Shown: positions 1 to 64,000 of the stretch, piece after piece
Numbering within the stretch: position 1 is the stretch's first letter
Layout: each line of letters starts with the position of its first letter
Assembly: GCA_964187785.1 (NCBI GenBank)
Contig: OZ076409.1
Coordinates: forward strand, 32,862,001-32,926,000
Source: Amphiscolops sp. MND2022
Taxonomy: Eukaryota
DNA length: 64,000 nt
Direction: 5' to 3'
Translations under genes and position numbers: made by a program
The notes under the pieces: model-generated
Databases searched by the model: none
What the model was told of the DNA's origin: nothing
What the model saw: the letters and a program-made list of their open reading frames with translations, nothing else

Positions 1-600
1 GAAAAAATATTTTCACCGCGCTTCACAAAAATAATCTACTTCTATAAACACTATCAACCGCAATATGGAAAAATTTTAATGGAAAGCGAAGCAAAAAGTA
101 TAGATGTGGAGTTTGTTCAAGGATTGGATTGGAATGCTTTGGAAAGAGCGGAAGCTCTCAAAAAACGAATTCTTTTGGTTTTGGATGATTTGTTTGACGA
201 AGCTGCCCCAAGCAAAGAGTTCCTAGCAATTGTAATTGCAGGTCGCCATCGAAATGTTCATCTAATGGTTCTGCGGCACAATTTGTATCAGCAATCTAAA
301 AATTCAAAAACAATCGACCTAAATGTGACCCAGATTATTCTATTCAACAGTCCAAGGGATTCAGAACAGATTGGTATCCTGGGACGACAGCTGGGCGAGA
401 GGCAAACAACTATCGATGCATATAAAAGAGCTACTCGGAAACCTTTTGGTCATTTGATGATCGACCTCGACGTGAGAAGTAGCAAACTGTTGAGGTATTC
501 CTCGAATTGTTCTGGCGAGGGACCATCCGTTTTCTATTGTTCCACTGACAAGCTTAATTTAAACCTTGAGAATGAGTTTACAAAACTATTATACAGTTGA
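1..600 (+). CDS. A32/FtsK-like DNA packaging ATPase (5'-partial)
   Basis: Frame is open from base 1; Walker B LLVLDDL followed by GRHRN...HNLY, typical of Polinton ATPases. Confidence 0.9.
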   Translation, partial: EKIFSPRFTKIIYFYKHYQPQYGKILMESEAKSIDVEFVQGLDWNALERAEALKKRILLVLDDLFDEAAPSKEFLAIVIAGRHRNVHLMVLRHNLYQQSKNSKTIDLNVTQIILFNSPRDSEQIGILGRQLGERQTTIDAYKRATRKPFGHLMIDLDVRSSKLLRYSSNCSGEGPSVFYCSTDKLNLNLENEFTKLLYS

Positions 601-919
601 TTTATTCGTTAAATTTCCAACAGTTCTGAAGAAATGCTTCATTCTAAATTGCTCAGATGATATAATAAAGTTTTTCTGCGATTCAATTTTTAATGTAGTT
701 AAAGGAAACGTAAAGTTAGCGAAAGCGCTACAAAGTAAACTGTCAACCTTATCACGTGAGAAGAAAACTATGGAAAACTTATGCTCTAAGCGAAAAGTTT
801 CAGTTAGAAGAAAACGCTACATACTTGCATCTACACGAGGCCTACGTTTGTTGAAGCTGATTCTCCCTTCAGTATCGAATCATTTAAAAATTTGTCATGG
901 TATCGAACGGCAGCGTTAA
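572..919 (+). CDS. PZ-like small basic Polinton protein
   Basis: FCDSIFNVVKGNVKL...RRKRYILAS..GL.LL..ILP resembles the conserved Maverick PZ pattern; ATG at 572; position next to the ATPase. Confidence 0.6.
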   Translation: MSLQNYYTVDLFVKFPTVLKKCFILNCSDDIIKFFCDSIFNVVKGNVKLAKALQSKLSTLSREKKTMENLCSKRKVSVRRKRYILASTRGLRLLKLILPSVSNHLKICHGIERQR

Positions 920-1598
920 AGAATTCGTCCTAATAACTCAAGACGAATACAGCTTTTTGAAACATAAGGGACAGAAGGAAGATCAAAACTTGGACACTCG
1001 CGAAAAGCAAAAACGCAACTTTCTCGCTCAGTTTACTCCGAATCCAGAGGAGCCCCCATTACATTTAGAAGCAGACCCAAAGGAGGAAAATCCGACAATT
1101 CAACAAGAACAATCATTACTCGCTCAAATCAATTTGAATTCAAGGTTCCAAGAAAAGAAAAAAACGCTTGACACCAAAACATCAGAAAACTCTAGTACTG
1201 ATTACCAAGTGAACAATACACCGGACCGTGTTTTATCCAGTTTACTGCAGTCGGGAATAACGGGGGGAAAAATTGAGCGGTCCCGTCAAATATTGAAAGC
1301 AATCCAACAAAGTGAGCGAGTCTGCATCGACGAAAACACCCAGAGCATCTTTTTAGACCAACAGGACACGCGAATTGGTGTAACAGATTTCCTCACAGCT
1401 CTTCAAGTCAACACCAAGCAATTGCCAAAGCAACTTTTGAACTTGGTCGAAGTTCTCCGCCTGCCACAATATCTTTTAGCGAATACGTACGCCAGACAAA
1501 CAAGTTCTCAAATTCAATCGAGGTTGGCTTCAGGTGAGTCTGTGGCGAAACGAATCAAGCTCGATACCGAACCTAACAGCAGTTGGTTGACAATTTGA
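897..1598 (+). CDS. Polinton hypothetical protein (possibly equivalent to the C-terminal part of PZ)
   Basis: 233-aa ORF tightly packed between the PZ-like ORF and the integrase. Confidence 0.6.
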   Translation: MVSNGSVKEFVLITQDEYSFLKHKGQKEDQNLDTREKQKRNFLAQFTPNPEEPPLHLEADPKEENPTIQQEQSLLAQINLNSRFQEKKKTLDTKTSENSSTDYQVNNTPDRVLSSLLQSGITGGKIERSRQILKAIQQSERVCIDENTQSIFLDQQDTRIGVTDFLTALQVNTKQLPKQLLNLVEVLRLPQYLLANTYARQTSSQIQSRLASGESVAKRIKLDTEPNSSWLTI

Positions 1599-1609
1599 AC
1601 CTTTTCACA

Positions 1610-2788
1610 ATGGGTGCGAGGAAGAAGAAATGGTTTTGTGGATCATGTCAAAAAAATTTGGGCAAAGGATCAAAAATCTGCCCCACAGTATGGTGTCATA
1701 TTTGCGGTTGGGTTCACTTCAAGTGTGCCGGTATCAAAACCATCAGTGAAAATAATGACAACTTTATATGTACAAATTGCTCAAAAAAGAGAATTTTGAT
1801 TGAGAATGATGACTCGTACGAGGCAGCATTTAACAAGATTCACGATTCCTACACCAATACTCAGAAAGCCACAGCATTCGGGAGCCGGCAAAATTTGATA
1901 AAAGCTACAAAATGTTCTCCCAAACAAGTGGACAAGTACTTGCATGCAAGCGAGACCTATACGAAATTCAAGATGGCTAAGAAACGTTTCATCAGACTCA
2001 AAGTCATCAGTTACAGACTGAATGAAATTTGGTCAATTGATTTGGCTGACATGCAGCAACTTGCGAGAGACAATTCAGGAATCAAGTACCTTTTCGTAGC
2101 TGTAGACACCCTTAGTCGATTTCTCTGGGCATCTGGAATGAAATCAAAAACCTCCAAGGAATGTGCAGACGTCCTGAAAAAAATCATCGCTTCCAATAGT
2201 CGCAGAACAGGTCCAAAAATTTGCACAAAAACTTTCTCTCCTGAAAAACTCTGGGCAGATAAAGGTAGAGAATTTGAAGGAGAGTTTGCAACATTTTGCA
2301 GGGAAAAGGGTATCGAAATTTACTCCACACAGAGCGAGACGAAGTCGGCAATGGCCGAACGGTATATCCGAACATTGAAGTCTTTGATTTTCAAATATTT
2401 GCATGAGCATGACACTAATCGGTATATCGATCAACTCGACAATTTTGCTTCCATCATAAATAGCCGAGTTAATCGCATCACAAAGTTGGCTCCGCGAACA
2501 GTTTCCCAAAAAGACGTTCCTTACCTAGTTTCTCTTTGCAACACGAATCTTCCACAACGACCAAAATTTAAAATTGGTGATCAAGTTCGAGTTCGCCGAA
2601 AAATAGAAACATTTCATCGTGGCTACAAAATACAATTCACTGAAGAGCTCTTTACCATAGTTCAAATACCGACAAATAACCCGCCAACATACGTGGTAAA
2701 AGACACAAAGAACGAAATAATTTTGGGAAAGTTTTATGAACCGGAATTGGTAAAATTCACACCATTACATCATAAAAATGGCAATTGA
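1610..2788 (+). CDS. Retroviral-type (rve) DDE integrase with N-terminal PHD finger
   Basis: Catalytic motifs WSIDLADM, LWADKGREF and AERYIRTLK; C-terminal FKIGDQVR...FYEPEL; N-terminal C4HC3 (CGSC..CHIC..HFKC..CTNC). Confidence 0.93.
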   Translation: MGARKKKWFCGSCQKNLGKGSKICPTVWCHICGWVHFKCAGIKTISENNDNFICTNCSKKRILIENDDSYEAAFNKIHDSYTNTQKATAFGSRQNLIKATKCSPKQVDKYLHASETYTKFKMAKKRFIRLKVISYRLNEIWSIDLADMQQLARDNSGIKYLFVAVDTLSRFLWASGMKSKTSKECADVLKKIIASNSRRTGPKICTKTFSPEKLWADKGREFEGEFATFCREKGIEIYSTQSETKSAMAERYIRTLKSLIFKYLHEHDTNRYIDQLDNFASIINSRVNRITKLAPRTVSQKDVPYLVSLCNTNLPQRPKFKIGDQVRVRRKIETFHRGYKIQFTEELFTIVQIPTNNPPTYVVKDTKNEIILGKFYEPELVKFTPLHHKNGN

Positions 2789-3776
2789 TACAAAAGGATG
2801 CGAATTTACCTTGAACCTGATATCCAACGCATCGATGGAAACCTTCCCGGGAAACAGGTTGTCCAGTTTCACCACTCTTTTATCAGAGCCTTTCAATTTA
2901 CCGGGTGAATGGCAAGTAGCTCTCGTGGAACTGTCTTGGCCGGCAATGATTCGCAATGTCACTGAGGGTCAAATAACAGTCTCTAAAAGCCTCGATACTC
3001 CTAAAGCATCATCAACTCTACAAAATCCTAGACGATCCACAGGACTCGTATCAATGACTGTTCCGAAGGCATTTCGCTCGTCAAACGTGCAATTCACTGC
3101 TCCAGAAACTAAGCAAATCAAAACGGGTTGCTATTCTTCAATCGATTCAATCTTGAAATCAATCTTCAAAACCGCCACTGACGGCAAAGTGAAGCTGCAC
3201 CCTTCAATGAGTGGAAAAACGAACGAAGTGTCAAAGACTGGACTACCATCTATTTCATGGAAAGTTGATTGCGCAACAGAGGAGCTACAAGTCAAATTTG
3301 TGGGAAACGTGAAGACACACGGGTTGGTAATCAAAGCAAAGTCCCAAGATTTGAAAAACATTTTGGGAACGACAACACTGATCGATTGCCAAAGTGACGC
3401 TTCGGCAAGAGAGCAACCATCAGAGAGGGGTGATGATGATTGCAGAATTGTCAAACATGAAGGACAGTGGCCAATTGATCTCAATGGTGGAAGTCATACA
3501 ATGTTTGTGTATTGTGACTTGGTTCAAAACGAAACTTTGGGTGATGTGCGTACAGCGTTGCTTCGATCGGTCCCCCTTGAAAGTTTATCCAACTCTAGTC
3601 AAAAGAGGAGGGAAGTTAATCACAGAAGTTTTACAAATTTGCAATGGAAGAGAGTCTACAAATCGCAGTTTCAGTCAATCACGCTCTCATTGGCAAACGA
3701 AATTGGTCAAACGATGCCCTTTTTGAGTTGCGGACGAACCAACATTACCCTAGCACTTAGACCCAAACCACTCTAG
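2778..3776 (+). CDS. Minor capsid (penton-like) protein
   Basis: F.L.L.SNASM..FP.N..S.F...L....L.GEW.VAL.E N-terminus and MFVYCDLV....GD....LLR, typical of Polinton minor capsid proteins. Confidence 0.85.
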   Translation: MAIDTKGCEFTLNLISNASMETFPGNRLSSFTTLLSEPFNLPGEWQVALVELSWPAMIRNVTEGQITVSKSLDTPKASSTLQNPRRSTGLVSMTVPKAFRSSNVQFTAPETKQIKTGCYSSIDSILKSIFKTATDGKVKLHPSMSGKTNEVSKTGLPSISWKVDCATEELQVKFVGNVKTHGLVIKAKSQDLKNILGTTTLIDCQSDASAREQPSERGDDDCRIVKHEGQWPIDLNGGSHTMFVYCDLVQNETLGDVRTALLRSVPLESLSNSSQKRREVNHRSFTNLQWKRVYKSQFQSITLSLANEIGQTMPFLSCGRTNITLALRPKPL

Positions 3777-3881
3777 ACAAAATCATTTGCGGAGCATTTA
3801 TTGAAGCAAACAGTTGCCGTCACTCACTACTTATCCATCATTGTTCTTTCAAAAGATTACCGCAAGCACTAGTTGAAGATC

Positions 3882-4412
3882 ATGGACGCTCATTACGACG
3901 CTCAAATACAGTCTCTAGCCTCGCATCCCTCAACTTTCAGCGGCCCCGCTCGACAAATGGGAGCAGGTGGTGGTTTGGGTGCCTTTGCAGTAAGAATGGG
4001 AAGAGTGGCCATTCCAGTGATTAAAAAGTACATCTTACCGGTCGCCAAACAAGTGGGAAAAAATTTACTGGAATCTGCACTGCCTGAAATGAGTAATGTG
4101 CTCAGTGGCAAAAAACGAGTTAGCCATAAAATGCTAAAATCGGTAGTCCAAAACACTGCTGAACGAATGCTTGTTAAAAATTCCAAGAAGCTCAAAGCGG
4201 CAACACACCCGGAGAGCAGCCAAACTTCCACGGAGCCGCAGCGGGCGGGGCGGAACGGCGGCGGGCGAGCGGGGAGCGGTCCAACCGCCAATCGAAAAAG
4301 GTTTAAAGCAACCTCATCTGATAAAACAACGACTTCGCTCATTTCTGGAAAAAGTCCCGCAAAAAGAAGTCGGTCCGATATTTTGTCCCAAATTCAATTC
4401 TCAGCAGTTTGA
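3882..4412 (+). CDS. PW-like basic core protein
   Basis: HY..Q...F.G..RQ.G.GGLG motif, then an amphipathic basic helix and an Arg/Lys-rich tail; lies between the two capsid genes. Confidence 0.65.
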   Translation: MDAHYDAQIQSLASHPSTFSGPARQMGAGGGLGAFAVRMGRVAIPVIKKYILPVAKQVGKNLLESALPEMSNVLSGKKRVSHKMLKSVVQNTAERMLVKNSKKLKAATHPESSQTSTEPQRAGRNGGGRAGSGPTANRKRFKATSSDKTTTSLISGKSPAKRSRSDILSQIQFSAV

Positions 4413-4475
4413 ATCACGCACTGCAAGCTGGCTGCAGCATCAGTATCTTCGAGTGGCAATTTTTTCGGGAGCGCT

Positions 4476-5788
4476 ATGGAAATTGCTAGCCCAGTTACAC
4501 ATAGTGCTTTGGATTTCTTCGAAAAACCCAATGTTCTAATAAACTACGAAGGCTCATACGACCAAGAAGTGTTTCCTCACGTTGGATGTCGAGGTCCTCA
4601 GCTAGACTTTTTTATTTCTGCAGAATCAAAAAACTTGATTGACTTGAACCGTATTGTATTGAACGTTAAAGTTGGAATTTATCAAGAAGATGGCAAAGAT
4701 CGACTCAAAGTGAATGAACAAAACATTGTGTTTGGAAATAACACGTTGCATACTCTCTTTTCTCATGCCGAATTATATCTGAATGGCAAACTAATTTCAC
4801 ACAGTAACAATTGCTATTTACATTCGGCTTTTATAGAAACTGAACTCACGACGGATTCCGAAGCAAAAAATACTTGGGCAAAATGCCAAGGATACAATTA
4901 TCTCGCAAAGTCTACTAAACGGCTCGACCTTCATAATGCGCTTTATGCTGAATTTGACCAACAAAAAGAATGTACCATGGAGTTGTGCGGGGCCTTGCAC
5001 ATTGACTTTTTAGATTGTGAAAAACTTCTCGTGCCCGGTGTCACACTTCATTTGCGCCTTTACCGATCTCCCACAAATACGCTTCTGTCTTTGAATGGTT
5101 CAGACGATGAAGCGAAAGCTTTGGAAGGAAAAGTTCAAGGAGTAATTGAAAAGGCATCTCTGTTTGTCAGAAAAGTGGTTGTGACAGACAGCGTTAAGTT
5201 GTCTATAGAGAAGGCCCTAGTTAAAAGCGCAGCCATTTACCCTTATATTGAAAGTTTGAACAAGAGTTTCATTATTCAAGCCGGTCAAAACTGCTTTGTC
5301 AAGGAGAATGTGTTTGGAACGGAACCAATTCGTAGGTTGACCAATGCAAGGTTAAAAATTCACTTTTTCGAAGCACTCCCTTGAATCACTCGCCTTTCAC
5401 CTATCAAAAATTTTCACTAGAACGAGTAGAGCTTCAACGTGGTAATGGCGTCCCACTAGCAGGAACACCCCTAAACACCAACAACAACACTCGGCTCTAC
5501 TATAACACCATAACAGCATTGGGATTTGGCAAAAGTGGAAACGGAATCAAACTTGAAGATTTTGAAGACAATCACTTTTTTCTAGTGTTCGACTTGACGT
5601 CAACGGAAGAAGCGAGCAAGAGCTTGACCTTATTTCCTGAACTCACCGGATCAAGTTTGACATTGAAACTTTATTTTTCCAAAGCGCTTGAAGACGCTAT
5701 AGAGCTGTTCCTTATTGGCGAAAGATTCAGTCAGATATTCATTGATTCTTCTCGGAACGTATCCAAAAACACTTTGATTGATAGATAA
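4476..5788 (+). pseudogene. Major capsid protein (double jelly-roll) split by a 1-nt frameshift near 5343
   Basis: SALDFF, IDLNRI, NNTLHTLFS..E.Y.NG and the C-terminal FLVFDLT...L.L.F..AL. ORFs 4476-5384 and 5381-5788 join if one base is restored after RRLT. Confidence 0.85.
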
Positions 5789-6320
5789 TATCAGCCTGAA
5801 AAGAATTGCTATGCTGTGCGGCTCGACTGAACACACATTTGGTGGTATTTGGTCCTCTGACAACTTTCCTAAAATAAAGGAGAGGCGCAGCAAGAAGAAA
5901 AACACGGTCGAACTATGCAGAGTCGTCAGATTTCAAATCATAAACTCAGAACCTTCAAGTTCAAGTGGCCGACATTGGCTGCTTTTGATAGTAATCAACA
6001 TTCGGGACGAAAATAAGACTTTTGTGTGGGATTGTCTGGGTCGACCACTTTCATTTTACGAGCATTTTCATATGAGGCTAATCAAGCTTTATGGTCAAGC
6101 CCCTGGTGCTTTCACAACTCTTAATTTACCCTTACAAAAATCTAGTTCAAATCTATGCGGCCTATATTGTCTGTATTTGGTACACTACTTGGTAAAATAC
6201 CCATTCACTGTTCTAGAAATGCATAAAAAATGTAAGCTGTTACAAACAACTGAAATTGATATAGTACGATTTTTCAACAAAAAAATTGAAGGCGCTATTT
6301 TTAAATACAAAATTTTATAA
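5778..6320 (+). CDS. Adenain-like (Ulp1/adenovirus-type) cysteine protease
   Basis: IINSEP...GRHWLL, VWDCLG and LQ..SSNLCGLYC provide the His/Asp/Gln/Cys active-site residues; start codon uncertain. Confidence 0.9.
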   Translation: MIDNISLKRIAMLCGSTEHTFGGIWSSDNFPKIKERRSKKKNTVELCRVVRFQIINSEPSSSSGRHWLLLIVINIRDENKTFVWDCLGRPLSFYEHFHMRLIKLYGQAPGAFTTLNLPLQKSSSNLCGLYCLYLVHYLVKYPFTVLEMHKKCKLLQTTEIDIVRFFNKKIEGAIFKYKIL

Positions 6321-6419
6321 ACGAGGAATTAAAGTTATTAGGCTGTATACACCTGTTTTCTTCGATTCGCGGATTTTGTTCACCATTAGAGAGAGAGATC
6401 AGTTGAAGCGAAATTTCAT

Positions 6420-9400
6420 TCATTGATTTTCATCGTTTTCGTTGTATGCCCGCGTCTTTTTGGAATTGGGCTCACAGACTTCATCTTCCTCCGCTTCCCA
6501 GTCTATAAATGCACAAGTTGGTGCTTCAGAGTCACTTGCTCCGTCGTCGGCAAGATATGAGAGCCGGTCAAAGTCGACAACATCTGATAAGTCATCGTCT
6601 AGTACAGGCTGTTGATTGAAACCCGGATCAGGGAATGCTGAAAAAAATAAGACATTGTGGAAAAGTTCACATTGAAATTGCGAAGACAGGGTTATCTAAA
6701 CATACAAAATGAGGGAAGAGAATTGAAGGCAGATTCGAGGATTCCTTTCGAATGAGGAGAAACTGGCATGGAGGAGCTAGATTCAAGGTCTGTTGAATCA
6801 GGCGTCGAAGGACCAGTCGAAAGATTGGATTCACTAGAGGAGCGCCTATCGCTACTTGAACCATTGCTGCTGCTTGAAGACGCTACAAAAAATGGCTTGT
6901 CACAAAAACTAGATGTTAAGTTTTTTAAATAAAACATGGATTCAATGACCTGACCTGATTCAAAAGTTATTCGGTGGTGGCCATACGCCAGAGACGATAT
7001 CCCATTGTCCAGAATGAACCGCTTGTCATCAAAACTACTTACTGCCACTTTATCAATCTCATTGACTAGAATCTGATGACAAGATGAACGTAACTGGGTC
7101 ATCGTTTTGGTCACTGACTTCTTTGTGAAAAGGCACTCCTTAAACAAATCATGGTTCAGCGTTTTTTTCACAGTTTTCTGTACACCTTTGGCACTTTGCT
7201 TCTTTCCGCCAATATAATCAATGCTGTATAACTTTGACCGCAGGCAAACCACTTCATGCAATACTTTACCATTGAGTTCATCAGTCATAGTGAGTGGCAC
7301 TTTTTTGTTGGTAGGGTCATACAGCGGATGTTCTGGCGGATAGTCGGAAAGATCCAATAAATGCTTGAAGCTTTCCATGTCTTTGTATAGATCAGATGTT
7401 TCAACCAGGTACAGTAAGGAGTCGGTATCTTTATAAGCAACTTTCAATCGATCTGAAGAGTAGCGTGGTACCATCTCTTCATAATGAAATTTGTACAAAG
7501 ACAGCTTGGACAAATCGAGAATGGAAGCCCCAACAGGAGTAGGCTTGGTCCATAAAACAGATGAACTTTTGAATGACACGGACACCAAATTATCATTAAT
7601 TATTTGGAACGATTTAAAAGTTGCGCGCTGTGCTAAGGTTTCAGCTTGCTGGGGGTTGGTAACAAACTTCATTTGAGAACGCTTTCGCAAGTTTTCCATA
7701 GTTTTCCCGAAGCAAGCATTGCTCATTAACTTGTAGAAATTCTTCTCGAAGTCATTGGTAGCTTGCTTTCGCATAACGGTGTTCTTCTCTATGTACACCC
7801 CCAACCATGTGCTTTGCTGGAACTCGCAAACACGATGTAACTTTGAAACTTGGAGCCCATGTTTTACATAAAACTTCAAATTCTGATAGTGGCAAACGTA
7901 ATTTTTTTTATCGTATAAAGTTTCGACAAGTTTCGGCGTTTTGCTGGCCTTGACACCAAAAGAATTCGCATAAGGAGAAAGCCAAGAAGGTCGAATGCAC
8001 ACTTTCTCTGGGGCTAGTGGCAGGCCATTGTGACTATCGTGCAAATGAGACGGATACTTTAAATCAACCTCAACAAAGTAACCAACATTGGAATCTTCTG
8101 GGGTCTGTAGAATTTCTGCAAGCGTGATACAAGTATTCCATTTGTAATTTCCTAAAGGCATCATTTTTTGCATTGTCCCAGCGTACAAAGAAGTCACATC
8201 AAAAAAAGCGCCAAACGTAGTCGTTTCATTGCCATCAAAACTTTCCAAATAGGGGTTGTTTGCTTTGAAGTGTCTCAATTCGCCAACTCCATTGATACCT
8301 CCACGGATAGCCCGTTCGAAGAAAAGAAGCATGTCAATATCCTCTAATAACCCTAGTTTAACATTAGTTGAGATAAGCATCGCTTCCCAGCTTAAATTTG
8401 GAGCTGAATAAAAATGTGTAGGATCAAGTTTGTATACACTGAGACATACACTTCTAAACTTTTCAAAGATATCAGCGAGGATAAGCACATCTGTTTTCAA
8501 GTATATGTCATGGTAGTCTCCAAGGTTGTTACAACTGAACTCTCTGTAAACGTCTACTGCGTGTTGGTAATCAGCAAAGGTTATGTCAATTTTACCAGAG
8601 AGACTGTTTCTCCATGATTCACCATATTCTGGTAAAGGCTTTTGAAACTTCGTGAAGCTATCTAAATAGCTATAGGGAAAGAAACATTTGCGTGTAATCT
8701 TGCCAAATAAATTATCGGGAATACCCAAAAAACCATCTTTCAGATGCTTGAAGTCTGTTTGGGACAGTGTTCTTGCTAAACTTTCAAGACTCTGAGAAAC
8801 AAATTGATAACTGTCCAAAAAACGGAGGGAATGAACCAACTTAACAATTTTTCCGCATTTCTTTTTATATGTACCCACGGGAACATTGATACTGAAAGAA
8901 ATGAAAGTTTCGTCGGTTTTTGATATAGCTGTCAAGTCTTCGGCTGGCTTCAGTTTCAAATTTTTGATAATGTGATGAGCATCATATCTGGACAAATTGT
9001 GAAAAAAAATAGGCAGAAAATTTGGCGTTCGGGCTCTGAGATTACATCTTGAATGTGCAATTCCGAATACAGCTCCAGTTAAGTGGCAGTGATGTATAAC
9101 ACGGTCTGATCTCTCAACGTCTTTTCCACAAATAAAGCAAGTTTTCGAAGATTTAAGCATTTGCTTTCTTTGCTGCTTCGGAATATTCAGAAATCTGTAG
9201 TTTTGTTTTTCTCTATAACACCAGGAAAGCCAATTCCTCAGAGTATCTAACAACTTGGAGATAGGATCTTCGCCTCTATAGAATGATTGCTTTGTAATTT
9301 TATTGCCTGAAACAGTAGCGTTAGTTTACGAAGCTTACACTTTCTTCACCAATTGAAAGCACACGGTATGAAGTTAGAAAAAAAGATAACTTACTTCTGG

Positions 9401-10826
9401 AATCAACTAACACAGCACCATAACTTGCTGGGTACTGCCTCTCCACTTCCCGCGTTCGACTATGGGTTGCAGTTTGCAGAACTGTTGAGGCTACATTAAT
9501 CGCTTCGAGGTCAGCATATACCACAAACGGACACTTTTGAGTCTTCTCCCAATGAAAAAACTCAATGCTTGTTGACACGTCAGGCATTCGTATTTCCAGC
9601 GGTGCATTCGTCTCGCAAAACATAACGTGCTTCTTGAAGTTTTGTTTGACAATGGGTTGAAAGCAGTTCCGGCAAAATCGGGATTTGGGACCCTTCCCTT
9701 GCTTAAGTTTTGATCGAGTCAGGAAATGAATCAAATTGGAAAAGTTTTTGATCAAACAGTAGTGATTGTTTTTGTTGTCAACCAACCGCAAAAGATCAAT
9801 TTTATTCCTCGCCTTCCGATTTTTTGTGTGATATACAGACACTAGCTTACTCTCCTCCAATTGGTAAACATTGATGGAACAGTCATTTTTTCTTTCGAAG
9901 CAAGGGATTGACGTTAGAGGCATTGGCATAAGTTTCGAATTGAAATGTAGTCGCTGGATGTTTTTCCTGTGTGACTTGGAACTTGTGGCTCTTCCAACAA
10001 ACGAAAACAATGCTGCCGCTATACAGTACAAAAAGCAGAAATTGTCCCGTTTGTTAACAATATTTAAAATGGTTCGGGTCAATGGCTTTAGGAGCGCAGG
10101 TGTTTCAATGTAAGAAGCACCAGTTACGTTACTGCACGACACTGTTTTGATTTCCAATCGCTTCAAGGACTGTACCACCCAACCGGAGCCTCCAGTAGCA
10201 AAGACATTCAACTGACTCATCAACGCATCAACATGTTCATAGTATTCATCATCCGTGAAGGCACATGCGATTCTGGACATTGGTGAATTGAAAAACGCCT
10301 CAGTAACTTCGCTCTCAAAAGGTTTCTCCAATTTGACACTGATCGTTATACCCAGCTTAACATTTGGTGTTTCTTTCAAAAGATTGTTCACGAATCCAAT
10401 AACTCGATCTTTTTGAGAAACCAAATAGTTGAATGGCTCCAATGCTCTATCACTCTCCAACTTGACGCGATGAATAAGGAATTTGGAACTTATTGCTTTG
10501 GTCGTGAATTCAAGCAAGCTACAGACATCAATCGTATTCGAGTGAGGGGTTTTTGTTTCACCATGGAAAACTTCGTTGTGATCTACGAGTGCAGCTTCGT
10601 TCCCAAAATATGTGGGACAGGAGAAGCAACGTACACTGTTATTTGAATTGTGTTGTTTCCTGATGTGTCTCAATAAGTTGGAGCTAATTGTGAAGCTCGC
10701 ATCACATTCACCACATCGGAATAACTTCGCATTGGAATTGCTTTGACTATCGTGTTTTTTTCGCATGTGATCTTTCAAAGCCCGTTCCGAGCCAAAAAGT
10801 TTAGCACATTGGGTACAAGAAAACAT
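6420..10826 (-). CDS. Protein-primed family B DNA polymerase with N-terminal C2H2 zinc fingers; spliced (introns 9307-9394, 6638-6705, possibly 6883-6954)
   Basis: Three C2H2 fingers, GSGW, VVYADLEA exonuclease, HCHLTG..AH..CNL, HNLSRYDAH, DVTSLY, KLMSNACFGK and YKDTDS. GT-AG introns join the ORFs in frame. The 3' exon (6420-6637) is less certain than the catalytic core. Confidence 0.9.
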
Positions 10827-11394
10827 GGTGAAATTCGTTCTTTTAGTTCATAAACAGGTAAAAAGTCGTGGTCCGTTTATTTCACTACAAAAAAATCAGC
10901 ACGGAAAAAACAGCACTTTGTATTTTGGGACCACGGCTTTTTACGGTGCTGGTTCACGTTTTCCGATATTATAGAATTCAAATTAAAATATAACAGAGCG
11001 TCGCAATAGTACTATAGAAAGTGAATTTGAATTGAGGCTCAGTTCATTAGGTGAGAAAGTCGAATTATCGGATTGAGAATTATCGGATTGACCAAGTCAG
11101 AATTTGATAGCCTACTTTCACTTTTGTTAGTTTTGTTCATTTTCCGATTTCGGTACCGAAACTGCCGTTAAAAGTTTGCACAACAAAGTAATTGTGACTA
11201 CGGATGACAGTTGGTTTGCATAGGATTTGATAATCTATATTTGGTTCAAATTGTACTTCGAACTCTCTGACTTAGATGAATTTCGGTTTGGGATCGAAAA
11301 ATTACACTTAGTGGTTTGGGATCGAAAAATTGCAGATGGTGGTTTGGGATCGAAAAATTGCAGTAAACCCCCCCCCCCTTCCCTTACTACTACT

Positions 11395-11915
11395 GTCAAC
11401 ACTGGCGCCTCATTCCAGCCTAATGTACTTCTTACTGAATCAAAGGAAGTACTATTTAGGGAACTTTGAAAATTTCAGAAAGAAATAGACGACATACAGG
11501 CAGAGTACAATTGAAAAAATGCAATAAATTTATGTTAAAACTTATGTTTCAACAATTTGATTTTTCTTCACATTCAAAAATTTAAGGCAAATGGCTTGAC
11601 TAATATTCCTCCTTTTAAGACTTATGTTTATTGCTGGTGGCTGGATGCAGGATTGGAGAGCAGTCAAGTCTCAGGAGCAAGGATCACAATCCTCAGACTA
11701 GTTACTCTTTTGAAACAGAAATTTCTCTTATTGAAAACAGAACTATGCAATTGTCGAGTTATTTCGTAAATCATTCATAGTTATTTTTTGAGGACGATGA
11801 TCAAATTGAATCAAAGATTAAAATTCTGTCATGAGTAAAATTGTTTTGAGGTCAAATATTTAAGAGTCCCTTCAATTAGTTCATATGTCTTCAAATGGAA
11901 TGTTTCAGCTATGAT
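11395..11915 (+). repeat. Diverged partial copy of the 1.12-kb repeat unit; target site of the Polinton
   Basis: ACACTGGCGCCTCATTCCAGCCTAATGTAC... through ...GTTTCAGCTA matches the end of the array unit and the flank at 21857-21937. Confidence 0.85.
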
Positions 11916-12136
11916 ACAATTCCTCTCATCGAAAAACTTCCGGTGTCTGGAAAAGAGCCATCATGCAGTCAGAGGAGTAATGTAGGTTTCGATAAGTCTC
12001 AATGAATGAATGATTGAACTGAAGGATCGCGAAGTCAGGCATTGATGTCAACTTGGTCCGCTTCATAATCACCTCTATCAGGGACTATTTGAGTAGTTGT
12101 AACTTGAGGGTTGCTATTTTCGATTTGTGATAATGA

Positions 12137-15100
12137 TTAAAACTTGTTGGCTGATTGACAATGGATGAAATTAGGGCGTGTTTGTCCAATTATTGAACTT
12201 GCCATTCTAGGGTCTAGTGTCTCTTGCATGAGCAGTTGATCGCATTTAGCAGATGTAGATGGTTCGTTTGGATTCATTTTTGATTGTGATCGTGAAATAT
12301 GATATATACGTCCAAATGTTTTGTGAAAATCGTCCGCAGCGTGACAATCACTTGTTCCCAGTCCCATCATCGGTTTAGCACTTTTGTTTTTATCAAGTAA
12401 GGATGGAAACAATTCCGATGCCAAATTGTATCGATGATGAATGTACACGAAGATCAAGTGCAAAGCTGTCGATACAATAAAGACAGTTAATATGAGCATC
12501 AACGAAATTAGGATTGGAACATACTGGTTGAATTTTGTTTAGGCTGGCTTCAGTAGTTTCATTTCGAATGCATATGGTCTCGCAATGTCGATAACCTGCT
12601 CGACTTCAATTCTTTGTCCCTTTTGCGAACTGTAGCTTTACCTCCTTCAAGAACTTTATTCCTGTTTCAGCGTCCGATGTGTAGAACGGTAATTCTTCCT
12701 AAGGGGGGGGGGGACTTCCATAACCAATGAAGCGATAGGATTAAGCAGAGAAGCTTGAAATTTAATTGACGGAATGGGAACGCAGCTTGATAGATCCGAT
12801 CGACTTTTAATTTCACTCACGATTTGCATTCCACATGCTAATGTGATAAGACAGATGCGGCGTCCGCGAAAAGAAGAGCCCTGAACAGATGATCAAACTT
12901 CACGAAGGGTAACGGTGTGGGCGGATTGCAACAGATGAAGATGAAACTTTACGAAGGGTAACGGCGTGAGCGGATTGCAACCTGCATTGCAAGTACATAT
13001 TCGGTAGTCAGTTGCGTACGTTCAATCGAATTGTTATTAAAGCGGAGATATAATGGTTTCAATGATTCTCGACCATGAAACAATGTGATCGGGCTGGTCC
13101 CTATTGCAAAATGATAGGAAGTATTATGAATGAATGCAGCAAGTTGCACATACGCGTACCAGTCATTTCACTGCTCTGCGTTGGTCCACTACAAAATTCG
13201 TTTCAGGGCGCTATCCGACTACAATTTGAGTGTCCACAACACCTACAATTTGAGGGTGCTTTAGACTGGCATGTTAGTTTATTTCCAAAAGTCAATTGGT
13301 TTATCAAGTCGCTCACAATAGTACCCAAGTTCGCTAAAATAGTTTTTGGGATATGACTGACAAAAAACATCGACGCAAGTTCTCGTGCAACTGTTTTTGA
13401 GCTCCCGTTAGTAAGTGGGACTGCGGCGAAAAGATATTTTGTAAAAACATTAAAACCCGTAAGGACATAACGATAGAGCGGGGACTGGACCGACAAGGTC
13501 AACTAGTACCATTTCTCCAGGGTGAGAATATAACAATATAACGAGGAGAGTGGTTGCAACGGAGTTTTCAGTTTTTGGTTGACACACGCTTCAGTTGCAA
13601 ACATTGTAAACAGTTATGAATAGTTGATGTTATGTATTCTGTGAAAATCGGCAAACAGTCGTTTTCTAAATTCTTCCATAGTTTTATTGATTCCCACATG
13701 GCCTGATATCGGTGAATCATGCAATCGGTAAATTACTTGGCGCCACAGGGATTTAGGAACAAACTGTTTGTGTTGAGCATTTCCTTGGTTGTCGTACCAC
13801 AGTCGATAATGAACTCATTAATTAGATGTGGAAACAGTTTCTTATACTTCCGTAATGCTATCGGTAAAGTTGGCGATGTGTCTGGCGAACCTCGAGCTTT
13901 CCATTGCATCACTCTACGAAAGATCTCTCGATTTTGTAATGAATAGAGGCCTATTGGATCCGACCGACTAGGCAAGGCATCAAGAATCCAGTGATTTAAA
14001 GAGACGGGATAGTCTGCACTTCTGTTATATCTTGTAACAATTGTTCGTAGAGACCAAATTCATTCAATTGTGAAATTAGGCGTTCGTTAGCCTTGTCTCC
14101 AATAGTTCCAGAAAAATCTCTTGAATAAGTATCCCATCGGTTAATTTGAAATGGTTAAAGTAGGGTGTGTTTGCATTCGTGACAAGAAAACTGCGACCGA
14201 AGTCGCTCTACCAGGGATATGAGCAAGAATGTTAAAAGACAAAACTATCCAGACAGTTCCATAACGACGGATGAATACTTTCAAGTGGAAAACTTGTGAG
14301 ACTACGGTTACCTGTCGTCTAGCACAGGTTTAGTTGCTCCCCATATAAAATGAGCGAAATTGTCTAAGGCGAAATAGAGAAAAAGAAATTCTCTGTAGTA
14401 AATCAAAAATTTCAATTGCGAGTCGGGATCCAAAGGAAACTGGCTGGCGCAGATACTTTTTTCCTATTGTTTGATCTAACAAAAAGCATTCAATCATGAG
14501 AACAAAACCTGTACCATGATAACTAGCGTCACAAAGAAGTACATATTAGAGACCGTGTTTTGCCAATCGCAAAGTAGAGTTGGTAGCATTTCGTTAATCT
14601 GTTTTCAATACATCTAATGCTTCGCTAGGTATGGAACCAGTTTGTAGAAAATTAGTTTGTAGAATCGAGTTTGTAAATCATCAATTCAAGAAGAAAAACA
14701 AAGGGACCAATAGTGTAGGAAAGATGCGAAGTATAAAACGTGCCTCGGATATGTCCCCATTTCCTCTAAAGCCCCGCGGCCCCTTGGGGCCGCTTATGTT
14801 CCCACTTTGCTAAGCGAGGTCGAACAGCAAAGACCTAGCGGGAACGGAGATCGCGAAGCGATCGTAGTGGGAGCTGGTCCTTGCGACGGTGAGGGCGAGC
14901 GTGCATACACAGGATATGCCCATTCCAGTTTTTAGAGCTTATTCCTTTAAATCTTGAGCGGTGGAGCTCTCAGGATCTTGTGTTAAGGATGTCCAGTTTG
15001 TAGAATTTATTGATCGAGTTTGTAGAAAAAATCTACAAACTGGACTACCAAGGACCAGTTTGTAGAATTCTACAAACTGGACAAAATCCTTTCGCTATGT

Positions 15101-16200
15101 TGTTTCGTGGTTTTAAATGCTACGTGTGCTCAAAAGTTTGTAGAATGGTAGTACTTGTTGGCCCAAGTTGGGCATGAAAGAATGAAAAAATTGGAAAAAG
15201 CCAATCAATCTTTTCACTTATTTGTTTCTGTTATTCTAAGGTTTCGAGAATTTTTTCATTTTGTCTGCTTCCGGTGAAATTCCTTTAGGTGTTATAGTGC
15301 TTCCTAAAAAATCAATCTTCGTCTTCCCAAATTCGCGTTTATGAGCAGGCAATTTTAAGCCCGATGCCCACAGGCAATCGAATGTTTTCCTTGAAGCAGG
15401 AATCATAACAAAACTGTTTACGTCCATGCCAATGTTGTCCATAAATTGTACAAACATTGGCAGCCAGACATTTATCTAGATAACGTTTAACGAACGAACT
15501 GAATCGAGTGACCGATTAGTGCAGGCCTTGAACTAAACAATTATAAGAAATAAATGTGAAGCGAAATTAAATGCCAGTAATTGTACCGAAACAATGCCAA
15601 CAATTGTACTAGCTTTGCACTGTTGATTTCGCGATAGCGACCGCGGTTATTGCTTCGATTTCCGCGACAGCCTTGGCCACGGTAGTTTTGAGAGCCGCGT
15701 TGCGAATTATTCTGGTTTTGCCGATTTTGTAACTGATAGTTGGAATTAGTAGTTTGCTCTTCTAATTTTTCAGACATTTCGTTTAGTCTATTATCCATTG
15801 TTTCTTGGCTATGACTGTTTTGTAAGAACTGTAACTAAAGCATCAGATACTGAAGGTCGCACTTCACTAAAGGCATCTATAACCGAATCTTCAAGCTCAT
15901 AAAGGTTGTATATCGAAAGTTGTTTTCGAGCGAATATACACAAACTTCAACCGTTGTGGATTCCGGTTGTTTCAAGAGTTTCGGTCTAAGCCAACCAGGC
16001 ATTGTTGCACTGAATGCATTATTTCGTCTCTTCTGGCAGTTTCAGAATCAAATCGTATTTGTTCCACTGCTACATCCGAAGCGGGACAGTCAATTGATGC
16101 TACTGCAGGTGGATCTGGATAAGCTTTAAGTGCCTCCGTTTGTAACGTGACTAAAAAATTCTCTGGATTGTCTGTTTTCGGATCAAATTTTATGTTTTAT
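12137..16200 (-). mobile_element. Decayed Ty3/Gypsy retrotransposon internal region (gag, RT, RNase H, integrase, env-like fragments)
   Basis: SGLKL..HK.EFG..KIDFLG.TIT (RT), LYV.CDAS..G.GFVLM (RNase H), YVLT...VFTKYLFAVP (integrase), an N/R/G-rich gag segment and a TM-containing ORF at 12137-12502; many stops and frameshifts. Confidence 0.8.
14628..15089. mobile_element. MITE with GG...CC ends, CCAGTTTGTAGAA terminal repeats and an 8-bp TSD
   Basis: Flanks cttcgcta / tttcgcta; removing the insert restores the Gypsy pol frame locally (TKQHSEALDVLKTD). Confidence 0.8.
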
Positions 16201-16306
16201 CGGACCATGATTCTAAGAGTTAAATGTAAAATAGAAAGGGACTGATGAAACAAACTAAAACTAAGATTGTAGTGATTATATAGTCAAGTATACTGGCTTC
16301 TAGCTT

Positions 16307-19300
16307 GAACAACGAATTTCAAACTTTCGAAGCAAAACAAGAAAAGTTTGAAATTCAAATTGTGGAGTTTTTGTAACAATTACAGTTTTCGGTGAAAAAA
16401 GAAAATTTGCAATTGAGAAGGAGTTAACTAAGAAGGAGAAGCTTCAGAATTAAATCACACACCGAGTGTATTCGTCTTGGCATTTTGAAGTCATTATGAA
16501 ATTGAATACAGATATCGCAGCATCAAAAGTCGCCCGATTGGAGACTTTCACCAAAACCTTTCGTTGATTTCTATAATTTCCAGTTTCTGTTGTGCCGTGT
16601 TTGTTTCAGTTATTACAGCCTCGTGGATGTGGAGCTGGACGTGGATGATGTGACAGGAACACAGTGGGTGGTTGCTCGGGGGTCTCGTGTGACCTTTTTT
16701 AGACAAAAAGGATAGTTCTTCTCAGTATTGCATAGTGAGGATCGTTATCTTCTTGTCACCAAGTAATATTCCTCCTTTTATGATGTTTCAAGAAAGTTTT
16801 CAGGCAAGCGGAAGTTGTCGTGACTTCTGTTGAAATCCCAAGCTCGTTTCAAATGTTTGAAGTTACAAGGTATGCCAAAACAGGTTTTGGACTTTAAATT
16901 TACAAGGCCGTTAACTGTCCACACTGGCGCCTCATTCCAGCCTAATGTACTTTTTACTGAATCAAAGGAAGTACTATTTATGGCATTTTTTGAAACAATT
17001 CCAGAACGAAATAGACGACATAGTGGCAGAGTACAATTGAAAAAATGCAATAATTTTTCTACTTAAGTTTTAACAATTTGATTTTTCTTCACATTCAAAA
17101 ATTCAAGGCAAATGGTTTGACTAAAATTCTCCTTTTAAGACAGTTGTTTTTGGCTGGTGGTTGGATGCAGGAATGGAGAGCAGTCAAGTCTTCGGATCAC
17201 AATAAATCAGAGTAGTTACCATTTCTCTCATTGAAAACCAAGGATGCATTTGTCGAGTTATAGCCCTCTCTGTAGTTTATGATATTCGTAAATTATATTA
17301 ATTTGTTTAAAGATGATGATCAAATAGAATCAAAGATTAAAGTTCTGTCATCGAACAACGAATTTCAAACTTTCGAAGCAAAACAAGAAATGTTCGAAAT
17401 TCAATTTGTGGAGTTTTTGTAACAATTACAGAAAAAAGAAAATTTGCAATTGAGAAGGAGTTAACTAAGTTTCGAAGTGATTCGCAGTTGAGTTCAAAAA
17501 AGTAACATACGTCAGACAAAAGTTCATTTGAAATCGAAAACAACGAACACTATAACATTTACTGCTTCAGAATTAAATCACACATCGAGTGTATTCGTCT
17601 TGGCATTTTGAAGTCGTTATGAAATTGAATACAGATATCGCAGCATCAAAAGTCGCCAGATTGGAGACTTTCACCAAAACCTTTCGTTGATTTCTATAAT
17701 TTCCAGTTTCTGTTGTGCCGTGTTTGTTTCAGTTACTACAGCCTCGTGGATATGGAGCTGGACGTGGATGATATGACAGGAACACAGTGGGTGGTTGCTC
17801 GGGGGTCTCGTGTGACCTTTTTAGACAAAAAGGATAGTTCTTCTCAGTATTGCATAGTGAGGATCGTTATCTTCTTGTCACCAAGTAATATTCCTCCTTT
17901 TATGATGTTTCAAGAAAGGTTTCAGGCAAGCGGAAGTTGTCGTGACTTCTGTTGAAATCCCAAGCTCGTTTTAAATGTTTGAAGTTACAAGGTATGCCAA
18001 AACAGGTTTTGGACTTTAAATTTACAAGGCCGTTAACTGTCCACACTGGCGCCTCATTCCAGCCTAATGTACTTTTTACTGAATCAAAGGAAGTACTATT
18101 TATGGCATTTTTTGAAACAATTCCAGAACGAAATAGACGACATAGAGGCAGAGTACAATTGAAAAAATGCAATAATTTTTTAACTTAAGTTTTAACAATT
18201 TGATTTTTCTTCACATTCAAAAATTCAAGGCAAATGGTTTGACTAAAATTCTCCTTTTAAGACAGTTGTTTTTGGCTGGTGGTTGGATGCAGGAATGGAG
18301 AGCAGTCAAGTCTTCGGATCACAATAAATCAGAGTAGTTACCATTTCTCTCATTGAAAACCAAGGATGCATTTGTCGAGTTATAGCCCTCTCTGTAGTTT
18401 ATGATATTCGTAAATTATATTAATTTGTTTAAAGATGATGATCAAAAAGAATCAAAGATTAAAGTTCTGTCATCGAACAACGAATTTCAAACTTTCGAAG
18501 CAAAACAAGAAATGTTTGAAATTCAATTTGTGGAGTTTTTGTAACAATTACAGAAAAAAGAAAATTTGCAATTGAGAAGGAGTTAACTAAGTTTCGAAGT
18601 GATTCGCAGTTGAGTTCAAAAAAGTAACATACGTCAGACAAAAGTTCATTTGAAATCGAAAACAACGAACACTATAACATTTACTGCTTCAGAATTAAAT
18701 CACACATCGAGTGTATTCGTCTTGGCATTTTGAAGTCGTTATGAAATTGAATACAGATATCGCAGCATCAAAAGTCGCCAGATTGGAGACTTTCACCAAA
18801 ACCTTTCGTTGATTTCTATAATTTCCAGTTTCTAATGTGCCGTGTTTGTTTCAGTTACTACAGCCTCGTGGATATGGAGCTGGACGTGGATGATATGACA
18901 GGAACACAGTGGGTGGTTGCTCGGGGGTCTCCTGTGACCTTTTTAGACAAAAAGGATAGTTCTTCTCAGTATTGCATAGTGAGGATCGTTATCTTCTTGT
19001 CACCAAGTAATATTCCTCCTTTTATGATGTTTCAAGAAAGTTTTCAGGCAAGCGGAAGTTGTCGTGACTTCTGTTGAAATCCCAAGCTCGTTTCAAATGT
19101 TTGAAGTTACAAGGTATGCCAAAACAGGTTTTGGACTTTAAATTTACAAGGCCGTTAACTGTCCACACTGGCGCCTCATTCCAGCCTAATGTACTTTTTA
19201 CTGAATCAAATGAAGTACTATTTATGGCATTTTTTGAAACAATTCCAGAACGAAATAGACGACATAGAGGCAGAGTACAATTGAAAAAATGCAATAATTT

Positions 19301-21857
19301 TTTTACTTAAGTTTTAACAATTTGATTTTTCTTCACATTCAAAAATTCAAGGCAAATGGTTTGACTAATATTCTCCTTTTAAGACAGTTGTTTTTGGCTG
19401 GTGGTTGGATGCAGGAATGGAGAGCAGTCAAGTCTTCGGATCACAATAAATCATAGTAGTTACCATTTCTCTCATTGAAAACCAAGGATGCATTTGTCGA
19501 GTTATAGCCCTCTCTGTAGTTTATGATATTCGTAAATTATATTAATTTGTTTAAAGATGATGATCAAATAGAATCAAAGATTAAAGTTCTGTCATCGAAC
19601 AACGAATTTCAAACTTTCGAAGCAAAACAAGAAAAGTTTGAAATTCAATTTGTGGAGTTTTTGTAACAATTACAGTTTTCGGTGAAAAAAGAAAATTTGC
19701 AATTGAGAAGGAGTTAACTAAGTTTCGAAGTGATTCGCAGTTGAGTTCAAAAAAGTAACATACGTCAGACAAAAGTTCATTTGAAATCGAAAACAACGAA
19801 CACTATAACATTTACTGCTTCAGAAATAAATCACACATCGAGTGTATTCGTCTTGGCATTTTGAAGTCGTTACGAAATTGAATACAGATATCGCAGCATC
19901 AAAAGTCGCCCGATTGGAGACTTTCACCAAAACCTTTCGTTGATTTCTATAATTTCCAGTTTCTGTTGTGCCGTGTTTGTTTCAGTTATTACAGCCTCGT
20001 GGATGTGGAGCTGGACGTGGATGATGTGACAGGAACACAGTGGGTTGTTGCTCGGGGGTCTCGTGTGACCTTTTTTAGACAAAAAGGATAGTTCTTCTCA
20101 GTATTGCATAGTGAGGATCGTTATCTTCCTGTCACCAAGTAATATTCCTCCTATTATGATGTTTCAAGAAAGTTTTCAGGCAAGCGGAAGTTGTCGTGAC
20201 TTCTGTTGAAATCCCAAGCTCGTTTTAAATGTTTGAAGTTACAAGGTATGCCAAAACAGGTTTTGGACTTTAAATTTACAAGGCCGTTAACTGTCCACAC
20301 TGGCGCCTCATTCCAGCCTAATGTACTTTTTACTGAATCAAAGGAAGTACTATTTATGGCATTTTTTGAAACAATTCCAGAACGAAATAGACGACATAGA
20401 GGCAGAGTACAATTGAAAAAATGCAATAATTTTTTTACTTAGGTTTTAACAATTTGATTTTTCTTCACATTCAAAAATTCAAGGCAAATGGTTTGACTAA
20501 TATTCTCCTTTTAAGACAGTTGTTTTTGGCTGGTGGTTGGATGCAGGAATGGAGAGCAGTCAAGTCTTCGGATCACAATAAATCAGAGTAGTTACCATTT
20601 CTCTCATTGAAAACCAAGGATGCATTTGTCGAGTTATAGCCCTCTCTGTAGTTTATGATATTCGTAAATTATATTAATTTGTTTAAAGATGATGATCAAA
20701 TAGAATCAAAGATTAAAGTTCTGTCATCGAACAACGAATTTCAAACTTTCGAAGCAAAACAAGAAAAGTTTGAAATTCAATTTGTGGAGTTTTTGTAACA
20801 ATTACAGTTTTCGGTGAAAAAAGAAAATTTGCAATTGAGAAGGAGTTAACTAAGTTTCGAAGTGATTCGCAGTTGAGTTCAAAAAAGTAACATACGTCAG
20901 ACAAAAGTTCATTTGAAATCGAAAACAACGAACACTATAACATTTACTGCTTCAGAAATAAATCACACATCGAGTGTATTCGTCTTGGCATTTTGAAGTC
21001 GTTATGAAATTGAATACAGATATCGCAGCATCAAAAGTCGCCCGATTGGAGACTTTCACCAAAACCTTTCGTTGATTTCTATAATTTCCAGTTTCTGTTG
21101 TGCCGTGTTTGTTTCAGTTATTACAGCCTCGTGGATGTGGAGCTGGACGTGGATGATGTGACAGGAACACAGTGGGTTGTTGCTCGGGGGTCTCGTGTGA
21201 CCTTTTTTAGACAAAAAGGATAGTTCTTCTCAGTATTGCATAGTGAGGATCGTTATCTTCCTGTCACCAAGTAATATTCCTCCTTTTATTGTTTCAAGAA
21301 AGTTTTCAGGCAAGCGGAAGTTGTCGTGACTTCTGTTGAAATCCCAAGCTCGTTTCAAATGTTTGAAGTTACAAGGTATGCCAAAACAGGTTTTGGACTT
21401 TAAATTTACAAGGCCGTTAACTGTCCACACTGGCGCCTCATTCCAGCCTAATGTACTTTTTACTGAATCAAAGGAAGTACTATTTATGGCATTTTTTGAA
21501 ACAATTCCAGAACGAAATAGACGACATAGAGGCAGAGTACAATTGAAAAAATGCAATAATTTTTTTACTTAGGTTTTAACAATTTGATTTTTCTTCACAT
21601 TCAAAAATTCAAGGCAAATGGTTTGACTAATATTCTCCTTTTAAGACAGTTGTTTTTGGCTGGTGGTTGGATGCAGGAATGGAGAGCAGTCAAGTCTTCG
21701 GATCACAATAAATCAGAGTAGTTACCATTTCTCTCATTGAAAACCAAGGATGCATTTGTCGAGTTATAGCCCTCTCTGTAGTTTATGATATTCGTAAATT
21801 ATATTAATTTGTTTAAAGATGATGATCAAATAGAATCAAAGATTAAAGTTCTGTCAT
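16307..21857 (+). repeat. Tandem array of five ~1.12-kb units
   Basis: Units start at 16307, 17353, 18475, 19597 and 20729 (GAACAACGAATTTC); near-identical ORFs recur in the ORF track. Confidence 0.97.
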
Positions 21858-22578
21858 AAGTGAAATATTTTAAGGTCAAATAATTAGGAGTTCCTTCAAT
21901 TAGTTCAAATGTCCTCAATATAGGAATGTTTCAGCTATTGCAGTTTGCTTGTTCTTTTGCTTCACGAACTTGCTGACAATCTCCCATGCATAGACAGGTT
22001 TTAGGTTATACTGATGATTTATTTTCCGAGATTTACAAGTTTTTCAATTTCACAGCGTCGACTAAAAAGTTAAAAGGGGAATAATCATTTGCTCCCATAT
22101 AGTTTTGTAATACACGTAAAATGATTAATTAAACAGACTCTTTGGACGCTCTAAAGGATTGAAACAAGAGCATAGAACGGCTACTGCTGATCGCTTTTCG
22201 CTACCTGAAGTGAAAACTGCCTCGCTATTTTTGCCTTTTGGACAGATAGTTTGTAACAAAAGTGAATTTCTATAATTATCCATATTTTACCATAAGAATC
22301 ACACGATGGACCACTTTGTAAAGTTGCACGTTTTGGATGCTAAATGACACCTGCTATTGAAAATAGCCTTTCCACTGCCGCATCACTTGCCCCAGAAGTT
22401 TTGTCAGTGCGCTCTGTGGCACACTTGACCAATATTGGCCTGCACAGAGCCGAAAAACCTGAAAGAGGATTTCTTTGCTACTTTCTAGCTTTGTAATGTG
22501 GTCCTAGTTACATTTTAGACTCGCTAGTAGTTTGTGTATATATATTCATTACAAATCGCAGGGGGGGGGGGGTTTGGC

Positions 22579-22678
22579 AAAAATTTCATTTCTACCAAAG
22601 ACTATGAGTCCCTCCCGGGACTCGAACCTCGCCAGTTGAAATGATGGGCCAGCGACCTAACCACTATGCCACGAAACC
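22579..22678 (-). ncRNA. tRNA-like Pol III cassette, left-arm copy
   Basis: On the - strand: A box TGGCATAGTGG, B box GGTTCGAGTCC and a downstream T5 run. Confidence 0.5.
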
Positions 22679-22734
22679 ATCTCAACCAGTATTTACAGGT
22701 TCTATATAAACCCAATAAATACCTAGTGAGCACA

Positions 22735-23065
22735 CCCCTCCTCCACACTCTACATGCAAAAATTGAAAAATTTTGAAAATCTTACAAAAACTCGGGAAAG
22801 TATCTGGAACAATCAGAAATGAAAAAAACCGCATCGTTGACATCAGAAAACAAAAAACGATAAAAAACTGTCAAAAATGTAACCCCCCCTTTACACTCTA
22901 CATGCAAAAAATTGAAATTTTTGAAAAACTCGGGAAAGGATCTGGAACAAACAAAAATGAAAAAAAAACGCATCGTTGACATCAGAAAACAAAAAAACGA
23001 TAAATGTCAAAAATGTGAACACAACCCCCCCTCCACAATCTACATGCAAAAAATCGAAAAATTTA
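22735..23065 (+). repeat. Subterminal ~140-150 bp direct repeats of the palindromic element
   Basis: TCTACATGCAAAAA recurs three times in the left arm; the right arm (38500-38695) has one unit fewer. Confidence 0.8.
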
Positions 23066-26000
23066 AAATTTTTCAAATAACCCAGAAATGGTGTGAAACA
23101 TTCAAAACTCTTGTTAGTTAAAAGCGTCTCAATCATCAATCATGAGGGCAAAAGGTCCCAGTAAACACTTCCTCAGGACATGTAAAATCTCAAAAACGAA
23201 CAAAAACAGAAAACGGAACTTGCTTCAACATGGAGTTTTGCAGCAAGATTTTGACCGTGGAAGACAACTAAAACCAAACTATTAGAAATGTTCTTTCTGT
23301 AAACCTCATTCCAACGGCAGTCATTCATGGGAAATGAGAAACCCAAATTCAAGAGTGCCCATGACTGACTTGTAAAGTCATTTAATTCCGCTGGTTGAAC
23401 AGCTATGAATTTAGGCCGCATTATGCTGTTTGATACGAAGCAAATTATTCATTTTACATAAATCCGTATAACTATAGTCATTGCTACCAGTGTTTATGCT
23501 AACCGAGGATAAACAGGACTATATACCAGCAAAGCCGGCAAAAGCAGGGCTCATGCTTACCAATTCCAATTGAGCATCATATCTGCTAATCAATGACAAA
23601 CATCGTACTTACACCTTCTGATCGTGATCATAAAAGTCTTAAAAATGTAAGATATTACTACGAAGCTCCTTTCAGCGAAGGGTTATTGAAATTTAGAAGC
23701 CAAGCATTTAACTTGTCTCGTTTTGGACTGTAAATGAGACATTATTGTGCCCATCAAGAAAAACTTTACCAGTCGGCTCTCTACCAGTAATATTCATCTC
23801 AATATCCAGGCGTTTAGTACTGCAGTTAATTTAAAAAATATATCAAAGAAATCCCTTGTGAAATCACCGATTTTTGGGTTTTCAAGAGAGACAATTTACG
23901 CTATCAAAACTTCTAAACCTTGTCTTTCTCATCTCAATGCTTGGGTATCTTTTGTCTCAAGTGTAACAGTCTGTAATCAATTGCAGGTCTAGTTTACATC
24001 CATTGCGCCAATTTTAGTACTGGATTTTTAAGCAAAAAATAAAACAGATAGTTAATTGCACTCGATCAAATCACAACCTGGTCATCTCAGGTAAATATAG
24101 CGAAGAGACTTCAAGTTACTTGTTTTCTGATCTTTGATACTTTCGATACTTTTCCAAAATCAAAACCTACATCTAGGGCTGTTCAGTCCCGCAGTTTCCG
24201 CCTAACTGGAGAATAAATTCCATATACCAATATATACTAGGTTTCATTGTGTTCAAGTATTTTAGTGATGGTCGAAAAATATGATAACTCCACCACTCCA
24301 ATTATATGCTTACCGATAATTCAAGCTGCTTTCAGAGAATAGAATAAATTGACATTTCGGAAACTTTCACAACAAAATGTCATGCAAACCGGGGTTTCCT
24401 TTCGATTACCTGCAAATTAGAATAGGTACTGCTTGAAAGTTGGAGAAAAGTCTACATATTGATAGAATTGCACGCCAGTGAGCTTTGTTTTTTGAAGGTT
24501 GCCTTGGATTGAAAAGAAAGGAAACCTTACGCTCATCTTCGTTTTCAATGGTACTTCTTGAATACATCCAACTGAGACACGGAGCTTTTATATAGACACG
24601 GAGCTCTGACCAAGAATTGAATGTTTCAGAATGCATCTACCTACGAATGAGGATTCTAAATAGTGTAAAGTCGTGACCAATCAAGAGTATGGTCTATATC
24701 GTCTCAAACATCATATCATTACCGCCCCAGCCTGACGGTAGATCAGCTGGATCTTTTCACTACTACATAGTCAAGTATCTCCCAATGTTTAGAGCTGTAT
24801 ATATTCAAAAAGTTCACAATGCCTAGAGCTGCATATTCATGCACTTCCCATTTTCCAGAGTGAACGTTTTCTGCTAAAATTGTCTCTTTCTTGATGCCGA
24901 GAATTACATGGAAGGTTTTGAATATTATACGTTGCTATTTTTTATAATTCATGCAATCTCAACATGAGACTGACAACATTTGTCAGTTATAAAAGCAACT
25001 TTAAAATGAGTCAGATTGAGTACGCAAAAGCTCCACTAAACCAGCTGACGCACGTTCAACAACTGTAATAAACACTTACACATACTGTGTCGGTACCGCT
25101 TTTGATCTTATCCAGCGTCGCACTCTGCAGAGTCTGTTTGCTCAATTATTTTCTAATTGCTTGACTGATGTTAAAAACAAATGCCACCCGGGACACGCTA
25201 TTGAAGCTACTGTTTAATGATTAATCACAAGTACAAAGGGCCGACGTCGCTTTCATGTTTACACAGCGTGTCGCTCTGTTTGATCAATCTGGAATTTGTA
25301 ACTACGGAGATCTATATGCCACTCGCGACACGCCTATTGAAGCTACTGTGTAATAAACAATCAAAAATACAAAGTTCTGGTGTCGCTTTCATGTTTACAC
25401 AGCGTGTCGCTTTATTTAATCAATATGAAATTGGCAACTACAGAGATCTATTGATCCAATATCAATCTTGCATCCGGTCTGCTCGACCAAAACAAAAACA
25501 ATCCATACTAAATTTTGTTTACGATGAACTAGCGAATGGAAATGATTCGAATTTTGAGGTCTCGATTCTGTTTCAATCATAAGTATCTTGTTTAAAAACA
25601 TTCATCAAATTTAGTGAATGAAAAAAGAATAGAAAGCCATTTCGGTGGTGTTAAAGTTTTGTGCCTGGTAAACATTGTTTTGTATGCAACAAGTTCTCTG
25701 TTGTGTCAAATGTGATTGAGATCCTCCCAATCCAGACGGCAGTACGGGGGAGAAGAAAATCAAAAAGAGGATTGCTCAAAGCTATACGGGGGCTGCTGAC
25801 GTCAAGAAGCAAAAACTGCTGATAAGAAGGAATGAAAAGTTGTACAACTCATTTCAAAAGTAATTGCAGCATACAAGTTTTGTTAATTTTCCTGTTTTCA
25901 TATCCATTAATCGTAGTTAAATAGGTTTTTTGAATGTTTTTGTTTCTATTTCATTTTTCGTGCATCGGTACATCCCATCTTCTCAATCGTTTTTGTTTGA

Positions 26001-29000
26001 TGTGAACTGTGCTACAATGCTTTCTTTTGTTTGCCCCTGATTTTGTCTTTTCTTCAATCTACCCTTTTTATCATTAGTTTTTTAATCATTTATTTCGTTT
26101 TTGTTTCAATTGCATACGCTCCTCTCCTCATTTACGCTCTATCCCATCTTATACTGTAACGTATCGATTTGAGTTTATTTTTGATGTGTGTTTTTTATTT
26201 TAAGTGTTGTTGTTCCCTTCCTGTGGTATCCGATCTTTTTTGCAATCTTCACCTCATACGTTTAAAATAATTACTTGATTTACCTTTTTAATGTGCTTTA
26301 TTCTATTTAATCCTGTCGTTGTTCCAACTCTGTACGTTAATGGAGTATTCAATATTTAGCTAATCCGCACTATTTCATTTGTAAGTGTGATGCTTTTGTT
26401 TAATCTTGAAGTCCAGTGAAGTAATATATACTCGATATATACATTTTTTCACCTCGTAGGTTTTTGAATTAGTTTCATCATCCCGAGTTTTTTTTTCGTT
26501 GTTGAGATAGTATTGGGTATTGAAAACACTTCGTGAAAAACTACCCAAAAACTTTTTCACACCATTTCATAGCAACCTTGATGAAATATCTTTTTCCGAG
26601 CGTTTTTGAGTAAAGGAATGTTTTCGGTGGCGTTTCTCAAGAATGTGCAAGCATCTTGAAACTCGAATTGTCTCATGCAACTGTAAACCCCGTGATCCAA
26701 GCAACTGTTTTTGGTTTTCTATAGTCAATGTTAAGTAATTGTATCAACTTTCATTTACAGTTTTTTTGTAGACGAAATATGGTGGAAGCAATGCATGAAC
26801 AGCATCCGGACTTTTTCAAACAACATCGGAAAAAATTTCGGTACCTGGTGTTGGAAAAGGAACCAAGGATTGGGCTTGATATGCCTTCAGGATCAAATTA
26901 CGCATTTGGAGTTCATTCTTTTACCTCTGATTATCTTTGCGGCTTTGAGAAACAACCACACTACCATGTTCTTTTTGAGTGCGATTCCAGTAATAGAAAA
27001 GGTTACAATGTACCGTGCCTCTATTGAACGTTCTGTCTACTGTTGGCGGATTGTTCGAGTCTCGTCATGCAAGGTGGAATTATGAATCGTCTGCAGGTTG
27101 CAATGAAGTACAACGTAAAAGAAAACAAAACCTTGCCAGCGCAGGGTCGACGCAAAGTTCCTGTTGTTCAAATCAGACGAGACAAAAGTGTTCAAACTGG
27201 TTTTTTACCGACTGCCACGTTTAGCCGATTTCAGCAGTTGATTCAAGGCCCATCAGCTGCAACTTTGTACAGAATCTTAGACATTCTCAATGACGGATAC
27301 GGAAGCATCGACACTACTAATTTGTATTTTTCGATTGACAATTCCAAAACTTTGTAAAGCTTGCACAGTTTATGAGGAATACAATGTGGCAAGAATATAA
27401 TCTTCAAACCAGTGTTTCCTAGTCAAGGAAAAGTCAGTGTTTCCTAGTTTAAGGATTAAAACTGAGCAGTCAGGTATAAATAAATTGGATCATTGTGTAC
27501 TGACAGGTTTGCACTATCAATAAATCATCGGAACGCTGGTCACGCTTAGTAGTAAAAATTGTTTACATGATGAAGTTGCGCCGTTAGATTCAAACGAATT
27601 GGATCATTGTGTAGTGGCATTTTAACGCTGTCATTAATTCATATGAATGTTGCGCATATTGACAGTGTGACGGAAGCTGTCAAAGCATGAAGAAGCAGGA
27701 GTATCAGATTCGCTACACTAGGAAACGAGAACTGGAATTTCATGCATGTAATTTGGTTCTGTACATGTACTGTCTAGCCAATGAGTCAGGTCAGATTTTG
27801 AGATATAGTACTCCAGGGTACAAGCGTGGTTTATTCAAGACTATATACTCAATGATTAAACTGCAACACATGCTTTGTTTGCCGTTGCAAAATTAATTCT
27901 TTTCAACTCCGTCAAGCAACTCGTTTCAACCAGTTCTTTCAAGACTCAAAACTTCACGGTAGAGCAAAAACTTTGATAGAATGTGCCCACTCAAACACAT
28001 TATACTTTGGTTGTTCCCAAATCCAAAGGCGTTTAGTGTTAACCCGAATTATTAACTCTCAAGCTCAGATATCAATCTAGAGAAATAGAAAACGACCAAA
28101 ATGTATATTCGTTTTTGAGTTTTGATTTTTGGTGAACAATTGGGCACATTCTTCAACTTGTCAGCAATTGACCTTCCATGAAACTACCAATGCAGACTTT
28201 CACTGGTGTGTCTGGTAACTCGCGGTTCACATTTTATGAAACTTGGTTCAATAAAACAATAGCAATAATTGAAGAAGCATGGTGGGAGGACGTCTGGTCG
28301 ATAAAAAGCTCAGTTTCAATCCCAAACGATTTGTTTATTCTGCTGCGAGTGGAATGTGTATCGGGAACTAATCCAAACAGCTTCAACCTAACGGACACTG
28401 TAGAAACGCCATTGACTACAACAAAAGTTTATGATCGTTTCTAATTGCCGTATGGTGTACGACAGCTTCTGTTTGACATTGACTGTCGAAATATACCCGT
28501 TTCAGAAAATCAGTTGGGTTGTATGACAGACTTGGAAAATTTAGAAAGTTACTGGGATATAAGAGGTACCCCTGAATCACCACAAGACGCTTCATGTTCT
28601 CTGTCGCCAAATATTGCCGACACAAACCAAGACCAAATTGCTTGTGACAGTCCAATCAAATCAGGAACTAGCCCAGTAAAGGAATGACCGCCAGCGCCAA
28701 AGAAGAATAGAGTTGAAAAATTCAAAAGGACAGCATTGGAAATAGCTAAGCTTGATCTCGCAGACGTTTGACAAACTTTCTTGATGTGATGTTTTATTAC
28801 TTGTTTGTTTGTATCATCGTTCAAATCATTGCTTCAACTTTGTCATTCAAGTCATTTTGTAATAAACTTTTCAGCCATTCTTTTCTACTGCCTAGCTTGA
28901 TCACCTCACAGGAGTAAACTTGTGCAGCTTTGAACCTTTGAATCGCTGAAGAAAATTGATATCGCAGCTTGTCTCAACAATCGGACAGTGGGTGAGAAAA

Positions 29001-29926
29001 AAAACAAAATAGCCAAACCTTGATGGTGAATAACCCTTTACTTATATTTACTCTTCTTGGTGAAGCCAACTCTTTTCAGAAAACGAAAAATGATAAAAAA
29101 ATCTTTTCAGAAAATTAACTTTTCAATGGTAATTTGAATTCAATCCCCTCTTAGACTTTTGTCTTTGAATACAAACTCCAATACGTAGCATTGATTGTTT
29201 CTCAAGGAATGATCGATGGTCTCAGTTAAAATCAAATGTTTCATTGCTCGCTTGACGCGGTAGCCAGATGGAATAATTTCCATCTGTCTCCTGAAAGTTT
29301 TTTCATCTTTGCTCCTGAGGTCTTTCAAGTAAACTGACAAGATGAAAGGACCTTTGAACTCCTTTTTGTTTGGATCCACCAATTCTACAGAGAGCGATAA
29401 GCTTTCTCCGGAACTTGTCTCCAGAATAAGTTCGACCGTTACCTCAATTTAGCCCACGTCTTCACACTGTAGGTGTGTTTTACTAAAGACACACAATTTA
29501 GGTTCTTGCTCACTGACGATAATAGCTGCGAAGGCCTTGAGGTGCTCGAACGCTTCCTTGTCAATTTTTATTATTGCCATGCATTCTCTAGTACAAGTAT
29601 TCGTCAATATGGGTGTGCGAAAACCCACAGTCGAGTCCGAAAAAAATCACATAAATTTGTGTGTACATCATCAGGCATTGTCTGAAGTAGAGCAGACTTT
29701 TTTAAAACTAATTTTCAAGGTCCATGTTTAATCTAGTTCTTTCAAACGTTTGGGTACGACAATCTATTTTCGTACTTTCGATATGAAACCTAACTAATGT
29801 TGATACCCATTTTCCAGTTTCACCGGTAAAACGATGTGACAATGTTTCTTGAAAAGACATCTTTCTAGGCATTCATTCTCACCAAACCATGTTTTATAAT
29901 TTTGACGTCTTTTTCAGAGTTTCTCT

Positions 29927-31106
29927 ATGAAAAGCAACGCTTCAACTTCAAATTTGCCAGAGCAGCGAAACACTGAGGACCACAAGAGTTTCAACCAAAA
30001 TGAAGAGCCAATTGCCAGTTTCAACAAATTGCGAGATGAGGTTCTTTGCTTGAAAACTCTACTCTCTGAATTGCGAGATGAGTTGTGGTCACTAGCGAAA
30101 AAATTCCCCTTACTCAATGTAAAAGTGTTCCAGTACATCCCCTCAATGCAACTTTTTACTGCACAAATGCGAGAAGAGGTATCTGAACTGAGGAATGAGA
30201 TGATTGAGATGAAAAGCGAAAACATTGTCCATGAAACAAGGAATACCTCTGGCTCTACATAAACTCTCGAGGTGTCGAGTAGAAGGATTGGAATAAAAGT
30301 AAACCTCAGCCTAAACTATTCAATGCAGCAAGAAGCAGTGGCGAAATCAAGGAAAACGCAGCAAGCGGTAGCGAAATCAAGGAAAGCAGCTCCGTTAAAC
30401 CTGTGGAAAGAGAAAGTCTAAACGAAGATGTCATAAAGCGTCAAAACAAATTGATTGAAAGTTACTCAAAAAAACATTGTTCCACTTGAACAATTTTCTC
30501 GCCATTTGCTCGAGCGTATAAAAAGTCTGGAATGTGGCCGTAATGGGTCAGTTGTTTGGAAACTCAGTGGCTTCAACCATATTTTCGAGGCGGCGAAAAG
30601 AGCTGAAGTCAAATCAAAAAATGAAAAAGTGCCAACAGATTTTAGTAGTCCAATAATTCTCACAGGTTCTCCCGCATACTCTTTGTATGTGAGACTATTT
30701 CCATTTGGATGCGAGGTGGCAGCTGGCAATCACGTTTCTATTTTTGTTGCCCTAATTCCCGGAATGTATGATGCCATTCTCAAATGGCCATTCAAGTCTA
30801 CAATCAAAATCAGCGTCATTAGTCAACATGATCCTGCTGATAGATCAATAGACGCGATCAATAGTTCCTAGTGAAAAAACTGGGAGCTGCTTCAAGCGTC
30901 CGTCTTCTTGTAAAGGAAACATGTCGGTTGGTATACTGCATTTCCTACCACACAGGTGAGACAACATTAAACAAAATTCGTTGTGAGTAAGTTTGAATAA
31001 AATTGTGATCAATTTTTTTCCAAGCTTGTTACATGGATGCAGCAGAGATCATGGATACCTAAAGGAGGATTCAATGTTCATCGAAGTTCCCTTTTCTGCT
31101 GAATGA
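29927..31106 (+). pseudogene. TRAF-like gene (coiled coil + MATH domain), disrupted, with an intron at 30956-31024
   Basis: VVWKLSGF, SSPIILTG..YSLYVRLFP.G, GNHVSIF..L.PG.YDAILKWPF, CFKRP....N...G...F and GYLKEDSMFIEV are TRAF-MATH hallmarks; frameshift near 30850 and stops upstream. Confidence 0.85.
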
Positions 31107-33865
31107 AGTATTTATTTTGTGAACAAAAATGTCAAGTTCGTTTTGTTTTATAATCCTAAATTTAAATATCAAACTGAACTTTCAACCTAGTTTTCATGAG
31201 CTGCTATAGACGATATGAATGCAAACGTTGACTGATTATACTCAATTATCAGAAAAGTTTCATCAGTGTATATCTTAAAATTTTCCCGATTCAGACTTCT
31301 TTAACTTCAATCGGTAACCTGAGAGCTAAAATTTACAATATCAGTCGTTAGCGGTACGTTATTAAATGATAACATCAGAGAGAGACCTTTTCAAACAAAA
31401 CGGATATCACCTCGTTTATCATTAAACTGGAAAATGGGTATCAAAATTAGTTCGATTCAATATCGAAAGTACGAATATAGATTGTCGTACCCAAACGTTT
31501 GAAAGAACTAGATTAAACATGGACCTTGAAAATTAGTTTTAAAAAAAGTCTGCTCTACTTCAGACAATGCCTGATGGTGTACACACAAATTTATGTGATT
31601 TTCTCTCGGACTCGACTGTGGGTTTTCGCACACCCATATTGACGAACACTACTAAAAAATGCATGGCAATAATAAAAATTGACAAGGAAGCGTTCGAGCA
31701 CCTCAAGGCCTTCGCAGCTTTTATCGTCAGTGAGCAAGAACCTAAATTGTGTCTTTAGTAAAACACACCTACAGTGTGAAGACGTGGGCTAAATTGAGGT
31801 AACGGACGAACTTATTCTGGAGACAAGTTTCGGAGAAAGCTTATCGGTCTCTGTAGAATTGGTGGATCCAAACAAAAAGGAGTTCAAAGGTCATTTCATC
31901 TTGTCAGTTTACTTGAAAGACGTCAGGAGCAAAGATGAAAAAACTTTCAGGAGACAGATGGAAATTATTCCATCTGGCTACCGCGTCAAGCGAGCAATGA
32001 AACATTCAATTCTTACTGAGACCATCGATCATTTCTTGAGAAACAATCAATGCTACGTATTGGAGTTTGTATTCAACGACAGAAGTCTAAGAAAGGATTG
32101 ACTTCAAATTACCATTGAAAAGAAAAGTTAATTTTCTAAAAAGATTTTTTTTATCATTTTTCGTTTTCTGAAAAGAGTTGGCTTCACCTAGAAGAGTAAA
32201 TAGAAGTGAAGGGTTATTCACCATCAAGGTTTGGCTATTTTGTTTTTTTTCTCACCCACTGTCCGATTGTTGAGACAAGCTGTGATATCAATTTTCTTTA
32301 GCGATTCAAAGGCTCAAAGCCGCACAAGTTTACTCTTGTGAGGTGATCAAGCTAGGCAGTGGAAAAGAATGGCTGAAAAGTTTATTACAAAATGACTTGA
32401 ATGACAAAGTTGAAGCAATGATTTGAACGATGATACAAACAAGTTATAAAACATCACATCAAGAAAGTTTGTCAAACGTCTGCGAGATCAAGCTTAGCTA
32501 TTTCCAATGCTGTCCTTTTGAATTTTTCAACTCTATTCTTCTTTGGCGCTGGCGGGCATTCCTTTACTGGGCTAGTTCCTGATTTGATTGGACTGTCACA
32601 AGCAATTTGCTCTTGGTTTGTGTCGGCAATATTTGGCGACAGAGAACATGAAGCGTCTTGTGGTGGTGATTCAGGGGTACCTCATATCCCAGTAACTTTC
32701 TAAATTTTCCAAGTCTGTCATACAACCCAACTGATTTTCTGAAACAGGTATATTTCGACAGTCAATGTCAAACAGAAGCTGTCGTACACCATACGGCAAT
32801 TCGAAACGATCATAAACTATTGTTGTAGTGAATGGCGTTTCTACAGTGTCCGTTAGGTTGAAGCTGTTTGGATTAGTTCCCGATACACATTCCACTCGCA
32901 GCAGAATAAACAAGTCTTTTGGGATTGAAACTGAGCTTTTTATCGACCAGACGTCCTCCCACCATGTTTCTTCAATTATTGCTAGTTTTGTTGAACCAAG
33001 TTTCATAAAATGTGAACCGCGAGTTACCAGACACACCAGTGAAAGTCTGCATTGGTAGTTTCATGGAAGCTCAATTGCTGACAAGTTGAAGAATGTGCCC
33101 AATTGTTCACCAAAGATCAGAACTCAAAAACGAATATACATTTCGGTCGTTTTCTATTTCTCCTCTAGATTGATATCTGAGCTTGAGAGTTAATAATTCT
33201 GCTTAACACTAAACGCTTTTGGATTTGGGAACAACCAAAGTATAATGTGTTTGAGTGGGCACATTCTATCAAAGTTTTTGCTCTACGGGTTGCTTGACGG
33301 AGTTGGAAAGGAATAATTTTGCAACGGCAAACAAAGCATGTGTTGCAGTTTAATCATTGAGTATATAGTCTTGAATAAACCACGCTTGTACCCTGGAGTA
33401 CTATATCTCAAAATCTGACATGACTCATTGGCTAGACAGTACATGTACAGAACCAATTTACATGCAAGAAATTCCAGTTCTCGTTTCCTATTGTCGCGAA
33501 TCTGATACTCCTGCTTTTTCATGCTTTGACAGCTTCCGTCCCACTGTCACAACATGCGCAACATTCATATGAATTAATGACCGTTGAAATGCCACTACAC
33601 AATGATCCAATTCGTTTGAATCTAACGGCGCAATTTCATCATGTAAACAAATTTTACTACTAAGCGTGACCAGCGTTCCGATGATTTATTGATAGTGCAA
33701 ACCTGTCAGTACACAATGATCCAATTTATTCATACCTGATTGCTCAATTTTAATCCTTAAAAAAAAACAATTTTCGCTGTCAAGCACTGGCTGACGTTGA
33801 CAAGGAAACACTGGTTTGAAGATTATATTCATGCCACATTGTATTCCTCATAAACTATGCAAGCT

Positions 33866-34441
33866 TTACAAAGTTTTGGAATTGTCAATCGAAAAATACA
33901 AATTAGGAGTGTCGATGCTTCCGTATCCGTCATTGAGAATGTCTAAGATTCTGTACAAAGTTGCAGCTGATGGGCCTTGAATCAACTGCTGAAATCGGCT
34001 AAACGTGGCAGTTGGTAAAAAACCAGTTTGAACACTTTTGTCTCGTCTGATTTGAACAACAGGAACTTCGCGTCGACCCTGCGCTAGCAAGGTTTCGTTT
34101 TCTTTTACGCTGTACTTCATTGCAACCTGCAGACGATTCAGAATTTCACCTTGCATGACGAGACTCGAACAATCCGCCAACAGTAGACAGAACGTTGAAT
34201 AGAGGCACGGTACATTGTAACCTTTTCTATTACTGGAACCGCACTCAAAAAGAACATGGTAGTGTGGTTGTTTCTCAAAGCCGCAAAGATAATCAGAGGT
34301 AAAAGAATGAACTCCAAATGCGTAATTTGATCCTGAAGGAATATCGAGCCCAATCCTTGGTTCCTTTTCCAACACCAGGTACCGAACATTTTTCCGATGT
34401 TTAAAAAAGTTCGGATGCTGTTCATGCATTGCTTCCACCAT
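33866..34441 (-). CDS. Hypothetical protein with HUH-like motif
   Basis: 191-aa ORF containing YAFGVH...KQPHYHVLF; the left-arm copy (~26779-27357, +) has TCA>TGA at 27025. Confidence 0.55.
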   Translation of the reverse strand: MVEAMHEQHPNFFKHRKNVRYLVLEKEPRIGLDIPSGSNYAFGVHSFTSDYLCGFEKQPHYHVLFECGSSNRKGYNVPCLYSTFCLLLADCSSLVMQGEILNRLQVAMKYSVKENETLLAQGRREVPVVQIRRDKSVQTGFLPTATFSRFQQLIQGPSAATLYRILDILNDGYGSIDTPNLYFSIDNSKTL

Positions 34442-35365
34442 ATTTCGTCTACAAAATAAACTGTAAATGAAAGTTGATACAATTACTTAACATTGACTAT
34501 AGAAAAACCAAAACAGTTGCTTGGATCACGGGGTTTACAGTTGCATGAGACAATTCGAGTTCCAAGATGCTTGCACATTCTTGGGAAACGCCACCGAAAC
34601 ATTCCTTTACTCAAAAACGTTCGGAAAAGGAAGTTTCTTCAAGGTTGCTATAAAATATAAAGGTGTGAAAAAGTTTTTGGGTAGTTTTGCACGAAGTGTT
34701 TTCAATACCCAATACTATCTCAACAACGAAAAAAAAACTCGGGATGATGAAACTAATTCAAAAACCTACGAGGTGAAAAAATGTATATATCGAGTATATA
34801 TTACTTCACTGGACTTTAAGATCAAACAAAAGCATCACACTTACAAATGAAATAGTGCGGATTAGCTAAATATTGAATACTCCATTAACGTACAGAGTTG
34901 GAACAACGACAGGATTAAATAGAATGAAGCACATTAAAAAGGTAAATCAAGTAATTATTTTAAACGTATAAGAGGTGAAGATTGCAAAAAAGATCGGATA
35001 CCACAGGAAGGGAACAACAACACTTAAAATAAAAAAAACACACATCAAAAATAAACTCAAATCGATACGTTACAGTATAAGATGGGATAGAGCGTAAATG
35101 AGGAGAGGAGCGTATGCAATGGAAACAAAAACGAAATAAATTATTAAAAAACTAATGATAGAAAGGGTAGATTGAAGAAAAGACAAAATCAGGGGCAAAC
35201 AAAAGAAAGCATTATATCACAGTTCACATCAAACAAAAACGATTGAGAAAATGGGATGTATCGATGCACGAAAAATGAAATAGAAACAAAAACATTCAAA
35301 AAACCTATTCAACTACGATTAATGGATATGAACTCAGGAACACTAACAAAACTTGTATGCTGCAA

Positions 35366-35731
35366 TTACTTTTGAAATGAGTTGTACAACTTTTCATTCC
35401 TTCTTACCAGCAGTTTTTGCTTCTTGACGTCAGCAGCCCCCGTATAGCTTTGAGCAATCCTCTTATTGGGATTGGGAGGACCCATGCTAATGTTTTCTAC
35501 ATTCGCTATCATTTCCTGAAACTCCTTGACAGTGAGACCCACTCTCTGTTGCAAGCGAAAGTCATCTTGATCCTCTTTTTTCTTGAACAACTTGATGTAG
35601 ATGTATGTAAGACCACTGTCTTTATATGTGTTTGTGGTCACGCGGACAAGTCGTTTATCAGATGATGCCACGTCAATATGGGCATCTCCAAACTCGAGAT
35701 CTTTTGAGGCTGTGAGAGAGCTGAAAGTCAT
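35366..35731 (-). CDS. PC4-like ssDNA-binding protein
   Basis: RLVRVT.NTY..SG.TYIYIKLF.......QQRVGLT..EFQEM...V.NI follows the PC4 strand-strand-helix pattern; most of it is absent from the left arm (~25720). Confidence 0.55.
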   Translation of the reverse strand: MTFSSLTASKDLEFGDAHIDVASSDKRLVRVTTNTYKDSGLTYIYIKLFKKKEDQDDFRLQQRVGLTVKEFQEMIANVENISMGPPNPNKRIAQSYTGAADVKKQKLLVRRNEKLYNSFQK

Positions 35732-38700
35732 CGCTGATTTCTGCTACATTTTGACTGGTGATTATGCTGTTCTACCGGTGATCTCAAGACAAATGTCTGA
35801 AAAAAATTAACTGACAAAAAACTTGAAGTAAACTGAAGCTCAATGACATTTGACACACCAGAGAACTTGTTGCATACAAAACAATGTTTACCAGGCACAA
35901 AACTTTACCACCGAAATGGCTTGCTATTCTTTTTTCATTCACTAAATTTGATGAATGTTTTGAAACAAGATACTAATGATTGAAACAGAATCGAGACCTC
36001 AAAATTCGAATCATTTCCATTCGCTAGTTCATCGTAAACAAAATTTAGTATGGGTTTTTGTTTTGGTCGAGCAGACCGGATGCAAGATTGATATTGGATC
36101 AATAGATCTCTGTAGTTGCCAATTCCATATTGATTAAATAAATCGACACGCTGTGTAAACATGAAAGCGACACCAGAACTTTGTATTTTTTGATTGTTTA
36201 TTACAGTAGCTTCAATAGGCGTGTCCGCGAGTGGCATATAGATCTCCGTAGTTACAAATTCCAGATTGATCAAACAGAGCGACACGCTGTGTAAACATGA
36301 AAGCGACGTCGGCCCTTTGTACTTGTGATTATTCATTAAACAGTAGCTTCAATAGCGTGTCCCGGGTGGCATTTGTTTTTAACATCAGTCAAACAATTAG
36401 AAAATAATTAAGCAAACAGACTCTGCAGAGTGCGACGCTGGATAAGATCAAAAGCGGTACCGACACAGTATGTGTAAATGTTTATTACAGCTGTTGAACG
36501 TACGTCAGCTGGTTTAGTCGAGCTTTTGCGTACTCAATCTGACTCATTTTAAAGTTGCTTTTATAACTGACAAATGTTGTCAGCCTCATGTTGTTGAGAT
36601 TGCATGAATTATGAAAATAGCAACGTATAATATTCAAAACCTTCCATGTAATTCTCGGCATCAAGAAAGAGACAATTTTAGCAGAAAACGTTCACTCTGG
36701 AAAATGGGAAGTGCATGAATATGCAGCTCTAGGCATTGTGAACTTTTTGAAAATATACAGCTCTAAACATTGGGAGATACTTGACTATGTAGTAGTGAAA
36801 AGATCCAGCTGATCTACCGTCAGGCTGGGGCGGTTATGATATGATGTTTGAGACGATATAGACCATACTCTTGATTGGTCACAACTTCACACTATTTAGA
36901 ATCCTCATTCGTAGGTAGATGCATTCTGAAACATTCAATTCTTGGTCAGAGCTCCGTGTCTATATAAAAGCTCCGTGTCTCAGTTGGAGGTATTCAAGAA
37001 GTACCATTGAAAACGAAGATGAGCGTAAGGTTTCCTTTCTGTTCAATCCAAGGCAACCTTCAAAAAACAAAGCTCACTGGCGTGCAATTCTATCAATATG
37101 TAGACTTTTCTCCAACCTTTCAAGCAGTACCTATTCTAATTTGCAGGTAATCGAAAGGAAACCCCGGATTGCATGACATTTTGTTGTAAAAGTTTCCGAA
37201 ATGTCAATTTATTCTATTCTCTGGAAGCAGCTTGAATTATCGGTAAGCATATAATTGGAGTGGTGGAGTTATCATCTTTTTCGACCATCACTAAAATACT
37301 TGAACACAATGAAACCTAGTATCTATTGGTATATGGAATTTATTCTCCAGTTAGGCGGAAACAATGCGGGACTGAACAGCCCTAGATGTAGGTTTTGATT
37401 GTGAAAAAGTATCGAAAGTATCAAAGATCAGAAAACAAGTAACTTGAAGTCTCTTCGCTAGATTTACCTGAGATGACCAGGTTGTGATTTGATCGGGTGG
37501 AATTAACTATCTGTTTTACTTTTTGCTTAAAAATCCAGTACTAAAATTGGCGCAATGGATGTAAACTAGACCTGCAATTGATTACAGACTGTTACACTTG
37601 AGACAAAAGATACCCAAGAATTGAGATGAGAAAGACAAGGTTTAGAAGTTTTGATAGCGTAAATTATTTCTCTTGAAAACCCAAAAATCGGTGATTTCAC
37701 AAGGGATATCTTTCATATTTTTAAATTAACTGCAGTACTAAACGCCTGGATATTGAGATGAATATTACTGGTAGAGAGCCGACTGGTAAAGTTTTTCTTG
37801 ATGGGCACAATAATGTCTCATTTACAGTCTAAAACGAGACAAGTTAAATGCTTGGCTTCTAAATTTCAATAACCCTTCGCTGAAAGGAGCTTCTTACATT
37901 AGTAATATCTTACATTTTTAAGACTTTTATGATCACGATCAGAAGGTGTAAGTACGATGTTTGTCATTGATTAGCAGATATGATGCTCAATTGGAATTGG
38001 TAAGCACGAGCCTTGCTTTTGCCGGCTTTGCTGGTATATAGTCCTGTGTATCCTCGGTTAGCATAAACACTGGTAGCAATGACTATAGTTATACGGATTT
38101 CTGTAAAATGAATTAATTTGCTTCGTATCAAACCGCATAATGCGGCCTAGAATCCATTCATAGCTGTTCAACCAGTGGAATTAAATGACTTTACAAGTCA
38201 GTCATGGGCACTCTTGAATTTGGGTTTCTCATTTCCCATGAATGACTGCCGTTGGAATGAGGTTTACAGAAAGAACATTTCTAATAGTTTGGTTTTAGTT
38301 GTCTTCCACGGTCAAAATCTTGCTGCAAAACTCCATGTTGAAGCAAGTTCCGTTTTCTGTTTTTGTTCGTTTTTGAGATTTTACATGTCCTGAGGAAGTG
38401 TTTACTGGGACCTTTTGCCCTCATGATAGATGATTGAGACGCTTTTAACTAACAAGATTTTTGAATGTTTCACACCATTTCTGGGTTATTTGAAAAATTT
38501 TAAATTTTTCGATTTTTTGCATGTAGATTGTGGAGGGGGGGTTGTGTTCACATTTTTGACATTTATCGTTTTCTTTTGTTTTCTGATGTCAACGATGCGT
38601 TTTTTTTTCATTTTTGTTTGTTCCAGATCCTTTCCCGAGTTTTTGTAAGATTTTCAAAAATTTTCAATTTTTGCATGTAGAGTGTGGAGGGGGGGATGCT

Positions 38701-38750
38701 CACTGGGTATTTATTGGGTTTATATAGAATCTGTATATGCTGGTTGAGAT

Positions 38751-38849
38751 GGTTTCGTGGCATAGTGGTTAGGTCGCTGGCCCATTATTTCAACCGGAGA
38801 GGTTCGAGTCCTGGGAGGGCTCATAGTCTTTGGTAGAAATGAAATTTTT
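38751..38849 (+). ncRNA. tRNA-like Pol III cassette, right-arm copy
   Basis: A box 38758-38768, B box 38801-38811, TTTATATA about 30 nt upstream, TTTTT at 38845-38849; acceptor stem pairs poorly. Confidence 0.5.
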
Positions 38850-39933
38850 GCCAACCCACCCCCTGCGATTAGTAATGAATATATATACACAAACTACTCT
38901 CGCTTCATGACGATATGAAACCACTGACAAAGTTAAACAAATTGAACGAAGAAGGACCATTCAGTGTGAACAAAAATTGCATCTAGAGCCGACAAAGAGC
39001 GCCAACTAAAAACAAGTGCTAAGGTACTTAGTGCAAGGCTCGCGAACTGGGCAAAATACAACAGAATTTTTCTTCAGATCAAAAACTCAGTGAATGGTCA
39101 ACTATTCAACAGATTTTTGGCTCAATATTTAAAGAGCATACAAATATGGGCAAAAATTTGCTTGAGTGTTTCGGTACCGTGAAATTTTCGAATAGTAAAA
39201 ACTGTCTCTGAAAGGTCCCCTCTGTCGTCTCAAGATTTTTCGGTTTTTGAGCATCAAGGGGAGAGACAACTTTAAACATTCCCTTCTTTTCAAAGCTACC
39301 AATACAAAATAAAAGTAGATCATTTTTGGTATTTAACTGAGTTGAATGAAATGTGATTATATTAAAGCTATATATTTGGAGTGAAAGGGATGTTACAAAA
39401 CTTCAAAACAAAAATTTCTACGTGGAGAGCAGTTTGCTATTCGTTCTCACCGGGAGTAGACACTGATTTGCTTTTCCAGCCAATGATCTCGCAGCCCTTC
39501 AAATTCTTCGTCGTCATCCCCAAAACCCATGGCCCGCATGGTTGAATGGGAAAACTGTCTCCCCACCCTTTTCATTTCGTTCGCTGCACTCTATTATTTC
39601 ATATCACATACCTGAATTGACAGTTGCACCAATCAGTTCTGCATTGGCACCATAACTCATGCAGTCAGTTTATATTTGAAAATATATATTCCATCAGTTT
39701 TATTTACACCAAAATCATGAATCATAACACTGTGATTTAAACCTTAAATTGCTAGTTAATCAGCAAATTCTACGAAAACAAAGCAGCAGCCATTATTTAA
39801 CTCATTCGAAATAGAAGCACCGACTTCAAACGATTAAAAAATTTCATGAGAAATAGAAAACTAGATACAAACCCTTGGATCTACTTGATCGATTGGAGAT
39901 TTATTTACAGAGGCTGAATGAATTGAACACTTT

Positions 39934-40878
39934 TCATAGACCCTTATTATAATGAACATGAGTTAGAAAAGGTTGGTCAGTCCTGATTTTGGATTGCAAA
40001 CTGCTTTCAAGTCTGTCTATTTTGATGGTTGAGTGCTGGGGGAAAAGAGCAACAGCCACGGGGAGTACAAAGTAAGTACATATACCGATGAGAGATGCTT
40101 CCAAGAAGATGCTGAGTGAGCGGTCTAAAACTTTCTCCAAAACTAGGCCACGTTTGGAAAACTGTTTTTGAATTGCGCTCATTGCAAGTGTGGGAAAGAC
40201 CATAATCGGAATAGCGGCAGAAATTCTAGTAGCAACAACTTGCATCAAACACATACAACCCAAAAGTCTCGACTCTCCCAAGATTTTCCCACCAGTATCG
40301 TTCACTGTAATTCCTTTCAAAAGATCCTGCTGTCTCATGAGAGGCACATTTACGATGTTACCAGCGCATACTGCGAAGAATGGAACAAATTTAGAAGCAA
40401 GAGGATAACTAGATCGCTTAGCGATTTGTGACAACTTGTAAGACACCGCCACGGCTGTCCCTGTAGCACTCAAATAGGCAGTTATTATTTGCCCGGTCGT
40501 GAGAGAAGATTGTGCATTCCTATTGGTGTAGTTGCAAAAAGCCATGAAGGACTGATTGATCCACTGAGTTGTCACAAGTTGGAGAGGCGTTCGGTAAAAA
40601 GTTAGCATAAGAGCAGTTACTATAGTATTCCCGGGTATTTGGAAGCTCATTCTTCCAACAATGGGGTTCATTTCCTTAGTGTCAGGGTGAAAAGCTGACG
40701 CATACAAAGTTCTCGCCCAATGCAGATCACTATGATGAACCGTTTGAGGATTTTTCGCGAAATCCTCTAGAATATCTCTAGCGAAATGTAATTCTTGTTT
40801 CGATTTGAGCAGCCACACCGGACTCAGTACACCTTTGAAATATTTATATCGTTCGAAGAAAGAATCGCTTGAAGACAT
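39934..40878 (-). CDS. SFXN: Sideroflexin (mitochondrial inner-membrane carrier), intronless
   Basis: SAFHPDT, GRMSFQIPG, QWINQSF, NYTNRNA, PFFAV...N..NVPLMRQ and the terminal YNKGL are family signatures; intact 314-aa ORF. Confidence 0.95.
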   Translation of the reverse strand: MSSSDSFFERYKYFKGVLSPVWLLKSKQELHFARDILEDFAKNPQTVHHSDLHWARTLYASAFHPDTKEMNPIVGRMSFQIPGNTIVTALMLTFYRTPLQLVTTQWINQSFMAFCNYTNRNAQSSLTTGQIITAYLSATGTAVAVSYKLSQIAKRSSYPLASKFVPFFAVCAGNIVNVPLMRQQDLLKGITVNDTGGKILGESRLLGCMCLMQVVATRISAAIPIMVFPTLAMSAIQKQFSKRGLVLEKVLDRSLSIFLEASLIGICTYFVLPVAVALFPQHSTIKIDRLESSLQSKIRTDQPFLTHVHYNKGL

Positions 40879-41002
40879 CAGAGATCATTAGTTGAGAAGC
40901 ACCATTAACTCTAGAATTTGTTGCAAAATAAGAAAACAGTCGCATATATATATTTCTATTCATTTTTTCTTTTTCTTTATCAGATATCATGGATCTTCGT
41001 CA

Positions 41003-41245
41003 TCAATCAAGTGTGTCATCATGTTGGGGGAGGGGGAGAAGACACACACCCGTGGTCTGCAACGAAAGGAGGAAACCCTATACCATTATATTACCCCATA
41101 CAAGTTTTTTCCCTCTATCAAATAACACGGATCTTCGTCAGCCAATTCCCAGAAAAGTGCAAAAATGTTTTCCCAGCTGACACGATTTATTCTATTCTGC
41201 CGCGGGGGTACACACCCGTGGTCTGCAACAAAAGTAGGGAACTCC
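41003..41245 (+). repeat. Short interspersed repeat (two partial copies); related copy at ~55672-55750
   Basis: Shared ACACACCCGTGGTCTGCAAC core and TCATCATGTTGGGG. Confidence 0.7.
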
Positions 41246-41294
41246 ATACCAACCACATTCCCAGTAGACCGGTAGAAACAATTTTTTTAATAAA

Positions 41295-41830
41295 ATGAAT
41301 TTCAACCTGGACAAGAACTTTCTCATCTGGTTTACCCGGAAAAACAACCTTGAAGAAGAGCCAATATTAGTTTTTGGTGGCAATGACTTGTCCTTCACTT
41401 TTCAACCAGTGACTGATCTGGGTATCAAGTTTTGTCATAACCTCACATGGACAATTCATATTGCTGATAGAGTCTCAACGAGTTTCAAAAGATATATTAT
41501 AATTCGACGAAATCTTCCAAGCAAGATAAGTACCCAACGAAAGAGACGAATGCATCTATACTATATTCGACCGATACTCACTTATGGTTCTGCTATTTTC
41601 TCTCCGAACAAGCAAGATCTTAAAAACTTGAAAGCTTTCAATCCACAGTAACTAAATGGATATACCCTGAGTCAGATTACCGAACTCGACTCCTAAAATG
41701 CAATTTACTGCCTGTTTCCTTGTTGTTTCAGTTATACGACGTTCTGCTGCTGAATAAGATAATCAACGGAGAGCTGGGCTCAGAGCTACAAACCCATCTT
41801 CAGATGGTCAAGAGAATCTCTTCCGTATGA
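41295..41830 (+). mobile_element. Non-LTR retrotransposon (CR1/L2-like) RT C-terminal fragment
   Basis: DLGI.F..NLTW..HI, IRPILTYGS.IFSP and Y..RL...NLLP; frameshifted. Confidence 0.75.
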
Positions 41831-41889
41831 ATTTAGAGCCTCTACAACAGCACGTTTTGGATGCTAAATGACACCTGCTATTGAAAATA

Positions 41890-43382
41890 GCTTTCGACTG
41901 CCGCATCACTTGCCCTAGAAGTTTTGTTAGTGCGTTCTGTGGCACACTTGACCAACATTGGCCTGCTTATGAGAGCCTGGCTGCATTAGACGAAGTGGCG
42001 TGAACAGTCTGCTCAAAAAGTGGACTATTCAGTGTGAGATCTGTGTTGGGAGCAGGACGTTTCGGCAAAAAAAAATTTCGAGACGTTTCGGCAAATTTTT
42101 CATGCCGAAACGTCCCGTATTATCTTGGTCCCGTAATATCTTGGTTTTGCTTTTGGTTTTCTACAAACTGGTTGGGTCCAGTTTGTAGAATACCAGTTTG
42201 TAGAATTCTTTAATTGAAGAAAAACGATAAGACCAATAATGTAGGAATGATGGAAAGCATAAAACGTGCCTCGGATATGTCCCCATTTCCTCTAGTGCCC
42301 CGCGGCCCCTTGGGGCAGCTTATATTCCCATCTTGTTAAGCGAGGTCGAACAGGAGCAAAGACCTAGCGGGAACGGAGATCGCGAAGCTTTCGACTGCCG
42401 CATCACTTGCCCTAGAAGTTTTGTTAGTGCGTTCTGTGGCACACTTGACCAACATTGGCCTGCTTATGAGAGCCTGGCTGCATTAGACGAAGTGGCGTGA
42501 ACAGTCTGCTCAAAAAGTGGACTATTCAGTGTGAGATCTGTGTTGGGAGCAGGACGTTTCGGCAAAAAAAAATTTCGAGACGTTTCGGCAAATTTTTCAT
42601 GCCGAAACGTCCCGTATTATCTTGGTCCCGTAATATCTTGGTTTTGCTTTTGGTTTTCTACAAACTGGTTGGGTCCAGTTTGTAGAATACCAGTTTGTAG
42701 AATTCTTTAATTGAAGAAAAACGATAAGACCAATAATGTAGGAATGATGGAAAGCATAAAACGTGCCTCGGATATGTCCCCATTTCCTCTAGTGCCCCGC
42801 GGCCCCTTGGGGCAGCTTATATTCCCATCTTGTTAAGCGAGGTCGAACAGGAGCAAAGACCTAGCGGGAACGGAGATCGCGAAGCTTTCGACTGCCGCAT
42901 CACTTGCCCTAGAAGTTTTGTTAGTGCGTTCTGTGGCACACTTGACCAACATTGGCCTGCTTATGAGAGCCTGGCTGCATTAGACGAAGTGGCGTGAACA
43001 GTCTGCTCAAAAAGTGGACTATTCAGTGTGAGATCTGTGTTGGGAGCAGGACGTTTCGGCAAAAAAAAATTTCGAGACGTTTCGGCAAATTTTTCATGCC
43101 GAAACGTCCCGTATTATCTTGGTCCCGTAATATCTTGGTTTTGCTTTTGGTTTTCTACAAACTGGTTGGGTCCAGTTTGTAGAATACCAGTTTGTAGAAT
43201 TCTGGAATTGAAGAAAAACGATAAGACCAATAATGTAGGAATGATGGAAAGCATAAAACGTGCCTCGGATATGTCCCCATTTCCTCTAGTGCCCCGCGGC
43301 CCCTTGGGGCAGCTTATATTCCCATCTTGTTAAGCGAGGTCGAACAGGAGCAAAGACCTAGCGGGAACGGAGATCGCGAAGC
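41890..43382 (+). repeat. Three tandem 497-bp units
   Basis: Units start at about 41890, 42387 and 42884; an identical ORF appears at 42000, 42497 and 42994. Confidence 0.95.
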
Positions 43383-43567
43383 GATCGTAGCGGGAGCTGG
43401 TCTTTGCGACGGTGAGGGCGAGCGTGCATACACCGGATATGCCCCACATATCACAAGAAATGTCTCGGCAAATGTTTTTAGCCTGAGACGTTTCGGCATA
43501 TTTTTTTGCCGAAACGTCCGCCGCCATGTTTTTGCCGAAACGTCTTTTGCCGAAACGTCCGGAATCC
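43042..43567. mobile_element. MITE with GG...CC ends, ACGTTTCGGC terminal repeats and the 8-bp TSD TCTGTGTT
   Basis: TSD at 43034-43041 and 43568-43575; internal core matches ~14715-14920. Confidence 0.85.
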
Positions 43568-44107
43568 TCTGTGTTCACAGAGAGCCGAAAAACCTGAAAG
43601 AGGAATTCTTTGCTACTTTCTAGCTTTGCAATGTGGTCCTAGTTACATTTTAGACTCGCTTCATGACGATATGAAACCACTGACGAAGTTAAACTTGAGG
43701 ATCAGAATTGGATCGTCGTCATCAATCAGCTTTTCTTAAAAAACGCTTCTGTATTCATCATGTGCCCCCAGCCCGGGCGGCAGACAAAAAAATCCAACCA
43801 ACATAGGAAACATTAAAAAAATAAGGAAAGGATCATGCAACCAGAGAGTTCAAAGGACACAGGAGGAATCTCAATTCAGAAACTCAAAGAGGCATGTGAA
43901 CTGGTAACGATTACGAAGCAAAGAAGACATATATTTCCTTATGAAACAAAACGGACATTAAAACGCGGATTTACAAGTAGTAAAGTTCGCGTAAGTGGTC
44001 TTCGTCCCGAACCGTTCCAACTACACTGGCCGCATTGCCTACCTGGATTGCGAGAGAGTCTCTGCCTGAAAAAGGACCCGGCTCTATTTTCTTGATTGCA
44101 CACGCAC

Positions 44108-44457
44108 GGGTGGCTGTAAATAGGTCGAAATTTTCTGGTCGAAAGGACTGAGGTCGAACCTTTTGATCGAATTACAGGGATCGAATGGAATGCGGTCGAA
44201 TTTTATCGTGCTTGTTGTATGGCTCGGTCGCTTCGCTCCCTTCGCCAAGTAGCAACATTGAGGCATGGCCATATGGCACGTCGCTGCGCTTTGCTTCGCT
44301 CCTGCATTCAGGGCACTAGGGGTATGTGAACATATCTGACTACGTTATAAAAATTTCGATCCGAGTTGTTTCGATCCCATTCAAAAATTTGGTATTGTCG
44401 ACCTGAGGACTAACTCTGATTTTCGATCCCGTTCCTTCGACCTATTTCCGCCCACCC
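44108..44457. mobile_element. ~350-bp MITE, GGGTGG...CCACCC ends, 9-bp TSD CACACGCAC (Mutator-like)
   Basis: TSD at 44099-44107 and 44458-44466; TCGA-rich subterminal repeats. Confidence 0.88.
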
Positions 44458-44469
44458 CACACGCACAAT

Positions 44470-44905
44470 TTAAGGAGATGCGCAGTTGCTGATCTGTCAA
44501 CTTCATACCCAGATTTTTGCTTGGTACAACATTCAGCCAAGCTGAACCAAAGGGGTCTTGATAAGCCTTTTGACATTTTCCGCATCAAGGTCTGTAATAA
44601 GTTGATCGAAAGTAGCATCGCTCAGAGGAGAGGTCCAATGTTTTTGGATGGAGTCCGACGGTGCTTCTGTCAGGTTAGCCCTCGCCAACCATAAATCCAG
44701 AGCTTTTTCGAACGATGCATCAACATAGTCTTCTGGGAGGATACACAACAAAGCACGTTTGGCACCCGATGCTGAAGCTGAAAAAGCAGGAAGAGCAATC
44801 TGGGAAGCTGATGCAATGCCTATGCCCCCTTTGGAGACTTTGAGAATCGCTTGAGTATAGCTGCTTTCATCAAAATTCACATTGCAGATTTTGGAATTTG
44901 CATTC
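44470..44905 (-). mobile_element. CRE-like non-LTR retrotransposon fragment (post-RT region)
   Basis: QAIL.VSKGGIGI.SA.QIALPAF.AS...QK.W pattern of RLE-type LINEs. Confidence 0.6.
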
Positions 44906-46219
44906 AATAAGTTAGCGTGTCAAAAAGTTGAACAAATTGAACAAAATGACCATTCAATGTGAACAAAAATTGCATCTAGAGCCGACAAAAAGCGCCAACT
45001 AAAAACAAGTGCTAAGGTACTTAGTGCAAGGCTCGCGAACTGGGCAAAATACAACAGAATTTTTCTTCAGATCAAAAACTAAGTGAATGGTAAACTTCTC
45101 AACAGATTTTTAGCTCAACATTTGAAGTTTATACAAAAAATGGGCAAAAATTCTATTGAGTGTTCCGGTACTGTGCAATTTTCGAATAGTAAAAACTGTC
45201 TCTGGAGGGTCCCCTCTTTCGTCTCAAGATTTTTCGGTTTTTGAGCATCAATGGGAGAGACTTGAAACATTCCCTTCTTTTCAAAGCTACCAATACAAAA
45301 TAAAAGTAGATCATTTTTGGTATTGATCTGAGTTGAATGAAATGCAATTTTTATAATAAAGCTATATATTTGGAGTGAAAGGGATGTTACAAAACTTCAA
45401 AACAAAAATTTTTACGTGGAGAGCAGTTTGCTATTCGCTCTCACCGGGAGTAGACACTGATTTGCTTTTCCAGCCAATGATCTCGCAGTCGTTCAAATGC
45501 TTCGTCGTCGTCCCCAATACCCATGGCCTAATTGTTGTGATATATTTATTAAATAGAGATGGCAATTATTTGAATTTGAGACAACTGGACGCTGTTTTGT
45601 TGGTTTGTCGCTGCACTTGATCTGAAAAAACCATCACAACCCGGTGAGATAATTCCATTTTCATTTTATTTCAACAATTCAAGGTTTTGTTCTATAAACG
45701 GATTGCTTCACTGTTGTGATTGTTTCTTTTTGGGGAGATTGGGCCAGGGAGTTCAATCCAATTACCAATTATCTCAACCAATTACCAATTATCGACTCAT
45801 TTCAACCAATTACCAATTAGTGTTTCACTGAAAAAACCAATTTCAACCAATTAACAATATTCAATAACGTCCTATTATACCAATTATTTCAGAGGATGAG
45901 TGCTGGTGGAGAAGGTAACCCTGAAAGAGGTAACTCTTTGTCAGTCACAACTGAGTACCGCACACACGAATCTGATTGGCACACACCCAAATGTGGTATT
46001 CCTGCAATTGGTTAGGTTTCGAGGTTGAGTTGTGATGAAAAACAACTAAACTTGCAACGCTCCCAAGTGTCTGAAGCCCTCACGGTTGATAGACTGGATA
46101 AAATGTAGGCTTTGCAAAGGATGGGTTCACATAAAATGCGCCAATTTATCAGGAACGGAAGCCCGGAGTCTTGCCGAAGTTAAATGTAGTAGGTGCTCTT
46201 TAGTGAACACAATCCCTCA

Positions 46220-46568
46220 GGGTGGGCGGAAGTAGATCGAAGGAACGGGATCGAAAATCAGAGTTAGTCCTCAGCTCGACATACCAAATTTTTGAATGGG
46301 ATCGAAACAACTCGAATCGAAATTTTTATAACGTAGTCAGATATGTTCACATACCCCTAGTGCCCTGAATGCAGGAGCGAAGCGAAGCGGAGCGACGTGC
46401 CATATGGCCATACCTCAATGTTGCTACTTGGCGAAGGGAGCGAAGCGACCGAGCCATACAACAAATACGACAAAATTCGACCGCGTTCCATTCAAACCCT
46501 GCAATTCGATCAAAACGTTCGACCTCTGTCCTTTCGACCAGAAAAATTCGACCTATTTACAGCCACCC
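46220..46568. mobile_element. Second copy (inverted) of the 350-bp MITE, 9-bp TSD AATCCCTCA
   Basis: TSD at 46211-46219 and 46569-46577; reverse complement of 44108-44457. Confidence 0.88.
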
Positions 46569-46651
46569 AATCCCTCAGTGTCAGGTTGATAACTTTAGAC
46601 CAGACACACTTTTTAATTCAGGCATTGTTCACTTGAAACGGATTCACGGCG

Positions 46652-47819
46652 ATAGTCACCGCCATGGACATATTTTCACGCTACTTATTCACATACTGTG
46701 TCACCAAAATAGATGCGAAGACAATTGCAAGAATACTGGTAGACATCATGACACGACACGCCTACCTACTTACAACAATAATAACCGACAAAGGAACCCA
46801 ATTCATGTCAGAAGTAGTGGCAGACACCACACGCGTACTGGGCATCCAACTACGACATGCCACAACAAAGCATGCCCAAACAATAGGCATCCTGGAACGT
46901 TGCCACGCATCCCTGAAAGAAGCTCTGAAGATCTCAACGGGAGAAAGGAGAACAATGTGGCACCAACTCGTACCTGCAGCCACCCTCAATTATAACACAA
47001 CCTACCATTCAGCAATAGGGTGCGAACCCAGTCGAGTGTTCCATGGGAGAGTACCATATAATGTTCTCGACCTCAAGTTTGGCCTCAAACCAAACCAAAA
47101 CAGGAACCCGACAACGGACGTAGGCGAAGAAGTCGTCCAAAAAACCCGGATGATACACGAATTAGTGAGCAAACACCTTCTCCACTCCTACATAATGTAC
47201 AAACAGTACTACGATAAAAAAGCTTCTGCCCACCCCCTTAGCAACGATTGATTACTGTTATGCCCTACACCCACAGGCAAACACCCAGGGATCGAAATTT
47301 CCCTTTCGAGAATACTTATGGACAGGACCATTCGTAGTAGTCAAAACCTATCCCAATAATAACTACCTGATCCGTAAATTACAAACAAACAAAACACAAA
47401 TCCTACACCGGATACCCCTGAAACCGTGCCCTACTAAAGACCGTCTGCCAGACATTCAGGTCCAAACAAAAGACTTCCAACCAGACAATGAAGTCTAGAT
47501 CCTACATGATGACTTATACGCATTAGCATGGCAGTCGGGGTTTGAACACTTCGTGATGACACCCGAACACGCCGCGAATAACGAATCTACAATCATACCG
47601 CCGGACAGAGAAGACAACCCAGAAACTGCCACCCAGGAGGTCGACTCAGACACCTCCCTGCAAAATCAACCCGACCAAGAAAACCCACCTGAAATCGACC
47701 CCAGCCCAGAACCTATTTCTCCCCGAAAAGGAAAATACAACCTACACAGCAACCCCCCTTCAAACTGGAAAAGAGAATATGCTTATTACGACTCCGTGGT
47801 TGTTGGCGCAAACGAATAA
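46652..47819 (+). pseudogene. Ty3/Gypsy integrase, 5'-truncated and disrupted
   Basis: DIFSRYLF, IITDKGTQF, GILERCH.SLK, YNTTYHS.IG..P and WTGPF.VV (GPF/Y module). Confidence 0.88.
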
Positions 47820-48182
47820 ACTCTTAACATGAATTCGTGAAATGGTACACTGACTACCTACTTGTTTATTACCTTAGACTAACTTTCTTTCTACAAACTC
47901 ATCTATAATCTCAAGGAAAAACAGAATCGAGGAGTGAACAATCAATTACAGACAACTCCAATCATCGTTCCGCCACAAGGCATTACACTAAGCCTTTCTA
48001 CTCCTCCTGTTTTTTTGTTCCTGTTCATACGCTTGTATAACCAAACTTTTGACTACAATCAAAGACGGACACAACGGCCCAGAAGTACTACAATCAAAAT
48101 TAATACATCAAATCAAACTATATACAAATCAAAGAAATGGCAACAACCAATGAATGTTTGACAGTTCAAATCCCTCTGCAAA

Positions 48183-51100
48183 TTACGACTTGCTTCCACG
48201 TTTCCGTGACGACGAAGTTTTGGTTTTAGGGGTAACCTGCACAGGACTGCCACAACTGCGAGCTTCTCTCTTGGCTTGCAAGATACGGGTCACGTCACTC
48301 GAACGACTAGGAGAAAAAGACAAACAGGGCCATGCACTGGATACCACAGGAGAAGGCGAGGAAGATCCACCTCCTAAAGAAGAAACGGCAGTACCAGAGA
48401 CACTGGCATTAGCTGTAACCACCCGATTCTCAACAGTGGGCTGTGACTTATCTGGAGTAGGACAAGTGGACGAGATGCCCAGACCAGACTTGCGGCGCCA
48501 TTCATTCACTTGCTCCAATTAATAGGCGTCGAAAGTACTTCAAGGGACGACATACAAGGGACGCCATGGAGCAAAAGAAGCATCCTCCACAAAAGTCCTC
48601 CCTTTTAGGAAGATTGATCTTCAACTCCTCCAGACAATCTTTGGTCAACAGTTAGTTCCCCAGCACTGAACCCGCCACAAGACAAAAAGGACTGCACTGA
48701 CACAATCGATTCGCAGGAATCTTCACCCCACTCATGGACATATCCACGTCAGGGTACTCAATGGATCGCGGAACCAAAACTAGCTCAGCCAGTCGAATCA
48801 CGTTCGATAAGTTTGGACGGCAGTCCAACAATCCCGATATCCGCAAGAAGTACAGACCATTATGAATTGATGGGATTGCCGGCCGATTCTGACGACGAAG
48901 TTCCACTAGCAGCGACTTGAACTCATTGCAGGACCCCTCGCCCTCTGATACGATGAGCCGACCACAATCTTGGAAACAGTTAACCAAGTCTCGAAACAAC
49001 TCCACTGTATAGGCCTCGTCGCCCTGGAGCAGCATATCGGGAGAAAAGCCACTCAGGCTCGATAACACCTCTGCAATTCTGCAACGCCTTCAAGAACTCC
49101 ATTAGGAAATTGGGGCATTCCTTGAGAAACGATCGTTTCACCGTATCACCACACCCACCCAAAGCAGTCATGACTATGGGCTCACTCCTAAGACACTCCA
49201 AAGCTGGGACATTTGACCAGGTGTTCAGGAGACGACCGACATATTGACTCCAGGCAATTTCTGGCAATTCGGACAACTTTTGCACTTTGCTGAGCAAACT
49301 CCAGTAGAAAAAACAGAACTCAGCATAATTACGGCAACTGTAGTCTGACACGGCGGTAACAGACTGCTTCTCAAAATTCGCCTGGAAACAAGCCACTAGC
49401 ACATGCAATAGACTCAGCCTGGGCAGCACCAGAGAATCAGTTAACAAAACGCGGCTCATGTCGAGAGGAGCTCTGCCTTTGGGAACAAGCCCAACGATAC
49501 TCTATTCCAAGAACAGTTTTACGTCAGCCCAATGTTGGACCAATTCTTCCAGAACAGCACACAATGATGCAAAGGGCACTTCCCGTTGACGAATGCAACG
49601 ACGAAACTGTGGAAGACCCATCAACCAAGGCTGATGTATAGCTTTCGCCAGACGAAGCATCAAGTATTCTAAGACAGCAAATGGATCCAAACTGCTTGCC
49701 CCGACTAGACCTGCATCATGCACATGACCTTCAAATATTTCCGGAGTATACTCTGTGACGAACAACGGTTCGGGAGACCCCTCACCTTTACACCATGGGG
49801 AGAAAGCATTAAATAGAGTGGCTGAACAACCCTGCAAAGTCACAGGAACATGTTTAGAAGGCAGTAAGGCAAGCACCCGGGAGAGACACTTGATTTCAGC
49901 ATCACACACTCCGGAACCCATCGGCTCCCACAAGACACAAATCTCACGCATGCCGCCAGCAACAGCATAACGAACGAAACAGCGCCAACTATCTTCGTCC
50001 TCCCGGAACAACACACTGAAATATTACTCCTTGCAGATCGACTGAACACGTCGAAGCACTCGCGGGTATAAAGTCTGACACAATATCACCCAGGTCTCGG
50101 TTTTACTCCACGTTGCTTGGGCGAAATTGCACTCTACTGGAATAGTAGCTCTGAACTCATTCCACAATCGACGCAAGAAACTGTGTGAGCCTCCACTGCG
50201 TAGAAGCTCAAAGAGACTACCCACCAATGTCGAGGAAGGCACATTAGATTCTACCCCCACAAGCGCATCTATCTCATCTTCGGCAAACGCGTTTTTCTTC
50301 CCAAGAACCACAGGAGGAGTCATCTCAATCTCTGCTCTCAACTCCGGAGGAATCGAAGACACATCCACAGCATCAAAGCGAGTCGTATACACCACGTCCT
50401 CATGATCAAGGCGGTAACGCCGATCCTTCAGAAAGATCAATTTTACCACTAAAGTGACGATAAATCTCCGGCTCTCCACGCGTCAGGAAGGAAATATCTT
50501 TGCGGCAGATCGCACAATTAAAGCCATTTGGACTGCCATCGGATCGCCGACTCACAAAAAGACGAGGAATAGCATGTTCGGCCATCTCTTTACGTAAAAC
50601 GTGCCTTTCTGTCTGCCGCTTTTTCTTCATCTCATGCTTCGCAAGCAATTTTGATTTAGTGGTCTCCTCCAAATTCAGCTGAGTCTGAGCGCGATGCATG
50701 TGGATGCCCTTGGCCCGCAACAAGCGCATGATTTTCTCCATTTCTAAACAGGAACATACAATTCAGAGGAAGTAACAACGATGAATCGACCGTACCCACT
50801 CAAACGTGAAAAGTGACTCAAATCCAACACCACGATACACACTACTCAGAAGAAACACAACACTCAATCGACAGGAAACGACAAAACCAATACACAGCAA
50901 AACTCACGGCGTGCCAAAGAACGTGACTCAAGACGACTCTGTGACCTCTCCAGACACACAGCAGCCTGACCATAGGCCAACACTTGCGAAGACGACAAGC
51001 ACACTGCGCCAGGGGGTACCTCCTTGAGCCCAGCTAAATCAATCATAAGACATAAACATACGACCGGCAACAAGTATCAACCCCCTCCCAAACTCCGAAC

Positions 51101-52079
51101 AACCAGAGAACCAAAAGCCCCGAAAAAAAATTATCGCAACCAACCTTTTTCCCACTCAATATGCAGCACAGATCGCTCCAGACCCTCAGCTGGACGAGTG
51201 TGTTGAGTTCGTTCACGCTTGTCTGCCACAGACTGGGTACCGGCAATATCAGCGTCCTCGCCCAGGACATCTACAGAGGATGACAGCAAACCCACACCAG
51301 AAGATTGTCCCACCAAAACTTCATCAGCACTGGTTAATCCCAGAGCAGGACGACCCACTAAACAAAAGCCAATCAGACGAGGCTCATCAAAAACGACATG
51401 ACCATAACAGATCAAGAATCCCTACTTTCAGTTGTCTCAAGAGGGGCAGCAGATGAATTGCTGGCAGAATCACTGGATGCCACAGAAGCAGCCCTGCCTC
51501 GCTTGTCCACACCAGCATTGATCACTGAACCCAATCGCTTGCTTCGACTAACCCCAGAGCTGCTTGGCGCAGACCTTCCTGGACGGAAATCAGCATCATC
51601 AGAATCATCAGTATCATCAGAAAGCCCTAAATAAAACAACGAAGCGGATGAATTGACGCGTCTGTATACTAGCATAATAGTGTTAACTGGCCATTAACAC
51701 ATAGTTAAGCATCTAACCCTGTTGGTCATGCAGATAATCCAAGCCGTGTCTGGCTTCACTGTCAGTGGAATGAATCGAACGGACATCTTCAGCTTCAATT
51801 AGTTTATTTGCGTCCTCATCAGAGCTGGTCATCAGAATCAATCTCACCAAAACCGCGAGGGACACGACCCGACAAAACCACAGACTCCGTGACTTGACTC
51901 ACTTCCTCATTTTCCTCCTCAGCAATAACAAACTGCCTGTCCACATCCGAAATCTCTGCTCCCGAACTAACGATCCCACCACCCACTTCCTTCGCAACAG
52001 ACTCCACCTCACTCTCCAGGACTCCGATGTTACGAGAACGTATAACACGTTGAGCATCTTCATCTGTCGAATTCGACAT
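48183..52079 (-). pseudogene. Antisense accessory gene in the Gypsy 3' region with a BED-like zinc finger; fragmented
   Basis: Chain of consecutive - strand ORFs; FNCAICRKDISF..RG..EI.RHF motif; candidate splice acceptors near 51630 and 50745. Confidence 0.5.
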
Positions 52080-52417
52080 ATCCTTTCCTGCTTACAAAGC
52101 AAATCTGAAAAGTACCATAACATAACATCAACAGGATTAAAACGAACACGTGGCGTAAAACCAACGAAATTATTAATATGCAGTATTTTTATTATGACGT
52201 AATGGAAGTCATTCAGTCTGCCAGCTGAAAACTTTCCTAATCACGCAAGTGGCATGAACAAAATACGAGTAAAGGAATTATCAGTTAAACGTTTCAACTA
52301 TTCCCAACGCAGTTGCTTACTCAATTACTTTTATTCTATTGCTAACTCTCAAATCGCTAGCAGCCTATTATTTCACAAAAATTACTATTATTCACGCAAT
52401 TACAATTAGAAGAAACA

Positions 52418-53044
52418 ATGCAGACACCGGAATTTGATTTATCCAGCGACTGTTTTATTTTGGATCGCGACCAGGACGAATACCTGAAATTCCCTCAAGC
52501 CCAATCTACCCCCACGATCAAACAATCTCCGCAGAAAGGCTCCCACTCAGCCGAAATACATGATCTATACGAGATTATAAAGACAGAAGAAGAACATCTG
52601 GTCTTACTTTACGATACAGCGCCAGTGACTATCCTATCTACGGCAACCGAAGACGGCTCAACTATTCGACGATTTACCTGGGACAACCCTGTGATTCAAG
52701 ACGGAATAGGTTTCAGCCCGCCCCGAAATTATCACGAGATAGACAGCTGGTTATACGCCCCTAATAATGGCACGGTAAGTCACATTTCGAGCGATTTTAG
52801 CTCAATTGGCTACTTTTCGGGAAGCGATTGGACGACTGACTCGTCTTGTTTCTCATACGACTCTTTAGTACAATCCGTTTTCCAACCGCCTATTTTATCG
52901 CCGTTCAGACCGATTTCTCCACTTCCTCCCATACCGGACGTCCCTCAACAAAGCCGGGGACTGTCGCGACCCCAGAGGCGTCACGGAATACAAACAATAA
53001 GAGGAACGCCTGAGGAGGGAAGCAAAGAAATCGACCAAGAATAG
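52418..53044 (+). CDS. Hypothetical Ser/Pro-rich protein within the retroelement
   Basis: 208-aa ATG-initiated ORF; no recognised domain. Confidence 0.35.
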   Translation: MQTPEFDLSSDCFILDRDQDEYLKFPQAQSTPTIKQSPQKGSHSAEIHDLYEIIKTEEEHLVLLYDTAPVTILSTATEDGSTIRRFTWDNPVIQDGIGFSPPRNYHEIDSWLYAPNNGTVSHISSDFSSIGYFSGSDWTTDSSCFSYDSLVQSVFQPPILSPFRPISPLPPIPDVPQQSRGLSRPQRRHGIQTIRGTPEEGSKEIDQE

Positions 53045-53519
53045 GCCAGAAACACCATAATAAACCTAAAAAAGAAAAACCAACAAACAGCTAATATTAT
53101 TTAAATAACATGTAAACGTTCATTTATTACTACCACGCTGTACCTGAAATACATAAATATGTAAATAAATATATAATAATAACACGTGCAGTATTTACTC
53201 AGTAAATCAACCAGCACGCCGACCGAAATTAATTCGACCAGCGCGTTGACTGGGGACTCGCCTCAGCGGCAGCAGTAATTTTGAATAATACTGTGCCGTA
53301 TTGACCAATCAGAATCGAGCGCAGTTGATGCTAATAGTAAATTTGAGTCAACGTCCCAGGCAGCATACCAGTCGACTGAAGATGGGCGCGCGCTCAGTCG
53401 CACTGCCTGAATTTACAGACGCAATCACTCGATGCCTAATCTAAATGAAATTTTCTCGGCTTAAAAGAAGCCAAATACCAAAAGGATGTCCAATGAACAC
53501 TAAGTGATAATAGTTGAAG

Positions 53520-54856
53520 TGTTATTAAAGTATTTAATTCAACTTATGTTTGAGTCAACCTCCCAGGCAGAGTGCTAAATTCTCCAGATGAAACAACAAC
53601 CTGGGTAGACCACCAGAAATATTCGAGTGACATGTAATTTTTGATTAACTCATTTGTGAAACTATCATCTTTAAACACACTGATTATTGCCAATACAGTG
53701 AAATGACCCCCAGTGCTATTATTCACCCCCACATGCATCGTTTAGTTACCATACAGTTGAGTCAACCACCTGGTCAACCGGCCAGACAACTCAAAATGAA
53801 ACGCGTTGCCTGGCGTTCATCCAGGATTTTAATTGTTCGTTCTAGTTCGAAACGCCGATAAAGGGATAAAATCGACTGATTAAAAGAGAATCAGTGCTGT
53901 TAATTTGTTATACAGAAGTCTTTTCTTAATTTGTTTATCAGCAAAATTTGGGAATCTTCGGTGTAATATTCACTTTCTTTTCCCGTTTCAGTTACTAGGT
54001 TCATGAATTTTCAGTGCCAACTTCAGTTCGGCGTCTTGAATTGGCGAGAAATGAAGAAGGAAGCAACGCGGAATTGGGGCTTCGGCAGGAAGTTGATTCC
54101 CACTTTTCCTTTAAAGTGAGATAAAGCCGAAAGCCGAGTCCTGAGGAAGCGGACCTAATTAGGATTTTCCTGCCTCGGATTGACGCCGAGCTGAACAAGG
54201 TGTGAATTCACACGCGGGATTTATCCCGCGTGTCTAGCGAAAAGTATTTATACCTGAGGCGGGCTAAGGAAAGGACCTGTTTATTTTTATGATTTTGCAG
54301 TACACTCACCTAAATTCGAATACTTTCTTGACTTCGTTTCCCTTGATAATCGCTGCCTTTAAAAATTGTTTGTTAATCTTCACCCTAGTTGCTTTGCTGA
54401 AGTTTGGACATTGTTTGTTTGACCAATTCATTTCGTTTGGGAATAATTTGAGATCAACAACCTCCCAGAAATACTCAATTCAACTGTTTCCAAACCCGAA
54501 TATTTTCACGAAAATGCCAGAAAAGACTCAGAAAAGGAAATTAAGGAGTGATCAGAGCACTAGCCAGATAGATGAAGAGATAGCTAGTTCGACCAACGAT
54601 GCAAATGTTTTATTATCGGATAGGGATTTTGAAGATATTTCTAGCAAGGTAGAAAACAGGCTTTCCAAACGCCTTAGGGACACTGAGGTGAACCAACGTG
54701 AGATACTAAAATTGATCGAAAACTTGTCTTCTAAAGTCGACAACTTAACCAGTGTGAATCTTGAACAGAATTTTTCAACTCCCAGGACTGAGATTGAGGG
54801 AAACCCCACTTATGAATTAGAAGAAGTAGAACTCGCAAGGAGCGTTAACTCCAACA
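53520..54856 (+). repeat. Probable LTR (TGTT...AACA) containing a gag-like N-terminal ORF
   Basis: Inverted TGTT/AACA ends; coiled-coil-like ORF from ATG 54514 changes character right after AACA; no convincing PPT and no partner LTR in the window. Confidence 0.45.
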
Positions 54857-54989
54857 TTAATAAATCAAGAAGGATCCCCCTTTTAAATATTTTGGCAATA
54901 TGTGACATTTTTCGAAAGGAGAAAAAAATCAAAAAAATGTTTTGTGCTTTTTAAGCTTTAGACATAGCGCCGACTATAGACGTTCTCGT

Positions 54990-55445
54990 CTTGTATGACA
55001 CAAAATTAAAGTCTCTGCAGGTAAGTATGTAATCGAAACGTTTTTCAATATTGGTAATGTTTTCAGTAAGTTCTTTAAGAAATGACTGTCCCCCCGCATA
55101 TTTGCTGTTTCTGGGTGGTAAATTGCAGTATATTATAAATAAAAATTTTTCCTGCCAAAGCAAACAGAACAAATGGTATTAGATCCATTGCGTCAGAGTC
55201 GAAGTAGCGTTCTTGAGAGTCTAGAGTGCTTTTAACACATTTCATTTTACCCCCATGGAATGTAGTTAGTGTTTCTGAGTTTTACGATTTGAAAAGAAGC
55301 ATTGGAACTGGGGTCAGAAAATGTCGCCTTCAGGGACTTCTTCTGTTAGCCATGTTTGGGCGAGGCATATAATGTCGAAGTCCTTGGTTAAAAGATAATT
55401 TACAAATTTTTGTCGTCTGTCAAATTAGTGATTGCTTCTGATATT
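54990..55445 (-). pseudogene. LINE apurinic-type endonuclease fragment
   Basis: NIRSI, DIICL.QTWL, HGG, Y.NLPP and DFNF motifs spread across frames. Confidence 0.7.
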
Positions 55446-55879
55446 ATATAGCAATTTCTTGTACTCTCTCGACAATTTAGGGAGTCAAGCCTTAAACTCG
55501 ACTGGTTTTCTGCTCAGATTTAGAACCCCCGTTCTGATGTTTATTTGTTTCGGATCACAGTTCTCTTGGTTGTTCAAGTTTCCTCCGTCTCTTGAGTTAC
55601 TTTTGTTTGTTTAGTTGTTGCTTTCTATTCAATGATTTCGATAGATCTATCAGTTATTTTGGATTTTCGTCCTCAATCAAGTGCCATGTGTATCATCATG
55701 TTGGGGAGAGAAGACACACACCCGTGGTCTGCAACGAAAGTAGGAACCCCATATCAGCCAATAACCCAGTGGACCAGAAAAAAAATATTAACCAACAAAC
55801 TCTCAAACCAGCCACTATCCCAGTCGACCGATAGAATTTTTTCAAAAGCTTCAACAATATAGAGGGTTAAAGACTAATA

Positions 55880-56230
55880 AGCTATATGTTATAAATTTCT
55901 TCAAACGCATTTCTGTCGTTGACAGTTCCTAGAACACAGGTCGCATTGCCGATCTGAAGAGTCATTGAAAGCCGTTGCTTCAAAACGCTGCCAGCTCGTA
56001 GCTTGTTGCTTGCAATACAGAGACGCGTGATAACTTCACGGCTCTCGCTTGACGAACCCTGTACTTCCAAGGCCACCGGTTAAAAAATGTATCCCTTGTC
56101 TATTAATTTGCGAGACTTCTCAATTTTACGCGCATCAGTCTTGGTGGCGATGGTTTTCGGGTTGCATAAAGAGCCTTGATTCATGCAACTGGCGTGCAAG
56201 AGCATCACAACCGTGACATCCCCCACCAGC
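55880..56230 (-). mobile_element. CRE-like LINE 3' end (restriction-like endonuclease region)
   Basis: DVTVV...RK......GY.F.P.ALEVQG...LKQRLS..LQIGNA.CVLGT. Confidence 0.7.
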
Positions 56231-56281
56231 TGTTTACACAATTCCTAAGAAATCTTGGTAACACTGTCTGGGCATTTGCCA

Positions 56282-56990
56282 TCAGTTTGGTACAGTAATT
56301 GATAGATACATTTTGTACTTTTCACATTGGTATTCTGGTTCATAGTTCTTTAGCATGGATACCCGTGCTAAGAGCTTCTCCACGTTGTAGCTGTTTTTGA
56401 ACTTCAGTAACATTTGTCTGGTTCTCGTTGAGGCAGCATCAAATTTTCCAAGCCTATGGGAACCTGATATTACATTTTTTTTCAATGCCCAAGAAATTGA
56501 CAACTCCGCAGATCACATTCTTTTAGTGCTCAAAAACAAAGTTTGCGATCAAGTTTTGTAATATGTTACACACCGTTTTCTTTATTAACTACTTTCTTTT
56601 GAAATTTTAATTGGGGGAGGCCCCTGAAGCGCAGTGTTTGATTAAATAACTTGGACGTATTTGTTTTTTGTACTTATCTTGTGTATTTGCTGAGGATGGT
56701 GATTGCGTGGTCATCAACTCGTTCAGGGTTTTTTCATCCGTTCTACAGATTTTGTCAACGAGGCCACATCAGTTGTTAAGCTGGCTGTCACTTTCTTCGA
56801 CGGGCAAGTGTCACAGAGGAAATTCACAATATTTGACCACTCCAGGAAATCAATTTCTTCTTCTGTGTAACCCATGCAAAAGCTATGGTCCAACCATCGC
56901 AGTTTTCGCATTGAAGCCAGTTTTCACCGTCCTTTTCGGAGCAGATTTTGCCGGAGATCCCAGGGCACCGTTGCTTCGATGCCAACAGGT
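56282..56990 (-). pseudogene. LINE ORF1 fragment (PHD finger + RRM/CTD-like)
   Basis: C...C...WLQCENCDGW.H..C.......FLCDTC across a frameshift; HRLGK....R..LLKF; partial duplicate at ~57865-58037. Confidence 0.65.
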
Positions 56991-58450
56991 TGCGAGCTCC
57001 ATGCATTCCGGATTTGACAGTAATAATAGCAGTGGTGTTTTTTAAAGAGCAGCAAAGTAACAGCTTTCTGAATGCATTTCTGGCTATACTCTCATGCCCA
57101 CATGGCCTAGAGATTAATTCCGATTTTCTAAATACGAGGTCTGAGAAGCAGGAAAAGTATATGGATTTGAGGGTCGCACTAGAAAATGCTCGCATAAGTT
57201 GAAGGTAGACCAATGGGTACTCCCTTCAGGGTTTTTTCATGCAATATGCGATTTTCCTCGAAGTATTTAAAGGCTAAGTGCCCCTTCCCTTTTGACAGGA
57301 AAAAAAGCGTTTTGCGAGCGTGGAAGAGTACCACCTTGATTTTTTGGCACACTGCGACTTACTGAAAAATCTCTTCACTAGTTTTGGATTTTTGAGAAAC
57401 AAGCAACTATAGTCATGGCTTCTCGTCAGTTTTTTCCATTACACCTAAACTGTGCGAAAGGATTCTAGCAAAGGTTTTTCAATTTTGGCAAAGTCCCTTT
57501 CCTTTTGGACATCTACATACTACGCCTTCGACAACAATAACAGCACATACTGAATTTAGCGCAAATTGGGAAAAAAATGATATCCGGATATATAGTTGCG
57601 CGAATAACGTCTAAAGAATAACGTCTAAAAGTGTTTCGGGAATATCGTCTAATGCAATAACATAAAAATTTCAATTTTTTTTAAATAAAGAATAAGCATG
57701 ACTTGGGCTTAGAGTTTTGCAACTTTAGAGGTTAGCATATATGCTGTACGGCTCGGTCGCTTCCCTGCCTTCGCCAAATGGCAACCCTGAAGCATGGCCA
57801 TGTGGCACGTGGCTCGGCTTGGATTCTCTCCTGCATATAGAGCAATAGGGGTATGTGTCACGGGCAAGCCTATGGGAACCTGATATTACATTTTTTTTCA
57901 ATGCCCAAGAACTTGACAACTTCGCAGATCACATTCTTTTAGAGCTCAAAAACAAAGTTTTTGATCAAGTTTCGTGATATGTTACTCACCGTTTTCTTTA
58001 TTAACTACTTTCTTTTGAAATTTTATTTCGGGGAGGTTATAGCCGACTAGGTTATATTCATAATTTCGACAAAATCTGCCTGGTGTACTCAACTTAGTGA
58101 CTTTCAGTTATATGGTATTAAGCCAAGACGTTTGGCTTAAAAAATAAAGCCAAATCACTTTCACCCAATTGACTTTGAGCCTATTGACCATTTACCACCC
58201 CCAGGAAAAAGCGTATTTGGAGAATTGTTCAATGTTACAAAAGTATTCCCTTTTCACTTTTTGGCATATTTGAATTTGATAAAAACCATTTGAAGCTAAA
58301 GAGTTCTCTCCTTGGATTTTTAGTCTGTGCTTTTCGAAGAAAACGCAGACTATAGCAGTGACTTTTTTCGACCAACGAAGTGACAGATTTTATACGCTTT
58401 ATAAGCTGGCTTGCACTAACACTAACTGCCACACTACTTCTACTGGCACT

Positions 58451-58536
58451 TGGCATAGAGGTTAATTAGGATTTTTTGAGGTCTGCCAATCAGAAGGACG
58501 TGGGTTCGAGTCTCCCCCTTGACCGAAGTTTTTTTG
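58451..58536 (+). repeat. tRNA-derived SINE-like head
   Basis: TGGCATAGAGG (A-box-like), GGTTCGAGTC (B box) and a T7 run; no cloverleaf. Confidence 0.45.
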
Positions 58537-58754
58537 CATGTTATTTCGGCTTTGTGAGACTTTTTTTCGCAATTTTTTTAAATGTTCTAAAGGGTCTCCT
58601 TTCAATTGTTTGATATTTTGTAACAGAATGGATGTTCAAACAATCCCAAAGGGTCCCCCTTTTACATTTTTTGCCACTGGGCGACATACCAGAAACTTAA
58701 AAAAACTTTCGAAAAGAGTATTAGAATTTTTTTCCTTGCTATTTTTGAGCCTTA

Positions 58755-59472
58755 TGTAACGGCAACTGCCCATGTCAAAATTTTCGAAGCAAAAATTCGT
58801 TCAAATCTGACGTGGCACTCAAACATGCTCCAGACGAAAGACCTGTCAAAAAAGCATATCAGAAATCAGAAATCGCCCCCCGCGAGAGACGACGAGAAGA
58901 GAAGACGTAGAAATCAGTCCCTAGAACACGGTGATGTGCCCATCTTTGGCATTTACACTACATAGGTAACAGAAACCGGTGTTCCAGATGCTCGCCTGAA
59001 GATCCTGCGGTGTCCTGTGCGGTGACGAGCGCTAGCGCTGGGAAGCCATGGTCGATTCGTTCCTGTTAGATAACTCGAACTTCTGATATTGTTATGCTTA
59101 TTGTGCTTTCCTTGTTGTAGTAGATTGATATGCTCGAGAGCTGCCCATTTAACATCTGTTGTTAAATCCACTTTTGATGTCGATTTTATCAGATTCTCCA
59201 ATACTATGGCTCAACATTCTCCTGTTTTCAGCCCCCTTTTTAAAGGCTGATTGAGCAGTGGTCTTGAGACATGCAAGATGCCCGTTACTTTTAGCAGTTA
59301 CAGACTAGGACCAGGCCAGAGAGTTTCCAACAAGACGGTTCCCCCACCTTGGGACTGGCTCCTTCGGAGGGAAAATGAGCTAGGGCCGCGGAGATCTAAG
59401 TCCCGGATTATATTCGCTGTTCTAGTTCCTCCACTCTACGTTGCGGTTCAAGCGCCAGCGCTTATCGTTACA
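58755..59472 (+). repeat. 5' LTR of a Gypsy-like element
   Basis: TGTAACG...CGTTACA inverted ends, followed by a PBS-like sequence and gag. Confidence 0.8.
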
Positions 59473-59487
59473 TAGAACCTCATTTTT

Positions 59488-59504
59488 TGGCGACCACAGA
59501 GGGA
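59488..59504 (+). promoter_or_regulatory. Primer-binding site, probably tRNA-Arg
   Basis: TGGCGACCACAGAGGGA resembles the complement of a tRNA-Arg 3' end (from memory, not searched). Confidence 0.6.
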
Positions 59505-62198
59505 TCGTCTTGGGAGGCTTTCCCGAGAGGTTTTTAAAAGATCTGGCCCCCTGGTGATCAGCGCCAAGCCCGTTTCGACTCTGGAAGAGGCGAGAGAAGC
59601 AGAGTTTTACCCTTTTTTAGTCGTGTGACATTCTACTGGAACTGGGAGAGGCGTTGAACCAGAGAAAACCCGAAAAAAATCACGTTTTCAGGTGCGAAAA
59701 TGGTATTTTTAGGTGTTTTGGAAGGAAATCAGTATTTTTGTGTGATGTGTTGTGTGCCCATCAGCGGGTATCTTTTTGCAGGTGCCGAAGACCGTAGCAC
59801 GTGGCTACGGGTGTTTAACAGGTTTTGCAAGCTATTTTCAGCCATTTTATGCCATGCAAGAAGGTAACTGGTGGATGGCTGACCATGAACCAGCGAGGCG
59901 AAGGGGAAGTCAAATTGTGTGTTGCCTACTTTCTACTCCCATTTCTCGTGGAGACGTCCTAGAGGTATGGTTTTTGGTGGACAGCAAGTGCAATTGCAGA
60001 CGATGCTAATGGTCCAAACCGCGTGTCTCTATCTGGTCTGGATGTGGAGAAAAAGCGTGGTGAAGGTGCACCCCCTGTGACCGGACGCGTCGCTCAAATG
60101 GCTCATGGTCGGTGAAAATTTTGAAAATGCACCTTTTTCGACGGGGAATTGTTGGTGCAGGTCAGTAATGTTTTATTGTAGATGTAACGACACCCTACGA
60201 AGTGCTTTTCTGCAAAAAAGATAGCACTTGCGTGAAAAAACCCTGATTTTGCGTTTTTTTTCGTGGTTTTGAGCACTTGTGCTCAGCGGAACCAGGAAAA
60301 CTTCGTGAAAACTGTTGCAAAAAGCAGCTGCAAGGCTCGAGAAAGCTAGTACGAGGCACAGAAGGCCGTAATTTTGCCTTTGGTTGTGATAAAAGTGCCG
60401 ATTTAGCACCAGAAAATTGCAAAAAAATGGAATTTTGACCAAAAAGGCACCCAGAAACACAGGCGTACACTTGTGTAGAAGTGTGAAAAAGCAGTGTACG
60501 GTGTTTTTTCAAGCGTAGCAAACCCACAGGACACTAACTGTAACTTTTACAGCGGATTCAGGCAGCCTGGGGCTGACACGGTGCAAAAAACCGGTAATTT
60601 GAGGTGTTTTTAGGCATAGAAAGTGCATTGTCTGAAAGTCTTGAGAGCGAAGCTTAGTGGAACAGAGCGAGTCTGAACGCTCTTATTTTCTGTTTTCGCA
60701 ATAAAAATAGCGCATTGTGGTGAAAACCGCGTGCAAAAACTCCTTTTCAGTGTCGAGAAAAGTTGAAAAACCTTGAATTTTAGTTAGTTTCAGGAGTGTC
60801 CTAGCACACAATAAAAACCCCCTGGGCACTCTGTCGTTTTGTTAGTCAGGAGCTTTCGTGCTCTCATTTTCTGTTTTTATAGTAAAAATAACGCATTGTG
60901 GTGAAAACCGCGTGCAAAAATTTCTTTTCGGTGCTGAGAAAAGTGGAAAAACGCACTGAATTTGATCAATTTTCCACAAAATCGGACTGTCTCTGAGTCA
61001 GGGTCGGGACATCGATTCCTGAACCCTAGCCAAAAAGTGGTTGCATTTTCGTAACCACCACAAAAATTAACGTTATTGCCGAAAATTTGATGGGCGTATC
61101 GCTCACCAAGGTCGAGAAAAACTCTCTGACGTTTTGACTGCAAAGAAGCGTCAAAGGACCGAAAAAATCCAAAACTGCAGGACTGTCAGTGCCTTATATC
61201 TAACGGGCATAACCAATTGAGGGTTTATCCCAGTGCTACGGGTAGTGGGGCAACACGTTGGTCCCATTTTGTCCGCCGTATCACTTTCTGAGGTGATCCT
61301 CTTCGTCGATTTGTGAAAAAAGTCGTCAAAAACAGTGTTTTTTCGTGTACAACGTACATAGTGGATCGGAACTTCAAATAAGCGCTTGCGCTTCAATTCG
61401 ACCATATCAGCGGCATTGTAGGTGCCCTTTGGCATAAACTACCAAGTTTGGTGCCGATCTGTGCGATACTTGTCGAGAAAATAGGAAAAACGTGGCGCCC
61501 AAAAAGGTGTGCAAAAAGGCAGTTTTTTCTTAATTTTTCCGTGTAACCCGGGCACCTTAGCCGACGGGTGGGGCCATATTGTAGCCCACCATCGTAACCT
61601 GTGCTAGTTCCTACGTCGCTGCAGAGAATTTGAGCTTGCTAGCTCGTTCCAGTGGACCGCAATCTTGAAAAAGACGTGAAAAACAGTGTATTTCGGTACA
61701 TAGTGGTACCGCACGTCTGTACCTAGGTGAAACTGTGTAGAAGGGGCACAGCTCAAAACTGTGTTCATTTTCGTGAACCTACGCGTACCTAAGATCTGCT
61801 GGTCAATTTTGGGCTTGATACAGCGCTTCCAGCGCACACACGAGCCTCTTGTGTGTTGTTGTGCGATTTTTGGAAAATCCAAAAATTCTTTGAAATTCTT
61901 CCTGTGAGTGACCGGAGACTTTTGGCCCCAAACCAGGTTTCTGACCCAGTGTGCTTGTGGGAAAGCGCTGTGCGAATTTGAGCAGCCTACGAGCCTTAAA
62001 ACGCATTTCGAGAAATTTGGGACATTGTGAAACAGTAAATTTTTTTAAGTCCACACCGAGACGAGCCTAGAGCTAACAGCGACTCGACAAATCCCGCGTT
62101 CTTCGAGATTTCTTTAAAGGCTACGCCCGAATCGTTGACACCTGCTCTGCCATTGGCATCGTATGTAATGGTCCTACCAGGCCTGGAAAAGCTTGACA

Positions 62199-64000
62199 TG
62201 AGTTCGCAGTCATGGGTGACCATAGGATCCACAATGGACGGTTCGCATTTTTCAGACGAAATGTCTGACGAAGTCACTATCGAGCAACAACGCAAAGAGG
62301 AATTGGCCGCCATGGTCCCTCCCTCTGAGGGTTCCGTTGCATCTGGAAGCTCTCGTCGAAACGAGCAATGGGTCGATGAAACCTGTCGTGAAAGAACCAA
62401 TGAAGCAGAAGAGGAGTGGCCCAACTCGAACATGACCAACGAACTTGCAGCTGAGGAAGGGTGCTCTCGCGCATCCCTAGGAGAGAAGACGAGCTCCCGC
62501 CTACAGATCACGGTGGACGAGGATCTTACCTACACGGGGAACACGAGTTGTGCGAGACCGCAGGCGTCTGGAGTCGCTCAAGGTAACACTAGAGTTTGTG
62601 CCTATGGCAAACACAAGAGAGTGCGACCACCCATGATAAATGTAGGTGAACGTCAGTTTGAGGTGCCTCGTACGAGGAGCGTGGCAGGTTCAGTGGCATC
62701 ATCCCAACGATCTTCGGTGTATAAAGCCGCAATATTGGAAGCCCAAGCTGAGACCCAACGTGCCTTAGCTGAACTGGCTAGCACTCGTGCTGGGTGCAAT
62801 GACCAACATCGTGCCATCGCAGAAAATATGAGAACGTTGCAGACAACGATGCGAGAAGGATTGCAGGTCAGTAATCAACTGCGAACCGCGCAAAATACGC
62901 AGAGTGCTCGCGTAGATGCACTAGGCCACAGAATGGGTGAGATGAATGACCTTTTGATGGCCCGTGAACTTCGTGTGGAAACCCAGATCAATGATTTGAG
63001 TAACCAAATGCACACTGTGCTCAATGCTATCAACATCATGAGGCGCGAGAGGTCCCTCCCACGACAATCTGGTGCCACTGAAGGTGTGCCAGTCGCGGAT
63101 TCAATTAAGATTCCGGAATCATCGCACCTGGGTCGGGCAACGAAACCCGAGCTGGCGAGTGCATTGAAGCCTAGCACCTCCAAGTCGACGACGCCTGAAA
63201 CCCGAACCAAGGATCCCGTACTCATCATGGCTGATGTGGAGCGTAAACCTGCACGGGTGCAGGTGAGAGGGCCCCACGACTCCTCGTCGATGAGTCAAAT
63301 AACCTCCTCCGTAGTTCGAAGTGCCACCCGAGACCAAGGTGTGGACCCAATGTCACCTATCTATCTAGATACTTCTACCGAAGTTGATTTATCCTGTACC
63401 AAGGCCACACTAGGGTCCCAGACTGATGGAGCTGCGTAAGCGACGGCCCCTACCATGGCTTCTGGAACGGACTCCCTGTATCTGACCGCCGACTGGACAG
63501 CCGAGGACGGAATGCCCTCGGGCGCTCCTTGTGCGAGTAGCACTCGCAAGAAAGAAGACATAGCGAACCTCTCAGTACGAGCCACGCATGGCAGTGACGA
63601 CGGTACTGATGAAGTGGCACCCAAGGAAGGAGAGGCTGAGGTCATCTCTCCCGAGCAACTGAGGTTCACTGCCGCGATTTCCAAAGCGATGTCCAAAGAA
63701 CTAGCACCGTTGCTTGCGGGACGTGACCTGGCTCAAACCAAACCCAGCGTGTATCGAGGCTCTAAGGACGGGTCTATTGATGGCTGAATCTTAGTGATGC
63801 AGCGATACTTGAAAAGAGTCCAAACCAAAGTCTCGGCCGAAGATCGGGCCTGGAGCATTATTGGTCATCTCGAGGGTGAGGCTCGCAACTACATCATCAA
63901 CAAGGCTGAGTCTGAACGTGACACCCCCGAGAAGGTGTTCGAGTTGCTATCTAGCCGATTTGGCGCGGGAGGAAATCGTATGCAGGTGCGGCAGACCTTC
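62199..64000 (+). pseudogene. Gag (long low-complexity/coiled-coil N-terminus + capsid domain), interrupted by stops, 3'-partial
   Basis: Stops at 63437 and 63785 in a single frame; KPSVYRG..DG.IDG*...HLEGEARNY...FELL..RFG capsid pattern. Confidence 0.8.

Follow-up and report, generated by a model that had tools for sequence, protein, structure and literature searches.

Polintons/Mavericks of the adintovirus type are elements of ~17 kb with intronless genes, (AGT)2//(ACT)2 ends as well as target-site duplications (TSDs) of 6 bp (PMC8097293, PMC8502044, as excerpted). In the portions of PMC8097293 drawn on here, Maverick size is described as constrained to ~17 kb, the (AGT)2 ends are assigned to protein priming, 134 intact vertebrate Mavericks have terminal inverted repeats (TIRs) spanning 46-1,447 bp, and particles of animal Polintons are said not to have been observed. 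Virion formation and the replication mode of animal Polintons are still open questions. Non-autonomous Polintons were reportedly treated by Kapitonov and Jurka in 2006. Non-autonomous TIR transposons such as MITEs, foldback elements and Pack-MULEs are also moved in trans via common ends, and Teratorn, an autonomous piggyBac-herpesvirus fusion of 41-182 kb, is virus-derived and has a unique region bordered by long inverted repeats (both from the excerpted text of PMC6431247). Transpovirons, as far as the excerpt of PMC5499653 describes them, are linear dsDNA elements of ~7 kb with TIRs, ends of their own and an SF1 helicase but no capsid genes, which depend on DNA viruses and ride on mimiviruses. 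Engineered helper-dependent adenovirus genomes in the form of tail-to-tail dimers are symmetric, with the helper's origin-bearing end duplicated, and are replicated and packaged in trans (PMC2518115, in the part consulted). Such vectors are laboratory constructs, in contrast to the natural, integrating, evolving lineage described below. Parks and Graham in 1997 and Steinwaerder in 1999 are said to have used helper-dependent adenovirus genomes carrying the left end at each terminus.

In our analysis, a palindromic element in a genomic window (the whole stretch analysed, 64,000 nucleotides of Amphiscolops sp. MND2022) has the ends, TSD, approximate length and intronless genes of a Polinton/Maverick, and its first 183 bp are in common with a co-resident family of these elements. 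It differs from them in having no PolB, integrase, ATPase, protease or capsid genes and in its inverted repeats of 7.3-7.5 kb, far longer than those of the Mavericks cited above and of its own helper (100-152 bp). It differs from MITE-type elements in its size class of 16-18 kb, in being 90% palindrome, in carrying genes of its own under purifying selection, in an interior that does not come from the helper coding region and in ends that are exchanged with helper variants. Unlike transpovirons, it has no helicase, bears its helper's ends, is palindromic and resides in host chromosomes. We found no published account of such palindromic Polinton-ended elements in the literature. From sequence comparison, we interpret the palindromes as a satellite that depends on one Polinton/Maverick family as its helper, with a probability of roughly 85%.

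The palindromic element and its copies

The element, its flanks and its terminal features are as follows (positions are those of the window).

22526..38898, no strand: whole palindromic element, 16,373 bp
22520..22525, +: left copy of the TSD CTCGCT
38899..38904, +: right copy of the TSD CTCGCT
22526..29820, +: left arm, 7,295 bp (self-BLAST)
31424..38898, -: right arm, 7,475 bp, repeating the left arm in inverse orientation (self-BLAST)
29821..31423: unique centre, 1,603 bp
22526..22708, +: terminal segment also present at the left end of autonomous Polintons, 183 bp, 89.6-91.5%; made up of (AGT)2, a G-run and a tRNA-like unit
38721..38898, -: counterpart of the helper-like terminal segment on the right
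22606..22677, -: degenerate tRNA-like unit pointing outward, with Pol III A-box and B-box motifs
22727..23107, +: subterminal repeats, 69-78% against the right end of a related Polinton (G000:C7:36.346 Mb)
25181..25451, +: 136-bp tandem repeat, two copies; mirror copy at 36102-36372
43578..43690, +: uninterrupted target-site paralogue, outside the element

The original prediction had described a near-palindromic Polinton-type element, and its structural claims were borne out. The element begins with AGTAGT at 22526 and ends with ACTACT at 38898, the end motif of an autonomous Polinton/Maverick, with CTCGCT on each flank; self-BLAST recovers the two inverted arms, which make up about 90% of its length. 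The predicted empty target is also present: positions 43578-43660 match the left flank at 96.4% and continue into right-flank sequence with a single CTCGCT. Arm-to-arm identity in three self-BLAST blocks is 89.3% (terminal 0.4 kb), 96.6% and 94.5%, a substitution divergence of 2.66% was measured across 6,830 aligned sites, and the left arm is without ~370 bp that the right arm has (gap at 25720-25761). The window copy is decayed. No tRNA gene was found at the ends with ARAGORN at default settings or in Rfam, and the fold is weak (folding z -0.72); the tRNA-like unit is recovered solely at a relaxed ARAGORN threshold, and its A and B boxes remain.

A search with the marker protein, in which 150 of 540 candidate matches were scored, gave 80 loci: 50 have a convergent +/- pair, none a divergent pair alone, and 30 are single-strand. 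A ~72% diverged subfamily is among the marker-gene matches. Inverted arms of at least 5 kb are present in 13 of the 17 other copies fetched, and a 6-bp TSD flanks each of the 14 other copies of which both ends were available (13 exact, all different). Among the genome matches listed for the centre, 37 of 46 cover at least 1.1 kb of it at 82-95% (self 100%). Two explanations that the prediction had named as fatal to it can therefore be set aside: a fold-back assembly artefact, ruled out by the arm divergence, the indels and the TSDs of the 14 other copies, and a single post-insertion inverted duplication, excluded by a multi-copy family with independent TSDs. Satellite length lies between 15.9 and 18.3 kb in 16 of 19 copies (median 16,848) and helper-type element length between 16.4 and 18.5 kb in 13 of 15 (median 17,669), figures partly biased because several copies were chosen as paired ends 12-26 kb apart. 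Shorter copies exist, because the marker genes are spaced 2.5-17 kb apart (median 7.1 kb); these may have been deleted post-insertion or may be mobile at such size.

As predicted, the core Polinton genes are absent. Among the matches listed, blastn and tblastn comparisons with PolB-bearing loci gave no similarity to PolB, integrase, ATPase or capsid in the element, and the element has no long ORF. By tblastx, the interior of the window copy and of a second copy (L040) has no match at E<=0.01 in 13 helper-side loci, and in Pfam searches of the family ORFs MATH alone scored above its curated cut-off. The family is multi-copy with independent insertions and has no replication or integration enzymes, as expected of a non-autonomous element or viral satellite.

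Termini in common with autonomous Polintons

A search for autonomous Polintons with matching termini, which the prediction had proposed, found them in the same genome, the first 183 bp being in common at ~90%. The likely helpers are Polintons of ~17.7 kb that carry genes for integrase, ATPase, protease and PolB and capsid-like genes, together with accessory genes of their own besides this core set. In four fetched Polintons the first 165-183 bp match the satellite end at 89.6-91.5%, and the three with both ends in view have TIRs of just 100-152 bp. One helper has Pfam matches to rve (6e-12), Pox_A32 (4e-5) and Peptidase_C5 (0.006); in a second, a 1,412-aa frame matches the Pfam-confirmed PolB of the window at 40% over 795 aa. 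Helper classification is based on four elements of the matching terminal type and one relative in full, the rest being classed from 1.3 kb of end sequence. The Polinton inside the same window was rejected as helper, as its terminus differs and it has no DNA in common with the palindrome; other PolB loci sampled at first were likewise rejected, one on C7 excepted.

Two terminal variants were identified, each on helpers and on palindromes. The second 18-bp variant accounts for 30 of 73 matches; 14 of these ends continue as satellite sequence and 7 as helper left ends, the other 9 continue as neither, and 7 of those 9 pair with a helper left end. One satellite end is the same as one helper end over the 62 bases printed. 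The variants match those of the helpers irrespective of interior kinship: copies C2 and C1a have interiors only 0.6-1.2% apart, yet their first 60 bases differ, while C2 has the same terminal type as C6x, whose interior differs by 17% or more from those of all other copies. Together with the multi-copy family and its independent 6-bp TSDs, these common ends agree with the earlier proposal of a satellite that an autonomous Polinton mobilises in trans.

In a similarity search against the 13 helper-side loci, resemblance to helpers is limited to the terminal 183 bp, the subterminal repeats and the 84-bp arrays, and the match with helper left ends does not extend past base 183. One alternative is that the palindrome is a giant MITE or copy-back from the end of an extinct or unsampled Polinton, its genes being passengers and no capsid being entered. 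The subterminal repeats, and the 84-bp arrays of other copies, do resemble helper right ends (64-83%), so that the outer arm does derive from a Polinton right end, and with 91 of 1,907 PolB candidates scored a gene-bearing parent could be missed. However, the interior has no tblastx similarity to the helper-side loci, all 150 marker matches are more than 15 kb away from the 74 PolB places listed, and dN/dS is ~0.3 between subfamilies that are all palindromic. We therefore regard this derivation as improbable. A defective snap-back genome, as the prediction had also proposed, is unlikely because the arm interior is unlike the helper genes, and the arms are not a copy of the helper's terminal kilobases. 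An interior unrelated to the helper instead points to a separate satellite lineage rather than a plain copy-back. The 84-bp arrays of the other copies were rejected as zinc-finger or LRR genes on account of recurring stops and shifting frames.

Genes of the palindrome interior

Six small genes are conserved family-wide, most of them broken in the window copy.

35366..35749, -: gene for a 127-aa protein, PC4-like lead; 121-aa open frame behind an early stop
25723-25815: left-arm remnant of the 127-aa gene, mostly deleted
33866..34441, -: gene for the 191-aa protein with predicted HUH/Rep fold, open in the right arm
26779..27357, +: counterpart of the HUH/Rep-fold gene in the left arm, with a single internal stop
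27687..27896, +: encodes a conserved 69-aa protein, no family assigned; mirror 33283-33522, -; open in both arms
28178..28768, +: gene for a conserved 197-aa protein, no family assigned, with stops; mirror 32475-33064 frameshifted
29209..29637, -: part of a gene for a conserved ~189-aa protein, no family assigned, broken; mirror 31543-32061
29927..30956, +: central intronless TRAF-like gene, with stops and a frameshift in the window copy

The ~189-aa protein gene points outward from the inner end of the arm. Median dN/dS for the six genes is 0.31, 0.27, 0.33, 0.32, 0.38 and 0.43 (pairs with dS>0.15), calculated from unbroken frames with coverage of at least 75%, in the same gene order 23/48, 28/35, 19/66, 23/24, 7/55 and 3/98 matches; the pairs are non-independent, include overlapping loci and number 5 and 2 for the last two genes. 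The genes of the satellite interior form an independent set that is subject to purifying selection, and because dN/dS is ~0.3 between subfamilies that are all palindromic, this selection acted within the satellite lineage. An ORF of 121-133 aa at 25217-25582/35935-36336 was rejected as a gene, being full length in only 2 of 53 matches.

The predicted structure of the 191-aa protein has a pLDDT of 89 (a first model from 14 sequences reached 43 and was unusable). In a structure search of 48,161 chains, 14 of the top 15 matches were HUH Rep or origin-binding domains, with modest Z-scores of 3.5-4.8, none reaching 5, and best Foldseek E-values of 0.005-0.012. The domains likened include nanovirus M-Rep (6h8o), circovirus Rep (7kii), pMV158 RepB (3dkx), SV40 T antigen (1tbd) and papillomavirus E1 (1ksy). 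The predicted HUH-like part comprises residues 15-113 with the HxH strand, in which H60 is conserved in 71/73 and H62 in 69/73 sequences and position 61 is Tyr, Phe or Trp in 69/74. The protein differs from HUH Rep domains in its identity of 8-15%, in having no helicase domain, in a separate small C-terminal domain and in further conserved residues (His45, Cys53 and Cys79). It also has no conserved catalytic Tyr in the 43 columns inspected, the best being Y81 (46/74), Y110 (52/74) and Y173 (35/51); Phe or Leu is common at Y81 and Y110, and position 84 is Phe in 54 and Tyr in 17. A PDB sequence search with the alignment gave nothing significant, and no locus of the family was confirmed in metagenome or viral contigs. 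This protein may have the DNA of the element itself as its target. The prediction that the element carries only accessory genes thus holds as to the missing core genes, but one conserved gene has a predicted HUH/Rep-type fold.

The HUH-like fold and conserved HxH could also be taken to indicate a self-replicating HUH element, rolling-hairpin or Helitron/Replitron-like, with Polinton ends borrowed for integration alone. The nucleophile Tyr is not conserved, however, ends and TSD are of Polinton type, and no helicase gene was found in the element family: for an SF1 helicase, no recurring ORF (at least 3 members) exceeds 327 aa in 8 copies, and the longest family frame is 364 aa. We consider such an element extremely improbable.

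The 127-aa protein is a candidate only for a PC4-like protein. Its top atlas matches are PC4 clusters at 0.85-0.87, under the 0.9 mark; PC4 was not matched in Pfam, PHROGs or PDB, and it has no similarity to the PC4-like frame of the helper. In three other copies the TRAF-like gene encodes 343-344 aa counted from the first Met, a coiled coil followed by a C-terminal TRAF/MATH domain (PF21355, E 2e-19), with matches to TRAF5 (5.9e-16) and TRAF3 (residues 78-348, 1.1e-11). Full-length TRAF2-6 have an N-terminal RING and zinc fingers, which the satellite protein is without; in Pfam neither was matched in the 364-aa TRAF frame.

Conserved genes, among them this TRAF decoy candidate, matching ends and lengths, and terminal variants common to both elements would also be expected if the palindrome were the second segment of a Polinton-like virus with a bipartite genome, a segment that the helper needs or benefits from, for example as a source of single-strand binding or immune-evasion proteins. 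The prediction had raised a second segment as well. This is unlikely because the helpers already hold the full core gene set, along with their own accessory genes; moreover satellite and helper insert independently, and some satellite subfamilies bear other terminal types, one of them a helper right-end type. We give a bipartite genome very little credence.

Proposed replication and packaging, and the arms

Under the helper-dependent satellite interpretation, the helper's protein-primed PolB would start at either of the identical ends and copy by strand displacement. The displaced strand could fold via the 7-kb arms into a long panhandle, restoring a double-stranded origin and letting one arm correct the other, and the product would be inserted by the helper's integrase. 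Recombination in the common terminal segment would keep the satellite origin matched to the active helper variant. Satellite length near that of the helper suggests packaging, a step that we infer here. We further speculate, at about even odds, that ~9 kb of unique sequence has been doubled to ~17 kb, the helper's length, for packaging, that the HUH-fold protein binds ends or single strands and so biases replication or packaging towards the satellite, and that the RING-less TRAF damps host immune signalling. It is possible, though we put it slightly short of an even chance, that the palindromes are a natural satellite-virus lineage of animal polintoviruses, a hyperparasite without a capsid of its own, whose palindrome fits the helper capsid, which time and again takes up the origin currently used by the helper through recombination and whose new family of metal-binding HUH-fold proteins redirects replication or packaging of the helper. 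If true, this would be indirect proof of Polinton virions and of an arms race at the termini.

A satellite whose ends and length, but not its genes, agree with those of its helper serves as a natural reporter: it indicates the cis signals (~185 bp), its length points to a length constraint, and the common terminal variants form a readable record of helper-satellite co-evolution. The record of arm-to-arm correction bears on the strand-displacement/panhandle model. The two arms of one copy are usually each other's nearest relatives, the own arm being the closest relative in 10/12, 6/9 and 10/12 copies in three regions. Three copies clearly show a polar correction gradient, which panhandle repair starting at the ends would be predicted to produce; overall, inner exceeds outer in 7/11, which is not significant (p = 0.21). 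The HUH-fold family, which forms 149 clusters at 50% identity, provides a marker for finding such elements elsewhere, which screens based on PolB or integrase would miss.

The palindromic element and its family

The element at 22526-38898 carries AGTAGT and ACTACT termini and is flanked on both sides by CTCGCT, the 6-bp target-site duplication (TSD) of the original prediction. By self-BLAST its inverted arms lie at 22526-29820 and 31424-38898 (block identities 89.3%, 96.6% and 94.5%) and make up 90% of the element around a centre of 1,603 bp, in agreement with the proportions proposed. The insertion target lies in a host repeat, whose uninterrupted paralogue is at 43578-43690. A fold-back artefact in the assembly (1.07 Gb, eukaryotic), named beforehand as a possible source of the arms, is rejected because the arms differ by 2.66% substitutions as well as by indels. 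The type of Polinton and its cargo suggest that the host is an animal.

Other features of the window
11392-11912: relative of the ~1.12-kb units of the next line, 78-79% identical, beside the window's Polinton
16441-21857: ~1.12-kb units in a tandem array at 98-99% identity, immediately to the left of the element
39934-40884 (-): sideroflexin host gene or retrocopy at 1 kb from the element; its frame has no introns and spans almost all of the Pfam model (5.7e-92)
41889-43382: three units of 497 bp in tandem, 99% identity
46637-47251 (+): frame that we take to resemble a retrotransposon integrase fragment

A genome search with the terminal 200 bp turned up 389 candidates, of which 40 were scored. 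With the centre as query, 40 of 84 candidates yielded 46 matches, and 37 of these cover at least 1.1 kb. A marker protein of the family had 150 scored matches among 540 candidates, in 80 loci, with a convergent plus/minus pair in 50, a single strand only in 30 and a divergent-only pair in none. Seventeen other copies were fetched (7 chosen as paired ends, 8 via the centre, 2 via one end), and inverted arms of at least 5 kb were found in 13; of the other four, one has an arm partly deleted, one stops at a contig end and in two the second arm is largely missing. Both ends are available for 14 other copies; every one has a 6-bp TSD, 13 of these TSDs are exact, and all are different. The alternative that the element is a single copy made by post-insertion inverted duplication is contradicted by the 80 marker loci and independent TSDs. 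One 25.7-kb copy (L033-L035, G000:C3:58225333-58251017) contains part of its right arm as three 4.3-kb repeats in tandem, and a more diverged subfamily (~72% to the marker protein) also has convergent gene pairs (G000:C1:45081764-45088519, C4:8291094-8296585).

Helper Polintons and shared termini

PolB genes are numerous in the genome (91 scored of 1,907 candidates). The window's own Polinton (window 1-11391, left end at L086:7548, ~13.8 kb) belongs to another family, with TSD ACTGTC, a terminal inverted repeat (TIR) of ~120 bp, and a rve integrase and PolB by Pfam; two frames are read as capsid and protease genes, and the PolB and capsid frames are split. It was rejected as helper, its terminus being different. 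Autonomous Polintons sharing the element's termini, which the prediction called for, were found elsewhere in the genome, with 89.6-91.5% identity over the shared segment in all four.

Full-length helper Polintons, each similar to the element over its first 165-183 bp only
C8:45174421-45192077
C11:56367845-56385611
C10:60687192-60705529
C13:30181689-30202110

The element is real and is one copy of a family, and its helper is identified at the level of sequence. The helpers' own TIRs are 100-152 bp (three helpers with both ends in view), and their genes include a rve integrase, a Pox_A32 ATPase and a weak adenain match. Helper PolB and the Pfam-confirmed PolB of the window's Polinton share 40% identity over 795 aa, and another helper protein is 38% identical to that Polinton's putative major capsid frame, presumed to be such from gene order. 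The helper family also carries a ribosomal protein S5-like gene (Pfam 1e-7) and an EGF-like gene (4e-5), at L125:6467-7039 and L104:6136-6411. At their ends the helpers have tRNA-like units that point outward, contain Pol III box motifs and differ between left and right; these are possibly promoters, insulators or small-RNA genes.

Features of the helper and satellite ends
tRNA-like units of helper ends: L124:222-399, L125:7600-7878, L129:7730-8012, L104:5920-6100
~84-bp repeat arrays: L040:1750-2430 and equivalents; L104:1770-3790; L108:10-580

The arrays, apparently non-coding, occur both in many satellite copies and at the right ends of helpers, and there are none in the window copy.

Two terminal variants exist, each on both satellites and helpers. 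The window's variant has 21 exact matches, which resolve to 3 satellites and 8 helper-type elements. For the second, 30 ends were examined of 73 matches: 14 run into satellite sequence, 7 into helper left ends and 9 into neither; in 7 of these 9 the other end of the element is a helper left end. Terminal type does not track interior relatedness: copies C2 and C1a have different tips despite ~1% interior divergence, while C2 and the distant C6x have the same tip type. In three satellite copies the end is instead similar to a related C7 Polinton's right end, and the subterminal repeats, and in many copies the 84-bp arrays, resemble helper right ends at 64-83%. We therefore infer that the outer arm derives from a Polinton right end and that its tip has been repeatedly replaced by helper left-end sequence. 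The C7 region (G000:C7:36.313-36.346 Mb; L103, L104, L106-L108) holds two Polinton units in tandem with shared genes 63-72% identical; it is the second, with TSD CTCATC, whose right end resembles those satellite ends.

Interior genes

The absence of PolB, integrase and capsid genes noted at the outset is borne out: tblastx of the satellite interior against 13 helper-side loci gave no similarity. The 74 listed PolB places, a small fraction of the PolB candidates as a whole, have none of the 150 marker matches within 15 kb. Across the six recurrent genes, median dN/dS is 0.27-0.43 when pairs with dS >0.15 are counted; these pairs are not independent and come from unbroken frames only, with 5 pairs behind the TRAF value and 2 behind the 189-aa value. 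In the window copy, open frames are limited to the 69-aa gene in both arms and, in the right arm, to the 191-aa gene and most of the 127-aa gene; the remainder are broken by stops, frameshifts or deletion.

The 191-aa protein has 37 close relatives and, by profile, 149 clusters (proteins P0039-P0179); the ten of these putative HUH-fold clusters that were looked up derive from ENA, Logan and JGI and are unnamed or hypothetical. Its model, from 74 sequences, has pLDDT 89. Against 48,161 chains, 14 of the top 15 structural matches are HUH Rep/origin-binding domains, at Z of only 3.5-4.8; the first Foldseek ranks go to NS1/Rep and RepB, with weak E-values. Conservation is 93-97% of alignment rows at His45, Cys53, His60, His62 and Cys79; no conserved Tyr was seen among the Tyr positions inspected. 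We take this protein to bind metal and DNA, probably without nicking. A PC4-like identity for the 127-aa protein is a lead only, and searches with the 69-, 189- and 197-aa proteins returned no family match. The central gene is an intronless C-terminal half of a TRAF, with coiled coil and MATH and no RING; TRAFs that lack the RING can have dominant-negative effects.

Probable dependence on helpers and evolution of the arms

The satellites share ends with the helpers, have Polinton-type TSDs, inserted independently, carry their own genes and have homogenised arms. We consider it likely (roughly 85%) that they depend on the helpers. The element works like a Polinton satellite, whether as a non-autonomous element or a viral satellite. 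Of the natures originally proposed, the satellite stands, given ends shared with helpers and an interior of its own; the defective 'snap-back' genome does not, the element not being a copy-back of the helper. Nor is it a transpoviron. It has no PolB, integrase or capsid, which places it outside the autonomous family. The longest TIR among 134 intact vertebrate Mavericks is 1,447 bp (PMC8097293), and the arms here are five times that length. Adenovirus offers a laboratory parallel: genomes engineered to carry the left end at each terminus are replicated and packaged in trans (PMC2518115). Full-text searching of the literature, subscription papers and Repbase not included, brought up no publication describing Polinton satellites that are palindromic or carry genes. 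Non-autonomous Polintons are mentioned in subscription papers and Repbase.

Adenovirus replication proceeds through panhandles. By extension from Polinton and adenovirus biology, helper PolB would prime at either end, the displaced strand would anneal into a 7-kb panhandle, and helper integrase would insert the product. The Polinton end motif and jumping-back are described in PMC8097293. Lengths match between satellites (16 of 19 at 15.9-18.3 kb) and helper-type elements (13 of 15 at 16.4-18.5 kb) in a partly length-biased sample; because of that bias, and because shorter satellite copies exist, packaging in capsids has only about even odds. Packaging together with an active role of the putative HUH-fold protein is a tentative combination, a little short of even.

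The nearest relative of an arm is the same copy's other arm in 10 of 12, 6 of 9 and 10 of 12 copies (three regions), with subfamilies up to 18% apart. In the chimeric copy C1a (L038/L039, G000:C1:48420530-48437224) the outer 2 kb are 0-0.4% apart and much of the inner arms 2-11%, the inner arms stemming from different subfamilies. The arms are therefore not recopied from a single template each cycle. This speaks against a hairpin as an obligate stage; occasional correction within a panhandle is the better fit. A general outside-in gradient of correction was not significant (7 of 11 copies, p = 0.21). With arms 2.66% apart, against 0.5-4.3% in 11 other copies, the window copy is among the older insertions.

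Follow-up and report, generated by a model that had tools for sequence, protein, structure and literature searches.

A RING-less TRAF-like gene of probable host origin carried by a palindromic element that has Polinton ends

How a TRAF-like gene came to lie between the two arms of a giant palindrome, and what it might do there for its carrier, is the question raised by a locus in the genome of Amphiscolops sp. MND2022, which was analysed within a stretch of 64,000 nt (the window). An initial annotation had described a palindromic element with a TRAF gene in its unique spacer, and the gene was indeed located in the loop (29821-31423) of a 16.4-kb palindrome, whose features are collected in Table 1. 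As a whole, the locus is best explained, with a probability of about 0.6 as judged from sequence comparison, by a copy of a host RING-less TRAF gene residing in the loop of a Polinton satellite and serving as a decoy that would damp host death or immune signalling.

Table 1. Features of the palindromic element and of its TRAF-like gene (positions in the window)
Feature	Coordinates	Strand	Remarks
Left target-site duplication CTCGCT, 6 bp	22520..22525	.	
Terminus AGTAGT...G-run	22526..22708	+	Resembles end of autonomous Polinton family
Left palindrome arm, about 7.3 kb	22526..29820	+	
Arm ORF orf207, left copy, broken	26725..27357	+	Protein with HYHVL motif
Arm ORF orf200, left copy, broken	28172..28760	+	
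Inner arm ORF fragment, directed away from spacer	29140..29448	-	Mirror copy 31793-32101 +
Unique spacer (loop), 1603 nt	29821..31423	.	
TRAF-like gene, whole	29927..31106	+	Putative coiled coil and TRAF-type MATH; ATG at 29927, stop 31104-31106
TRAF-like gene, exon 1	29927..30955	+	N-terminal helical region, TRAF-N stalk, most of MATH
KFPL-N-K-FQY motif, common to element and host paralogues	about 30098-30160	+	N-terminal helical region of exon 1
TRAF-N stalk	about 30420-30540	+	Exon 1
Intron, phase-2 GT-AG, 69 nt in this copy	30956..31024	+	Predicted from copy comparison and host paralogues
TRAF-like gene, exon 2	31025..31106	+	Last MATH helix and strand, then stop codon
Right palindrome arm, ending ACTACT	31424..38898	-	Mirror arm ORFs 32671-33060, 33866-34486, 35366-35743
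Arm ORF orf131	35366..35743	-	
Right target-site duplication CTCGCT, 6 bp	38899..38904	.	

The palindrome and its relation to resident Polintons

The arms of the giant inverted repeat (22526-38898, about 16.4 kb) are complementary at 94.5% over the inner 4.1 kb, 96.6% over the outer 2.9 kb and 89% over the terminal 0.4 kb. The loop matches at least 46 places in the 1.07-Gb genome, at least 35 of them near full length, this count being a lower bound as 40 of 84 candidates were scored. When 12 palindromes were examined, both ends were in range for seven, which were 15.9-17.7 kb long and all flanked by a perfect 6-bp duplication.

The longest arm ORFs, taken from two young copies, encode 207-210 aa. 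No polymerase or integrase ORF was found in the arms or the spacer, no packaging ATPase, protease or capsid genes were found in the element, and neither was an SF1 helicase fused to an inactive PolB, no arm ORF exceeding about 210 aa. The arm proteins are mostly under selection, with dN/dS values between copies mostly of 0.1-0.45: orf207 reached 0.08-0.28 and orf200 0.27-0.45, and orf131 showed 0.15-0.36 at larger distances and 0.57-1.06 at the shortest. Searches of the arm proteins against Pfam, PHROGs and PDB revealed nothing above the cut-off, orf200 being without match in Pfam or PHROGs. By eye, orf131 resembles a PC4-like DNA-binding protein; Pfam and PDB gave no match for it. For orf207 the fold model was of low quality (pLDDT 44), and Foldseek matched it best to HUH RepB domains, at non-significant E values of 0.3-0.7, and the matches of an orf207 homologue in the Atlas were unnamed and of low recognition; a HUH-like nature of the modelled orf207 is a weak lead only. 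A second MATH domain in the inner arm ORF was also considered and found no support in the Pfam search.

Inverted AG...CT ends with a 6-bp target-site duplication are the rule in Polintons, and this combination was detected in five of the seven full Polintons with both ends in range. Six Polinton loci picked by PolB score had only the general end pattern in common with the palindrome, and the matching Polinton family was located through a search with the terminus. The first 195 bases, used as a genome query, gave 40 scored matches, and ten out of ten further terminus-sharing loci, outside the TRAF list, were full Polintons, in which ORFs of the window's own Polinton, labelled PolB, integrase, ATPase, protease and capsid-type, found matches (labels taken from Pfam for PolB and integrase, and from weak matches and gene order for the others). 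The palindrome and these ten Polintons have 165-185 terminal bases in common at 87-91%, with the first 33 nt identical, and two terminal variants, identical over 33 and 36 nt, are present both in palindromes and in full Polintons. No match to the arm ORFs or to the TRAF gene was found in the ten, and past the terminus no homology to the arms was found at the 6 + 10 Polinton loci, drawn from at least 93 PolB matches.

Two other classifications agree less well with the data. An autonomous Polinton/Maverick would agree with the ends and the duplication, but PolB, integrase and packaging genes are absent; an internal-deletion derivative of a Polinton is disfavoured by the interior, which is not homologous beyond the terminal 165-185 bases at the 16 Polinton loci examined, a sample that may have missed a parent. 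Because Polinton ends are present but none of the genes of that family, the element is likely to be a helper-dependent satellite of a resident Polinton. The polymerase and integrase of the helper would copy and insert it in trans via the common ends, and it is the ends, the duplications and the length that suggest mobilisation and packaging in trans. Doubling of the arms would bring the element to the length of the helper (15.9-17.7 kb vs. 17.1-18.5 kb), a length that would suit packaging in the helper capsid.

Some further loci may be recorded here. The window itself contains a separate autonomous-type Polinton (1-11394), whose left end lies about 2.45 kb before the window, with ATPase, integrase (Pfam rve), capsid-type ORFs, protease, a split PolB and AGTAGT ends, and without the terminus sequence of the palindrome. 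In one helper Polinton copy (L210, 725-1339), an ORF with a hydrophobic N-terminus and, by eye, an EGF-like cysteine pattern is possibly a captured host gene. A rearranged cluster (L143-L144, G000 C9:11.685-11.705 Mb) holds three TRAF-bearing loops and nested arm pieces, indicating that palindromes recombine. Elsewhere in the window, a unit of 1122-1132 nt is repeated five times in tandem (16307-21938), its copies being 98-99% identical to one another and about 78% similar to a segment immediately beyond the Polinton end (11392-11912). There are also an uninterrupted 316-aa sideroflexin ORF on the minus strand (39934-40884; Pfam E 6e-92), a 497-nt unit present three times in tandem (41889-43382), and a region of 2.5 kb (44108-46568) whose 350-nt inverted arms match at 95%.

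The TRAF-like gene and its host relatives

The start ATG of the gene is kept in 44 of the 46 copies compared. Positions 30455-30868 match the Pfam family TRAF-mep_MATH (PF21355) at E 3.4e-14 (53.7 bits, cut-off 27.4), and a natural copy with an open frame reaches E 2.1e-19; no RING or zinc-finger family matched the element protein in Pfam at E up to 1. All 28 matches of a PDB search were labelled TRAF or TRAF complex, with TRAF1 ranked below TRAF4, 5 and 6. The putative coiled coil gave weak Pfam matches only (E about 0.1), its segments align to the TRAF-N stalk of the host proteins, and a proline breaks the stalk two heptads ahead of the MATH domain. By its predicted domains, the gene files with the RING-less TRAFs and not with TRAF2-6. 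The frame of this copy is broken by an in-frame stop (30260-30262) and by three frameshifts, near 30300, 30475 and 30845. The initial annotation had read MATH coding, absence of RING and zinc fingers and a disrupted frame, and all three readings agree with these data, the first through the profile search that it had proposed; its claim of a nearly filled spacer is correct as to the MATH and putative coiled-coil coding there and not as to the extent, since the gene covers about 74% of the spacer (1180 of 1603 nt).

A 69-nt GT-AG intron at 30956-31024, splicing in frame, had also been proposed, and was upheld by the 30 copies that could be scored among 42 stretches, the other 12 having missed the search motif through divergence or truncation. 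The 30 scored copies have without exception the donor GTGAGA and an acceptor CAAG ending after a T-rich tract. The intron ranges in length from 61 to 72 nt, with 23 of the copies having a length not divisible by three, and the distance from the acceptor to the GYLK codons is constant at 28 nt, in frame. In the copies read through, the exon-1 frames hit a stop just inside the intron. An alternative in-frame AG lies at 31042; the acceptor at 31024 gives the spacing nearest to that of the host proteins. Because of this comparison among copies, with its conserved sites, drifting length and constant exon-2 offset, the intron is genuine on comparative grounds, and 31024 is the predicted acceptor.

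A Pfam search of the genome scored at least 150 MATH matches among 440 candidates. Among the scored matches, the host paralogue H1 (G000 C3:90.87 Mb) has the element family as its nearest relative, at 53-58% identity, and both H1 and a second host paralogue, H2 (C3:25.70 Mb), are single-copy. Each of the two carries an intron that agrees with that of the element in codon and phase, plus one extra intron of its own in the region, which is absent from the element. As the proteins P0009, P0013 and P0014, predicted from other assemblies, run unbroken to the common intron, without the extra introns of H1 and H2, the element matches the older gene structure. Retention of the intron suggests that the gene would have been taken up from genomic DNA. 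A BEL/Pao-like retrotransposon (labelled by eye; L095-L096, G000 C3:90.872-90.879 Mb) was seen about 2.3 kb upstream of the first recognised exon of H1.

In a tree of 27 rows, from which 14 were left out (two redundant Gypsy rows, P0035, P0039, L054 and nine distant TRAFs), the element proteins, H1, H2 and the orthologues from acoels form one clade with 100/100 support, and five more typical TRAFs lie outside it. Within the clade they are nearest to P0011 and P0022 (88/87), not to H1 or H2. Queries with P0011 (128 of 586 candidates scored) and with an H2 exon (137 of 495) turned up no closer third host paralogue, and P0036 had no match in this genome at E 1e-60; the gene may have come directly from such a third paralogue. 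That the gene was captured from the host, as initially proposed, accords with both comparisons suggested at that stage, namely intron position, which is the same in the two single-copy paralogues, and phylogeny, which places the element in one clade with them. Host origin together with selection after capture (see below) is taken as very probable.

The cluster of P0009 holds three RefSeq isoforms of the acoel Convolutriloba macropyga (368-482 aa), one of them named TRAF6-A-like. No RING or zf-TRAF match was found in any of the three; the longest contains one cysteine-histidine remnant near its start, as H1 also seems to do, and the shortest (368 aa) covers roughly the same span as the element protein. 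A RING pattern was likewise not found upstream of the coding exons, in about 38 kb for H1 and about 8 kb for H2. Because the annotated acoel orthologue is also without RING, the gene copied by the element is, by these predicted proteins, one that was already RING-less and TRAF1-like. A dominant negative that had lost its RING on capture does not fit these isoforms.

Selection, decay and related cargo

Among the 46 copies, 38 were assigned to three subfamilies (12, 18 and 8) and eight remained unassigned, one duplicate locus having been dropped. The changes fixed between subfamilies in TRAF-C were 18 synonymous and 16 non-synonymous, with a dN/dS of 0.31 (binomial p 0.0007; McDonald-Kreitman p 0.022, uncorrected), in a test that comprises 34 changes in one of three regions tested and in which copies on unplaced contigs may be haplotype duplicates. 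For the N-terminal half, the between-subfamily dN/dS was 0.96, and the changes private to single copies also gave 0.96 overall. Pairwise dN/dS of TRAF-C was 0.20-0.33, matching orf200 and orf207. The MATH domain has been under purifying selection after capture, the N-terminal half has not, and each insertion has been followed by neutral decay. Two of the findings named at the outset as speaking against a captured modulator, an absent MATH match and neutral decay ever since capture, were not seen in this family, as the Pfam match and the dN/dS of the MATH domain among copies show; copies without the gene, also named there, belong to a sister family described below.

Exon 1 is open in nine of 45 copies, with open frames in all three subfamilies, and broken in the other 36, the number of breaks rising with arm-to-arm divergence (rho 0.44, p 0.01, n=34). 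Single-base indels lie at homopolymers in 40 of 52 cases (background 24%), so that some of the breaks may be slippage or assembly error. Indels that a subfamily has in all or nearly all of its copies preserve the frame, bar one at a poly-A run, and frameshifts are common to six of the eight copies of one subfamily and to 6-7 of the 18 of another, revealing that broken sub-lineages were copied onward. When 20 loci were picked by an arm gene, the whole TRAF gene was present in six, a part in three and none in the fetched range in 11, five of these last belonging to a sister palindrome family at dS about 1. The spacer of this sister family is ~660 nt long and without TRAF (three of three with both arms in range). 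Three such sister palindromes (L168, L171, L183) have the same arm ORFs at 55-75% amino-acid identity. Therefore, with a sister family that does without the gene and broken sub-lineages that are copied, the gene is dispensable for the copying of the element.

Members of the same TRAF clade were also detected in other mobile elements. Among the best 30 MATH loci fetched, 28 belong to two intronless multicopy families (19 and 9), and all five members checked lie directly behind env in Gypsy-type elements, one of which carries the TRAF gene between 907-nt LTRs that are 99.9% identical. The loci (L097-L112; G000 C1:53.66 Mb, C7:40.09 Mb and others) represent two Gypsy lineages with gag-pol and an env of the Monjiviricetes fusion family, each with an intact intronless TRAF ORF, likely in well over 100 copies, some of them very recent. 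Between Gypsy A and B, the TRAFs are 28% identical, pol 69% and env 60%. A further intronless sequence, P0033, is found on L195, a contig from a metagenome, where its neighbours include an IAP, two further MATH genes, a kinase and an HSP70. This contig (1-17785) is gene-dense and intronless, with an IAP (BIR plus RING), three TRAF/MATH genes and a MAM-domain protein, and its gene density and content make it look like a large animal DNA virus; a search of viral contigs with the alignment and with P0033 found no relative.

Proposed function and comparison with known systems

If host origin and the satellite reading are granted, a damping decoy is, by analogy with TRAF1, a role with somewhat better than even odds, because selection maintains the module for trimerisation and peptide binding and lets the N-terminal half drift. 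The stalk and MATH protein would trimerise alone or with host TRAFs, as mammalian TRAF1 suggests, and would occupy receptor tails or ubiquitin-ligase partners, relaying no signal and prolonging the life of the cell in which satellite and helper are multiplying. The benefit would be in trans, so that broken copies such as this one could still spread. The direction of the effect is uncertain because TRAF1 can also enhance signalling (PMC6305416) and the TRAF of ISKNV induces apoptosis (PMC3352826). Tentatively, the data may be read more widely, as an integrated gene-bearing satellite of animal Polintons with a palindrome sized to the helper capsid, selected genes of its own and a host immune decoy in its loop, and as a RING-less TRAF family recruited independently by three unrelated parasites (satellite, env-bearing Gypsy and large DNA virus), which would mark a control point of anti-parasite defence in acoel-type worms. 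In the open-access text searched, no account was found of a palindromic Polinton satellite, of this element or of this TRAF clade.

Other readings differ from the decoy in what the gene does or in how it was acquired. The gene could be a passive hitch-hiker, caught as the palindrome formed and never useful, its constraint being a residue of its time in the host or the work of a few host-domesticated copies. The 80% of broken copies, the onward copying of broken lineages, the sister family without the gene and the dN/dS near 1 of the N-terminal half would all suit this; yet the constraint was measured between element subfamilies, and thus postdates capture, and it equals that on two of the arm genes, open frames persist in all three subfamilies, the widely shared subfamily indels are in frame but for the one at a poly-A run, and the 40 of 52 single-base indels at homopolymers mean that some breaks are perhaps slippage or assembly error. 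This reading is already weakened, and we regard it as improbable. Slightly less probable still is a RING-bearing host TRAF that was shortened as it was captured and so came to act as a dominant negative against the parent gene. The element protein is without RING or zinc finger, the genome has at least one zf-TRAF locus, and the single zinc-finger-like remnant upstream in H1 is absent from the element, as such a truncation would predict, but all three annotated acoel isoforms are without RING and zf-TRAF, the 368-aa one covers about the span of the element gene, and the upstream sequences of H1 (about 38 kb) and H2 (about 8 kb) showed no RING pattern.

Unlikely, though less so than these two, is a protein that re-routes or boosts signalling, for instance towards stem-cell survival and division or towards a particle-releasing cell death. 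TRAF1 heterotrimers are described as enhancing cIAP recruitment (PMC6305416), ISKNV ORF111L as triggering caspase-8 apoptosis (PMC3352826), and L195 puts the same clade near an IAP; against this, ORF111L has a RING and the element protein does not, and an inherited element would gain little by killing host cells. A single capture followed by passage between elements, with the intronless Gypsy versions arising from a spliced transcript of the satellite or of a mobile ancestor, is a possible history that we hold to be the weaker one. A single mobile clade is not rejected by AU tests (p 0.17-0.34), the value being 0.27 when the satellite is joined to Gypsy family A and 0.17 when all three are joined, and the stalk proline is present in the satellite, Gypsy A, P0011 and P0026, with glutamine in H2 and the acoel orthologues. 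The best tree, however, has no such grouping, the Gypsy A and B TRAFs are far less alike (28%) than their pol (69%) and env (60%), the satellite copy cannot derive from intronless ones, and L195 retains a zinc-finger remnant absent from the satellite. Such a single capture would alter the history of the gene and not its likely function.

Returning to the decoy, TRAF cargo as such is already known, from Burro, MELD viruses and ISKNV. The nearest functional model is TRAF1, which is described as resembling a dominant negative, sequestering LUBAC through its MATH domain and boosting cIAP recruitment (PMC6305416). It is described there as a coiled coil with TRAF-C and without RING, and the element protein likewise has TRAF-C, no RING and a putative coiled coil; TRAF1 has one finger, as against at most one zinc-finger remnant in the host donor family (PMC6305416). 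It is not an orthologue, however: it ranks below TRAF4, 5 and 6 among the PDB matches, and the element protein falls in a separate clade with acoel sequences. The element gene also differs in being carried by a mobile element. The Burro/GYPSM1 giant Gypsy elements of planarians are reported to carry MATH_TRAF_C together with BIR and BCL2 motifs, and these domains were proposed to meddle in apoptosis (PMC6431247). Unlike the present DNA element, with its gene and host intron, Burro belongs to the LTR retroelements and encodes the domain as part of a polyprotein or in an accessory ORF; the donor family and the selection signal are known here, and Gypsy A and B are the closer parallel to Burro.

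Polintons/Mavericks are described as having terminal inverted repeats and a length of 15-25 kb (PMC6431247), and the accessory genes listed for MELD viruses and adintoviruses include homologues of TRAF, IAP and Bcl2 (10.1101/697771; PMC8502044). The element resembles Polintons in its inverted AG...CT ends and 6-bp duplications, and differs in its arms, which measure 7-8 kb, against about 150 nt, and whose small proteins are unrelated and under selection. Transpovirons are described as linear, with inverted ends, no virion module and dependence on a larger virus (PMC5499653); they and Tlr1 carry a large SF1 helicase, unlike the element, whose presumed helper is an integrated Polinton. ORF111L of ISKNV is reported as a virus-borne TRAF domain captured from an animal host, with a RING and pro-apoptotic (PMC3352826), and differs from the element protein by that RING, its virus group and its TRAF clade. 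The earlier records of TRAF cargo consist of a domain label only; at this locus the donor family, a retained intron and selection on the binding domain are visible, so that whether transposon cargo manipulates host immunity becomes testable. That different parasites have repeatedly come to carry members of one host gene family hints at a defence pathway in these little-studied animals.

Follow-up and report, generated by a model that had tools for sequence, protein, structure and literature searches.

Adenoviruses and Polinton-type host elements are related through their protein-primed polymerase, and blocking of PKR is a property of adenoviral VA RNA. This RNA, about 160 nt in length, is reported to act on Dicer and Exportin-5 (PMC7589676), and foamy viruses are described as carrying dumbbell pri-miRNA cassettes for RNA polymerase III (Pol III) in their terminal repeats, the products of which feed the host's double-stranded-RNA machinery (PMC3993851, PMC7693620). 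For Polintons, a target duplication of 5-8 bp, a size of 13-25 kb and inverted repeats of 100-1500 bp are given (bioRxiv 10.1101/2023.08.22.554363). At the level of abstracts, the literature yielded no small non-coding RNA or Pol III gene of a Polinton/Maverick, with the supplements possibly holding annotations of terminal repeats, and the abstracts likewise yielded no comparable gene for DNA transposons with tRNA-derived Pol III promoters.

Within a 64-kb stretch of DNA, referred to as the window, we identified a non-autonomous palindrome with Polinton-type ends whose terminal repeat holds a cassette of Pol III signals. The cassette is real and looks intact. Among the known Pol III genes considered here, it is most like the foamy-virus LTR cassette in its anatomy, and its promoter is EBER-like.

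A fold-back element with Polinton-type termini

The element that carries the cassette and its main features are the following:

22526..38898 (no strand): fold-back (palindromic) element with AGTAGT...ACTACT ends
22520..22525 (+): left copy of the 6-bp target-site duplication CTCGCT, from the empty-site paralogue
38899..38904 (+): right copy of the 6-bp target-site duplication CTCGCT, from the empty-site paralogue
38457..38698 (+): subterminal repeats of about 145-155 bp, each with a G-rich box at its end, immediately upstream of the cassette
33866..34486 (-): arm gene of a multi-copy family, with an HxH motif and a weak HUH-Rep-like fold
35366..35743 (-): ORF resembling PC4 (Atlas score 0.84), to be taken only as a lead
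30455..30871 (+): TRAF/MATH-domain ORF in the non-palindromic centre (PF21355, E 3e-14)

The element measures 16,373 bp (16.4 kb), with arms of about 7.3 kb flanking a centre of 1.6 kb. A paralogue of the flanking host repeat, located at 43578-43694, crosses the insertion site and contains CTCGCT only once, which proves both the 6-bp duplication and the exact ends of the element. We take the AGTAGT terminus to be a hallmark of Polintons. The 6-bp duplication and the size of 16.4 kb fall within the Polinton ranges of 5-8 bp and 13-25 kb, whereas the inverted arms of 7.3 kb compare with Polinton repeats of 100-1500 bp (bioRxiv 10.1101/2023.08.22.554363). Of the features by which an autonomous Polinton/Maverick is recognized, the element thus shows the 5-8-bp duplication and the inverted ends, but not pPolB and integrase. 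The ORF list, Pfam and tblastx revealed no pPolB, integrase or capsid gene in it, and this distinguishes it from Polintons/Mavericks proper. The stretch 29800-38898 gave no tblastx match to the Polinton core genes located elsewhere in the window (1-10.8 kb), nor did the whole element match any of 76 distant Polinton loci (711,776 bases; pPolB identity in the best segment 28-44%), of which 49 came from prokaryote genome contigs by means of an alignment query and 27 are viral; a single-query search of the prokaryote genome contigs found nothing. The element is a non-autonomous fold-back element with Polinton-type termini and without Polinton core genes.

Aligned against each other, the arms differ by 245 mismatches in 7156 columns overall and by 157 in 6575 (2.4%) in the interior, the latter figure omitting three mis-aligned blocks and the terminal block. 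The subterminal repeats number two in the right arm and three in the left.

The mirror copy of the arm gene, at 26725-27357, is split. This gene belongs to a family that falls into 154 clusters at 50% identity and shares a conserved HxH motif; for one arm gene 36 relatives were retrieved, every one of them from ENA, and one cluster has 93 members. The family also holds clusters at 60-65% identity. A 62%-identical cluster contains a pair on a contig of 8,956 nt, and another includes three pairs on equal-sized contigs among the 15 members listed. Judged from lengths only, this suggests that two mirror gene copies per element are a trait of the family, and the element probably belongs to a family whose arm genes occur as mirror pairs. 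The model of the arm protein (pLDDT 90) gives weak alignments, at best with Z 4.5 and rmsd 3.2 over 74 residues, to HUH Rep nucleases and to viral origin-binding domains, with Reps making up most of the top rows; Foldseek returned no match at E<=0.001, and a search for the arm gene among viral contigs gave no relative. A modelled Rep-like domain inside a palindromic element hints at hairpin-type resolution, which we offer as a lead only. The PC4-like ORF has no Pfam PC4 match, and the TRAF/MATH ORF is possibly a captured host signalling gene.

Parts, spacing and position of the cassette

The cassette is present once in each arm, and one further unit with A and B boxes occurs in the window:

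38719-38849 (+): right cassette, TATA to terminator
38751..38849 (+): predicted Pol III transcription unit at the right end, with a putative start between -12 and +1
38719-38726 (+): TATA-like TTTATATA in reverse (Pol III-type) orientation, first base at -32
38758-38768 (+): A box TGGCATAGTGG
38801-38811 (+): B box GGTTCGAGTCC
38845-38849 (+): T5 terminator, the first run of at least four T downstream of the TATA
38708..38715 (+): additional TATA-like, AT-rich 8-mer with a putative role, located 11 bp upstream from the main TATA
22579-22710 (-): left (mirror) cassette, TATA to terminator
22579..22678 (-): mirror transcription unit at the left end, first base in tRNA register 22678
22703-22710 (-): mirror TATA-like element
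22661-22671 (-): mirror A box
22618-22628 (-): mirror B box
22579-22583 (-): mirror T5 terminator
22714-22721 (-): mirror of the second TATA-like 8-mer
58451-58535 (+): tRNA-like A/B-box unit of the host, from a relaxed A+B scan

When the base seven before the A box is taken as +1 (tRNA register), both copies place TTTATATA at -32, the A box at +8 and the B box at +51, and T5 follows at +95 in the right copy and +96 in the left. Between terminator and element end there are 49 bp on the right and 53 bp on the left. The initial annotation had described an A box, a B box, an upstream TATA-like element and a T5 run as an outward-facing unit of about 100 nt that ends some 50 bp from each terminus, with a mirror copy at 22579-22678; all parts are present, the mirror copy with the same parts lies on the minus strand, and the Pol III anatomy, the outward direction and the terminal position were correctly recognized. 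As mirror arms of a single element, the two copies do not represent independent occurrences.

Both boxes fit the consensus sequences TRGYNNARNNG and GGTTCRANYCY (PMC12498455), and the gap of 32 bp between them is the A-B distance given for TFIIIC bound to both boxes (PMC12409998). The inner spacer of 27 nt is the same as in 99 of 111 phage tRNA-type loci, these having been retrieved with a pattern that permits spacers of 22-32 only. The A-B spacing falls within the 30-60 nt expected of a type 2 Pol III gene, and, as in such a gene, a terminator of at least four T is found downstream and none inside. The cassette is free of T4 runs from the TATA to the terminator, although T4-free stretches of equal length are frequent, at 33% of arm windows and 20% close to the end. 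Read on the other strand the TATA is TATATAAA; Pol III in Drosophila extract is reported to have used a TATA in reverse orientation (PMC1636458). The second TATA-like 8-mer could serve an earlier start. Inspection by eye against the consensus revealed no proximal sequence element at the usual distance upstream.

To what extent such an arrangement could be a chance assembly of box-like words within an AT-rich terminal repeat was estimated from randomized sequence. In 1500 Markov replicates of a 7.5-kb arm only seven A+B pairs arose, which amounts to 0.0047 expected per arm. A relaxed scan of the 64-kb window returned three real matches, namely the two mirror copies and the unit at 58451, with 11 of 100 replicates giving one match. 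The TATA+A+B pattern, the TATA letters of which were derived from the cassette site itself, matched twice in the window and in none of 100 shuffles. That the two mirror copies count as one event speaks for chance; the scarcity of box pairs, the absence of the full pattern from all shuffles and the tRNA-exact spacing speak against it. We consider chance assembly very unlikely on the basis of the seven box pairs in 1500 arm replicates and the 100 shuffles without the full pattern.

The predicted RNA and its alternative folds

Over the candidate starts, the transcript has a predicted length of 95-111 nt. Fold prediction points to the following segments:

38740..38753 (+): leader segment (-11..+3), predicted to pair with the A-B spacer at 38784-38797
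22676-22689 (-): mirror leader segment
38785..38800 (+): A-B spacer strand, predicted to pair with 38827-38842 (long 3' stem) or with the leader
38806..38822 (+): 7-bp apical hairpin, retained in both copies despite one substitution and one indel (pair probabilities 0.8-1.0)

The predicted unit folds with z scores of -2.6 and -2.5 in the two copies and of -2.4 to -3.4 over four starts. When the shuffling leaves boxes and terminator in place, 19/2000 and 44/2000 shuffles fold equally well; none of 123 arm windows reaches the folding energy of the unit, and three of the 123 have a lower z than the one placed over the unit. With a start at +1, both copies are predicted to form a short hairpin spanning the A box on the 5' side, followed by a 3' domain that consists of a 16-position stem between A-B spacer and tail, a 5x4 loop and the 7-bp apical hairpin. 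This 3' stem dominates at that start (probability 0.91-0.95). With a start at -9 to -12, a helix between leader and spacer dominates in the left copy (0.99-1.0) and competes in the right (0.22-0.42), and it would give rise to a pre-miRNA-sized hairpin of 58 nt at the 5' end. The spacer thus has alternative partners depending on the start, so the start site would set the fold. Whichever start is used, each predicted fold contains only one hairpin of pre-miRNA size, the foamy-type layout being otherwise present; a clean pre-miRNA would not have the 5x4 internal loop that interrupts the 3' hairpin.

Both stems were tested against shuffles, having been picked after the folds were seen. The spacer-tail stem spans 16 and 13 positions in the two copies, reached by 9/3000 and 73/3000 shuffles, respectively, and the leader-spacer helix has 14 contiguous pairs in both, a number reached by 7/5000 and 2/5000. 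The partners in leader and tail are alike at 9 of 11 positions and can also be read as a worn insertion duplication, that is, as an 11-bp direct repeat (9/11 matching) at -10..+1 and +81..+91 around the cassette body. In that case, a single fortuitous complementarity would account for the two alternative stems. When three near-copies of an 11-mer were sought with a general test, neither copy passed it, while 23 of 300 random windows did.

Relation to tRNA genes, VA RNA and SINEs

That the cloverleaf is not properly formed, as had been noted from the outset, is borne out. ARAGORN called no tRNA gene on the cassette, and Rfam gave no tRNA, VA, vault or EBER match at E<=10 and only chance-level matches. 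In tRNA register the acceptor stem has 5/7 pairs, four of them G-U, in one copy and 4/7 in the other; the D stem reaches at best 3/4 (five registers), the anticodon stem at best 3/5 and the T stem 3/5. A tRNA gene is therefore rejected by ARAGORN, stem counts and Rfam, since the four-stem cloverleaf is not formed. Descent from tRNA-Glu is a weak lead, in that Glu accounts for 93 of the 103 phage tRNAs that share the D-loop and T-loop words of the cassette, but the spacer comparison does not support it: the cassette spacer is not significantly closer to Glu spacers than shuffles are (78/300 and 34/300). In addition, blastn of the unit against phage sequences gave no match.

The proposal of a VA-like small RNA stands with respect to the Pol III anatomy and the significant fold, but not with respect to length, terminal stem and Rfam. 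An adenovirus VA RNA in the strict sense is rejected, as the transcript would be 95-111 nt across all candidate starts compared to about 160 nt, and as two side-by-side hairpins are predicted in place of the 5'-3' terminal stem, central domain and apical stem of a VA RNA, without an Rfam match.

A common SINE occurring outside such elements had been named as a finding that would speak against the proposal. Outside the element, the 64-kb window contains no copy of the cassette, and neither an A-rich tail nor a SINE body was detected at the cassette within these 64 kb. The one other A/B unit in the window, at 58451, has only box letters in common with the cassette; it carries a T6 run between its boxes and T7 behind them and is likely a dead tRNA or SINE head. 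In a metagenome scan, the 16-nt A-box word occurred at at least 119 loci, comprising tRNA-SINE-like heads and unrelated DNA; among the matches listed (119 loci), 43 carry both boxes, mostly with a gap of 32-34, and blastn of these listed loci against the window gave no match. Beyond the boxes, homology of the cassette with the 58451 unit is rejected and no similarity to the SINE heads is seen, since 642-1988 of 3000 and 64 of 300 shuffles, respectively, score equally well.

Comparison with known Pol III genes and with other Polintons

Like the foamy-virus LTR cassettes of BFV and SFVagm, the cassette sits in a terminal repeat, combines an A box and a B box with a terminator, and has two closely spaced predicted hairpins within about 100-150 bp (PMC3993851, PMC7693620). 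It differs in belonging to a DNA element with inverted ends instead of a retrovirus, and in a second hairpin that is short or broken by a 5x4 loop. With the EBERs of EBV it shares a type 2 internal promoter, an upstream TATA-like box and G-rich upstream boxes (PMC8223928), whereas it is shorter and has no sequence or Rfam similarity to them. Internal A/B boxes, a U-run terminator and a proposed tRNA origin are common to the cassette and adenovirus VA RNA I/II, as is the possibility that alternative starts could alter the product (PMC7589676). In contrast to VA RNA I/II, the cassette RNA would be about 100 rather than 160 nt long, has no 5'-3' terminal stem and no Rfam match, and is encoded in a terminal repeat, whereas VA genes lie inside the adenovirus genome.

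The MHV68 TMERs and the Pol III pre-miRNAs of BLV also use a tRNA-type promoter to drive hairpin RNAs (PMC8223928, PMC12498455). The cassette does not have the cloverleaf that precedes the hairpin in TMERs (PMC8223928). With an early start its A box would fall within the 5' hairpin as in BLV, but its B box lies inside the transcript whereas that of BLV lies behind the terminator (PMC12498455). Heads of tRNA-derived SINEs resemble the cassette in having A/B boxes in tRNA register and a decayed cloverleaf; unlike them, the cassette has no body or tail, has its own terminator and upstream TATA, and shows no dispersed copy in the window.

In the 76 distant Polinton loci, the relaxed A+B pattern gave one match compared to 0-2 in five controls, and a loose A+B pattern 16 compared to 12-15. 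None of six whole virus records matched the cassette, and viral contigs contained no A-box/B-box word pair of the cassette and, by single query, no pPolB relative. A possible terminus is visible in only about five of the 76 loci. On sequence grounds the cassette is no general Polinton trait, this negative being limited by the roughly five loci with a possible terminus.

Conservation of the cassette between the arms

Conservation could be compared between the two arms of one element. Inside the unit, the copies differ by four substitutions and one indel, and all of these changes except one substitution preserve predicted pairs; three further substitutions fall between the TATA and +1. TATA, boxes and terminator are free of arm-to-arm changes, a sparing that is not significant (P 0.077). 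The terminal block (22526-22790 compared to 38645-38898) differs at 13/254 positions, or 5.1% as opposed to 2.4% in the interior (P 0.012). With the terminal block more divergent than the interior, no stronger constraint is visible. The two ends of the element may stem from different copies or may have been swapped between elements.

Origin and possible function

Our preferred reading, which we hold tentatively and at a little less than an even chance, is that the cassette is a tRNA-derived Pol III gene for a two-hairpin RNA that works like VA RNA or the foamy-virus LTR cassettes without being a VA RNA. TFIIIC would bind the A and B boxes and place TFIIIB on the reversed TATA; Pol III would start between -12 and +1 and stop at T5, 50 bp short of the element end. 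The product would be an RNA of 95-110 nt, read outward and folding into two hairpins, in which the A-B spacer, at the former position of the anticodon arm, would pair with the 3' tail if transcription starts at +1 or -5, and with the leader, forming the 58-nt 5' hairpin, if it starts at -9 to -12. By analogy with the viral RNAs, it might be a decoy or substrate of the host double-stranded-RNA machinery, either as a Dicer/Exportin-5 decoy or as a small-RNA precursor that shields the element from RNA silencing. Most likely the cassette is part of the family's terminal repeat, and its occurrence in two copies reflects nothing more than the mirror symmetry of the arms.

The cassette might instead be a passenger without a role, a tRNA pseudogene or the head of a tRNA-derived SINE that had at some time inserted close to the end of an ancestral element and was then copied along with the terminal repeat. 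The boxes in exact tRNA register and the relic acceptor stem (5/7 with four G-U) are in keeping with such a past, and the 9/11-matching 11-bp direct repeat around the body could be the worn duplication of the insertion. At least one further tRNA-like A/B unit exists in the host (58451), and its first box letters are identical; animal DNA is rich in tRNA-derived SINE heads bearing this A box (most of the 119 loci listed), the terminal block is not better conserved, and the cassette is absent from the 76 distant Polinton loci. Against a passenger, the likeness to the 58451 unit and to SINE heads is limited to the boxes, no A-rich tail or SINE body accompanies them, the 64-kb window has no copy outside the element, and the boxes are perfect although the cloverleaf is gone; the TATA at -32 would lie outside any retroposed body and would have to be there by chance. 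Taken together, we judge a passenger possible, though on the unlikely side. Somewhat further down we place a DNA platform, which strikes us as doubtful: TFIIIC and TFIIIB, bound 90-180 bp from each end, would form a chromatin barrier or keep a terminal origin or integrase site open, the RNA being a by-product. Its symmetric position at both ends, adjoining the terminal 50 bp, would suit such a platform, and tRNA genes and TFIIIC sites are described as heterochromatin barriers (PMC12409998). However, bare TFIIIC (ETC) sites are described as extended B boxes without TFIIIB and Pol III (PMC12409998), whereas the cassette has TATA, A box and terminator together, and the region is more stably folded than shuffles with the boxes fixed, something a barrier would not require. 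As for the insulator in the terminal repeat that had been proposed as the alternative to a small RNA, the TATA at -32, the clean run to T5 and the significant fold speak for a transcribed RNA rather than for a TFIIIC site alone.

A more far-reaching form of the preferred reading, that of a small-RNA gene, would see here a palindromic, Polinton-mobilised family with its own tRNA-rebuilt, start-switched anti-silencing Pol III RNA in the terminal repeat, as the Polinton counterpart of adenovirus VA RNA; as a whole, we regard this as unlikely. If it were true, Pol III counter-defence RNAs would have arisen repeatedly among adenovirus-related invertebrate elements. Should the cassette be transcribed and selected, abundant virus-like elements would possess a counter-defence RNA as adenoviruses, herpesviruses and foamy viruses do, and escape from RNA silencing would become directly testable in Polintons. 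Such an escape would matter all the more as palindromic arms would readily produce double-stranded RNA. A barrier would make this a mobile element with built-in insulators, and a relic would add one more captured tRNA.

Other features of the window

A separate Polinton core occupies 1-10847, with a packaging ATPase, an integrase, capsid-like ORFs and a protease; its pPolB is split over two frames. Among named sequences, the closest relative of this pPolB comes from Convolutriloba macropyga (55% over half of the query), which makes the host an invertebrate, perhaps an acoel. No terminus or cassette belonging to this core lies within the window. Five tandem copies of a 1.12-kb unit, 98-99% alike, are found at 16441-21857, and a diverged partial copy of the same unit (78-79%) at 11392-11912 adjoins the Polinton polymerase. 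On the other side, 1 kb from the right end of the element, the minus strand carries an intronless sideroflexin ORF (39934-40878).
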